Assembly: GCA_965603825.1 (NCBI GenBank)
Contig: CBFDEM010000014.1
Span: 682,001-746,000 of the forward strand
Direction of reading: 5' to 3'
From: Blepharisma stoltei ATCC 30299
Lineage: Eukaryota; Protista; Ciliophora
Length of the DNA: 64,000 nt
The notes under the pieces were generated by a model that was not told the DNA's origin, searched no databases, and was given only the letters and a program-made list of their open reading frames with translations. This document shows positions 1 through 64,000 of this stretch, piece after piece; positions within the stretch are counted from its first letter, which is position 1, and each line of letters opens with the position of its first letter. The position numbers were made by a program, and so were the translations under genes.

Positions 1-3000
1 TTCTGACTTTTTAATAGTATTATAAACTACTTCATAGGATTTAATAGTATTTTCATCCAAGCTCCCATTCTTGTCTATAAAACTATTAAACTGATTAACA
101 GTATTATTATATAAATCATTAATGCTCTTTATCACATGTTCTGCAGATTCTTTATATTGTGATAAAAATTGCTCAAATAAGCTTCCTAAATATTTCAACT
201 CGTCCAATTTATATTTTATAATTTCATAATTCATAGGATTTGAGGCTATGAAAATGTCTTTTGAATGAAGCATTACTTGCTCTTTTATAGAAATTCTAGA
301 ATCTTCAGTTATAAAGCTAACAAATGCAGTTTTTGGGTCTAAAATAGGCGCTCTTTCCATTATCTTTGATAGGAGTTCTTGAGGGTCATCTCTTAAAGGA
401 TCAATAGTTATCGCCCCATTTTTAGTCTTATATTTTATGTCCTGCAAAATATGCAAAAACGCTTCATCAGGGTTTTCTAACAACCCTAAAGCATTCGTTA
501 CCAGTGCATTTATATTGGAAGCCTCTTGGGCTGTATATTTTGTAAATGCGTATGTAAATGAATGGGAATACTTATTAAAATTTGGGACAAGTCTGGCCAA
601 GGTATGAGCAATTTTTTTAACACCTTCAAACCTATCACCTTCTGTTTTACAACTTAATAAAATCAATGGCCTTACGCTTCTGCATTTTTTAACACATTCA
701 ATAATACTTATTGTATTTGCCATGTCAACTTCAGTTCCTTTTGTATCTAATAGCCCTGGAGGATCACAAATAAAAATCTCTTCAAAATTTTTAAAATTTA
801 TTGGCACCATAGTGATATATCGAGTTTCTGATTCTGCATGAGAAGAAATATTGATGTTTTTTAATATAGGATTTTTTACAGCAATTGCTTTAATATGTCT
901 CACACCATCTTCCATGATTCTCTCCATCTTTGAGTCGCATAAAAAATGGGTTGTTGTCGATTTTCCTGAACCTGTAACTCCAATTAACAAAATAATGTCC
1001 TTGTTTTGCAAATCTTCAGAGCATTGGGCTGATTTATTAATCAATCGTTTAAGTTCCTTTATATTGACAGGCCGATACTCCTTGAGAATTTTTTCTGTAT
1101 CTTTTATTAAATTTTTCCAATTTTTATTAATGAAATTTTCTTTGAAACTTGGGGTAAGCTTTCTTGACGAAAATCCATTAGGTGAAGCACTCAAAACTTG
1201 AAGAAAATTGCTGTACTCTTTTTCAATGTCTAAATTCTCAATTTTTTTCTGAAATTCTGGTGCTATCTCAAAATTGTAGCTTTTATAATATGCAAAGCAC
1301 AAAATGCTTGTAAGAAACCTTTCAGTACAACAGGGAATTTCTGAAATATCATTTATCATTGCTTCAATAAAATCAATCTTTTTATCATTTCCAATCTCTT
1401 TGAAGTCTAAAATAATCATAGATTTTAAACAAATTTGCTTATCAATAGAAAGTAATCTTTCTAAATCAGCAAGCTTGTTTTCTTCTTTTTTTGCTTTTTC
1501 TGGCTTTTTTTTCCTGTGATTTGATGTAATACTTTCTTTAGTTTTAATTGTCAATTCTTCTAATTCCTTAGGGCTTTCAAGATTATATTTGTTTAAACCT
1601 TGCTTCAATATATCTTCTAAATCATTCTCTTTAGTATCTATAGCTATCATAGATTTTGAGCTAAGCTTTTTGTAAATAGAGAGCAGTTTTTCCAAATCAG
1701 CAAGATTATTTTCTTCAATTTTTGCATCATTTAATTTTTTCCTTTTATGATAAAAAGAGATACTTTCTTTTGCTTCATTTATTTTTTCTTCAATTTGTTG
1801 AGGATTTTCAATCTCGTACTTAATTAATCCTTGCTTAAGCTCTTCATCTAAATTTTCTTCCTCAATAACGCTAACATTTTGATTAATTTCTTCATGCAAT
1901 TTTAGCAATCTCTCAAGATCTTGTAATTTCTTTTTTTCTTCTTCCTCAAGGTCATATTTTTTCTTTCTATTATAAAAAGCAATATCTTCTTTTACCTCTT
2001 CTATTTTTGCTGCGACACTATCTATATCTTCGATTTCATAAAATCTTAGCAACTTATTAATTTCCTCCTCGATTTTATTTTCTTCAGTTGCAATTTGTTG
2101 ATTTTCGCATTTTTCATGTTTATTTTCTTCACTTAGGGTTTCATGGTCTTCGAATTTTTCAATTTCTTCACTTGCAATCTGTTGATTTTCGCATTCTTCA
2201 TTATTTTCATTTATACTTTCCTGAGATTCGCAATTTTCATTATTTTCATTTATGCTTTCCTGATTTTCGCGTTTTTCATTTTCTTTACTTACACTTTGTT
2301 GATTTTCGCACTCTTTATCTTTATTTTCTTCACTTATTCTTTGCTGATTTTCACATTTTTCATTTTCTTCACTTAAAATTTGCTGACTTTCGCATTTTTC
2401 ATTTTTATTTTCTTCACTTGTTCTTTCCTGATTTTCGCCCAAAATTAACTGATTTTTGGATTTCTCGCTTTTATTTTCTTCATTTGTGCTTTCTTGACTC
2501 TCAAATTTTTTATTTTCTTCACCCACAGTTTGTAGATATTCGAATTTTTCATTTTTATTTTCTTCACTTATAGTGTGCTGATTTTCGCATTTCTCACTTT
2601 CTCCAATTATGCTTTCCTGGTTTTCGCATTTTTCATCTTTATTTTCTTCACTTATAGTGTGATGATTTTCGCATTTCTCATTTTCTTCATTTATGCTTTC
2701 CTGGTTTTCGCTATTTTTATCTTTATTTTCTTCACTTATAGTGTGCTGATTTTCGCATTTCTCACTTGCTTCATTTATGCTTTCCTGGCTTTCGCATTTT
2801 TCATCTTTATTTTCTTCACTTATAGTGTGATGATTTTCGCATTTCTCACTTTCTTCATTTATGTTTTTATTTTCTTCGCTTATCGTGTGCTGATTTTCGC
2901 ATTTCTCATTTTCTTCATTTATGCTTTCCTGGTTTTCGTATTTTTCATTTTTATTTTCTTCACTTATAGCGAGCTGATTTTCGCATTTCTCACTTTCTTC

Positions 3001-4278
3001 GTTTATGCTTTCCTGGTTTTCGCTATTTTTATCTTTATTTTCTTCACTTATAGTGTGCTGATTTTCGCATTTCTCACTTACTTCATTTATGCTTTCCTGA
3101 TTTTCGCATTTTTCATCTTTATTTTCTTCACTTATAGTGTGCTGATTTTCACATTTTTCATCTTTATTTTCGTACTGATTTTCGCATTTCTCACTTTCTT
3201 CATTTATGCTTTCCTGGTTTTCGCATTTTTCATCTTTATTTTCTTCACTTATAGTGTGCTGATTTTCGCATTTCTCATTTTCTTCATTTATGCTTTCCTG
3301 GTTTTCGCATTTTTCATCTTTATTTTCTTCACTTATAGTGTGCTGATTTTCGCATTTCTCATTTTCTTCATTTATGCTTTCCTGGTTTTCGCATTTTACA
3401 TCTTTATTTTCTTCACTTATAGTGTGATGATTTTCGCATTTCTCATTTTCTTCATTTATGCTTTCCTGGTTTTCGCATTTTTCATCTTTATTTTCTTCAC
3501 TTATAGTGTGATGATTTTCGCATTTCTCACTTTCTTCATTAATGCTTTCCTGGTTTTCGCATTTTTCATCTTTATTTTCTTCACTTATAGTGTGATGATT
3601 TTCGCATTTCTCACTTTCTTCATTTATGCTTTCCTGGTTTTCGCTTTTTTCATTTTTATTTTCTTCACTTATAGTGTGCTGATTTTCGCATTTCTCACTT
3701 GCTTCATTTATGTTTTTATTTTCTTCACTTATAGTGTGCTGATTTTCGCATTTCTCATTTTCTTCATTTATGCTTTCCTGGTTTTCGCATTTTTCATTTT
3801 TATTTTCTTCACTTTCGTCTTGCTCTTTTATTTGCTTTTCTCTTATGGTTGGCTGATTTTCGCTTTTTTCATTTTCACTTAAAACTTCGCTTTCACTCAA
3901 GGATTTGTGAAGGGTTTCAATGTTTTCTTCATTGATAAATTCGATTTCTATACTTAAAACTTCTTCACCATCGCTAGGAATCTTTAATCATGTTTTTGGG
4001 CTGAGACTAATTAATGCTGATCCCAGCAGCTTTTGGCTATCAATCGCCTTCATATAGAAACTGAGAACTAGAAAGCTAAGTTCACTAGGCTGTAATCGAA
4101 CTGAAGGAAGGCTGGAAACTTGCGATGGCTTAAAAGTGGAAGACTGGAAGATGATTTGGGAGGTTTGGGAGTTCGTCAGTATATAGCTGAGCTCTATATT
4201 GGTATCTGATTCTCAACTTGGCATAAATTCAACTTCGTTGACTTTGAAGGATAAGATAGAGCTATTTTTGCTAATCAT
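1..4278 (-). CDS. Giant C2-like/GTPase/SecA-like/vWA family protein, copy A (5' part; runs off the window). Chimera with F-type N-terminus, expanded EKCENQ array and B-type GTPase body
   Basis: ATG at 4278 (MISKNSS..., same start as copy F at 56254). Frame interrupted only by TGA codons (e.g. 3990-3988, KTW) and open to position 1. GTPase motifs GVTGSGKST, DPPG and AFTKY. Positions 1-1630 are a close reverse complement of B ~9880-11507. Confidence 0.88.
2095..3880 (-). repeat. Coding tandem repeat in copy A: ~84-bp unit made of 13-aa and 15-aa EKCENQ-containing subunits, roughly 40 subunits
   Basis: Repeated ttttcttcacttatagtgtgctgattttcgcatttctc...; translates on the minus strand as (EKCENQHTISEENKD/EKCENQESINEEN)n, in frame with gene A. 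Confidence 0.93.
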
Positions 4279-5709
4279 TTATAAATCTACAAATTTTTCT
4301 GAATTTCTGCACAAAAAAATGGAGTAAATATGTTTACTTAGAACTATTCAAATTTTAGGTCTTTCAACATCTAGCTGATAATAATAAAAGAACCTTGGTC
4401 TTAAGCTTTATTCAATATAAAAATACATGAGAAAGCCACTTTCTTAAGCTAAAACATTGAAATGATAAAGCATCATATGAGTATGCTTTACCGAAGCCAA
4501 ATTAGGAAGAGGCTATAGTAACAACAGCAAGGAATTAATTATTTGTTTATATTAAAGTGATTAAGAAAAAGGATGGGAGTGGGATAATAATCATTAAAGG
4601 GATCCTCTTGAAATTAGCCATTCTAAGGTGAAGCATAAACCATGTCTTAATTTAACAGGCTTGCAATTAGAGGAATTTAAGACTTTTGAAATCATAATTA
4701 TTCACTAAAGTGCATGCATGGGAAATATTAAGTAATTTTTAATTAGTGATTTTTATTAGTTTAAATCCATTTAATATTCAAAGTCATTTCTATAAATTTA
4801 TATAAAATGGCTTTTTCAAAATACAAATGTTTTGGATATCGCTTCAACGAGGATAATTTCTTTAATTATAATAAAAATAAAACTTTTGCTAGAAGCAAGG
4901 ACTTTAATTGCTTATCATTCTCATATAACCCTAAGTGGCAGAAGGATCATTATATTTATAGCTATAAATAAAATCATTTTCTTTCTAGGAGAGAAGAAAT
5001 AAGATTTGCAATTTAAATTGAGTTGCTTGCTGATAAGCAATTGAATGGAGTCATTTCTTGGCCTATCTGAGGAATTAAAATGCGATCCTGCTTATGTATA
5101 TTGAGTTTTATGAAACCTGTGAAGCTCAGAAGACGATTAAAGTGCTAAGAAACTTACTAGATTATATTAAAGGGTATATATTTGCGAATTAAAAACAGTC
5201 CTAAAGCAATAAATATCATTATTCTCTCTAGGATTTAGAAAATTATTTTTCTCCCATATGAACAGACATCAGAATTTTCATTTGATAAAAGCAATAAAAA
5301 GTTAATCAAGATATTCTTAACAATCTTAATTGAGATATAATTTTAATTCATATGAAGCTGAGAATTTAATTAGCAAAATTGCTATTAACAATCTAGCAAA
5401 TTACTAGAAATAAATAAAAATTGCATTGTAAAATTGAGACCGGTCAAGAAAAGATGTGTTTTATTAAGCAGCTGATGAAAACCTTTCTTATCCTTTATTT
5501 TGGCGACTCGATTTTAATCCCATAAACAGCATTTTTTGGAGCTTAAAGGGATTATTATATTGAATAAATTATCATAACTTTTTCTTGTTACCAAAACATC
5601 AAGCAAGCTGCTTCTATTTAGTTTGAAAATAAAAATATAGCATTTTTAGGAGAGCTGCTTTTTAAGGAAAACTTAATATAGTTGATCCAATATAGAGCTT
5701 ATATTATTT

Positions 5710-6164
5710 ATGAATAAATATGACAATAAAGGTCAAATCTTTCGGTCAATTATAAAAATAGCAGAAAACCATGAGCCAGATATATTTGCCTTTTAAAGAG
5801 CTCCTAAAGACAACTGCAAATGGCAATTGATTTTTCTTGCAGACATTGCAGGACCCTCTGAACTCCATATGAAGTTGAAATATTTTATATCTAGGCTTCC
5901 CTTTTAAACACCTTTTATAATTATAAGTTCCAGTTTCTTACAAAAATTTTACACCCGAATATAAGCGATGACGGAAAAATTCAGATCGAAATACCCAGTA
6001 GAGACAAACAAGATATAGAAGATGGACTTATATGAATAATCGAGCTTTTGAAGAAACCAAAATGGGAATTAGCCACAAATAAAGAATTATTACAAATTTA
6101 TAACGAAAATGAAGAGAAATATTTTTCTTATGTTGAAGAAGCTACAGCTATGTACGCGATTTAA
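5710..6164 (+). pseudogene. Pseudogene copy of the E2/UEV-like gene at 51642-52097
   Basis: Near-identical to the reverse complement of 51642-52097 (MNKYDNKGQ...HPNISDDG...AMYAI*), but with TAA at 5794-5796 and a 1-bp deletion near 5860 (455 vs 456 bp). Confidence 0.88.
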
Positions 6165-6269
6165 TCATTTTTATATAGAGAAATATAAATAAAGGCAAAA
6201 ATTTCTAATTTTATATTAAATCTTACGAAAACGAGTATTATTTATCAAAGCAAGGCTTAAATATTTCTA

Positions 6270-6620
6270 TTGGTGATAATTCGCCAGTTCTTCTCAGCTT
6301 TTTCTTCACTTTTTTATGTCCCAATCCAGCTGCTTTTTGCAATTAGTCAATTCCTACATCTATGCCCATTGAGTCCTTCTACATAAAAAACTCCAATGCT
6401 GTACATAGATTCCGTGCACTCCATTTCAGCAGCTTCAAGCAAAAGCTCCTTTGCCTTTGCCAAGTTCAGATCTCTGCCATTTTCTCCATGTAAATAGTCA
6501 AGCCCCAGGCACTAAATTTTTGCTCATTTTATCATAAGAGACTGTCTTGATGATAAAGGCTCCTTGACTTTTGAGAGTCCTAGATAGAAATTATCTTGTT
6601 CTTCCTCTTCACTTTCTGAT
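6270..6620 (-). pseudogene. Sel1-like repeat protein relic
   Basis: Reads LGLDYLHGENGRDLNLAKAKELLLEAAEMECTESMYSIGVFYVEGLNG, then after a frameshift GID*LQKAAGLGH. This matches the Sel1 pattern (LG.xY..G.G...D...A......AA..G). A more decayed copy lies at ~6830-7030. Confidence 0.65.
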
Positions 6621-7859
6621 TGCTTTAAAAAGTTCTGTAAAATAAATTTTCTTTAAAATATGATTTTGGTGGATTTAAAGGGGAGAAGTCTTGCAAAAAG
6701 TTTGAGTAGGATTTAAAATCTTGTTTATCGGCATTAAAGGTATGATTCATTTATTTTCAGGGTTTTATGCCCCTTATTATTATTTTTTGAAATTTAATAT
6801 AAAATTTGGAAATTTCAATCGATGATATTTCTTCAGTCATTCTTAGCTTTCTTTCATCTTTTTAAGTCCCAATCTAGCTGTTTTGGCAAACAGTCAATCA
6901 CTGTGTCTTTAATTAAAATCCAAAAACTCAATGCTATGAATAGAATCTGTGAAAGTTTCAAATAAAATTCCTTAGCTTTGTCAAGCTCAAGTCTCCGCTA
7001 TTCTCTCCATGCAAATAGCTAGGCCAAAGCAATAAAAGGTTTCCAAAATAAAGTTTATTTAAAATATATTTTTATTCGCTCAGAAAGAAGAATTCTTCAA
7101 AATAATCGGTATTGGGATTTATGTTCATCAAATTTACAATACTTTGATAATATTTGTTTAAATTCAGAAAAGTAATGTTGCTATTAATATCGTAAATGTG
7201 CATCAAATATCATAAACATTTAAATTCTACAAAAAATAAATAAACTATTTTGATATTTAAAAATGATTTTATTCTTTATTGCTGAATTCACTATAAAATG
7301 ATTTCTTTTCTTTTTAGGTAGCCGTAATTTAAATTGAAAGCTATAATTTTAAGCACAAATTATTTTTTAAGAAATTTCTCTTCCTAAATTGCCCTTTGAG
7401 AACTAATATCATTTAATTCATAATTATTTATATAATTTAAAGTGAATAAATATTGAAATCTTATTGAGATCAGCTTTATGCTAAATCTTAATCGTATAGC
7501 GTTAAAAACGCGCCAATTATTTATCAAATAAAAACCATCACTATAGCCAAGGGCCTTTTCAAATCGCCCTATGCTATACTTGCTTCAATTTTATGTATTT
7601 TGAAAGTATTAATTAATATATTTAAATAAATTAAACAATATAAAGATGGAGTACTAGCAAGGCTATTCACTAGTTTAGAAGCCCATCAACAATTTTATCA
7701 GCAATGTTAAATAAATCATAATAGTTATTATTTTTTGAAAAAAATATTTTATCCTTCCTCACTTTTTTGATCGATTTTTATTCTGAAATATAAAATGAAA
7801 AGAGTTCCTAATCTTTTTCGATCATTTGCTCAATTTAGAAAGCTCCAGTCTTACGAGGA

Positions 7860-8400
7860 GTTTCTTAGCAAAAACCCAAGAGTTTGGCACTCAAAAGTCC
7901 TTAGAAATACCGAAGCTTGTAACTCTTGATGATAAGGCTTTGATTGACAGACATGCTGACTTGAACCAAAGAGAATTTTACACAGAAAGCTCTGATTTTG
8001 ACGTAGAAACTTTTAATCTTAAAGAGTACTTTTGGAGCTGCATTTTTATAACTAGGCCAACTCTTTTTAGAACGCTTTGATGCTTTATAATTTACACAAC
8101 CCTTTTCCTTTTTGGTTAAGGCTGTTTATATGATTTACAAGAGACTAAGAGTTCTGTGGTGTGCGAACAGATATTTTGATATGCTTGGACCTGCATTTAG
8201 AGACATGCAGCTTGTGAAGTTCAACCAAAGGCTGTATTTTAAAAAACTGCATAGCTATGATTAAGGATAAACTAGGTTATAATTATGAATTAAAATAGAT
8301 TTATATTGGATTGCAAATAGAGAAGACTCTATATTTGTTTATGGTTTTTAGCAGCCATAAATATTTTAAAATTGGCAACAAAAGACAAGAGAAGTTAGAG
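7860..8400 (+). repeat. ~540-bp segment duplicated at ~20660-21190; decayed coding-like fragment of unknown identity
   Basis: gagttt(t)ggcactcaaaa...gattgacagacatgctgac...gccataaatatttt is present at both sites, once upstream of B and once upstream of C. Confidence 0.85.
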
Positions 8401-9062
8401 CAAATCCAAATGCTTTGCTATCTTCATCAAAAAAATAGCAAAAATTGCATCTAGCAGTTCTTCAGAAAACAAAGACACTTGACTATAAGAAATTCTAAGC
8501 CTTAAGGCACTGAGAGCATCATTATTTTATTTTCACTTAAAGTATAGTTCCAATTTCATAGCCAATACTTAATTCTATATGAGTCTTCTGGTCATTTAAC
8601 TCACTATCATAATCTGCCAAGGTATTTAAATGCTTTTGCCTTGGCGATACATAAATTAGAACTTGGTTCCATGAACCTTAATATCAAATCCGTCTTAGGT
8701 CCAAGATAGGGACTAAAAAACCTCCAAAGCATAATTTCCGTTTATATTCTGGCTTAGAACTAACATCAGATAAACAGGCCTTTACAAGCTCAGCTCCTTT
8801 TTCTTGAAAATCAGTTTATAAATGTATAGATGCTGTAGGACTTAGAATAATCCAGTCATAGCAGCTAATGCTTCTTTGGCTTTAGCTACAAGATCTTTTC
8901 CATTGATAGTTCGATATACCTTGAATGCTAGACAGGGCTGGGAAGTCTCCTATGCTTAGAAGAATATTTCCTTCTCACGGGGAGGGAGTAAGTATAAGAT
9001 TATTTAATCTATAAGTTAAAATCATCAATATTAGATTTATTTTATGATTCTAGAAGTAAGAG

Positions 9063-9227
9063 TTGGCTTTGGTAATTTTTCAATCTTTTAATGCATTTAT
9101 TCCTAAAAATTGTAGAATTGACTTTGGTAATTTTTCAATCTTTTAATGCATTTATTCCTAAAAATTGTAGAATTGACTTTGATAATTTTTCAAGCTTTTA
9201 GTGCATTTATTCCTGAAAATTGTAGAG
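9063..9227 (+). repeat. 3 x 55-bp tandem repeat immediately upstream of the copy B start codon
   Basis: Unit ctttggtaatttttcaatcttttaatgcatttattcctaaaaattgtagaattga starts at 9067, 9122 and 9177; ATG follows at 9234. Confidence 0.93.
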
Positions 9228-12200
9228 TCCATAATGATAAATTCTTTTCCTATTTTTAGAGTTAGCGAGGTTGAAGTTAAGCCTAATTCAGATTCAGACC
9301 CTATATCAGAGCTCAGTTTTACTTTGGCAGACTCTAAAACCTCTCAATTGATCTTTCAATCTCCCTCTATTGAGCTATCTCAAATTTCCAATCTTGCTCC
9401 TATTCAATTGCTATCAGATACTGAAGCCATCATAACCCTTAGCATTTATATAAAAAGTGTTGAAAGCCAAAATTTACTTGGATCCGCCTCAATAAATCTC
9501 GCCCAAGATTTCCCGTTAAAAAAGTGACTAAATATTCAAAGTGAAGGCAAAGAAATTTTAAGTATAGAAATAGAAGTCAATAAAGTAGAAAACTTGGAAA
9601 ATTCATTCGAGATAATTGAAGAAAGTCTTGAGAAAAGTGATTTTATAGAAAAGCTAGAAATAAATAAAAGTCTACAAATGATAAATATAGAAGAAAATAA
9701 AAATGACCAGGAAATTGATAATAACGAAATCGAAGAGGTAAAGAAAAATATTGCATCTCACCATAGTAAAGAATTTTTTGATAAAGATGAAAGGGAAAGT
9801 TTAAAGCTGAAAGATTCTGAAAGGTTAAAGGAATTGTATGAAGAAACCAAAAATGCAAAAAACAGGGATTTGCCTGAAGAGAATGATTTAGAAGATATAT
9901 TGAAGCAAGGTTTAAGCAAATATAATATTGAAAGCCCTAAGGAATTAGAAGAATTGATAAATATAACTAAAGAAAGTATTGCATTAAATCTCAGAAAAAA
10001 AAAAACAGAAAAAGCAAAAAAAGAAGAAAACAAACTTGCTGATTTAGAAAAATTACTTTCTATTGATAAGCAAATTACTTTAAAATCTATGATCATTTTA
10101 GACTTCAAAGAGATTGGAAATGATAAAAAGATTGGTTTTATTGAAGCAATGATAAATGATATTTCAGAAATTCCCTATTGTACTGAAAGGTTTCTTACAA
10201 GCATTTTGTGCTTTGCATATTATAAAAGCTACAATTTTGAGATAGCACCAGAATTTCAAGAAAAAATTGAGAATTTAGACATTGAAAAAGAGTACAGCAA
10301 TTTTCTTCAAGTTTTAAGTGCTTTACCTAAAGGATTTTTGTCAAGAAAGCTTATTTCAAGTTTCAAAGAAAATTTTATTAATAAAAATTGGAAAAATTTA
10401 ATAAAAGATACAGAAAAAATTCTCAAGGAGTATCGGCCTGTCAATATAAAGGAACTTAAACGATTGATTAATAAATCAGTCCAACGCTCTGAAGATTTGC
10501 AAAACAAGGACATTATTTTGTTAATTGGAATTACAGGCTCAGGAAAATCGACAACAACCCATTTTTTATGCGACTCAAAGATGGAGAGAGTCATGGAAGA
10601 TGGTGTGAGACATATTAAAGCAATTGCTGTAAAAAATCCTATATTAAAAAACATCAATATTTCTTCTCATGCAGAATCAGAAACTCGATATATCATTATG
10701 GTGCCAATAAATTTTAAAAATTTTGAAGAGATTTTTATTTGTGATCCTCCAGGGCTATTAGATACAAAAGGAGCTGAAGTTGACATGGCAAATACAATAA
10801 GTATTATTGAATGCGTTAAAAAATGCAGAAGCGTAAGGCCATTGATTTTATTAAGTTGTAAAACAGAAGGTGATAGGTTTGAAGGTGTTAAAAAAATTGC
10901 TCACACCTTGGCCAGACTTGTCCCAAATTTTAATAAGTATTCCCGTTCATTTACGTATGCATTTACAAAATATACAGCCCAAGAGGCTTCCAATATAAAT
11001 GCACTGGTAACGAATGCTTTAGGGTTGTTAGAAAACCCTGATGAAGCGTTTTTGCACATTTTGCAGGACATAAAATATAAGACTAAAAATGGGGCGATAA
11101 CTATTGATCCTTTAAGAGATGACCCTCAAGAACTACTAACGAAGATAATGGAAAGAGCACCTATTTTAGACCCAAAAACTGCCTTTGTGAGCTTTATAAC
11201 TGAAGATTCTAGAAAATCTATAAAAGAGCAAGTACTGCTTCATTCAAAAGACATTTTAATAGCCTCAAATCCTATGGATTATAAAATTATAAAATATAAA
11301 TTGGACGAGTTGAAATATTTAGGAAGCTTATTTGAGCAATTTTTATCCCAATATAAAGAATCTGCAGAACATGTGATAAAGAGCATTAATGATTTATATA
11401 ATAATACTGTTAATCAGTTTAATAGCTTTATAGACAAGAATGGGAGCTTGGATGAAAATACTATTAAATCCTATGAAGTAGTTTATAATATTATTAAAAA
11501 ATTTGAAGAAATCAGAGATAGCCATTTAAGGGGAGAAACAGTCACATCTGCAGCAATGTTAACTAATATTGTTTCAAAGCTAGATCTTACAAATCTGAAC
11601 TTAAAATCAGATAATATAGATCCTGATATTTTGAATGTCCAGTTGAATAATGTTAAAATTTTAAGTGAAACATTTGAAGACGTTGTGCCGCACTATAAAA
11701 ATCTTTTTAACGAATATTCAAATCTCATTGAAAGCTTACTATCATCTGCCACTTCTAATTTGGAAGAGAAAAACTTTAAAAATTTTGCTAAAGACATATT
11801 GCAAGAGCAAAAATATTTAAGAATTGCTCGCACCCATTTCGATTTGACAGCTTTTGACGAAAGGCATAATGATCTTCTAAAGAAGTTATCATTTACCTTA
11901 AAAGAAAATCATGATAACTCCATTGCAATATTAAGTAAAGGAAGATTTGAAAAAAGCGATATCGAACCTCTAAACCAAAATATTTCAATAATAAAGTCAT
12001 TTATCGGATCTCGCCACTTTAATGGTCTGATAGCCAAAGATGAATTAGAAAACCAGCTCCAGTCAATTCTTGATGTGTATCAAAAGCACTTTGAAGACGC
12101 TAAAAGCAATGTCATCTCATTCATTAATGATAAAACCACATATAATATAGCTGAAATTGAAACAAAATTTGATGAATTCAGCTATTTAATGGAGATCCCA

Positions 12201-13266
12201 GATATTGCATCCCTTATTACTGCTTCTTATCAAAATGTATTAAGCTCACTTATAAATAAGATCAGTTTTTTCAAAAAAGAAGCAAGAGAATTTGTAAAAT
12301 CTTTAACCAGGTCTCCTGAGTCGACAGATCTAGAAGCATTGCGCAACTGCTTCTCATGGCTTGAATCAGGGAAGTGGATCGAAAAGTTTCAAAAAGGAAC
12401 TTATAGTAATGAGCTGTCAGGTATAGAAAAAGAAATTAAAAATTACACTAAAAAATTATTGGATCAATTAAAAGCGATTGACTTAGGAATTAATTGTCCT
12501 CTCAATGTGGCTAAAGGATACTGTATAGTTCAAAAATTGGACCCAATTCTCCAATTAAAAGAATTTATACCTTCATTAGAAAATAGTGAGAATGATATTT
12601 GGATTAAATTCCAAGAAAGAATTAAAGATACCTTGAAAATTATTAAAAAGGAGTTTTGCCCAGAGCAGAGTGATATTGAAAGGGAAATTAATGACTTAGA
12701 GAGATTACAAAAGATTAGACTTGATTATTCAAAATATAAAGAAGAAAATAAAAATAGCGAGTGTCAAGAATTGCTTAAAAATAACGGATTTGAAACATTT
12801 AAAGAAATAAATCTTGAAATAACAAAAATCCAAAACTTTATCAATATTTTTAACCAAAAATTAACGAAAAATACGCCTAACGTTGATAAAATAGAAAATT
12901 ATTTTAATTATATTCAAGAGTGTAAAAGCATACCCCAGCTCTCGGAATTTGCCATAAGTTTTTCACAGGGTATTTTATCGAATTTATCTCAATTTTACAA
13001 CAATAGTCTTATCTCTTTGGCAGAGTGCTTCGATTCTATTGCAAGGAATATTTCAGATGATACTAATTGTGATTTTGACTCTGTAAAGCAATATTCTCAT
13101 CAGTTTTCTTTAAATTTTAAAGAAATATTGTTATTGAATAAAAAATCTCCATCATTTTTCAACTTTTTGGATTTTCAACCTCAGTTTGAGCATTTTGCCA
13201 ATGAGCTCAATAATTTACGCATAACTTTCCATGAAAAACTAAAAATTAGCAATGAAAGAAATGACT

Positions 13267-13809
13267 TAGTATCTTAGTATCTTAGCATTATTTTAACGCT
13301 GCTTAGCAGCATTTCTCTCTTTTTTCTTCATCACTCTATATAAAAGGACCAACTACTAACTAATAAATTCAGCTTCAGCATCAACTACAGCAAAAACTGC
13401 AGCATCAGCTTCAGTTTCAGCTTCGACTTCTTCATCAACTTCCACATCAACTTCAGCATCAACTTCCGCATCAACTTCAGCATCAACTTCAGCATCAATT
13501 TCAGAATCAACTACATCAACTACTACAAATATAATAACATCAACAAAACAAAAACACAACACAGAGCTCTTCAATGTTGCAAAAGCTGAGTTTGTTTTTC
13601 CCAGTGAATCACCAATTTGCATTCCTCCAAGATTGGCCATCAGGAAATCACCCATCTTCAACTCTCCAAGCTCCACAAATAAAAAATCACTGCAAAGATT
13701 TACGCTTGCACATATCTCCTCACTTTTGCTGTTTGTTTTCGCGAGAAAACAACTCAGGATAACACTTCCAATTTTTGGCGCGAACGCCATTACGTCTGGG
13801 AAATATTAT
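13267..13809. mobile_element. 543-bp TA-bounded IES-like insertion in copy B
   Basis: Flanked by TTAG direct repeats (13266-13269 and 13809-13812). Removal gives RNDL-EAISSWISIANEF, in exact register with copy D KNEL-KKMSLLLAIVNDF. Introduces an in-frame TAG at 13275-13277. Confidence 0.72.
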
Positions 13810-14036
13810 TAGAAGCAATTTCTTCATGAATAAGCATTGCTAATGAATTTAAAGAAATTGATGGGAATTTTTCTGCTATTATAAATGAGTATCAAAAAAT
13901 TCAGAATTCAAAGTTTAAACAGCAAAAAATAATTGATTTAATTGAGAATCATAATTTTGAAACAGCAATAAAATCAATAGAAGAAATGGACAATGATACT
14001 CGAGCTCAATCTATTGATATAATTAAGGAAAAATTA

Positions 14037-14195
14037 TATCATGCTTTACACTTTTTGCAAAAATAAGCGCACATGTGAATTCAAACTCCATTTGTGAATA
14101 AAATTCTAAATCTGGACTTATTAAATTTACAATATTCTACACATGGAGTTCGAATCCACATGCCAACTGCATTTTTTAAATAGAGAAAATCAGTA
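14037..14195. mobile_element. 159-bp TA-bounded IES-like insertion with internal inverted repeat in copy B
   Basis: TATAT direct repeats at 14035 and 14194. Removal gives IKEKLY-CGIEQLLKDAKE versus copy D IKEKVY-CQIENLLKDLKE. Imperfect terminal inverted repeat TATCATGCTTT / TATACTGATTT; ~30-bp inverted arms at 14072-14100 and 14133-14162; in-frame TAA inside. Confidence 0.78.
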
Positions 14196-17100
14196 TATTG
14201 CGGAATTGAACAATTGCTGAAAGACGCAAAAGAAAGGTCTAAAAGCATTAATAACTCGATATTGCAGCAAGCGGAAATAGAGGAAATATATGAAATCTTT
14301 CAAAAATTCGTAAGATTTCAAAAAAGCGGTCTCAATAAGTTTTTTGATAATCACAAAAAAGAAATACTAACAGAATATCAAAATGAAGCAAGAACAGAAT
14401 TTTATAATAAGATTGCAGATTTTATAAATTCTATAGAAATAGACATTAATTTCAACAAATATCATGAAGCTGAGCTCAAAATGAAAATTTTCTTAGAATT
14501 AAAGGACTATATACTTAGTGTTCTTGGAAAACAATTTGAAGCTGACATGTCTCAAACATCAAAAATATTCTTAATAACTTACCAATAACTATTATCGAAA
14601 AAATGGAAAAGTGCGATATCAAAGGTTTTAAGAAATTTCCTCTAAGCTTAATTTTGGAAGAATTAGAAAAAGCTTCAAGAAATTTTCAAAAGTATAGTGA
14701 TTGCCTCTACAAAGTAAAAGAAATAATATCCAGCAAATTTGAACAAATAAAAGTTAATATCCAAAATAAAAATAATCCTGAAAAGAAAAGAATTGTTGAT
14801 GAAATATCTTCTATTTTAGAATTTTTGCCAAAAGAATACGAAGCTTCAGCTAAGAACTTAATTAGCGAATTATTGAAAAGTTATAGAGAAATTAAAAAAT
14901 TTACAAGAGGAAGAATCGATACTCTTGCGAGCAACCAAGAAATAAGCGATATATGCAAAATGATTAATTCTTTAAAAAAGGATGGCTCCAATTCAGATTA
15001 TGCATATGCGAAAAATAAATTGAGGATGCTTTATATTTAATTAAAGGAGAAATTAGTTTAGCAATCGATAGGAAAGATTTAGATACTGTTTTTAAAAAAG
15101 CAAGAGTTTTGAAGCTCAAAGAAAATTTAGATTCTGTATTGAAAGAAAGCCATGGAATGCTTACAGAAATTAATGATAGTATCACTAAGTTAATAAAAAA
15201 GGCTTTAAATATTCTTCTGAATATTGAGCATAAGGATGATAGTGCTGAGATTATAGAAGCATTCAAAATTTATTCTATTGCAATGGATTTTAAAATTGAT
15301 TGTGAGGAAGAAAAATTGTCGTCTAACATGTTTGGAATTAATAACACTATCGAAAGCATGCAAGCTAGCATTATAGCCTTTTACGAGAAACTTGACAATA
15401 GTTATATGGAATATAAACCTCCAAAAAACACTATCAAGTGCAGCAAAATATTAAATAAAATCAAACAATGGGATGATTTTTTACAAATTTTTAAAGAATA
15501 TCAAAATCAGCATCCCAGGGGTGATATTTTAAAAATTAGAGGAATCCGCCGATATGCAGATTTTGCTGATGATTTAAATCAAACTCTTTATGATTTTTAT
15601 GATTATTTCTTAAATTTTAGAATTCAAAATAATGAAGTTAAGCACCCAAAACTTCTGGAGGACTGTGTTAATAATATCAAAAAAAAATGAAGCCAAATAA
15701 AAAGCTTTGAGGGAGTAAAAATCCATTTAAATTCAAATATTGTTAATCTTGAAGAAATACAATCTAATGTAATCAAATCAATTTCAGGTGAAATTTATAG
15801 GATTGTCGAAGACGCTTCAAATTTGATAAAGAAAGATGATATCAGGAAAGAAGATTTTAATCAAATTCAGATTTATTATAATTGTTTGACTCATTTCGAG
15901 GCAAATTTAAGTATTAAAGGTTTTGATTGCAATCATACACTTAGAATGATAGAAGACAAAATTTATGAAAAAACATTAGAATTAAAGGAAAAAGCTGAAA
16001 AAGGAGAGGGAGCAAGCGAAATTGTTGAGTCTATGATAGGCATGAAAAATATTTCAAATAATTTTCCTTTATTAAAGAAACGATTAGATTCAATTTTAGA
16101 TGAATTTTTAGAGACATTTAGGAAAAAGAACAAAACAAAAGCAGTCGCAATCTTAGAAGAGCTAGAAAAGCACCCTAGTGGACTAGGACTCTGCATTATC
16201 ACAGAACATAAATTCTTTGATGGAGTTATGCAAAGATTGTGGCTGAAAAAAACTCAAGAACATGGAATCGACTATGCCTTGGAGCATATCCAAGGCTCAA
16301 ATCTGAATATTGAAGAGCTAAATGATAATTATTTTGACTACATTGAAAAATTAGGTGAAATCCAAAAAAATTATCTAAGATTGGCTAGCAATAAAGGAGT
16401 GAATACTGCGATAGCTCAAATAGTTAGCGAAATCCAGGTTCTATCTAAAAAATATATGGAAAATTGTCGAAATCCAAATATTAGTCTAATAAAAGAATAT
16501 ATTCCAGAGCTTTTAGCGTATATTGCATGGCTATGGGTACTTTTGAATATTGAAAAATACAAGCAAGATATGAATGATGAAGATAATCAAATTGCATTCA
16601 TAACACCTCATCCTATACAAGTCCTATCAATATTTCGTATGCTTGGGATTGGCTATAATGAGAATACAAACCCTGGAAATAATCTTGTGCAAATTTTAAC
16701 TGGGGAAGGAAAGTCAATTACATTGGCATTCTTATCATCTATTCTTGCTTTATTGGGATTTGATATAAATTGTGCTTGCTATAGTGAGCATCTAAGTAAA
16801 AGAGACTCTCAAGATTTTGAGCCTTTATACACAGCTTTAAGTATTTGCTCTTATATAAAGTATGGAACTTTTAATCAACTTTGTGAAGATGAAATCAATT
16901 CTAAAGGAGATATTAGAGAGATAGTTTTAGATTTTATTAGACTTGGAAAGATTCCTAACATTAGCTATAGAGATAATGAAAGACCTAAAATTCTCCTAAT
17001 AGATGAAGTCGATGTATTTTTCACTAAATCATTTTATGGAAATATTTATAGGCCCCTCGCAAAGCTTAAAGATCCAACAATTAACAATTTAACAGATTAC

Positions 17101-19269
17101 ATATAAAAATATAGAAAAACGCCTAAGCTTTTTGAGTGATTGGATTCAAATGAGTATAATCAGTGCTGCCAAAAATTTCCAGGCTTTGAATTTCTTATAG
17201 AAGAAGCTGTTAAAGATATGATAACTCATGTGCGTCAATTTGAGTCTCATGGTTATATAGTCAAAAATGATAAAATTTGCTACAAAGAGAATGATGGGAT
17301 TTTATCTAATATTGTTTATGGGTATAGCACATTGTTTGCTTATTATTTGGAGAATGAAAAAGGAAATATTAGTCAAGATAGCTTAAAAGAAAATATTTTC
17401 ATTGGAATTAAATGTGGAATGTTCTCATTTGCAGAAATACCTCATAAATATAATTATATTATGGGAGTCACTGGAACTTTAGAAGATTTAGGGGCCTATG
17501 AAAAAAATATTATAGAGAGTGAATATAGAATAAAATTAAAAACGCTAATGCCATCAGTATTTGGGGAAAGCAATAGAAAATATTGTACCAATGAGGATAT
17601 TTATGTGGAAAACAAGCACAGTTACTATAATAAGATACTAGAAGAAATAAATATTCGAATAGAAGGCAAAAAACCAGGTTGCAAAAGAGCTGTATTGGTA
17701 TTTTTTGAAGAAGAAGCAAAATTAATACATTTCTATAATAATTCGAACTTAAGGAACACTGACTATGACATACAGTTGATGACAGAGAGTTTATCGGTAG
17801 AAGATAGAGGTATGATCATTAAAAAAGCCACAGTTCCAAATACTGTGTCATTATTGACAAGAGCTTATGGCAGAGGAATTGATTTTAAATGTTACAATCA
17901 TGAAGTTGAGACCAATGGAGGAGTTCATGTAATCCAAGTATTTTTATCAGAAAATATATCAGAAGAAACTCAAATTAAGGGTAGATCTGCAAGACAAGGG
18001 CAAGAAGGATCGTATAGTATAATACTTTTAGATGATGACCTAGAAAAATTCCAAATCATGAATGAAGACATTGAAGGAATGAAAAAAAATAGAAGAGAAT
18101 TTTATGAGTCTTTGAATAGCAAAAGAAATAATTTTAATCAAATCAAGAATGTCAATGAATCAAACTATGTGAAACAATCAAAAATTTTTCATGATGAGAC
18201 AATAAAATTTTTGAAGAAAATCATATATAGGGATCTCAAATTCTCTAAAGCATATTTGTGAGAGTTGAATAAAGGTCGCAGCATCAATTTAGGGATATCG
18301 AAAACAATTGTTTTAATGGATGCAACTGGATCTATGTCTCATTTATTGCAAAGTGTCAAAAATACAGTGAAAATTATGTTTTGACGCATGTGCGCAGTGC
18401 TTTCAAATACAGGAATAAGCCCTGAGTGCTTCCAATTGCAGTATTGTGTGTATAGAAATTATAGTTCTACTGAAGATAAAATCCTCCAAGTTTCACCATG
18501 AACAAATAATCCAGATATTCTTGAAAGGTTTATGGCAAATGTACAACCAGAAGGAGGTTGGGGAAACGAAGCAATAGAGGTTGGATTATGGCACGTAAAT
18601 AACGTTTTAAAAAATGATACAATTTCACAAGTTATTTTAATCGGTGATATGCCTCCAAATACAGTTGATGATATTCAGGAAAAACGAGGCAAATATATTT
18701 CGTATTGAAATCAATCTAAATTTAGAGCTGTTGAACACTATAAGCAGGAGTTGGCAACAATCATAGATAAGAAAGTCCCAATAAATGCATTTTATGTAAA
18801 AAATAACGCCAAAGAAGCTTTTGAAGAAATTGCAGCTTTAGCAAAAGGACAAAGTGGATTTCTTGATATTAATTCAATTTCAGGGGCTGAAAGACTAACT
18901 GATTTGGTTTCTACTGAGATTTTAAGGAAAGTAGCTGGAGAAGAAGCAGCCAATCTTTATAAAGAAATGTACCCACCTTCATATACTTAATTTAACTCAG
19001 CTTTTATTCACTTTTATTAAAGTAAAATCCTGCTCAATAGTAATTTACTATAAATTGCAATTCAGAATGTGGTTTTGGCATTCTAATTTTCTAATATATA
19101 ATTTTAGAGTGAAATTCAATTATATTATATATGCAATTTAAGCTTGCAGGAAAATAAATAACTTTTACTTAAACCTTAGCACCTTACCAATCTAACAACC
19201 TAAAAAAATAGGTAATTCTGTGCTATCTCGAACTATTAATAATCTGGCTAATATAAGATTTAAATATTT

Positions 19270-20560
19270 AACATCAGAGCAGATTATGCAAATTAGATAT
19301 TATCCTGTGCTGCGCAAATCCGAATTTTGGTGCAAAAGGATTGCATTTAGAATTAAACTTTGTGAATTCTTATCAGAGTTTGCACATACAGCAATAAGAC
19401 ATATACTATTGACAATTTTGTGATATCTGTAATTCTTCAAATGATTCATAAATTCTACCAGATCAAGTCATAGTAGATCCAAGCAACCTTAAAATGCATA
19501 TTTTCCAGTGAAGTTTACTGCTCTGATAAAAATTTGTGTGCTACCTGCAACTCTAATCACTATTACCCTTATTGTGATTATACAGGCTCTGAATGACTTG
19601 CTTGCAGAGAGAAGTGCAAATTTTGCTTTGTGCATAATTCTTGTTCTGAGTATACCCAGTCTGATCGAATACATATTATTAGTTACCTGGAAACTGTGCA
19701 TGTAATGAAGCGCAGTGCACTGTTCATCAAAAAATGCAGAACTTGACAGCAATTCGCTAAGCAGATGCAAAAATTGGTATAACTTGAACAGCTCAAATAA
19801 ATAAATAAATAAATAGCCACCTGAACCTCCTCTGCACTTTCTGCAATAAAAGTGATAGGAGTTTTTTTTTTACAGATGTGTTCCCAATCCTGAGTTAAAG
19901 AGTATGCCCAGCTCCTGCACTGATAACTCCTAATCTCTTCCCTGCAGTTTCAGAGATTATACTATTTGCCTCACAGAAAATGTATCACATGCAAAAATGC
20001 TTATCAAATACGCTGATTAATGGCGCTTTCTTTTCTTCATGAATAATTCTATATATGCATATTTTTTGTAAATATCGACACAACAATTAATGCAGAATGT
20101 AATATGGTGCTACTTGATTCCTATTTATAAAAAAATGGGAAAAATCCAATTCACGCATGGGTCGATTCAGGAACTTAAAAATTAGATTTTAAACAGAGAA
20201 CAGACGAAATCTTTTAGATAGATTGCATATACTTAAATATAGAGAAGACAATGCACATTAGATTACGAGCCAATAATAATCAAACCCTAGCTTGAAGGAA
20301 ACATATACCCTCAAGCAATTTTATCGGGCCCTCCTTGTGACATCGATCTTCTAATATTTTCTGCAGACCTATCAACTGGATTTATTTGCTCATCTTTTAG
20401 CAATCAATGAAGTGCTGTTCTGAGTCCAACGAACTCGCTAGTGTCATCAAAAATTGCTGAGGGAAAGACTTGACAATTTATATTTCTTTTCTGTGGTTCA
20501 ATTCCAAAACGCCTATATTTCCTTATAGGTATTTTTTATGTAAATGATGATATTAGTAGT
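19270..20560 (+). pseudogene. Decayed Cys-rich (CxxC, furin/EGF-like) surface-protein relic, possibly followed by a REJ/PKD-like fragment
   Basis: Fragments such as EVYCSDKNLCATCNSNHYYPYCDYTGSEWLACREKCKFC (~19510-19630) and YPQAILSGPPCDIDLLIFSADLSTG (~20305-20380), with many stops and frameshifts. Confidence 0.4.
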
Positions 20561-21199
20561 CTAGAATATCCCCTCCAATTCAAAATTTATTTTATCAGTT
20601 TAAATACCTTCATTTATCCTAAAGAGATAAATTATGACGCTAAAATTGCACTGTTCTTAGATTTTTGCTAAGAGTTTTGGCACTCAAAAATCCTTAGAAA
20701 TATCGAAGCCTGTAACTCTTGGTGATAAGGTCATGATTGACAGACATGCTGACATGAACCAAAGAGAATTTTACACAGAAAGCTCTGATTTTGACGTTGA
20801 AACCTTTAATCTTAAAGAGTACTTTTGGAGCTGCATTTTTATAACTAGGCCAACTCTTTTTAGAACGCTTTGATGCTTTATATTTTACACAACCCTTTCA
20901 TTTTTGGTTAAGGCAGTTTATATGACTTGCAAGCGACTAAGAGTTCGGTGGTGTGCGAACAGATATTTTGATATGCTTGGGCCTGCATTTAGAGACATGC
21001 AGCTTGTGAAGTTCAACCAAAGGCTGTATTTTAAAAAATTACATAGCTATGATTAAGGATAAACTAGGATATAATTATGGATTAAATAGATTTCTATTGA
21101 ATTGTAAATAGAGAAGACTCTATATTTGTCTATGGTTTTTTAGTAGTGTGAAGCCATAAATATTTTTTAAATTGACAGCAAAAGACTAGAGGAGTAGTC

Positions 21200-21300
21200 A
21201 GATTTCTTACCTCAAAAAATTTAATGTTAGGAAATACCTTATATGTCATCAGTATTTGGCAGAAACAATCGAACATTCGGCAAGGATAAAGATGTTAATA
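21200..21300 (+). pseudogene. Tiny relic of a SecA-like domain paralogue
   Basis: Reads YMSSVFGRNNRTFGKDKDV, compared with YMPSVFGDNRRTFAIEKDV in copy E. Confidence 0.5.
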
Positions 21301-22052
21301 AATTTTAAAACTTATTATACCCTTTGCTGCACATTTGCTTTTAAAGAGAAAAGAGTTGATTATTCGAAGGGTTATTTCCCAGACCTAACTACCTAAATTA
21401 AGTGAGAAGCAAAACACTGAATTCCTAAATTGATTTAGAATATTAAGTTTAAAGTATTTTCTTCACCAATTTCTAAATTTGCAATCAGATTTCTCAAAGC
21501 TTACAGTTAGCTAAGAGTTAAAGAAATGCCTATTTATGAATTTTTTTTGCAACGCACCAAAAGAGGAAATATGTTTTTCGATCGTAGAGGTCAGAATATT
21601 TTCAAAATTTGCAGTAGCTTATCTGTGCATGCTAAATACTTATAATTAGTCCAATTAATCGTAGTTATTTATCATCGTTACATAAAAAATTATAGCAGCT
21701 ATTTTACCTATAAGAAGGCCCTTTTAATTCATACTCTAAATCTAATCAGAAAATTATTATTAAGCTAAAATTATAAAAATTAATTGAGTATTTATATAGC
21801 ATTAGCATGCCTAGTATTCTTAAAAAATACGGAGACTATATGCAAAAATTATAGCATAAGTTTGAATATTCCTATCATATTTTGAAATATGTAATATATG
21901 AATCGAATGGAAAGCCAAATGTCCAATCATTATGAAAAATTGAGCTTTAACAGACATCTAAAAATTCCTTTTATAAAAATATTACATATTTAATATTTCT
22001 CGCCCATATTTTTAAACAAATATTTCCAAAAAATATAGAAGGATTATAATAA

Positions 22053-25000
22053 ATGATTCCTAAGAGCTATTCAATTCTCAATTTTAAGATAATAGAACTT
22101 GTTTTTAAAGCGAAACAAGTTTTAGAGCCAGAGCTCAGCTTTACTTTAACAGATTCGAAAACTTCGCAAGAAATCTATAGATCTCCTATTTCCTTAGTGT
22201 CCCAGCTCATAAATCTTCCTCCTGTTCAAATAGAGCCAGACATTTTAAGGTCTCCATCCTTAAGCTTTTACCTAAAAACCGCAAAAGGTGTAGAGCTGTT
22301 GGGGTCGGCCTCATTCGATCTCAGTAAAAAATTTCCCATGAAAAAGTCCTTTAATATTAAAAAGACTATAGGTGTTAAAATAGAAATTAATAAAGGAGAA
22401 GCGCAATTGCCAGAATTTGCCCAAGAACGTCCAGATATAAATACAGCTGATGTTGCAGTTTTAGCAGAAGAACTTAGAAAGGGATTAACTAAATATGATT
22501 TCAAAAGTCCTGATGATCTAGAAGAAGCAATAGAGACCACTAGAAGATCTATCACAGTGAACCAAAAAATTAAAAAGCATCTTGTAAAATTTGAAGAAGA
22601 GAAACTTGCTGACTTGGAATGGCTGCTTTCCAGCCGCAATAAGGTGCGCTCAAATTCTTTATTGATTATAAATCCCATAGAGATTGCTACTCAAAAAAAG
22701 ATTGACGTTATAGAAGGGCTGATGGACGATCTTAAAGTTATGCCATCTTGTGCTGAGAAATTTCTTACCAGCATTTTATGCTATTCCTATTATAAATCAT
22801 ATAATTTTGACCCGGAGCTATATATTCACAGAAAAGTAGAAGTTATAAATCCTAATATAGAATTCAGCAATTTCATTGAGTTTTTAAAGCAAAAAGGGGA
22901 AGATGATGTGCCGGAAGACTTTCGAAAGCATTTTGAAAATCAAGAATGAGAAAAATTGATTAGTGAAACAGAAAAAATCCTGAAAGATTATAGACCTGTT
23001 AATGTAAAGGAGATGAGCCGCTTAATTAAAAAATCAGCTAAAAATTCTGGGGAATTAGAAAATAAAGACATTATTTTACTAATTGGGGCTACAGGATCAG
23101 GAAAATCAACAACAACCCATTTTCTATGCGGCTCTAATATGGAAGTTGTTAAAGAAGAAGATGGAATAACCGGTATTAAAGCTACTTTTATACATAATCC
23201 CGCATTAAAAAGTACTGTAATTTCATCTGGTAATCATTCAGAAACGAGATATATCACGCATATTCCAATAAATTTAGCTGATGCTGGTGAGACTATTTTT
23301 TTATGCGATACTCCAGGATTAATGGATACAAGTGGACCAGAAGTGGACATGGCAAACACAATAAGCATTGTCGAGTATGTAAAAAAATGTCGAAGTGTGA
23401 GGCCATTAATTTTGCTAAGCTCAAAAAATGAAGGAGATAGATTTGAAGGAGTTCAGAAACTTGCTCAGACTCTAGGAAGAATTATTACCGATTTCAATAA
23501 ATATAGCATATCATTTACCTATGCTTTTACAAAGTATAAAAAGTCAGATGCTTCAAATATACATGGAAAAGTAAATCGAATAATAAGCAGTCAAGAAAAT
23601 AATAATACAGCATTTTTTCATATTTTGAAAGATATAAGAGATAAAACAAGAGACGGCGCCTTGACTATTAATCCTATTAAAGACGATCATCAAGAATTAC
23701 TTAGGAAAATAATGGAGAGAGATCCAATTTTGGACCCAAAAAATGCTTTTGAAAGATTTATCACAGAAGAGTCAAGAGGTAAACTAGAGCACCAAGTAGA
23801 TCTTAGCAAAGGAGAAATCGATAAAGCACTAAATTCCCTTAACTATGAAATGATCAGATATAAATTGGATGAGCTTCAATACATTGGGGCATTATTCAGT
23901 GAATTTGAGCCTAAATAAAAAAATCCATAGAGCCCTAAAAATATCAGACAATATCAGAAAAAAGCATTTGAGAGGGGAAACGCCTCCTTCAAATGGAATG
24001 CTAGAAAATATTGTCAATAAGCTAAGTCTTACTCAGTCAGACTTTAAAGTAGAAGACGTTGATGATTATATTTTGAGAACTCAGTTAAGAAATGGTAAAA
24101 TCTTAGGCGAATCATTTGAAGACCTAGCACCTCTTTATAAAAGTCTTTGCGACAAATATTTAAGCTTTATTGAAAAATTACTGACGTCTGGGAGTGCAAA
24201 TTTGAAAAATAACAATTTCGTAGATTTTGCTAATAACATTTCTGAAGCATATAGACATTTAGGAATTGCCCGTGAGCACTTGGGCTATGCAAATTTAGAT
24301 GAGAAGCTTGATCTTTTAAAAATTCAATTTATTTCAAGCTTAAAAGAGCGATTTAATAACTCAATTGCTGCATTAGAGAAAGAACGCATTGAAAAAATTA
24401 ATATCGAAGCGCTTAAAGACAATATTTCAATTATAAAAGCAGCCTCGGATGTTCATAATTTGCGTAAACTTATAGCTGAGAATGACATAGGCAATCTTTT
24501 ATCATTAATTATGGAAAAATACCAAGCATATTTCGAAAAATCTAAGGCTCACGTTTTATCAATTATAAATAATAAAGAAACGCGTAATATCTCTGAAATC
24601 GAAGCTAACTTTGACGAATTTGTTTTACTAATGGAAGTTCCAGACATAGAATATCTCATAGCTGCTTCTTATCAAGATACGCTTCGCTCCTTAGAATCTA
24701 AAATCAACTTTTACAAGAATGAAGCAAAAGGTATTATTAAATCTTTCAGCAACTCGCCTGAATCTGTAGACTTTGCACCGCTACGTGACTGCTTCGCTTG
24801 TCTTGAGTCAGGAAAATGGATTGAAAAATTCAGCAAAGGAATTTATAGCAACGAACTTTCAGTAGTAGAAAAAGAAATTAATTCTTTCATTGATAAACTC
24901 TTGGCTGAACTAAAAGAAATTGATTTAGGATATCAGTTTCCTATTAATGTATCTAAAGGATACTCTATCGTCCAAAAAATGAGAGAAGTTGTACAATTAA

Positions 25001-28000
25001 AAGAATTTATCCCTTCAGTCGAAAATTGTGATAAAATCATTATTGGAATATTTGAAAAAAGAGTGCAGGAATCGTTGAAATTTATTAAAAGAGAACTAAA
25101 TCCTGAATTACAAGATTCTGAAAGAGAAAATAAAGAGATTGAGAATTTGAGAGGAATTAGACTTAAATACACTCAAGGTGAAGAAGCAAAAGAAAGCACA
25201 GAGAAACTTCAAGAACTTGTTAGAAATAATGGATTTGAAAATATTGAAGATGTGGATAAAAAAATAAAAGAAATTGAAAATTTTATTCAAAAATTCAATG
25301 AGAGGCTGGAAGAAGGTACTGTCGATGTTGATAAAATAGAAAATTCATATCTTTATATTGAAGAGTGCAAAAAAATTCCTGAGCTATTTGAAACAACTGA
25401 AGCAATTTCTAAAAGTATTCTCGTAAATTTGATAAATCTCTATAATAGAAATTTTGGCTCTTTAACTGAATTCTTCAATAGTGTTCCAATAAAAATAAAG
25501 GCTGAACGATTTACTGATATTGAGTCAATAAAAACATTTTCTCATCAGACTGCTTTGCGCTTTAAAGAAATATTATTATTAAGCACAAAGTCCCCCTCAT
25601 TTTCGAAATATTATGATATGGAGCCTTACTATAGGAGATATTCCACAAAACTTGATGAATTGGGCGACATTTTTAGTGAAAAGCTTAAGCTTAGTGATGA
25701 AAATAGCACTTTCCAAAAAATGTCATCGTTATTAGTTATAGTCAATGAGTTTGCTATTGTTAATGATAATTTTAAATCACTTTCAGCTAAGTATGAAAAA
25801 ATTCTAAGCACAAAACTTACCCAAACATGCAAAAGCATACTAGAATCAATTGAAATTCATAGCTTTGACAGAGTAAACCAACTGATAAAATGCCTTGATG
25901 AAGCAACTTGAAACGATAATAAAGACATTGCTAAAGACAGATCACATTTTACTATTGAATTAATATTAACAGAAGCAAAAGAAAGTGCTCTAAATATAAG
26001 CAATTCTAAGCTTGATCATCCCTTAATAGCTAAAATTTTAAAAAATATTGGCAAGGTCACATTAGCTAAACAAAACTAAATTTATGATTTGTTTGACCAG
26101 CCTAAAAGGAAAGCACTTATTGAGCTTGAAAAAGAAGCCAACAGAATTTTCTGAAATAAAATCATGGAATTTCTCAATTCAATTACTATTGCCATGCAAG
26201 CCTTCAAATTCAATGAAGCTGAAGAAAAAATAAAAGATATCCAAGATCTGAATGCACAAATCATTCCTTTAGAAATCGAAAAAGTTAGAAAAGAGATTGA
26301 TGATTTACAATTAAAACTTATACAGGGTATAAATAATTGCACAATCAAGGACCTTAAAGAATTCCCTCAAATTCTGGAGATTGAAGAAGCTGCCAAGAAT
26401 TATCCGGTTTATAGAGAAGCTCTAAGTGAAATTATTGGCTTTATTAATGAAAAGCTTGAAACAGCTAAAAACGCATTTCCTAATATGCTTCGCCCAGCAA
26501 AAAAAACATTGATTGATGATATTACTTTTATTTTAGGTGTTTTGCCTAAAGAAACTAAAGAAAGTGTAGAGATTTTAATCAAAGATTTAAAAAAAAATAT
26601 AAAAAAGCAAAAAAAAGAAATCAGAAAAAAAATTGATGATCTAGCAAAAGAGGAAAACATTAGTGAACTGTGCAAAACACTTCGTGAGCTAGATAAACAG
26701 GAATCCCAATCAGACACACAGTATGCAGAAAGCAAACTGAGAGAAATTTTAACGTCAGTTAAAAGCGAAATAGGCTCGGCTCTTTTTAAGAAAGACTGAA
26801 ATATTGTTTTTAATAAAGCACCAATTTTGACCTCAAAAGATGAACTAAAAGATTTAATAAATGACAGTGAAACGACTCTTTCAGAAATTTATCAAGGAAT
26901 TAATCAATTAGTCCAAAGGGCTTTGAGCACCCTGCTAAATATTGACAGCAAGGACAGCAGTGAAGAGCTTGTAGAGGCTTGGAAAATTTACGCAACTTTT
27001 ATGCAATTTAAAACTAAAATCCCAAAATGCTCTGACATTTTTGATGTCAATGATACCATTACAAAGATGCTGGCTGGGATTTCAACCTTTTATGCAAAAT
27101 TATATCAAAATTATATAAAAGAGCTGAGCGACTCCAACAATCTTCACACCTGCGATACAATTTTAAAAAAAATTAAAGACCGAGATGACTTTTTGAAAAT
27201 TTTTAAAATATTTTTAACAGAGCATCAAGGTGATAGCCTTTATGCTAATTGCCAGCAAATTTTGAAGATCCAGCCTTATTCTAGTTATGTAGAGAGCTTA
27301 AGTGAAGAAGTCTATAAAATAAGCGAGTATTTCAAAAACCTAAAAATTGAATTTTCTGAAATCCAACACCCTGCTATTCTTGAAATAACTTCCAATAAAA
27401 TCCAAGAAAAATGAAACAAATTAAATAGATTTGAAGAAATAAAAAATCATTTAAATCCAGAGATTATAGATTTCGAGAAAGCAAAATCAGCAGCTTTTGA
27501 GTCTGTGTTTAACGAAATAGATAAAATTGTAAAAAAAGCTGTTTCCTTGATTGAGAAAGAAAATGTACAGAAAGAAGATTTTAAAGAAATCCAAATCTGT
27601 CATAGCAGCTTGGCTAATTTTGAGAAATATTTAACAATCAAAGGTCTTAATTGAGATGAGACTGTCGGGAATATTAGGAAGAAGATTATTGACAGAGCAC
27701 ATGATTTAAGAAGCAGAGCAGAAAGATCAGCAGAGCCGAGAGAAATCGCAGAAGCTATGATAAGCATAAAAGACATTTCCAATAACTTTCCTTTATTAAA
27801 AAGAGAAGTAGATGGAATTATAGACTTATTTTTTGAAAAATTCCAAAAAAACATTAGGGATAAAGGATTGTTAGCAGCAATCACTCAAGAACTTGAATCA
27901 CGTCAAAGTGGTTTAGGTCTTAATATAATTACAGAACACAAATTCTTTGAAGCAGCAATGCAAAAAATATGAGCAAGCAAAACGCAAAAACATGGAATAG

Positions 28001-29291
28001 AATTTGCATTAAACAATATCAGGGGTGCTAATATTAATAAGAACGAGCTGGGTAACAAATACAAAAGCTACATTGAAAGATTTAATTGTATTCAGACAAA
28101 CTATTGGAGAATTTCGAAGACTGATGGAATTCATAGTGCTATAGACCAAATGGTTGGAGAAATAAAGAATTATTCAAAAAATCTAGCCGTGGACCCTTTA
28201 AGCCCAAATATAATCCAGTTAAAAGAGTCTTATCCAGAGCTTTTGGCTTATCTTGCGAACCTTTGGGGGCTTTTAAACATACAAAAATACCAGAAAGACG
28301 AAACTGACGAAGAACAAAAAAGTTCAATTTTTGCTCCTCATCCAATTCAAGTTCTCTCAATATTCCGTATGCTTGGAATTGGGTATGGAAGAGATGCCAC
28401 TTTCGGAAATAATTTAGTACAGATTCTTACTGGTGAAGGAAAATCCATCACATTAGCGTTTTTATGCTCCATATTAGCTTTAATAGGATTTAAAACATAT
28501 TGTGCCTGCTACAGCTCTTATTTAAGTAGACGAGATTTCGTTTATTTTACAGATTTGTATTCAACTTTAGGAATTAACTCGTGGATAGAGTATGGGACCT
28601 TCGATACGCTTTGTGAGAACTTTATCAACTATCACGGAAATATTAGAGAAATTGCGAATGATTTAATAAATACAGGAGAAATGAAGAAGTCAGCTAATGC
28701 AATTTCAGACCGGCCTACAGTACTTCTGATAGATGAAGTTGATTTTTTTTTTCTAAATCTTTTTATGGAGCAACTTATAACCCTATTAGATGTATTCAGA
28801 ATCCTAAATTCAAAGTATTGTCCGACTATATATGACAAAACAGAAGGACAATTAATTTTGACGCGCTTATGGATACAAATGAGTATAAGGACTGCTATCG
28901 GCAATTTCCAGGATTTGAAATAATTGTTGAAAGCGCTGTCAGAAGTATGGTACGAGATGTAAATCGTTTTAACGCTCATGAATACAAAGTTATAGACGAC
29001 GAAATAACCTACAAAGAGCACGATGGTTATACATCTACTACTTCATATGGATACGAAATTTTATTTGCCTATTATAACGAAAAAGAAAATGGGAAAATCA
29101 CTGAAGGAAATTTAGAAAAATATGTTTGTATTAATGTGGGATGTGGCAACTTCTCATATGCAGAAATTCCTCACAAGTTCAATTATATCATGGGAGTTAC
29201 AGGAACTTTAGAAACTTTGGAACCTTATGAAAAAAATATAATAGAAAATGAATATAATATCAAAATAAACACTGCATTTTCACGTCAATAA
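22053..29291 (+). pseudogene. Giant family copy C: most divergent, disrupted and 3'-truncated (no second RecA lobe, no vWA)
   Basis: ATG 22053; motifs GATGSGKST, DTPG, QILTGEGKS, DEVD, GVTGT. Lesions: ~40-codon deletion with frameshift near 23916, TAA at 26077-26079, -1 frameshift in the T10 run at 28743-28752. Homology stops at NIKINT (~29273). Confidence 0.85.
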
Positions 29292-29426
29292 AACTGTAAA
29301 TTTATTCTCAATCAAAACATTTTAGCATTTTTGATAACTAATTCTGCTAGAATGTTAGAAAAACGAGTATGGAAATTAAATGTATTTATTGTAATAGTAA
29401 TTTTATCAAATTGAGTAAATTTAATG

Positions 29427-32400
29427 TTAAGTATATGAGCGAGGATACATTTCATCATAAAGTTTTACAGCTCCTTCTCCAGCTGATTTTCTTAAAACTT
29501 CTTTAGAAACTAAATCAGTAAGCCTTTCAGCTCCTGAGCTTGAATTAATATCAAGAAACCCACTTTGGCCTTTTGTTAATCTTGAAATCTGTTCAAATAT
29601 AGTTTTAGGTGAATTTTTGACATAAAATGCATTTACTGGAATTTCCTTACTTATAATTTTTGTTAATTCTCTCTCGTAATATTCAACACTACTATATTTT
29701 GATCATGATCTTCTACCTCGTATTATTCTAAATTCCTCAGAAGTATTTGGAGGCGCATCTCCAATCAAAATAACTTGCGAGATTGTATCATTTTGTGAAA
29801 CCTTATTAACATGTCATAGTCCTACTTCAACTGCTTCGTCTTCTCATTCGCCACCCCAAGCCGTCACATTTTCCATAAATTTTTCCAACACCTCTGATTT
29901 ATTTGTTCATGGAGAAAATTGTAATACATCGTCTTCACTTTGACACCAATTTCTATAAACGCAGTATTGAAGCTGAAAGCAATCTTGATTTATATTTTTT
30001 TTTGATAAAACTGCACAGACCCTTGAAAACATAGCTTTCACAGTATTTTTAGCACTTTGCATCAAATGCGACATAGATCCCGTTGCATCAATTAAAACAA
30101 TTGTTTTTGAAGTTCCAATATCAATGCTGAGCCCTTTGTTGAGCTCATCCAGAAATGCTTTAGCTCTTGATATATTATTATGCTGAAGAAAACTCTGAAA
30201 TTCAACTGAACTATCATGAAGAGCTTTAGATTCCTTCACATGGTCAGATTCGTTGTTATTCTTAATTTGATTATATTTATTTCTTTTTTCATTTAACCCA
30301 TCATAAACTGTTCCATTATTTTTCATATTTTCAATATCGTTTTTTGAAACCAAAAATTTTTCGAGCTCACTATCTAAAAGGACCATGCTGAATGATCCAT
30401 CTTGGCCTTGCCTTGCAGATCTTCCCATCATTTGAGCTTCTTCTGATATATTTTCTGAAAAAAATACTTGGATTACATGCACCCCTCCATTGGTCTCAAT
30501 TTCATGGTTTTGGCATTTAAAATCAGTTCCTCGGCCATAAGCTCTTGTTAATAATGATACTGTATTTGGAACTGTGGCTTTTTTAATCATAAAAACCCTG
30601 TCGTTTACACTTAAACTTTCTGTCATGAGCTGAATTTCATAATCAGTGTGTTTTAGGTCCGAAATATTATAAAAATCCATTAATTTTTTTTCATCTTCAA
30701 AAAATACCAATACAGCTCTTTTGCATCCTGCTTTTATGCCTTCTATTTTGCTATTTATTTCAGACATTATCTTCATACTATAATCGTCTTTATTTTCTAC
30801 ATAAATGTCTTTGTTTTTTCTAAAACGACGATTACTTTCCCCAAACACTGATGGCATGTAAGTATTTAATTTTATATTGTATTTATTCTCTATAATATTC
30901 TTTTCATAATCACCTAAAGTTTCTAGAGTTCCAGTGACTCCCATAATGTAATTGAATTTGTGAGGAATTTCTGCAAATGAAAACATTCCGCATCTAATTC
31001 CAATAAAAATATTTTCTTCTAAGCTTTCCTGAGATATATTTCCCTTTTCTTTCTCAAAATAGTATGCAAATAATGTATTATATCCATAAACAATATTAGA
31101 TGAAACTCCGTCGTTTTCTTTATAGCAAATTTTGTCATGCTGTACTATATAGTTATGAGACTCAAACTGTCTTACATGATTTATCATATCTTTAACAGCC
31201 TCTTCAATAATAAATTCAAACCCTGGAAACTGCTGACTGCATAGCCTATACTCAGGCGCATTTCATATTTCCATCAGTTGAGGTGTTTTTCTTATTTTTC
31301 ATACATAATCAGTCAGCTTTTTTATAGTATCATGCTTTAGCTTAGCAAGAGGCCGATATATATTTCCATAGAAGGTTTTGGTGAAGAAGACATCTACCTC
31401 ATCTATCAAAAGAATTTTGGGTCTTTCTACTGCTCCACTATATGATCCTGGGCATCTTCCAAATTTGATAAAATCTAAAACAATCGCTCTGATGTCACCT
31501 TTTGAGTTAATTTCATCTTCACAAAGTTTGTTAAAAGTTCCATATTTTATATAGGCGCAAATATTTAGGGCTGTGTATAAAGGTTGGAAATCTTGAAAAT
31601 CTCTGTTGCTTAGGTGCTCGCTATAGCAGGCGCAGTTCACACTGAATCCTAACAGGGCAAGTATGGAGCATAAAAATGCTAATGTTATTGATTTTCCTTC
31701 ACCTGTTAAAATTTGTACTAGATTATTTTTATTATTTGTATTTCCTTGATAGCCAATTCCAATCATTCGGAATATTGATAAGATTTGTATTGCATGTGGG
31801 GTAACAATTGTAATTTCTTCATCTTGATCATTTATATTTTGATTATATTTTTTAATATTTAAAAGCACCCATAACATTGCAATATAGGCTAAAAGCTCAG
31901 GTATAAACTCCTTAAATAGGCTAATATCTGGATTTGAAGAGGTTATGGCGTGATTTTTGGACACTATTTCTATTTGGCTTAATATTTGAGAGATAGCATC
32001 ATCCGCCCCTTTATCGCCGGCAATACTTCAATATATTCTGTGCAGCTCACTAAAATGTTCAGTGTAATCCCTATGCTTATCTTCTAACTCTCGCTTATTC
32101 AAATTTGTACTTTTGATTTTATCTAGCGCATAAGCTATACCATGCCTCTGGGTCTTATTCAACCATATTCTTTGCATTACACCCTCAAAAAATTTATGTT
32201 CTGAAATAATATAAAGTCCTAGTCCGGTTGGATGTTTTTCTAGTTTTTCAAAAATTGCTACAGGTTTGGCTTTGTTTTTCTTCCTAAAAGTTTCTAAAAA
32301 TTCATCCATTATTCTATCCAGTCCTTCTTTTAATAAAGGAAAATTATTTGAAATATTCTTCATTTTTATCATAGAATCTACAATTTCTGTCACCTTAGCT

Positions 32401-35400
32401 CCATTTTCAGCTTTTTCTCTTAATTCAACAGTTTTATTAAAAATTTTGGCTTCAATTCCTCTGAGTGGCTTTTTTCAATCAAAGCCTTTGATTTTTAGAT
32501 TTTTCTCAAACATAACCAAGCAATTATAATAAATTCTAATTTTAGTAAATTCTTCTTCCCAGATTTCATCTTTATTTATCAAATGTGAGGCGTCCTCTAC
32601 AATTTTATTCATTTCTCTGGATATAGAATCAATTGCTCCTGATTCTATTTTTTCAAAATTAACAACATGAGGATTTAGGTGATTTTTTAAGTCTTCAAAA
32701 TTTTTTATTTGGTCTAATCTGTCTTGGATCTCATTAGCACAGTCTTCAAGGAGTTTTTGGTGCTTTATTTCATCATTTTCAATTTTCAAGTTCGCAAAAT
32801 AATTACCCAGTTGGCATAAAGCTTCACTTAAGTCTTCTACAAGCCCAAAATAGCGAGGCAATTTTTTAATTCTTTCATAATCAATGTAAAAGTGATGAGC
32901 TTGATATTGTGATAAATATTCTTTAAAAATTCTGAAAAATTCATCCCATTCTTTAAGTTTGTTTAAAATTTTATTGCAGCTATGGGCATTTTTGGGAGGT
33001 TTAAACTCTAAATAGCTTTTATTGAGATTTGCATAAAAATCTGAAATTCCAACTAGCATGCTTTCAATAGTATTGTTAAAGTTAAAAATATTTGAAACTC
33101 CTTTTTCCTTTTCAAATTTAATTTTAAAGTCCATAAAAATAGTATGACATTTTAAGGCCTCAATGCATTCTGTGCTTTCATCTTTATGATCAATATTTAG
33201 AAGAGAATTATAAGCATTTTCCATAATTTTCTTAAGACTCTGCTCAATTTCAGATAGAATTCAGTCACTGTCTGATATTATATCATTTAATTTGCCTTTA
33301 TACTCCAAAACCCAAGCATTTTTGAAAGCTTTGTCTCACTCACCTTTATCAATAGCAAGGCATATTTGCTCTTTAAGATTTATCAAAATATCTCTTAAAC
33401 ATTTTTCTATATAATTAGCTTCCCATGACAAATTAATTTGCTGTGAATAATCAGTTCTTTGCCAATAATTATTATTTGTTAATTGTGGTTTATTGACAGA
33501 TTTGAGGTACATGGCACATAATTCTGTTATATTTTGTTCTTTCGCTAATATATTGATTTTTTCCATAGTATATTTTTTTTGCTCTTTATAGTTTTTCTTA
33601 ATGTCATCAATTAAAATGTTTGCTAAATTCTTAAAATCACTTGGTAAAAGCTCTAAAATTGAAGATAAATCATTGATAATTGACTTTTTTTCTCAAAAGG
33701 ATTTTGTGAATATAGTGCGTCTTATGCTATCGAATTTTTCATGAATTATATTTTTAACTTGGTTAGGACTATCTTTATATTTTGGGAAGTCGTTTGAAGC
33801 ATTTTCAAATTCTTGCAAGATTAGCCTAGGATTGCAATCTTTAAAATCATTAATTTTGCATGACCTCATAAGATTAACTATTGAGCGTGGCATATCATCA
33901 AGCTTCTTTTGAACTTTAGAAAGATGATCTTGAATTCCCCATCCAAATATCTTAGGTATATCACTTTTCAAATCTTGGATATTTTTCATTTTTACTTCAG
34001 CTTCATAATATTTATGAGAGGTAATAGCACTTTCAATTGCATACAGAAATTCCATAATTTTATCCATAAATATCTTTCTAATGTTTTCCTCTTGTTCACT
34101 GAATAATTGAACAACTTCTCTATCAAAAAAACTATAAAAATTATTTTTAAGAGGAGCGAGTTTTTGAAAATTTGAGCACATAGCGCTTATTTGGGCATGA
34201 TCTAGCTTAGAATTGTTTATATTTAAAGCGCTTTCTTTAAGGTCTTTCAATAAATTTTCAATTTGACAATACACTTTTTCTTTAATTATATCTATATTTT
34301 GATTATAAGCCCCTTCATCAAGCATTCTTATTAACTGAATTGCTCTTTCAAAATTATAACTCTCAATTGATTCAATTATATTTTGGCACGTTTGATCTTG
34401 CTTTGAATTTTGTATTTTTCCATAATCAATCGAAATTGTTACAAAATTGTCATTAACTTTGGCAAAGTCATTAACAATAGCTAATAGCAAAGACATTTTT
34501 TTCAATTCATTTTTATCAACACAGATTCTAAGTTTTTCATTGAAAATTGCGCATAAATTATTGAGCTCATTGGTAAAATGATCAAAATGAGGTTGATATT
34601 TTAAAAATTTGAAAAATGATTGAGATTTTGTATTCAATAGTAAAATTTCTTTGAAGCTTAAAGAAAACTGATAAGAATTTTTTTTTATAAGGGTTATATC
34701 CCAAGGCCTGTAATCTGAAATATTTTTTGTAATAATATCAAAGCATTTTTTTGAAGAAAAAAGATTCTTATTGTAGAATTGAGATAATATGGAGAAAATA
34801 TTTGAAGAAAAAGGCTCGAGAATTTCAGATAGCTCAGGTATAGCTCTGCACTCCATAATATAGTTATATGAATTTTCAATTTTATCAATGTCAAGCAAGT
34901 TCTTCTCCAATTTTTGACTGAAAATTTCAATAAAATTTTGAATTTTATTTATTTCTGTATCAATTTCTTCAATATTTTCTAATCCATATATTTTTTGGAT
35001 TTCTTCCTTTTTTTCTTCTTCAGAGCATAAAAATTCTTCCCTAATACTTATTAGTCTTTTTAAATCATTTTTTTCCTTCTCAATGTCTTGCAACTCTGGG
35101 TTAAATTCCCTTTTTATTATTTTCAGCGTTTCCTCAACTCTATCTTTGAATTTTATTCAGATATTTTTATCATAATTTTCCAATGAGGGAACAAACTCTT
35201 TCAATTGAAGAATTGGGTTTAATTTTTTAACAATATTATATCCTTGAGAAACATTAAAAGGAAAATTGATTCCTAAATCAATTTCTTTTAATTCAAATAA
35301 TAATTTGTCAATATAACTTTTGATCTCTTTTTCTATTCCAGAAAGTTCATTGCTATAAATTCCTTCTCTGAATTTTTCTATCCATTTTCCTGACTCAAGC

Positions 35401-38400
35401 CAAGAGAAACAATTGCGCAAGTGGTTAAGATCTATGGATTCAGGAGAATTTATAAAAGATTTAACAATTTCTTTTGCTTCTTTTCTGAAATAGCTGATTT
35501 TATTTATCAGTGAATTTAACTTTCTTGATAAGAAGCAGAAATTAAATACTCTATATCAGGTATCTCCATTAAAAGGCTAAATTCATCAAATTTTGGTTCA
35601 ATTTCAGCTACATTATACGTCTCTTCATTATTAATAAATGATATCACATCATCCTTAGCCTTATCAAAGTATTGTTGATATACAATAATAATTGATTGCA
35701 AAAACTCCTTTATTTCTAATTTGGAGATAAGAAAATTTAAAGAATGAGTATCATTAGCTGATTTTATGATAGTTATATTTTTCTTAAGAATTTCTATATC
35801 GTTTTTTGCAATGTATCCTTTGTTTAATAGTGCAATTGATTTTTCACATCTTTGCTTTAAGCTTGAAACAAACTTATTTAAAATAATACTATATTTTTCA
35901 TTTAAGGAATCTAAATTCAAATGGCCTAAAACAATTCCTAATAATTTTTTTGCTTGCAATAAAGTATTAGCAAAGCTCTCAAAATTATCATTCTTCGTAA
36001 AAAATTCAGCAGAAGACAATAAGCTTTCAATAAGATTTATATATTCTCTACAAATACCTTCATAATTTGGTGTCACATCTTCAAATGTTTCACTCAAAAG
36101 TTTTGCATTATTTAATTGTGCTTTCAAGATATAAGAATCAATATTTTCAGATTTTAAGTTTAGATGAGCAAGACTGAGCTTCGAGATAATATTGGTTACC
36201 ATTGCAGCTGATTTTACTGTTTCGCCTTTTAAATGGCTTTCCCTTATTTCTTCTGACGTTTTAAGAGAATTATAAATTTCTTTATAAGCTTTTATATTAG
36301 CTTCATCTAAAGTTCCATGCTTATCAAGAAAGCTGTTAAACTGAGCAACTGTATTCTCATATGTATCATTAGTTTTTTTGATTACAGACTCAACACAGCT
36401 AATATATTGTGGCTCAAACTGTGCAAATTGGCTTGCTAGATATTTAAGATCGTCCAATTTATATTTTATTATCTCATAATTCATTGAATTTAAGGCCTTT
36501 TCAATATCTTTTGAATAAATCAATACTTGATTTTTTATAGAAAGGCGTGAGTCTTCAGTTATAAAACTTTCAAAAGCATTTTTTGGGTCTTCTATTGGCT
36601 CTCTTTCCAATATTTTTCTGATCAATTCTTGTGGATCATCTTTTAATGGGTCAATAGTTATGGCGCCGTTTTTAGTTTTATTTTTTATATCATTTAAAAT
36701 ATGGAGAAACGCTTCATCAGGTATCTCAATTTTTCTGATAGCATTATTCACCAACGCATGTATATTAGAAGCATCTTTCTTTTTATACTTTGTAAATGCA
36801 TATGTAAACGAATTGCTATATTTATTGAAATTAGGGACAAGTCTGGCCAATGTGTGGGCCAATTTTTTGACTCCTTCAAATCTATCACCTTCAGTTTTGC
36901 TGCTTAATAAAATCAATGGTCTGACACTTCTGCATTTTTTAACATATTCAACAATACTGATTGTGTTTGCTATATCAACTTCTGCTCCGCTTGTATCCAG
37001 TAACCCTGGAGTATCACATAGAAAAATAGTCTCTTGAGAATCTTTTATATTTATTGGCACCAAAGTGATGTATCTAGTCTCTGATTGTGCATGCGATGAA
37101 ATTGATATATTTTTTAATGTGGGATTTTTTATAGCAACTGCTTTGATATGCCTCACGCCATCTTCCAGAATTCTATCTAATTTGGATCCGCACAAAAAAT
37201 GAGTTGTTGTTGATTTTCCTGCACCTGTGACCCCAATCAACAAAATAATATCTTTATTTTCTATATTTCCAGAGAATTGAGCTGATTTGCTGATTAAGCG
37301 AGAAAGTTCCTTTATGTTAATAGGGCGAATATACTCTTTGAGGAGTTTTTCTGTGTCTTTAATTAAATTTTCCCAGTTTTTATTTTCAAAATTTTCCTTA
37401 AAGCTAAAAATAAGTTTTCTTGGGAAATTTCCTTGAGCACTTTGATTTAGAAATTCAAGAAAATTTCTGAACTCATCATAAGGATCTATAGTCCCAATTT
37501 TTTGGTGAATATCTAATTTTTGACTAAGATCATAGCTTTTATAATAGGCATAGCATAAAATGCTCGTTAAAAACCTTTCAGTACAGCGGGGATATGACAA
37601 AATATCGCTCAGCATTCCTTCAAGAAAATCTAGTTGCTTTATATTTTCAACTTCCTTAGGATCTAAAATTATCATTGATTTTAAAACAATTCTTTTGTAA
37701 ATAGAATTCAAATTTTCCAAATCAGCAAGTGTATTTTCTTCATTTTTTGCTTCTTCTAGTCTTTTTCTTTTAAGGCAAAATGAAATATTTTCTTTTGTGT
37801 CATATATCATTTCTTCCAATTTTTCAGGGTTTTCAATATGATATTTACTTAGCCCTTGCTCCAGCTCATATTCTAAATTTTCTGCATCAAAAGTATTTGC
37901 ATTATGCCTATTCTCTTCATTCTCCTCTTTCGCTGTTTTTATTTCTTTATGTAATTCTTGTAATCTTTCAAGTCCTCTTAGCCTATTAATTGCTGCTTCT
38001 TCATCTTCAATTAATTTTTTTCTATGATAAAAAGCAATATCTTCTTTCACTTCTTCAATTTTTCCAGTTAATTTATTTGCGTCATCAATTTCATAAAGCC
38101 TCATTAACGCATTCATTTCGTGCTCATTTTTATTTTCTGCATTATTTTTTTTCAGATTGCTTTTTTTGTCGTTGACTTCACTCTCACCAAGAGAATCTTG
38201 GATAATTTCAAATGAATTTTCAATGTTTTCTTCTTTTATAATTTCTATTTCTACACTTAAAATTTCGTCATTATTACTCGGGATAGTCAGCCATGTTTTC
38301 AGAGGGAGATTTTGGCTAAGGTCAATTAAAGTTGATCCAAATAGCTTTTTTTCATCAAGTACTTGCATATAAAAACTAAACGTCAGCGAATCAACAAGAT

Positions 38401-38593
38401 CAGCATCCAATTGAACAGGATTGAGTACTGAGATTTGAGCCAAATCAAAAGGGGGAGATTGAAAGATGAGCTGGGATGTATGGGAATTTGACAAAGTATA
38501 AAGGAGTTCTAAAATTGCATTCGGATCTGCTATTCACTTGAATTCAATTTTGGTAACCTTAAAGGCAAGAAAAGAATTAGTTCTACTAACCAT
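29427..38593 (-). CDS. Giant C2-like/GTPase/SecA-like/vWA family protein, copy D (~3,055 aa) with one 1-bp frameshift near 35518 (real or assembly error)
   Basis: ATG 38593; all other ORF-track breaks are in-frame TGA; stop TAA 29429-29427. Adding one T near 35518 restores YQESLNSLINKISYFRKEA, matching B YQNVLSSLINKISFFKKEA. Confidence 0.85.
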
Positions 38594-39711
38594 TTATTGC
38601 CAGATAAAATTTTCGCGAATATCAGAATAAAAATGTTGAATATTTATTTGATAAATAATTGGCACTTTTATTAAGGTAAGCGATGAAGATTTAGCATAGA
38701 AGCTGATCTCAATAAGATTTAAATATTTATTCACATAAATAGTTATAAATTAAATGATATTAGGCAGTTTAGTGTGGAGATAAATTTCTTAAAAAATAAT
38801 TTGTATTTAAAATTATAGCTAGATAGTTTTCAATTTAAATTATAGCTCCCTAAAAAGAAAAGAAATCGTTTCATAGCGAAGTCAGCAATAAAAAAACAAA
38901 AATTATTTTTTGATAAAATATAAATTTAATTTTTGTAGAATTTAAATGTTTATGATATATTGATAAGCATTTACGATATTAATAGTAAAATTATTTTTCT
39001 GAATTTAAACAAATATTAAATATTATCAAACTATTGTAAATTTGAGGAATATAAATCCCGATACAGATTTTTTTTGAAAAAGTCTCCTCTCTGACAAATA
39101 AAAATTAAACTTTATTTTATAAACCTTTTAATACAATCCTCAAAGTTGAAAAATTTTAATCATCAAAACGATCCTATATAATTAATAGAGCAAAATCCTT
39201 TGCTAGTTAAGCTATTTGCATAGAGAGAATAGCGGAAACATGAAGCTAAGGAATTTGACTTGAAACTTTCACAGATTCTATTCAGAGCATTGAGTTTTTG
39301 GATTTTAATTAAGACAAGTTTATTGACTGTTTGCCAAAATAGCTAGGAGAGAAAGCTAAGAATGACTGAAGAAATATCATCAATTGAAATTCAGGAGTGG
39401 TGGTTTCCACTTTTCAAGTCTCAGTTCCAATTTCCATGGGGAAAAGCTCTATCTAATTCTGAGCTGGGCTAGTCTCTTTAGTATTGCTGTTCCACCTATA
39501 GTCTAAAACCAAGCCTGTCTTTTTTCTTTTTCAAGGTTCCCTGTGTTGTGAAGCCTTCTGAAAAAGGATTTCAGCAAAAGTCCTGGCTCGCAATCCCATT
39601 TTAATATATGTTGATACGCTAATATAACTAAATTATTTTAAAGAAAACCTTAGCAAATATTTTGAAATTACTATAAAAAAGAAAGGAGATATTATTGAAG
39701 CTTATTTAAAG

Positions 39712-42700
39712 TTAAGCATATGAAATAGGAAACTTCTTCCAATAAGCATTTACTACATCTTCTCCACCTACTTTTCCCAAAACTTGAGTAGAGACTAAAT
39801 CTGTCAGTCTCTCTGCTCCTGAGCTTGAATTAATATGCAGGAATTCACTTTTTCCTCCTGTTATTGCTGCAATTTTTTCAAATTTCTTTTGAGCATCACT
39901 ATAAACATAAAAAGCATTTATTGGAACCCCAAGCTCTTGAATCTTTAATAATTCTTTTCTATAGTGACTTACATCTTTAAATTTTGTGCTATTTCAGTAT
40001 TTTGAATTTTTACCTCTTTTTTCTTCAATGTCCTTAACAGTGTTTGGAGGACGATCGCCGATTAAAATTACTTGAGAAATTGTTTCATTTTTAATGGCAT
40101 TATTTACATGTCATAATCCGACTTCTATTGCTTCATTTCCCTGACCACCTTCAGATTTGACATTTTCCAAAAAACTTTCGAGAATATCCGATTTATTAGT
40201 TCATGGTGACACTTGAAGAATTTTATCATGGGAGCTATAATTTCTATATGCGCAGTATTGCAATTGAAAACATTCAGGATTGATCCCATTCTCTGATAAA
40301 ATAGTGCAGACCCGTTGGAACATTATTTTTACTGTATTTTTAGCATTTTGCAGTAAAAGGTCCATTGAACCAGTCGCGTCCATTAAAACAATTGTTTTAC
40401 AAATCCCGCTTTCGATATTAGTTCCTTTATTTAAAGTTTGCAAGAAAAGTTTAACTTTCTCTAGATCATTATTCTTAATAAAATTCAAAAAATTGCTTGA
40501 TTCATAATGCTGGGCTTTATATTCCTCTATATAGGTAGATTGATTTTCACTTTTAATTTGGTTAAATTCATTTCTTTTATTATTCAAATCATTATAAATT
40601 GAACTTCTATCTTTCATTTTTTTAATGTCTTCTTTTTGAACTGAAAACTTTTCTAACTCACTGTCTAAAAGTATTATGCTATAAGATCCTTTTTGACCTT
40701 GTCTTGCTGATCTTCCTTTAATTTGGATTTCTTCAGATATATTTTCTGAGAAAAATGTTTGTAGTACATGAATTCCTTCATTAGTCTCCATATTTTGATT
40801 TTGACATATAAAATCAATTCCTCGGCCAAAAACTCTTACTAATAATGTCACAGTATTTGGAACTGTTGCTTTTTTAATCATCATTCCCCTATCTTCTGAG
40901 CTCAAATTCTCTGTTATCAACTGAATGTCATAGCCGGAGTACTTTAAAGCTGATTCATTATAAAAATCCATTAGTTTCTTTTCATCTTCGAAAAACACTA
41001 GGACAGCACGTTTGGAGCCTGCTTTCCCTATTTTCTCATTTATTTCATTAATTATAGCCAAATAATAACCCTCACTGGCTTCTGCATGAACATCCTTTTC
41101 TATTGCAAAAGTTCTACGATTGTCTCCAAAAACTGATGGCATATAAGTTTGTATTTTGATATTATATTTATTTTCTATAATACTTTTTTCATAATTCCCT
41201 AAAGTCTCTAAAGTCCCTGTGACTCCCATAATATATTTGAATTTGAGAGGAATTTCTGCAAATGAAAATATGCCGCATTTAATTCCGATAAAAATATTTT
41301 CGTTTAAGCTTTCTTGTGTGATACTTCCTTTTTCATGCTCAAAATAATAAGCAAATAGTGTATTATATCCATAATTCTTATTAAATGAAATTCCGTCATG
41401 CTCTTTATACCCAATTTTATCATATTGGACTATATAATCATGCGAAGCAAATTGTTGTATATGAATTTTCATGTCTTTTACAGCTTCTTCAATAATAAAC
41501 TCAAACCCGCGAAATTGTCTGCAACAATCTTTATATTCATTTGTTGTTCTTATATTTATATTTTTAAGCATTTCTCTAGATTTTCATATATAGTCTGTTA
41601 ATATCTTAATAGTAGGATGTTTCAATTTTGCTAGAGGCCTATAAATATTGCCATAGAAAGATTTGGAGAAAAATACATCTACTTCGTCTATAAGAAGAAT
41701 TTTGGGTCTTTTCATAGTATTATCAGTTATATTTGAGCTGCATTTAGGTCTAGGGCTGATTAGATCTAAGACTCTTTCTCTAATGTCTCCATTTGAATTA
41801 ATTTCATCTTCGCAAAGTTTGTTAAATGTTCCATATTTGATATATGAGCTAACATTTAAAGCTGTATACAAAGGTTCAAAATTTTCGAAATCCCTCTGAC
41901 TTAAATGCTCACTATAGCAGGCACAATTAACTGTAAATCCTAATAAGGCAAGCATGCAACTTAAAAAGGCCAATGTAATTGATTTACCTTCCCCTGTTAG
42001 AATTTGCACTAAATTATTTTGAAAGCCTACATTTTCTTTATTGCCAATACCAATCATACGGAATATTGACAAAACTTGTATTGGATGCAGTGCAAAAAGT
42101 TCCCTTTCTTCTTCAGTACTTGCATCCTGATTGTATTTTTTTATATTGCAAAGTTCCCATAGAATAGAAATATAAGCTAGAAGTTTTGGAATGAGACTTT
42201 TGAATGAGTTAAGGTCTATATCGGAAGAGTTCTCTGGGTGAATCCTTGAGGCTATTTCTGCTTCAGCTGCTGTTTGCCTTATAGCATTATCTATGCCTTG
42301 ACTATTGGCAATATCTATAGCATGAGTCCTGGAGGTTATTTCTATTTCAGCCACTATCTGACTTATGGCATTATCTATGCCTTCGTTATGAATAATAGGC
42401 TGGTACTTTATACTGTACCCTTCAAATTTATCAATGTATTCCTGATGCTTTTCTCGAAGTTCGTTTATATTTAATTGTGAGCCTTTAAGTTTTTCAAGTG
42501 TATAGTCTATTCCATAAGCTTGTGTCTTTTGTCTCCACAGTCTTTGCCTAACTCCTTCAAAAAACTTATGCTCATTCAGTATATAAAGTCCGGTTGAATG
42601 ATTTCCTAGTTCTCCAATTATTCCTAATATCATTCCTTTGCTATTTTTTCCAATTGTTTCTAAAGAATCATCTATAATTTTATGAAGTCCCTCTTTAAAT

Positions 42701-45700
42701 TTAGGAAAATTAATTGAAAGTTCTTTCATTTTTAGCAAAGGTTCAATTATTTCTTCCAGCTGTTTTCCATTCATAGCTTTGGTTTTTAATTCTTTGATTT
42801 TATCATAAATTTTACCTTCAATTGCTTGTAGTGTCGCTTTCAAATCAAGATCTGAAATTTTTAAATTTTTTTCGAAAAAGCCCAAAAAATTATAGTAACT
42901 CCGAATTTGATTAAATTCTTCATTTCTGATATCTTGCTTATCTATTAAAAGTAAAGCATTCCTAACAATTTTATTTATTTCATTGCTTATCGAGCCAATT
43001 GCCTTTGATTGCATTATTTCAAGACTAGTCTCTAGGTTTAAGTGATTTTTTAAGTAGCTGAAACTTCTGATTTGGTTTCATTTCTCTTGAATATTTTTTG
43101 CGTAACTATCAAGTAGTGCTTGTTGCATGATATCTTCATAATGAACTTTAAATTCTATGAAAAAATTGCTTAATTCAACCAATGCTTGAGTTAAATCAAT
43201 TCTAAATTCTGAATAACGTCACTGCTCTTTTATTTTGCTATCAAAACGAGTATAAGTTCGATTCTGTGATAAAAACTCTTTAAAAATTTTCAAAAATCCA
43301 TCCCAATCTTTAATTTTATTCAACGTCTGATTACACTTTAGGGAACTATTTGGAGGTTTGAACACTGTGTAACGTTTATTGAGTCCCTGATAAAAGTATA
43401 AAATTGCAGCATGGATACTTTCGATTTCATTTTCAATGGGGAAAATCTCTTTGGCTTTAGGTTCTGATTTAAAATTAGTTTTAAAATCCATAAGATTTTT
43501 GTAAAATTTAAATGATTCTACCAACTCGGTACTACTATCTTTATACTCAATATTTAAAAGAGTTTTTAAATTTTGATTAACTTTTCCATTGAGATTTCAT
43601 AATATTTCTTTGAAAATTGAATCACTGTCTTCTAATATTTTTTCTATCTCATTTTTTAATTCTAAAACGTGAGCTTTTTTAAATGCCAATTCTCAATTTC
43701 TTTTTCTAAGAGCATCATTTATTTCAATATTAATTGATGATATCATATTTTTCAGTTTATCTTTGGCATACTTTAAATAAGATTTAGAATAACGGGTTGA
43801 TTGGCTATAAAATTCACATAATTCCTTTATGCTTTGTCCTTCTACATAACTATCAATTCTTTCTCTAAAACTAGTTTTATCTGCTTTAAGACTTGCTTCG
43901 ATTTCTTTAATCAGGCTCTTAGCTGAAATTTTGATATCTTCTGGCAAAACATTAAGAACAGACGATATATTATGAATTTTTTCCTTTTTTTTGGCAGTAC
44001 TTTCTTTCTTAAAATTAATCTTAATATCGTATATTTTCTCATTTATCAAACTTCTAATTTCATTAGATTTCCCCTCATATTTTGGAAAATCTTTTGATGC
44101 TTTTTCGATAATCTGTAATGTTGAATTTAGAGGATAAACTCCTAACTCTTTAATTTCGTTTTTTTGTATGTGATCAATGATATTTTGGGGGAATTTATTC
44201 AGATTATCTTCGATTTCTAAAATTTTATTTGCAAATCTATTTACAAAAAGCCAGTTTAAATCATCACTTGTTGGGTATTGAATATTTTTCATTTTAATCT
44301 CAGCTTCATAAAATTTATTTATTTTTATATCATCTGATATTAAAAATAGGTAATTAGAAATTTTTGTCTCAAGATCTTTTTTGATTGATATCTCCTCCTT
44401 CTCAAATCTCTTTCGCGTTTCAGTGTCAAAGTAGAGGTAGAAATTATTCGCATATGCACATTTAACTTTTTTAAAATTCTCGATTATTATATCTATTTGG
44501 CCATACTTTAAATCACAAACATTAAGTTCCTTAGTACGATCTTTCATGTCTTCTAATAGATCATTAATGGCTTTATATAATTTATCTGAAATTGTATCTT
44601 TCACACTTGGAATTGGCTCACCAAGCTTATTTATCGTTTGTTTTAAACTATAAAAGTCATACTTCTCGATTAATTCAATTAATTCCATAAGCCTAGAATC
44701 TTGAAGTTGTTTATATTTTTTTGAAAGATCTGAATAAGTCTTATCAATTTTTGCAAGTTCATCAGCAATAAATAATAATAAAGTTATTGACTCGGCTTGA
44801 GTATTTTGATTAAGATTCATAAGTTTTTCATCTACATCAGAATATAAACTATTAAGTTCAGTTAAAAACTGTGCAAAGGGGTGCTCTAAATCCAGAAAAT
44901 TATAAAAAGTTGGAGATTTTGTTTTTAATGATGATATTTCTTGAAAGCTCGCCAATATCTGGCAAGTGTAAGCTCTTAAAGCATTCATATCAAAAGCACG
45001 GCGATTTTTAATAAAATCAGAAATAAATCCAAAGCGATTATTTAAACATTCAAGAAATGGCCCATACGCCATAATTAATTTTGAAAATATATTCGAATTA
45101 ACGATATCAGCAATGCTGTCAGGTAAAGGTTGTATTTGTTTGCATTCTTCAATATATTTATATGAATTTTCTAAATTATCAATATCAGGTATTTTGTCCT
45201 TCTTTTCTTTAAATATTTCAATTGTTTGTTGGATTTTACTTATTTCTTGATCAATTTCATCAATTGTCTTAAATCCGTTAGTTGTAAGTAATTCTTCGAT
45301 CTTCTCTGCGCTTTCTTCTTTTATATATTTATCATAGTCTTTCTTCACGATTTTTAATTTTTCTATTTCATTTAGTTGATGATCAATGTCTAATTCTGGA
45401 TTAAACTCATTTTTAATGAGCCTTAAAGTTTCCTCAATTCTTTCCCAAAATTTATCTCAAACAATTTTGGGATACTCAGTAACAGATGGAATATATTTTT
45501 GTAATTGAAGAATAAGGTTGGATTTTTCTGCTATTGAATATCCTTTTTGCACATTTGAAGGAGAGTTAATACCTAAATCAATGCTTAATAATTTACTAAC
45601 CAGATTGCCTACAATGCTTTTTGTAAGTTTTTTTTCTAAATCAGAAAGCACATTACACAATATCCCTTTTTTGAATTCTTCAAGCCATCTTCATGATTCA

Positions 45701-48700
45701 AGACTTGCTAAGGAATTATATAATAAGTTAATTTTTATCGATTCATGTGACTCGACAAATGATTTTATGTATTTTTTTGCTTCATTTTTTAAATTTTTTA
45801 TATTTTGAATTGAAAAATCTAAGATATTTTGATAAGAAGGAGCAATATTTGCGTTTATATCAGGAATCTCCTTTAACAAATTGTATTCATAAAATTTAGC
45901 TTGAATTTCATCTATGCTATGCTCTCCTTTTTTATCAGTTAAAGAAGAAGCAAAACTTTCAAAGTATGTTTTGTATTCATTAATAATTGATGGGACTAGA
46001 TCGTCTATTTTATTTTCTAATAAAAAATCTCTTAAATTTTGATCTTCAATAGCTGATTTTATTAAGGAAATATTTTGCTGAAGCCCTTTTATGTCGCTTT
46101 CTTCTATATGTCCTTTGTCTAAAAGTGTAATAGAACTATCATATTTTGATTTTAAGCTTGAAATAAGTTGGCTTAAAAGACTTTTATACTTTATAGACAA
46201 ATCTTCTAAGTTAATGATATCATGAGCAGCCTCGAAGCATTTTTTTACTTTTCGTACAGTCTCAGCAAATTTTCCATAATTATTTCGTTCCAAGTATGAG
46301 TCAGCTGATATAAGCGCTTCTTCGATTAGATTTATGTATTCTTGACTAAAATCTTTATAGCGAGCAGCAATTTCTTCAAATGTTTCACTTAAAATTTTTG
46401 TATTTTTTAATTGAAAATTTAGGTCTGATATCTCTGGTTCAATGCTTGCATGATTAAGGTTTAGCTTAAAGATAAGATTATTGAGCATTGCTACTGATTT
46501 AACGGTTTCATCTCTCAGATGGCTTTCTCTAATTTCTTCTGATGCTTTCAGAGCATGATATGCTTCTTGATAAGAAAATACATCATCTTTTTCCAAAATT
46601 CCATGATTGTCTAAAATTTTATTTAGCTTTTCAAGAGCATTTTCATATATATCTTTAGTCTTTTTTATTACATAATTGACGGATTCATCATATTGAGGTC
46701 TAAACTGTTCAAATAAATTCGCTATATACTGCAACCCATCTAAATTATATTTTATAATACCATAGTTGAAAGAATCAATGGCAACTACAATGCCTTTTGA
46801 ATAAACAGAAATTTGATTTTTTATAGATCGACTAGAATCTTCAGTTATGAAGCTTTCAAAAGCATCTCTTGTATTTCTTATAGGCTCGTTTTCCATTATC
46901 TTTTTAAGTAGCTCTTGTGGGTTATCTTTCAATGGATCAATTGTTATTACTCCATTTTTAGTCTTGTCTCTTATATCTTTCAAAATTTTCAAAAATGCCT
47001 TATCGGAGTTATTCTTTATTAATTTTATAGCATTTTTCACAGTGCCATGTATATTTTTAACATCTTCTGGGGAATATTTGGTAAATGCATATGTAAATGA
47101 GCGGCTGTATTTGTCAAAATTAGGGACAAGCCGAGCCAAAGTATGAGCAAGTTTCTTGATTCCTTCAAATCTATCTCCTTCAGCTTTAGAACTTATTAAA
47201 ATTAAAGGCCTTACACTCTTGCATTTCCTAACACACTCAACAATGCCTATTGTATTTGCAATATCAACTTCTGCACCGTTTGTGTCCATCAAACCTGGCG
47301 TATCACATATAAAAGCAGCATCTTGGGGAGAATTTATATTAATAGGTATTATAGAGATGTATCGAGTTTCTGATTCAGCACGTGATGAAATCGTAACATT
47401 TTTTAATAAGGGATTTTTTATGGCTTCGAATTTTATATGCGTTACGTTATCTTCTAAGACCCTTTTCATTTCCGAGCCACATAAAAAATGAGTAGTTGTA
47501 GATTTTCCTGTGCCTGTAAAGCCAATTAACAGAATGATATCTTTTTTTTCTAAATTTTCAGAGCATCGAACTGATTTATTAATTAGCCTGATAACTTCCC
47601 TAATATTAATAGGTCGAATGTGCTCTTTCAGAATTTTTTGAATATCTTGTATCGATTTATCCCATTTTTCATTTTTGAGATGTTTTTTCAAGTGAGAAAT
47701 AAGTTTTGATGGTAAAATTCCTTTAGGACCTTTATGTACGTAATCAATAAAGTAGTTAAACTCGATATTCGGATCTATATTCGCAAACTTTGCATGAATA
47801 TCTAATGACGGGTCAAAATCATAGCATTCATAGTAAGCAAAGCACAAAATATTGGTAAGAAATTTTTCTATGCAAAAGGGCATCGTTGAAATATCATCAA
47901 TCATTGCTTCAATAATCTCTATTTTTTTATTCTTGTCACCTTCTTTAGCATCTATAGCTATCATAGATTTTGAGCTAAGCTTTTTGTAAATGGAGAGCAG
48001 TTTTTCCAAATCAGCAAGATTATTTTCTTCAATTTTTGCATTATCTAATTTTTTCTTTCTGAGATAAAAAGAGATATTTTCTTTTGTTTCAATTATTTTT
48101 TCTTCAATTTGTTGAGGATTTCCAATCTCGTACTTAATTAATCCTTGCTTAAGCTCTTCATCTACATTTTGATTAATTTCTTCATGCAATTTTAGCAATC
48201 TCTCAAGATCTTGTAATTTCTTTTTTTCTTCTTCCTCAAGGTCATATTTTTTCTTTCTATTATAAAAAGCAATATCTTCTTTTACCTCTTCTATTTTTTC
48301 TGCGACACTATCTATATCTTCGATTTCATACAATCTTAGCATCTTATTAATTTCCTCCTCGATTTTATTTTCTTCAGTTACAATTTGTTGATTTTCGCAT
48401 TTTTCATGTTTATTTTCTTCACTTAGGCTTTCATGGTCTTCGAATTTTTCAATTTCTTCACTTGCAATCTGTTGATTTTCGCATTTTTCATTATTTTCAT
48501 TTATACTTTCCTGAGATTCGCATTTTTCATTATTTTCATTTATGCTTTCCTGATTTTCTCGTTTTTCATATTCTTTACTTACACTTTGTTGATTTTCGCA
48601 CCCTTCATCTTTATTTTCTTCACTTATTCTGTGCTGATTTTCGCATTTTTCATTTTCTTCACTTAAAATTTGCTGACTTTCGCATTTTTTGTTTTTATTC

Positions 48701-50055
48701 TCTTCACTTTTTCTTTCCTGATTTTCGCATTTTTCATCTAAAATTAACTGATTTTTGGATTTCTCGCTTTTATTTTCTTCACTTGTGCTTTCTTGACTCT
48801 CGCATTTTTTATTTTCTTCACTAATAGTGTGCTGATTTTCGCATTTCTCACTTTCTTCACTTATGTTTTTATTTTCTTCACTTATAGTGTGCTGATTCTC
48901 GCATTTCTCATTTTTTTCATTTATGCTTTCCTGGTTTTCGCATTTTTCATTTTTATTTTCTTCACTTTCGCCTTGCTCTTTTGTATGCTTTTCTCTTATG
49001 CTTGGCTGATTTTCGCATTTTTCATTTTCACTTAAAACTTCGCTTTCACTCAAGAATTTGTGAAGGGTTTTGATGTTTTCTTCATTGATAAATTCGATTT
49101 CTCCACTTAAAATTTCCTCAGAATCGAAAATTATCATTGATTTTAAAACAATTCTTTTGTAAATAGAATTCAAATTTTCCAAATCAGCAAGTATATTTTC
49201 TTCATTTTTTGCTTCTTCTAGTCTTTTTCTTTTAAGACAAAATGAAATATTTTCTTTTGTGTCATATATCATTTCTTCCAATTTTTCAGGGTTTTCAATA
49301 TGATATTTACTTAGCCCTTGCTTCAGCTCACATTCTAAATTTTCTTCCTCAAAAGTGCTTGCATTATGCCTATTCTCTTCATTCTCCTCTTTTGCTGTTT
49401 TTATTTCTTTATGTAATTGCTGTAATCTTTCAAGTCCTCTTAGCCTATTATTTGCTGCTTCTTCATCTTCAATTAATTTTTTTCTATGATAAAAAGCAAT
49501 GTCATCCTTCACATCTTCAATTTTTTCAGTTAATTTATTTACGTCATCAATTTCATAAAGGCTCAATAACTCATTCATTTCCTGCTCATTTTTATTTTCT
49601 GCATTATTTTTTTTCAGATTGTATTTTTTGTCGTTGGCTTCACTTTCATCAAGAGAATCTTGGATAATTTCAAATGAATTTTCAATGTTTTCTTCTTTTA
49701 TAATTTCTATTTCTACACATAAAATTTCGTCATTATTACTTAGGATATTCAACCATGCTTTCAGAGGGAGATTTTGGCTAAGATCAATTAAAGTTGATCC
49801 AAATAGCTTTTTTTCATTGAGGACTTGCATATAAAAACTAAACGTCAGCGAATCAAAAAGATCAGCATCCAATTGAGCAGGATTGAGGACTGAGATTTGA
49901 GCCAAATCAAAAGGGGGAGATTGAAAGATGAGTTGGGACGTATGAGAATTTGACAAAGTATAAAAGAGTTCTGAAATTGCACTCGGATCTGCTATTCACT
50001 TGAATACAATTTTGTTAACCTTAAAGACAAGAAAAGAATTATTTCTACTAACCAT
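39712..50055 (-). CDS. Giant C2-like/GTPase/SecA-like/vWA family protein, copy E, intact, 3,447 aa
   Basis: ATG 50055 to TAA 39714-39712 in one frame with only TGA interruptions. GFTGTGKST (~47500-47523), DTPG, AFTKY; QILTGEGKS (~41980-42006), DEVD (~41680), GVTGT, GRGIDF, QIKGRSARQG (~40700); vWA DATGSM (~40370), GGQGNEA, VILIGD. Confidence 0.92.
48370..49035 (-). repeat. Coding EKCENQ array in copy E (~15 subunits)
   Basis: Same subunits as in A at 2095-3880, but a shorter array. Confidence 0.9.
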
Positions 50056-51189
50056 TTATTGCCAGATAAAATTTTCGCGAATATCAGAATAAAAATGTTG
50101 AATATTTATTTGATAAATAATTGGCACTTTTATTAAACTATACGATGAAGATTTAGCATAGAAGCTGATATCAATAAGATTTAAATATTTATTCACTTTG
50201 AATTTCATAAATAATTATAAATTAAATGATATTAGGCAATTTACAGTGGAAGATAAATTTCTTAAAAAATAATTTGTGTTTAAAATTATAGCTTTCAATT
50301 TAAATTATAGCTATCTAAAAAGAAAAGAAATCGTTTTATAGCGAAGCCAGCAATAAAAAAAATAAATTATTTTTTGATAAAATATAAATTTAATTTTTGT
50401 AGAATTTAAATGTTTATGATAATATTGATAAACATTTTACGATATTAATAGTAAAATTATTTTTCTGAATTTATCAAACTATTGTAAATTTGAGGAATAT
50501 AAATCCCGATACAGATTTTTTTGAAAGACTCTCCTCTCTGACAAATAAAAATTAATTTTAAATAAACTTTATTTTATAAACCTTTTAATACAATTGCCCA
50601 GAATCCTCAAAGTTGAAGAATTTTAATCATCAAAACGATCCTATATAATTAATAGAGCAAAAATCATTTGTTAGCCAAAGCTAAGGAATTTGACTCGAAA
50701 CTTTCACGGATTCTTGAGTTTTTAGATTTTAATTAAGACACAATTATTGAATTTTTTGCCAAAACAGCTAGATTGGGGCTTAAAAGAGGAGAGAAAGCTA
50801 AGAATGACTGAAGAAGCATCATCAATTGAAATTTCCAAACTTTTCTTAAAAGCTAAAGCTGTTTCATAATATTTCTAAAATATTTTAGACTTATTATGGA
50901 AGGAATTAAATAGTGCCTCTTTGAGACGCAAAATAATCATTAAATGCATGAGTGAGAGATAATATTTTTCTTAAATAAATTCTAATTGAAATAAATTTAA
51001 AAAATAATATTTACCAAATTTTATATTAAAATTCAATAACGGGCATAAAACCCTGAAAATAAATGAATCGCACCTTTAATGCCGATAAACAAGATTTTAA
51101 ATCCTACTCAAACTTTTTACAAGACCCTCTCCTTTAAATCCATCCATCAAAGTCATATTTTTTATTTAGCAGAACTTTTTAAAGCGACC

Positions 51190-51540
51190 AGAAAGTGAAG
51201 AGGAAAAACAAGATAATTTCTACCCAGAACCCCCAGAAGTTGATGACCTTTATCATCAAGACAGTCTCTTATGATAAAACGAGTAAAATTCATTGCCGGA
51301 GGCTTGATTATTTGCATGGAGTTAACGGTTGAGAGATCTGAACTTGGCATAGGCAAAGGAGCTTTTGCTTGAAACTGCTGAGATGGGGTGCACGGAATCT
51401 ATATACAGCATTGGAGTTTTTTATGTAGAAGGACTCTATGGGTATAGAGATAATGATGTAGGAATTGACTAATTGCAAAAAGCAGTTGGATTGGGACATA
51501 AAAAAGCAAAGAAAAAGCTGGTGAATTATCCCCAATAGAA
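51190..51540 (+). pseudogene. Sel1-like repeat protein relic (counterpart of 6270-6620)
   Basis: Reads DLNLA*AKELLLETAEMGCTESIYSIGVFYVEGLYGYRDNDVGID*LQKAVGLGHKKAKKKL, with TAG/TAA stops. Confidence 0.65.
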
Positions 51541-51641
51541 ACATTTAAGCTTTGCTTTGATAACTAATATTCGTTTTAATAAGATTTAAGACAAAATTAA
51601 GAAATTTTTGCCTTTATTTGTATTTCTCTATTTAAAAATGA

Positions 51642-52097
51642 TTAAATTGCATACATAGCTGTAGCTTCTTCAACATAAGAAAAGTATTTCTCTTCATTTT
51701 CGTTATAAATTTGCACTAATTCTTGATTTGTGGCTAATTCCCATTTTGGTTTCTTCAAAAGCTCGATTATTCATATAAGTCCATCTTCTATATCTTGTTT
51801 ATATCTACTGGGCATTTCGATCTGAATAATTCCGTCATCGCTTATGTTCGGGTGTAAAATTTTTGTAAGAAACTGGAACTTATAATTATAAAAGGTGTCT
51901 AAAAGGGAAATCGAGATATAAAATATTCCACCTTCATATGGAGTTTCAGAGGGTCCTGCAATACCTGCAAGAAAAATCTGTAGCCATTTGCAGTTGTCTT
52001 TAGGAGCTCTTTTAAAGGCAAATATATTTGGCCGATGGTTTTCTGCTATTTTTCTAATTGACCGAAAGACTTGACCTTTATTGTCATATTTATTCAT
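51642..52097 (-). CDS. Ubiquitin-conjugating E2-fold protein lacking the catalytic Cys (UEV-like), 151 aa
   Basis: GPSETPYEGGIF...FLTKILHPNISDDGIIQIE, with Gln at the Cys position of HPNIxxxGxIC. Reads through TGA at 51773-51771 to TAA at 51644-51642. Confidence 0.8.
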
Positions 52098-52159
52098 AAA
52101 TAATATAGGCTCTATATTATGGTTAACTCTAGATTAAGTTTTCGTTTAAAAGCAGCTCT

Positions 52160-52232
52160 CCTAGCAAATCTGTATTTTTTTAAATTTATTTTCAAATTAA
52201 ATAGAAGCAGCTTGCTTAATATTTTGGTAACA
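52160..52232 (+). repeat. Left copy of a ~65-bp direct repeat (right copy 54904-54968) flanking a ~2.7-kb segment
   Basis: ttattttcaaa(t/c)taaatagaagcagcttgctt(a/g)atattttggtaaca occurs at both sites; only one copy (inverted, ~5586-5650) occurs in the A-side duplicate. Confidence 0.85.
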
Positions 52233-52239
52233 CGAGTTT

Positions 52240-52748
52240 AATAGACAAAAAAACCAAAGTGAGTATAATGTTGTAAAACAAGCTAAAGCTCAGCATGAAA
52301 GATCAATGGAATATCTGAAATATATTGAATGCAATGATAAAAGAAACGCTCAAAATTTTTTAATTGAAGCTTCCTTAGGGTTATGGCACGCAAATAAAGC
52401 CATTAGAAATTATACAATTTCTCAAGTGGTTTTACATGGCGATTTTACTGATGAAAATAGGCAGCAAAGAGGCAGAGAGTCCAATCAAAACCCCTCTAAA
52501 TTTAGCAAATAATGGATGCTGGTAAAGAATTAGAAAAATCGTATAAAAACAATTTCCTGTGCATGCGAAGCAGCAAGAGCTAAAATTAGAAGGATTGCAA
52601 ATATGACTAGAGGTCAGGCCAGAGCAGAGTTTCTGATTTTAATTCAGTTGATATGCTGGCAGAGTTCATTTGCACCGACATTTTGAAGAAAATCGCAGAG
52701 GAGCCAGGCCTAAGTCTTTATAGAGAACTTATCCATCTCCACAATAAG
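52240..52748 (+). pseudogene. 3' fragment of a giant-family paralogue (end of SecA region joined to part of the vWA domain)
   Basis: VKQAKAQHERSMEYLKYIECNDKRNAQNFLIE resembles VKESKALHDSSVEFQSFLQHNNISRAKAFLDE; it is joined directly to GLWHANKAIRNYTISQVVLHGD, which resembles GLWHVNNAIKNETISQVILIGD. Stops and frameshifts follow. Confidence 0.72.
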
Positions 52749-53025
52749 GATTTTTATTTATCTTAAAGATTTTTAAATTCTATTTATGTTCTGAAATTTG
52801 TAAGACTAAATACAGATTTATCTTAACAGCTAATTATCCTAGCTCTGGCTTGATTAGCTTATTAAAGAAGGGGGCCATGGTTTAATGTCTTATAGAAGAC
52901 TAGCCTTAAGATAAGGCTTTATATGATATGTGTTGAATTAAATGATAAAGATCCAATTAATAGTTATCATAAGATTTTTTATAAATTATTATCTAGATGA
53001 ATTTAAGATATTTATAATTTTTAAT

Positions 53026-54834
53026 ATGAGCACCATTGATATTAGCACATCTTCTTCCAGCATAGAATTGCAGGAAAATGAAAATATCATTGATAAAAGC
53101 AAAGCCACGCATACAAATAGTTCTGATACAGATGAAAAGCACTCAAAAAATAGTTCAGAGCTAGAGCAAAGCAGTGAGCTTTGTACCAAAACAGAAATCC
53201 ATCAAAATGAAGTCAATTCTTCTTTAAATCGACCAAAATTGAGCATAAACAACTCTAATGATTCTTGCTTACTCGAATTAAAAGAAATAGATCCAAATAT
53301 TTCCGTAGAAAATAAAAGTGAAAAAAAGCATCGAAAGCATAAAACAGATTCAAAAGAAGACATTTTTAAAAGGGTTACTGATGAACACTGTTTACTTGAT
53401 ACTGATCTTAACGAGCAATCCCTATACAATTGTGCTAATCTTTGTATTTTTCCTGATTTATTAAAAACTGAGACTGGCTCTTTCAATTTAAGTCAGAGCA
53501 CTCTGGCTTTTTCCAAGCTGTCAAGATATATTATAGAACAAGCCTATATGGATATCCTTATAAAGTTTCATATAGATAAAGTGAAAGAAATTATTTTAAG
53601 CAATTTATCAGACTCAATATCAATAAAATCATATACCATAGCATCCAGCCAAATTGTAAATGGAAAAGTCAAAATATCAACTCATAACGAATGGTGGACT
53701 TATTTCAAGTCATTTTATGATTTTTTTGAGGTTTTGGTATTAAAACTGGAAGAAGTTTCGCAAAATTCAGAAACTTATAGCTCCTTGGATCAGTCCAATT
53801 TAGGAGCAGCAGAGCTTATCAATTCGCAGCTTCCAAATAAGACAAGCCAGGATTTACTTAACGTAGTGATCGATACCAACATAATCAAAGCTTTAGTGCA
53901 AAAATTGTGTAGCGATATTGAAAAAGAGAGAAGGATTGCTTTAATATTTATTAAATTTTTATATAGAAAAATGCCCAGCATCCAAACAATCATTTTAAAG
54001 CAGATTGAGTATATTTTGTTGAAAATTATACATGAAGATCCAGAGTTAAATGGAACTCAGGAGATTCTTAAATTTATGTATAAGCAGATTTCTAGTTCTG
54101 AATACTTTAAAACTTTTGCTTACAGTGTGCTGCTCCCTTTACATAAAGTCCAAACAGTCATTTTATTCCATAAATTCTTAATGAAATGTTGTAGAAAATA
54201 TCAAAGAATTCATAATGAATTTGCAAATTCATGAGTTGAAGCAATAGTTAGATACTGACCATATGGAAACTCAAGCAAAGAATTGCTATTTCTCAACGAA
54301 TTAGATGAAGCCTTAAAATTGGGAAAAGAAATAATTTCTATAAACATTTGAGAATTAGCTATTCAAAAGTTATCGAATGAAATACCAAATATTCATAAAA
54401 AGGTTTCCAGCCTTGCAGTCTCCATATTAAGTAGTGATCTGTTAAGATCAATTGTTCGTAGAAACAGCCCACTTATCGTACTTAAATCAATTCGAAAAGC
54501 TGAAAATTTAAAAGGGAGTCGTATTTGAGATATGCCAATAAGCTTTTTAAGGTGCAAAGCGGTTGAGAGCTTTGCTCAAGAATACTTAAAGGTATATTTT
54601 AAAGATATTAAAAGTTATGTATTAGTAAGTTCATTAGCTCGGATGCATGATGTGCCGTCAAGAGAAAAACCTGAAGCGATATGAGATGTTTTACTAAATG
54701 AAGCCAAAAAAATCAACCCCAACTTCAAAAATCCCAAAATACCTTATCAAAGCAAGCATGTGTCTGGTTTAGCAAATATGAATGATGCTATCCTTAGCTC
54801 CGGGAATCTCATTCCAGCAATATTTCTTTATTAA
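53026..54834 (+). CDS. Divergent PP2A regulatory subunit B' (B56)-family protein, ~602 aa, with low-complexity N-terminus
   Basis: B56-like motifs ERRIALIFIKFLY, NGTQEIL, VLLPLHK and RY(TGA=W)PYGNSSKELLFLNELDE; open through TGA codons to TAA 54832-54834. An alternative upstream ATG lies at 52942. Confidence 0.8.
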
Positions 54835-56253
54835 ATAATAAAAAAGATATAAAAATACATTATAGGGCTCTGTATATTGGCTTGATCTTTTAATACGCTC
54901 GCCCCTAAAAATGCTATATTTTTATTTTCAAACTAAATAGAAGCAGCTTGCTTGATATTTTGGTAACAAGAAAAAGTTATGATAATTTATTCAATTTAAT
55001 AATCCCTTTAAGCTCCAAAAAATGCTGTTATGGGATTAAAATCGAGTCCCCAAAATAAAGATAAGAAAGTTTTCATCAGCTGCTTAATGAAACACATTTT
55101 TTCTTGATCGGTCTCAATTTTACGATGCAATTTTTATTTATTTCTAGTAATATTCTAGGCTGTTAATAGCAATTTCGCTATTTTAAGCCTCAGCTTCATA
55201 TGAGTTAAAATTATATCTCAATTAAGATTGTTAAGAATATTTTGATTAACTTTTTATGGCTTTTATTGCTATTTACATTCATAAAAGACAAATGAAACTC
55301 TGATCTCTGTTCATATGGGAGAAAATAATTTTCTAAATCCTAGAGAGGAATAATGCTATTTATTGCTTTAGGATGTTTTTAATTCTCAAATATATACCTA
55401 ATATAATCTAGCAAGTTTCTTAGCACTTTAATCGTCTTCTGGGCTTCACAGGTTTCATAAAACTCAATATCATAAGCAGGATCGCATTTTAATTCCTTAG
55501 ATAGGCCAATAAATGACTCCATTCAATTGCTTATCAGCAAGCAACTCAATTTAGATTGCAAATTTTATTTCTTCTCTCCTAGAAAGAAAATGATTTTACT
55601 TAAAGCTATAAATTTAATGATCCTTCTGCCACTTAGGGTTATAACAACAGTTTTATTTTTATTATAATTTAAGAAATCATCCTCATTGAAGCGATCCAAA
55701 AAATTTGTATTTTGTAAAAGCCATTTATATAAAATTTACAGAAATGACTTTGAATATTAAATGGATTTAAACTAATAAAAATCACTGATTAAAAATTACT
55801 CAATATTTCCCCTGCATGCACTTTAGTGAATAATTATGATTTCAAAATTCTTAAATTCCTCTAATTGCAAGCCTATTAAATTAAGGCATGATTAATGCCT
55901 CGCCTTAGAATGGTTAATTTCAAGAGGATCCCTTTAATGATTATTATCCCACTCCTTTCCTTATTCTTAATCACTTTAAGATAAACGAATAATTAATTCC
56001 TTGCTGTTGTTACTATAGCCTCTTCCTAATTTTGCTTCGGTAAAGCGTGCTCATACGATGCTTTATCATTTCAATGCTTTAGCTTAAGAAAGTGGCTTTC
56101 TCATGTATTTTTATATTGAATAAAGCTTAAGACCAAGGTTCTTTTATTATCAGTTAGATGTTGAAAGACATAAAATTCGAATAGGTCTAAGTAAATATAT
56201 TTATACTTTCCATTGTATTGTGCAGATATTCAGAAAAATTTATAGATTTATAA

Positions 56254-59200
56254 ATGATTAGCAAAAATAGCTCTTCCTTAACCTTCAAAGTCAACGAAGT
56301 TGAATTTATGCCAAGTTGAGAGTCAGATGCCAATATAGAGCTCAGCTATATACTGACAAATTCCCAAACCTCTCAAATCATCTTTCAGTCTTCCACTTTT
56401 AAGCCATCGCAAGTTTCCAGCCTTCCTCCAGTTCGATTGCAGCCAAATGATCTTAGCTTTCTAGTTCTCAGTTTCTATATGAAGGTGATTGATGGCCAAA
56501 AGCTGCTGGGATCATCATTAGTTAGTCTCAGCCCAAAAACATGATTAAAGATTCCTAGCGATGGTGAAGAAATTTTAAGTGTAGAAATCGAATTTATCAA
56601 TGAAGAAAACATTGAAACCCTTCACAAATCCTTGAGTGAAAGCGAAGTTTTAAGTGAAAATGAAAAATGCGAAAATCAACAGATTGCAACTGAAGAAAAT
56701 AAAATCGAGGAGGAAATTAATAAGTTGCTAAGATTGTATGAAATCGAAGATATAAATAGTGTCGCAGAAAAAATAGAAGAGGTAAAAGAAGATATTGCTT
56801 TTTATAATAAAAAGAAAAATCATGACTTTGAGGAAGAAGAAAAAAAGAAATTACAAGATCTTGAGAGATTGCTAAAATTGCATGAAGAAATTAATCAAAA
56901 GGCTAGCGTTATTGAGGAAGAAAATTTAGATGAAGAGCTCAAGCAAGGATTAATTAAGTACGAGATTGGAAATCCTCAACAAATTGAAGAAAAAATAAAT
57001 GAAACAAAAGAAAGTATCTCTTTTTATCTCAGAAAGAAAAAATTAGATAATGCAAAAATTGAAGAAAATAATCTTGCTGATTTGGAAAAACTGCTCTCCA
57101 TTTACAAAAAGCTTAGCTCAAAATCTATCATAGCTATAGGTGCTAAAGAAGGTGACAATAATAGAAAAATTGAGATTATTGAAGCAATGATTGATGATAT
57201 TTCAACGATGCCCTTTTGTATAGAAAAATTTCTTACCAGTATTTTGTGCTTTGCTTACTATAAATTCTATGGTTTTGACCCGTCATTAGATATTCATGCA
57301 AAATTTGCGAATATAGATCCGAATATCGAGTTTGGCTATTTTATTGATTATTTAAATCAAGGTCCTAAAGGAATTTTACCATCAAAACTTATTTCTCGCT
57401 TTGAAAAACATCTCAAAAATGAAAAATGGGATAAATCGATACAAGATATACAAAAAGTTCTGAAAGAGCACATTCGACCTATTAATATTAGGGAAGTTAT
57501 CAGGCTAATTAATAAATCAGTTCGATGCTCTGAAAATTTAAAAAATAAAGACATTATTCTGTTAATTGGCTTTACAGGCACAGGAAAATCTACGACTACT
57601 CATTTTTTATGTGGCTCGGTAATGAAAAGGGTCTTAGAAGATAACGTAACGCATATAAACTTCGAAGCCATAAAAAATCCCTTATTAAAAAATGTTACGA
57701 TTTCATCACGTGCCGAATCAGAAACTCGATACATCTCTATAATACCTATTAATATAAATTCTCCTCAAGATGATGCTTTTATATGTGATACGCCAGGCTT
57801 GATGGACACAAACGGTGCAGAAGTTGATATTGCAAATACAATAGGCATTGTTAAGTGTGTTAGGAAATGCAAGAGTGTAAGGCCTTTAATTTTAATAAGT
57901 TCTAAAGCTGAAGGCGATAGATTTGAAGGAGTCAAGAAACTTGCTCATGCTTTGGCTCGGCTTGTCCCTAATTTTGACAAATACAGCTGCTCATTTACAT
58001 ATGCATTTACCAAATATTCCCCAGAAGATGCTAAAAATATACATGGCATTGTGAAAAATGCTATAAAATTAATAAAGAATAACCCCGATAAGGCATTTCT
58101 GAAAATTTTGAAAGATATAAGAGACAAGACTAAAAATGGAGTAATAACAATTGATCCATTGAAAGATAACCCACAAGAGCTACTTAAAAAGATAATGGAA
58201 AACGAGCCTATAAGAAATACAAGAGATGCTTTTGAAAGCTTCATAACTGAAGATTCTAGTCGATCTATAAAAAATCAAATTTCTGTATATTCAGAAGGTA
58301 TTACAGCTGCCATTGATTCTTTCAACTATGGCATTATAAAATATAATTTAGATGGATTGCAATATATAGCGAATTTATTTGAACAGTTTAGGCCTCAATA
58401 TAATGAATCCGTCAATTATGTAATAAAAAAGACTAAAGATATATATGAAAGTGCTCTTGAAAAACTAAATAAAATTTTAGACAATCATGGAATTTTGGAA
58501 AAAGATCATGTATTTTTTTATCAAGAAGCATATCTTGCTCTGAAAGCATCAGAAGAAATTAGAGAAAGTCATCTGAGAAATGAAACCGCTAAATCAGTAG
58601 CAATGCTCAATAATCTTATCTTTAAGCTAAACCTTCATCATGCAAGCATTGAACCAGAGAAATCATACCTATATTTTCAATTAAAAAATACAAAAATTTT
58701 AAGTGAAACATTTGAAGAAATTGCTGCTTGCTATAAAGATTTTAGTAAAGAATATATAAATCTAATTGAAGATGCGCTTATATCAGCTGACTCATACTTG
58801 GAACGAAATAATTATGAAAAATTTGCTGAGACTGTACTGAAAGTAAAAAAATGCTTCGAGGCTGCCTATGATATCATTAACTTAGAAGATTTGTCTATAA
58901 AGTATAAAAGCCTTTTAAGCCAACTTATTTCAAGCTTAAAATCAAAATATAATAGTTCTATTGTACTTTTAGACAAAGGATATATAGAAGAAAGTGACAT
59001 AGAAGGACTTCAGCAAAATATTTCCTTAATAAAATCAGCTATTGAAGATCAAAATTTAAGAGATTTTTTATTAGAAAATAAAATTGAGGATCTAGTCCCA
59101 TCAATTATTAATAAATACAAAACATACTTTGAAAGTTTTGCTTCTTCTTTAACTGACAAAAAAGGAGAGAATTGCATAGATGAAATTCAAGCTAAATTTT

Positions 59201-62200
59201 GTGAATACAATTTGTTAATGAAGATTCCTGATATAAACGCAAATATTGCTCCTTCTTGTCAAAATATCTTAGATTTTTCAATTCAAAATATAAAAAATTT
59301 AAAAAAAGAAGCAAAAAAATACATAAAATCATTTGTCGAATCGATGGAAATTAACTTATTGTTTAATTCCTTAGCAAGTCTTAAATCATGGAGATGGCTT
59401 GAAGAATTCAAAAAAGGGGTCTTGTGTGATGTGCTTTCTGATTTAGAAAAAAAAATTAAAAAAAGCATTGTAGCCAAGCTGGTTAGTAAATTATTAAGCA
59501 TTGATTTAGGTATTAACTTTCCTTCAAATGTGCAAATAGGATATTCAATAGCAGTAAAATCCGACCTTATTCTTCAATTACAAGAATTTATTCCATCTGT
59601 TACTAAGTATCCCAAAATTGTTTGAGATAAATTTTGGGAAAGAATTAAGGAAACTTTAATGCTCATTAAAAGTGAGTTTAATCCAGAATTAGGCATTGAT
59701 CATCAACTAAATGAAAGAGAAAAATTAAAAAACGTGAAGCAAGACTATGATAAATATAAAAAAGAAGAAAGCGCAGATAAAATCGAAGAATTACTTACAA
59801 CTAACGGATTTAATACAATTGATGAAATTGATCAAGAAATAAGCAAAATCCAACAAACAATTGAAACATTTAAAGAAAAGAAGGACAAAATACCTGATAT
59901 TGATAATTTAGAAAATTCATATAATTATATTGAAGAATGCAAACAAATACAACCTTTACCTGACAGCATTGCTGATATCGTTTATTCGAATATATTTTCA
60001 AAATTAATTATATTGTATGGGCGCTTTCTTGAATGTTTAAATGATCGCTTTGTATTTATTTCTGATTTTATTAAAAATGGCCGTGCTTTTGATATGAATG
60101 ATTTAAGAGCTTACACTTGTCAGATATTGGCGAGCTTTCAAGAAATATCAACATTAAAAACAAAATCTCCAACTTTTTATAATTTTCTGAATTTAGAGCC
60201 TCCCTTTGAGAAGTTTAAAACTGAGCTTACTAGTTTATACTCTAATGTAGATGAAAAACTTATGAATCTTAATCAAAATATTCAAGCCGAGTCAATAACT
60301 TTATTATTTATTTCTGATGAACTTGCAAAAATTGATAAGACTTACTCAGATCTTTCAAAAAAATATAAACAACTTCAAGATTCTAGGCTTATGGAATTAA
60401 TTGAATTAATCGAGAAGCATGATTTTTATAATTTAAGACAAACGATAAATGAGCTTGGTGAGCCAATTGCAAGTGTGAAAGCTATAATTTCAAATAGATT
60501 ATATAAAGCCATTAATGATTTATTAGAAGACATGAAAGAACGGACTAAAAACCTTAATATTTTTGATTTAAAAAATGACCAAATAGAAATAATAATTGCG
60601 AATTATAAAAAAATTACGTGTGCATTTACGAATAAGCTCTATGACTACTTTGACAAAGAAACAAAAACAAGATTTATAAATGAGGAGGCACCAATCAAAA
60701 ACGATCTTGATAGAAAAATTTTTAAATACCTATCTTTAATATCAGAAGACATAAAAAAAAATATATTTTATGAAGCAGAGATCAAAATGAAAAATATTCA
60801 ATTCTCAACAAGGCAAGAATTATATTGGCTTTTTGGAATTAGATTTTCAAATAAAATTTTAGAAATCGAAGATAATCTAAGTAAATTCCCCCAAAATATC
60901 ATTGATCACATACAAAGAAATGAAATCAAAGATTTAAAAGCTTATCCTCTAAATTTAACATTGAAGATTATTGAAAAAGCATCAGAAGATTTTCCAAAAT
61001 ATATAGGGAAATCTAATGAAATTAGAAGTTTGATAAATATGAAATTATACGATATTAAGATTAATTTTAAGAATGAAAATACTTCCAAAAGAAAGGAAAA
61101 AATTAAAAATATATCGTCTACTCTTAATATTTTGCCAGAAGATATCAAAAACTCAGCTGAGAGACTAATTGAAGAAATCAAAGCAAGTCTTAAAGTAGAT
61201 AAAACTATTTTTATAAAAAGAGTTGATATTTATGCAAAAGATCAGAGCGTAAAACAATTATGTGAGTTTTATAAACAATCAACCGATAAAACCAATTTTT
61301 GTATAAATTATGCCAAAGATAAACTGAGAAATATGATACGATCAATTAAAAATGAAATAATTGTTGCTCTTAGTCAAAGAAATTGAGAATTGGCATTTAA
61401 AAATGCTCGTATTTTAGAATTAAAAAATGAGATAAAAATAATATTAGAAGATAGTGATTCCATTTTCAAAGAAATATTATCAAATCTTAATGAAAAAATT
61501 GATCAAAATTTAAAAACTCTTTTAAATATTGAGTATAAAGATAGTAGTACCGAGTTGGTAGAATCATTTAAATTTTACAAAAATCTTATGGATTTTAATA
61601 CTAATTTTAAATCAGAACCTAAAGCCAAGGAGATTTTCCCCATTAAAAATGAAATCGAAAGTATTCATGCTGCAATTTTAGACTTTTATCAGGAACTCAA
61701 TAAAAATTACACAGAGTTCAAACCACCAAATAGTTCCATAAAGTGTAATGAGACATTGGATAAAATTAAAGAATGGGATAACTTTTTGAAAAATTTTAAG
61801 GAGTTTTTATCACAGAATCAAATTTATACTAGTTTTGATAGCAAGATAAAAGAGCAGTGACGTTATTCAAAATTTAAAAATGATTTAACTCAAACATTAG
61901 TTGAATTAAACAATTTTTTCATAAAATTTAAAGTTCATGATGAAGATATCATGCAACAAGCACTACTTGATAATTACGCAAAAAATATTCAAGAAAAATG
62001 AAATCAAATCAGAAGTTTCAGCTACTTAAAAAATCACTTAAACCTAGAGACTAATCTTGAATTAATGCAATCAGAGGCAATTGGTTCGATAAGAATTGAA
62101 ATAAATGAAATTGTTAGGAATGCTTTACATTTGATAGATAAGCAGGATATAAGAATTGAAGAATTTAATCAAATTCGGAGTTACTATAATTTTTTGGGCT

Positions 62201-64000
62201 TTTTCGAAAAAAATTTAAAAATTTCAGATCTTGATTTGAAAGCGACACTTCAAGCAATTAAAGGTAAAATTTATGATAAAATCAAAGAATTAAAAACCAA
62301 AGCCGTGAATGGAAAGGAGCTGGTAGAAATAATTGAACCTTTGTTAAAAATGAAAGAACTTTCAATTAATTTTCCTAATTTTAGAGAGGGACTTCATAAA
62401 ATTATAGATGATTCTTTAGAAAAAATTGGAAAAAATAGCAAAGGAATGATATTAGGAATAATTGGAGAGCTAGGAAATCATTCAACCGGACTTTATATAC
62501 TGAATGAGCATAAGTTTTTTGAAGGAGTTACACAAAGACTATGGCGACAAAAGACAGAAGCTTATGGAATAGGTTATACACTTGAAAAACTTAAAGGCTC
62601 ACAATTAAATATAAACGAACTTCGAGAAAAGCATCAGGCATACAGTGATAAATTTAAAGAGTATAGTGCAAAGTACCAGTCGATTATTCATAAAGAAGGC
62701 ATAGATAATGCCATAAGTCAGATAGTGGCTGAAATAGAAATAACCTCCAGGATTCATGCTGTACCATCTTTGAGTATAGATATTGCCAATAGTCAAGGCG
62801 TAGATAATGCTATAAGCCAAACAGCAGCTGAAGCAGAAATACCCTCAAGGACTCACTCAGAGAACCCTTCCGATATAGACCTTAACTCATTCAAAAATCT
62901 CATTCCAAAACTTCTAGCTTATATTTCTATTCTATGGGAACTTTGCAATATAAAAAAATACAATCAAGATGCTAATAGTGAAGAAGAAAGGGAACTCTTT
63001 GCACTGCATCCAGTACAAGTTCTGTCAATATTCCGTATGATCGGCATTGGCAATGAAGAAAATGTAGGCTTTAAAAATAATTTAGTGCAAATTCTAACAG
63101 GGGAAGGTAAATCAATTACATTGGCATTTTTAAGTTGCATGCTTGCCTTATTAGGATTTACAGTTAATTGTGCCTGCTATAGCGAACATTTAAGTCAGAG
63201 GGATTTCGAAAATTTTGAACCTTTGTATACAGCTTTAAATGTTAGCTCATATATAAAATATGGAACATTTAACAAACTTTGCGAAGATGAAATTAATTCA
63301 AATGGAGACATTAGAGAAAGAGTCTTAGATATAATCAGCCCTAGACCTAATTGCAGCTCAAATATAACTGATAATACTATGAAAAGACCTAAAATTCTTC
63401 TTATAGACGAAGTAGATGTATTTTTCTCCAAATCTTTCTATGGCAATATTTATAGGCCTCTAGCAAAATTGAAACATCCTACTATTAAGATATTAACAGA
63501 CTATATATGAAAATCTAGAGAAATGCTTAAAAATATAGATATAAGAACAGCAAATGAATATACAGATTGTTGCAGACAATTTCCTGGGTTTGAGTTTATT
63601 ATTGAAGAAGCTGTAAAAGACATGAAAATTCATATACAGCAATTTGCCTCGCATGATTATATAGTTCAACATGATAAAATTGGGTATAAAGAGCATGACG
63701 GAATTTCATTTAATAAGAATTATGGATATAATACTCTATTTGCTTATTATTTTGAGCATGAAAAAGGAAGTATAACACAAGAAAGCCTAAACGAAAATAT
63801 TTTTATCGGGATTAAATGCGGCATATTTTCATTTGCCGAAGTTCCTCTCAAATTCAAATATATTATGGGAGTCACAGGGACTTTAGAGACCTTAGGGAAT
63901 TATGAAAAAAATATCATAGAAAATATATATAATATTAAAATACAAACTTATATGCCATCTGTTTTTGGAGACAATCGTAGAACTTTTGCAATAGAAAAGG
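56254..64000 (+). CDS. Giant family copy F (3' end beyond the window); single EKCENQ unit
   Basis: ATG 56254; one frame with only TGA interruptions through GFTGTGKST, DTPG, QILTGEGKS, DEVD and GVTGT to the window end. From ~56570 onward it is a close reverse complement of E, apart from the array. Confidence 0.9.

Follow-up and report, generated by a model that had tools for sequence, protein, structure and literature searches.

A family of giant soluble proteins joining an AIG1/GIMAP-like GTPase, a SecA-clade ATPase and a MIDAS vWA domain, with a tandem array in Blepharisma stoltei and a possible role in biological conflict

SecA is the textbook case of a motor with a single job, the pushing of proteins through SecYEG. 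The AIG1/GIMAP and GBP families of GTPases are associated with immunity. In the giant protein midasin (Rea1/Mdn1), long helical regions link an ATPase motor to a MIDAS vWA domain at the C-terminus, by which substrates are gripped.

Outside canonical SecA, secondary SecA_DEAD proteins have been described beside type I secretion genes (Kamneva et al. 2015, PMC4452313), and the SecA DEAD-like protein lfa2470 of Legionella fallonii was assigned a eukaryotic origin on the basis of phylogeny (Gomez-Valero et al. 2014, PMC4256840). In addition, vWA-containing, NTP-dependent conflict systems of prokaryotes were described by Kaur, Burroughs, Iyer and Aravind (2020, PMC7159879). The stretch of Blepharisma stoltei DNA analyzed here, 64 kb in length and referred to as the window, contains six paralogous copies (A to F) of a gene in which elements of these systems are fused. 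One of them, gene E, encodes an intact protein that belongs to a large and hitherto undescribed family, whose members are soluble and ~3,000 residues long. Their core is constant and consists of a helical bundle followed by an AIG1/GIMAP-like GTPase, another bundle, a stalk of ~1,400 residues, a SecA-clade SF2 ATPase with a PPXD-position insert and a scaffold-like helix, and a C-terminal MIDAS vWA domain; it is preceded by an N-terminus that varies with the lineage. No description of a giant family of the GTPase-SecA-vWA type was found in the searchable literature. The copies and the segments of gene E are listed in Table 1.

Table 1. Paralogous copies in the window and segments of the protein encoded by gene E
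Feature	Residues of gene E	Window position	Strand	Remarks or basis
Copy A, N-terminal part only		1..4278	-	gene extends past left edge of window
Copy B, at least 3 pieces		9186..18990	+	in-frame stop, middle interrupted
Copy C, three frame pieces		22053..29273	+	match stops at query residue 2970
Copy D, two overlapping frames		29427..38593	-	frame break
Gene E, complete ORF, 3,447 codons + TAA	1-3447	39712..50055	-	no introns required; database protein P0153
Copy F, closest paralogue, intact, 3,042 aa		56254..64000	+	P0001; extends past end of window
Small N-terminal module common to paralogues	1-125	49681..50055	-	paralogue alignments
Lineage-specific region: two ~140-aa E/K-rich modules, EKCENQ-type low-complexity repeats between them	126-700	47956..49680	-	
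Conserved helical bundle preceding G domain, family motif MPxCxEK	703-833	47557..47949	-	alignments and AF2
TRAFAC G domain, AIG1/GIMAP-like; G1 GFTGTGKST, G2 SET, G3 DTPG	838-1060	46876..47544	-	
Helical bundle following G domain	1061-1260	46276..46875	-	AF2 model
Stalk, assumed helical, no known domain	1261-2639	42139..46275	-	
SecA-type NBD1: motif I GEGKS, Ia, II DEVD	2645-2807	41635..42123	-	
Insert of ~130 aa between motifs II and III, at SecA PPXD position	2808-2940	41236..41634	-	
NBD2: III GVTGT, V GRGIDF, VI QIKGRSARQG	2941-3150	40606..41235	-	
Long helix behind NBD2, where SecA has its scaffold helix	3151-3210	40426..40605	-	
C-terminal vWA, MIDAS-type D-x-T-x-S and later conserved Asp; end of protein	3211-3447	39715..40425	-	

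The initial annotation of this locus had reported a single open reading frame of 3,447 residues, which is indeed present on the minus strand. Retranslation with UGA as Trp, the check proposed there, yielded an open frame of that length whose product is identical to database protein P0153. The frame contains 11 in-frame TGA codons and no internal TAA or TAG; the remaining two frames at the locus have TAA counts of 161-196 each. Four of the TGA codons (2824, 3285, 3315 and 3354) fall in alignment columns occupied by Trp in 71/71, 69/71, 52/71 and 69/71 homologues, respectively, indicating that TGA encodes Trp. Every motif quoted in the annotation was located: LTFSFYM at residue 70 and the GTPase motifs GKST (850), DTPG (918) and TKY (992); QILTGEGKS (2684), YSEHLSQRD (2714) and IDEVD (2789) in NBD1; GVTGT (2944), RAVLVF (3016), GRGIDF (3077) and QIKGRSARQGQKGS (3111) in NBD2; and DATGSM (3226), GNEA (3306) and VILIGD (3329) in the vWA domain. 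The catalytic motifs are all intact in gene E and invariant among 71 homologues, and AF2 models of parts of the protein reached pLDDT values of 88 and 90.

The ATPase of gene E is a member of the SecA clade of SF2. The Pfam SecA_DEAD profile matched gene E with 37.2 bits (gathering cut-off, 24.6) as well as 15 out of 15 homologues, P-loop_SecA matched six of the 15, and all 18 PDB sequence matches of the ATPase were SecA proteins. NBD2 matched Helicase_C in Pfam and the NCBIfam SecA profile PRK09200 (7.7e-9, profile positions 404-603), and it is included in the structural alignment with SecA. In the PDB profile search, SecA was found at 1e-16 vs 7e-5 for Mss116; the best 36 Foldseek matches were all SecA (4e-16 to 2e-9, the following match being at 5e-8), and VIA gave a Z of 29.1 over 487 residues for SecA vs 22.5 over 311 for eIF4A. 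The SecA assignment made in the annotation was thus preferred by Pfam, PDB profiles, Foldseek and VIA, and the region did not group with ordinary RNA helicases, SecA being ahead of the DEAD-box enzymes.

The profile alignment was colinear with SecA 95-543, insert included, and 413 residues were aligned by VIA with SecA-N68 containing the PPXD, vs 327 with the bare motor. The AF2 model places one long and one short helix (model residues 514-555 and 559-569) between NBD2 and the vWA domain, and the structural alignments with SecA reach model residue ~610. Searches with the SecA_PP_bind HMM gave no match in gene E or 15 homologues, and the same was true in gene E and homologues for Pfam SecA_SW, which covers the wing/scaffold and two-helix finger; a polypeptide clamp is therefore putative. 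In summary, the protein resembles SecA in its NBD1 and NBD2 motifs, in an insert at the PPXD position and in a long helix after NBD2, but it lacks a PPXD or wing/scaffold HMM match and a recognizable two-helix finger, its sequence identity to SecA is about 15-18%, and its motor lies at residues ~2645-3210 of a 3,447-residue protein, followed by a vWA domain. A partnership with SecYEG appears implausible in the ciliate cytosol. The proteins described by Kamneva et al. are likewise SecA_DEAD proteins distinct from canonical SecA; however, they are bacterial, no GTPase, stalk or vWA domain was described for them, and their gene neighborhood is unlike that of the bacterial loci of the present family.

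Analysis of the G domain revealed that G1 GxxGxGKS(T), the Thr of G2 SET and G3 DxPG are invariant in homologues, and that the G4 position reads FTKY, with no Asp. GIMAP7 ranked first in Foldseek (2.4e-6), GIMAP4 and GIMAP7 led the structural ranking with Z 13.4 (MnmE, HflX and EngB, 12.2-12.7), and AIG1 was carried by 6 of the 10 nearest Atlas clusters. HMM searches of gene E and 15 homologues gave no AIG1 or GBP match; the matches obtained were weak ones to MMR_HSR1 (0.0013) and RsgA_GTPase. The AIG1-like character ascribed to this domain is a structural resemblance, with GIMAP/AIG1 nearest in a near-tie with other TRAFAC GTPases. In common with AIG1/GIMAP, GBP and dynamin-like GTPases, the TRAFAC G domain is flanked by helical bundles, the preceding one being modeled by AF2 as helices 14-144 with pLDDT about 90. 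The bundle that follows gave Foldseek alignments of low TM to GBP1, atlastin, mitofusin and bacterial dynamin-like proteins, and after GIMAP4 and GIMAP7 the next structural matches were GBP1, Toc34, atlastin and mitofusin. The differences from these families lie in G4, TKY instead of N/TKxD, and in the location of the domain inside a giant multi-enzyme protein.

The fold and the predicted metal-site residues of the C-terminal vWA domain were also borne out. VWA_2 matched gene E at 0.0047, and the homologues matched VWA_4 (1.8e-6) and VWA_2 (5e-5); Foldseek aligned the domain with the integrin beta I-domain (7e-7 over ~250 columns), and the AF2 model showed beta-alpha alternation in model residues 580-808 with high pLDDT. 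The MIDAS residues D-A-T-G-S occupy positions 3226-3230, with Thr in place of the first Ser of DxSxS. Among 71 sequences, model residues D587, T589 and S591 show no variation and the Asp of LIGD hardly any. The domain forms the C-terminal end of the protein across the family. By analogy, gene E may be compared with midasin, being likewise giant and combining a motor with a C-terminal MIDAS vWA domain. On the other hand, its motor is a SecA-type SF2 module and not a six-module AAA+ ring, it has an additional GTPase, no sequence relationship extends beyond the vWA fold, and the family is patchily distributed whereas midasin is universal. No AAA+ domains were found in gene E, in which the GTPase and the SF2 motor account for all P-loop modules.

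The N-terminal part of gene E departs from the annotation. The first 125 residues had been described as C2-like, but they gave no Pfam match even at E 10, no PDB profile match and no usable match in the Atlas feature search. The membrane targeting deduced from that module loses its support with it; neither a transmembrane segment nor a lipid-binding domain was found in gene E. For the lineage-specific region (residues 126-700), the database search gave no homologues beyond Blepharisma. The stalk of about 1,400 residues noted between GTPase and ATPase was confirmed in place and length, its helicity being assumed; it gave no Pfam or PADLOC match, and the G domain-to-ATPase spacing is conserved in the family (median, 1,863 residues).

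The annotation had also proposed six copies with birth-and-death turnover, and both the tandem expansion and the broken copies proved real. The Blepharisma genome contains about 9 copies, eight on contig 14 (648-747 kb) and one on contig 3. In the window, copies E and F are intact and copies B, C and D are broken; no 15-16-nt GT..AG intron was found at the frame breaks or in-frame stops of the latter three, and no vWA domain was found in copy C. Residues 1-331 of gene E are D-like (85%) and the remainder is F-like (87-90%), which identifies gene E as a recombinant. The per-domain comparison of E with F (dS about 0.1) gave dN/dS values of 0.14-0.15 in NBD1 (0.15) and the insert, and of 0.34-0.40 in NBD2, vWA and GTPase, as compared with 0.73-0.77 in the stalk, the fastest-evolving part of the core. 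These sequence comparisons argue strongly that the enzymatic domains of E and F are under purifying selection for function, and the stalk value of ~0.75 may reflect relaxed constraint instead of positive selection.

The survey of the architecture showed that a focus on ciliates, implied by the annotation, is too narrow. The family comprises more than 900 cluster representatives, and the same core is found in Tetrahymena, rotifers, Hydra, Reticulomyxa and Hexamita as well as in Gammaproteobacteria, with 43-49% identity in the ATPase-vWA module between distant eukaryotes. Elsewhere, too, the gene occurs in multi-copy arrays, recognized by adjacent locus tags on the same contigs, namely in Tetrahymena, Hydra and bdelloid rotifers. 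Bacterial members were present in 4 of 401 genomes, about 1% of the sampled Gammaproteobacteria, the carriers being small-genome uncultured organisms that look host-associated and include a Legionellales MAG. These members have the full architecture at ~30% identity. Their surroundings are genuinely bacterial: NadA and MFS genes are neighbors, and one member sits on a 2.9-Mb contig. Some of them carry N-terminal U-box or RickCE/Ulp1 peptidase (deubiquitinase) domains; CE-clan deubiquitinase, Ulp1 and lectin domains are found at other N-termini of the family. Bacterial members occupy the base of the midpoint-rooted tree, a placement that is sensitive, under this rooting, to their long branches. 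AU tests, with groups chosen post hoc, rejected ciliate monophyly (p 0.02) and a single split between eukaryotes and bacteria (p 0.0045). The protein lfa2470 is also a SecA_DEAD protein of a Legionellales bacterium and is possibly related to this family, although neither its architecture nor its function is given in PMC4256840.

Taken together, these observations led us to a tentative prediction, to which we assign a probability of about 0.4: the gene E family would be a cytosolic, NTP-driven protein-remodelling machine of the conflict type, acting in host-microbe or other conflicts. The G domain would self-associate on a target surface in a nucleotide-dependent manner, as GIMAP, GBP and dynamin-type GTPases do; the vWA MIDAS site might grip an acidic residue of the target protein, like integrin I domains and midasin; and the adjacent SecA-type motor could use ATP to pull or thread the gripped polypeptide. 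The variable N-terminus, a Blepharisma-specific module here and a U-box, CE-clan deubiquitinase, Ulp1 or lectin domain elsewhere, would set localization or output, and recognition or spacing is a candidate role for the fast-evolving stalk. The conflict-type signature consists of the ~9-copy tandem array with broken members and a recombinant E, the arrays in the other lineages, the patchy distribution with its AU-rejected monophylies, the sporadic gammaproteobacterial members with their occasional ubiquitin-system N-termini, the dN/dS of the stalk, and a G domain nearest to immunity-associated AIG1/GIMAP and GBP proteins. PADLOC defence models gave no match on the stalk or the ATPase-vWA module, and a weak mad8 match (6.4e-5) on the G domain. 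The systems of Kaur et al. share with this family the pairing of NTPase modules with vWA, effector-type domains that vary, a sporadic distribution and lateral transfer; they are multi-gene systems with other NTPases, whereas here a single fused polypeptide is found, mainly in eukaryotes. The term SecA had no occurrence in the text of PMC7159879.

A housekeeping or structural machine that remodels membranes, organelles, cortex or extrusomes on endogenous substrates, with copy number reflecting dosage or neutral duplication, would fit the strong purifying selection on the enzymatic domains, the very high ATPase-vWA conservation in distant eukaryotes and the resemblance of the G domain and bundles to membrane-remodelling atlastin, mitofusin and bacterial dynamin-like proteins. 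We consider it rather unlikely, given that eukaryotic matches, among the named relatives listed, come from few lineages and bacterial ones from 4/401 genomes, and that arrays with pseudogenes, variable N-terminal ubiquitin-system domains and a gene tree departing from the species tree are unusual in housekeeping genes; nor was a transmembrane or lipid-binding domain found in gene E. It is likewise doubtful that the SecA-like module works on nucleic acid, as a helicase, translocase or sensor comparable to RIG-I, Dicer or Hna that would make the protein a nucleic-acid-triggered switch. The 11-order E-value gap in the PDB profile search, the lead of SecA in every ranking, the ~175 residues by which its VIA alignment exceeds that of any helicase and the placement of the insert exactly at the site of the preprotein-binding domain of SecA all speak against it, even though the module has a two-RecA SF2 core with a complete set of helicase motifs, Helicase_C matches, VIA Z values of about 21-22 to eIF4A, DbpA, RIG-I, MDA5 and LGP2, and Foldseek matches to Hna and the Dicer helicase (5e-8 to 2e-7).

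The bacterial members could instead be taken as the primary ones, the family being a giant effector or secretion-linked protein of Legionellales-like bacteria whose SecA-like module aids its own export, and the eukaryotic copies horizontally acquired passengers whose role is another one or has been lost altogether. The effector-typical U-box and deubiquitinase N-termini, the bacterial gene contexts and the basal position of divergent, full-architecture members agree with this, and SecA-like domains of giant secreted bacterial toxins, predicted to help secretion (PMC8195603), provide a precedent. It appears improbable, however, since purifying selection acts on the eukaryotic copies, which several lineages retain as multi-gene families, bacterial occurrence is sporadic, the basal placement depends on the rooting, and the one published opinion on the possibly related lfa2470 favours transfer from eukaryotes to Legionella (PMC4256840). 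Finally, gene E itself might be functionless, either as a pseudogene that recently arose as a chimera or as an unexpressed copy: it recombines D-type and F-type sequence and adjoins the broken copies B, C and D. Presumed-RNA read contigs matching the family do not attest its transcription, since they are 95-99% alike, are confined to the 3' 3.2 kb and represent a mixture of F-like and other variants. A 10.3-kb frame free of TAA and TAG, the full set of catalytic motifs and the dN/dS well under 1 in the enzymatic domains make this a very remote prospect.

The family places a SecA-clade motor in the eukaryotic cytosol, where it is invariably joined to a GTPase of the immunity type and to a MIDAS vWA domain. 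In the boldest form of the conflict-type reading, which we regard as speculative and unlikely, the motor would have been recruited from the Sec pathway into a giant cell-autonomous immune machine of protists, rotifers and cnidarians that extracts or unfolds proteins of intracellular invaders or their vacuoles, and Legionellales-like bacteria would have captured it and, by adding ubiquitin-system domains, turned it into a counter-weapon. Conflict genes are usually marked by expansion, pseudogenisation, recombination and exchange between hosts and bacteria of the intracellular type; the family shows all of these, and as a candidate for innate defence in protists and early animals it can be put to the test. 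Tetrahymena and Hydra, each with several copies, offer tractable models, and the family would provide a new context for substrate handling by SecA-type motors.

Gene E was read as a single frame, 3,447 sense codons long and closed by TAA, with 11 TGA codons and no internal TAA or TAG, and 161-196 TAA codons were counted in each of the other two frames across it. Translation with TGA as Trp, proposed in the initial annotation, gave one open frame whose product was identical to the public database protein P0153, so the public gene model is likewise intron-free. The TGA at codon 2824 lies on a column that is Trp in all 71 homologues, from many taxa, and the TGA codons at 3285, 3315 and 3354 lie on columns that are Trp in 69, 52 and 69 of the 71 homologues, respectively. 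These four positions provide direct evidence for TGA being a Trp codon. All the motifs quoted in the annotation were present in E at the expected positions. The window, 682,001-746,000 of contig 14, belongs to an assembly of 41.5 Mb in 64 contigs, with about 15 copies of a 1.74-kb SSU rRNA gene. Copies E, D, F and A also share a TGA near the N-terminus (codon 20-22). F, B and A have a second one at codon 96-97; in E this position is Trp (W101 of KAWLNI), presumably encoded by TGG. Both are TGA=Trp positions conserved among the paralogues.

Assignment of the ATPase of E to the SecA type was borne out by sequence and structure. Pfam SecA_DEAD matched with 37.2 bits, against a gathering score of 24.6, the generic Pfam DEAD model being far weaker (0.0024), and the NCBIfam SecA model spanned the second motor domain (7.7e-9). 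A phmmer search of all PDB sequences with the first motor piece returned SecA chains only. The profile of A2, a 71-sequence alignment of the ATPase-vWA module, matched SecA at about 1e-16, with positions 35-489 of the query colinear in one stretch with residues 95-543 of B. subtilis SecA, and its top non-SecA match was the DEAD-box protein Mss116 (7e-5). Residues 2640-3447 were modelled with AlphaFold2 from A2 (mean pLDDT 88, pTM 0.83), and Foldseek with this model retrieved SecA from the PDB as hits 1-36 (4e-16 to 2e-9). In VIA-align, SecA reached Z 29.1 over 487 residues vs Z 22.5 over 311 for eIF4A, with alignment lengths of 327 for the bare E. coli SecA motor, 413 for SecA-N68 including the preprotein cross-linking domain (PPXD), and about 490 for full-length SecA. 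Altogether, these data indicate that the module is a SecA-clade SF2 ATPase. An insert of about 130 residues is found exactly at the position of the PPXD, and a long helix starts where the SecA scaffold helix begins. The module is not a SecA orthologue, since the PPXD and wing/scaffold HMMs had no match in it and identity to SecA is only about 15-18%.

The C-terminal vWA domain was likewise recovered. VWA_2 matched E at only 0.0047, and homologues scored up to 1.8e-6 with VWA_4 and 5e-5 with VWA_2; the model showed a beta-alpha domain in the last 230 residues or so, which Foldseek aligned to integrin beta I-domains (7e-7). The MIDAS-type (metal-site) D-x-T-x-S motif is invariant (71/71 sequences), the later LIGD Asp is nearly so, and the vWA forms the end of the protein, with a median tail of 3 residues across the family. 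For the GTPase, sequence matches were weak and misleading (MMR_HSR1 at 0.0013, and an FtsY-/SRP54-like P-loop). A structure model of residues 690-1260 from 69 sequences (pLDDT 90) revealed a helical bundle, a G domain at about residues 838-1060 and a second helical bundle. The top Foldseek hit was GIMAP7 (2.4e-6), with GBP1, Toc34, bacterial dynamin-like proteins, atlastin and mitofusin next; in an exhaustive VIA search GIMAP4 and GIMAP7 led at Z 13.4, with MnmE, HflX and EngB within 1 Z unit of them, and AIG1 was found in 6 of the 10 ESM Atlas clusters nearest to the domain. G1, the G2 Thr and G3 are invariant, and the G4 position reads TKY. The fold searches, giving TRAFAC/AIG1-like proteins, led us to reject the SRP54/FtsY-type (SIMIBI) GTPase suggested by the weak sequence matches. 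The AIG1-like GTPase originally proposed did not match the AIG1 sequence model, and AIG1-like TRAFAC GTPase is a fair description of the domain.

The first 700 residues or so of E are specific to Blepharisma and consist of a module of about 125 residues common to the paralogues, two E/K-rich modules of about 140 residues and low-complexity repeats of EKCENQ type. The C2-like N-terminus read from the sequence found no support: no match was obtained with Pfam on the piece, with Pfam at E 10 or a PDB profile search (both using the six-paralogue alignment), or with an ESM Atlas feature search. For the stretch of roughly 1,400 residues linking the post-G bundle to the motor, neither Pfam nor PADLOC gave a match. 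No transmembrane segment was found in E, and anchoring by one was discarded, the sole hydrophobic stretch being a buried segment after Walker A.

The six copies listed below were confirmed by searching the window with the E protein (tblastn). About nine copies exist genome-wide, eight on contig 14 (648-747 kb) and a divergent one on contig 3. E and F are intact, and B, C and D are interrupted by in-frame stops or frame changes; tiny 15-16-nt introns were rejected as the source of these breaks, with no GT..AG candidates at the break points, and the three look like decaying copies. Over residues 1-331 E has 85% identity to D; from about residue 311 on its identity to F is 87-90%, and with D it shares only about 50% downstream. 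E is thus a D-type/F-type recombinant. The end of the N-terminal module recurs as a second, incomplete copy, EILSGEIEFINEENI, at about residues 314-328. This copy lies at the D-type/F-type junction and marks the recombination point that made E chimeric. An unrelated gene, whose product matches PP2A regulatory subunit B56 (1.8e-14), separates the divergent pair E/F. A frame antisense to the EKCENQ repeat region of copy A has a strong compositional bias (AT skew -0.55) and no Pfam match, and is most likely a by-product of that repeat.

Coordinates of the paralogous copies and other features in the window and in bacterial loci (L handles) carrying members of the giant family
Feature	Coordinates	Strand	Remark
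Copy A	1-4278	minus	extends beyond the window
Copy B	9186-18990	plus	
Copy C	22053-29273	plus	
Copy D	29427-38593	minus	
Gene E	39712-50055	minus	
Copy F	56254 onward	plus	3,042 aa, identical to database protein P0001
Shared N-terminal TGA, E	49996-49998		
Shared N-terminal TGA, D	38534-38536		
Stretch containing the partial module copy	47956-49680	minus	
B56-matching gene	52942-54834	plus	
Antisense frame	2042-4057	plus	672 codons, TAA/TAG-free
TPR_1-repeat gene, L021	12217-12840		
TPR_1-repeat gene, L025	12554-13084		
TPR_1-repeat gene, L028	13008-13619		
Other downstream neighbour, L024	12662-15598		
Other downstream neighbour, L030	12493-14898		
Multidomain gene, L021	14080-20430	minus	2,116 aa
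WD40 gene, L021	20899-22224	minus	

Values of dN/dS between E and F, at dS of about 0.1, were 0.15 for NBD1, 0.14 for the insert, 0.34 for NBD2 plus helix, 0.39 for the vWA, 0.40 for the G domain and 0.73-0.77 for the stalk. The enzymatic domains are constrained, and the stalk is either relaxed or diversifying. Related words occurred in only four sequencing runs of one study, whose RNA status was guessed. Contigs from these presumed-RNA runs cover 39692-42862 and little else, with 95-99% identity, and end about 20 nt past the stop codon, being absent from intergenic DNA, the shape expected of mRNA. Of 40 listed differences, 20 match F and 19 match neither copy, which points to a close relative or a mixture as their source; we therefore do not take these contigs as E transcripts.

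With the first motor piece as HMMER query, an exhaustive search gave 1,259 cluster representatives at E ≤ 1e-3, and 922 remained at the stricter E ≤ 1e-10. Many of these representatives span 2,000-3,700 aa, the match lying around residue 2,000-2,900. Relatives with 43-49% identity to E across the 843-residue ATPase-vWA module were named from Tetrahymena species, the bdelloid rotifers Adineta and Rotaria (both with many paralogues), Brachionus, Hydra vulgaris, Reticulomyxa, Hexamita and one Gammaproteobacteria MAG. The same core and its conserved motifs align across 15 full-length members, all 15 with SecA_DEAD. Spacing between the G block and the motor block is closely conserved across the family, at a median of 1,863 aa (range 1,744-2,400), and the N-terminus varies from 0 to about 860 aa, bearing U-box, RickCE-type or Ulp1-type peptidase domains elsewhere in the family; precomputed matches also include jacalin, GBP and AAA domains. 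Database names are only the automatic "SecA family profile domain-containing protein", and our literature search found no paper describing the family or its architecture.

Among prokaryotes (one genome per species, 185,579 species), 12 loci were found, nearly all in uncultured Gammaproteobacteria, including a Legionellales MAG. Their members have ORFs of 1,800-3,460 aa without interruption. A group of about 2,000-2,300 aa has no G-domain match, one member of 1,821 aa stops before the vWA, and divergent members (about 30% identity) likewise have an N-terminal G domain. Surrounding genes are bacterial, with MFS transporters at some loci and NadA at one on a contig of 2.9 Mb. In three divergent bacterial loci (L021, L025 and L028), the next gene downstream of the giant gene encodes a conserved TPR_1-repeat protein of about 180-200 aa (34-42% mutual identity), and the two genes may form a unit with the TPR protein as a candidate partner. 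Another downstream neighbour, of 800-980 aa and with no Pfam match (32% identity between L024 and L030), lies beside the forms of about 2,000 aa without a G-domain match. Beside the giant gene of L021 lie genes for a WD40 protein and for a protein matching AMP-binding, PP-binding, pentapeptide and beta-propeller domains, so that this bacterial MAG contig has domain content of eukaryote-like kind.

A maximum-likelihood tree built from the ATPase-vWA module placed every eukaryotic genus in its own clade, except for the interleaved Adineta and Rotaria, indicating lineage-specific expansion. Blepharisma stood apart from Tetrahymena, which grouped with Hydra and Brachionus, and bacterial sequences fell in at least three places, one U-box-bearing group being sister to a bdelloid clade. 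AU tests, on groups named post hoc from the tree and with long branches involved, rejected monophyly of the ciliates (p 0.02) as well as a single split between bacteria and eukaryotes (p 0.0045). A giant-virus origin was discarded, with no relatives found in the viral contigs searched.

Several readings of the role of the giant protein were weighed. Midasin is its closest mechanistic analogue and SecA the closest relative of its motor. A housekeeping remodelling role, the foremost of the alternatives, is unlikely. Adjacent locus tags on the same contigs indicate tandem copies in Tetrahymena and Hydra too, so the family is not a single-copy housekeeping gene elsewhere. An SF2 module acting on nucleic acid ranks next and is doubtful. 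Foldseek hits beyond SecA, starting at 5e-8, were Hna, Dicer helicase, XPD and UvrB; grouping with ordinary RNA helicases was not seen, and SecA stayed ahead in profile, Foldseek and VIA-align searches.

A primarily bacterial effector or secretion role is improbable. A "SecA DEAD-like" protein of L. fallonii, listed among eukaryote-acquired genes in a 2014 comparative study of Legionella (PMC4256840), is a candidate member of the family, and bacteria carry such genes only sporadically (3 of 86 genomes of one order, and 4 of 401 sampled from the class as a whole). That E is a non-functional copy is the least credible of all; it lies among interrupted copies, and its own frame is intact and its enzymatic domains constrained. 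A known anti-phage defence family was also rejected, PADLOC giving no real match.

Architecture, conservation, distribution and mode of evolution are observed, and from them we infer function. Six elements come together in the family: a GTPase of an immunity-associated type, a putative MIDAS grip beside the SecA-type motor, N-terminal ubiquitin-system or lectin domains that vary between members, tandem expansion accompanied by decay and recombination, exchange with bacteria of intracellular type, and a fast-evolving stalk. Tentatively, at a probability of about 0.4, their combination would best be explained by the giant protein being a conflict-related, NTP-driven protein-remodelling machine.
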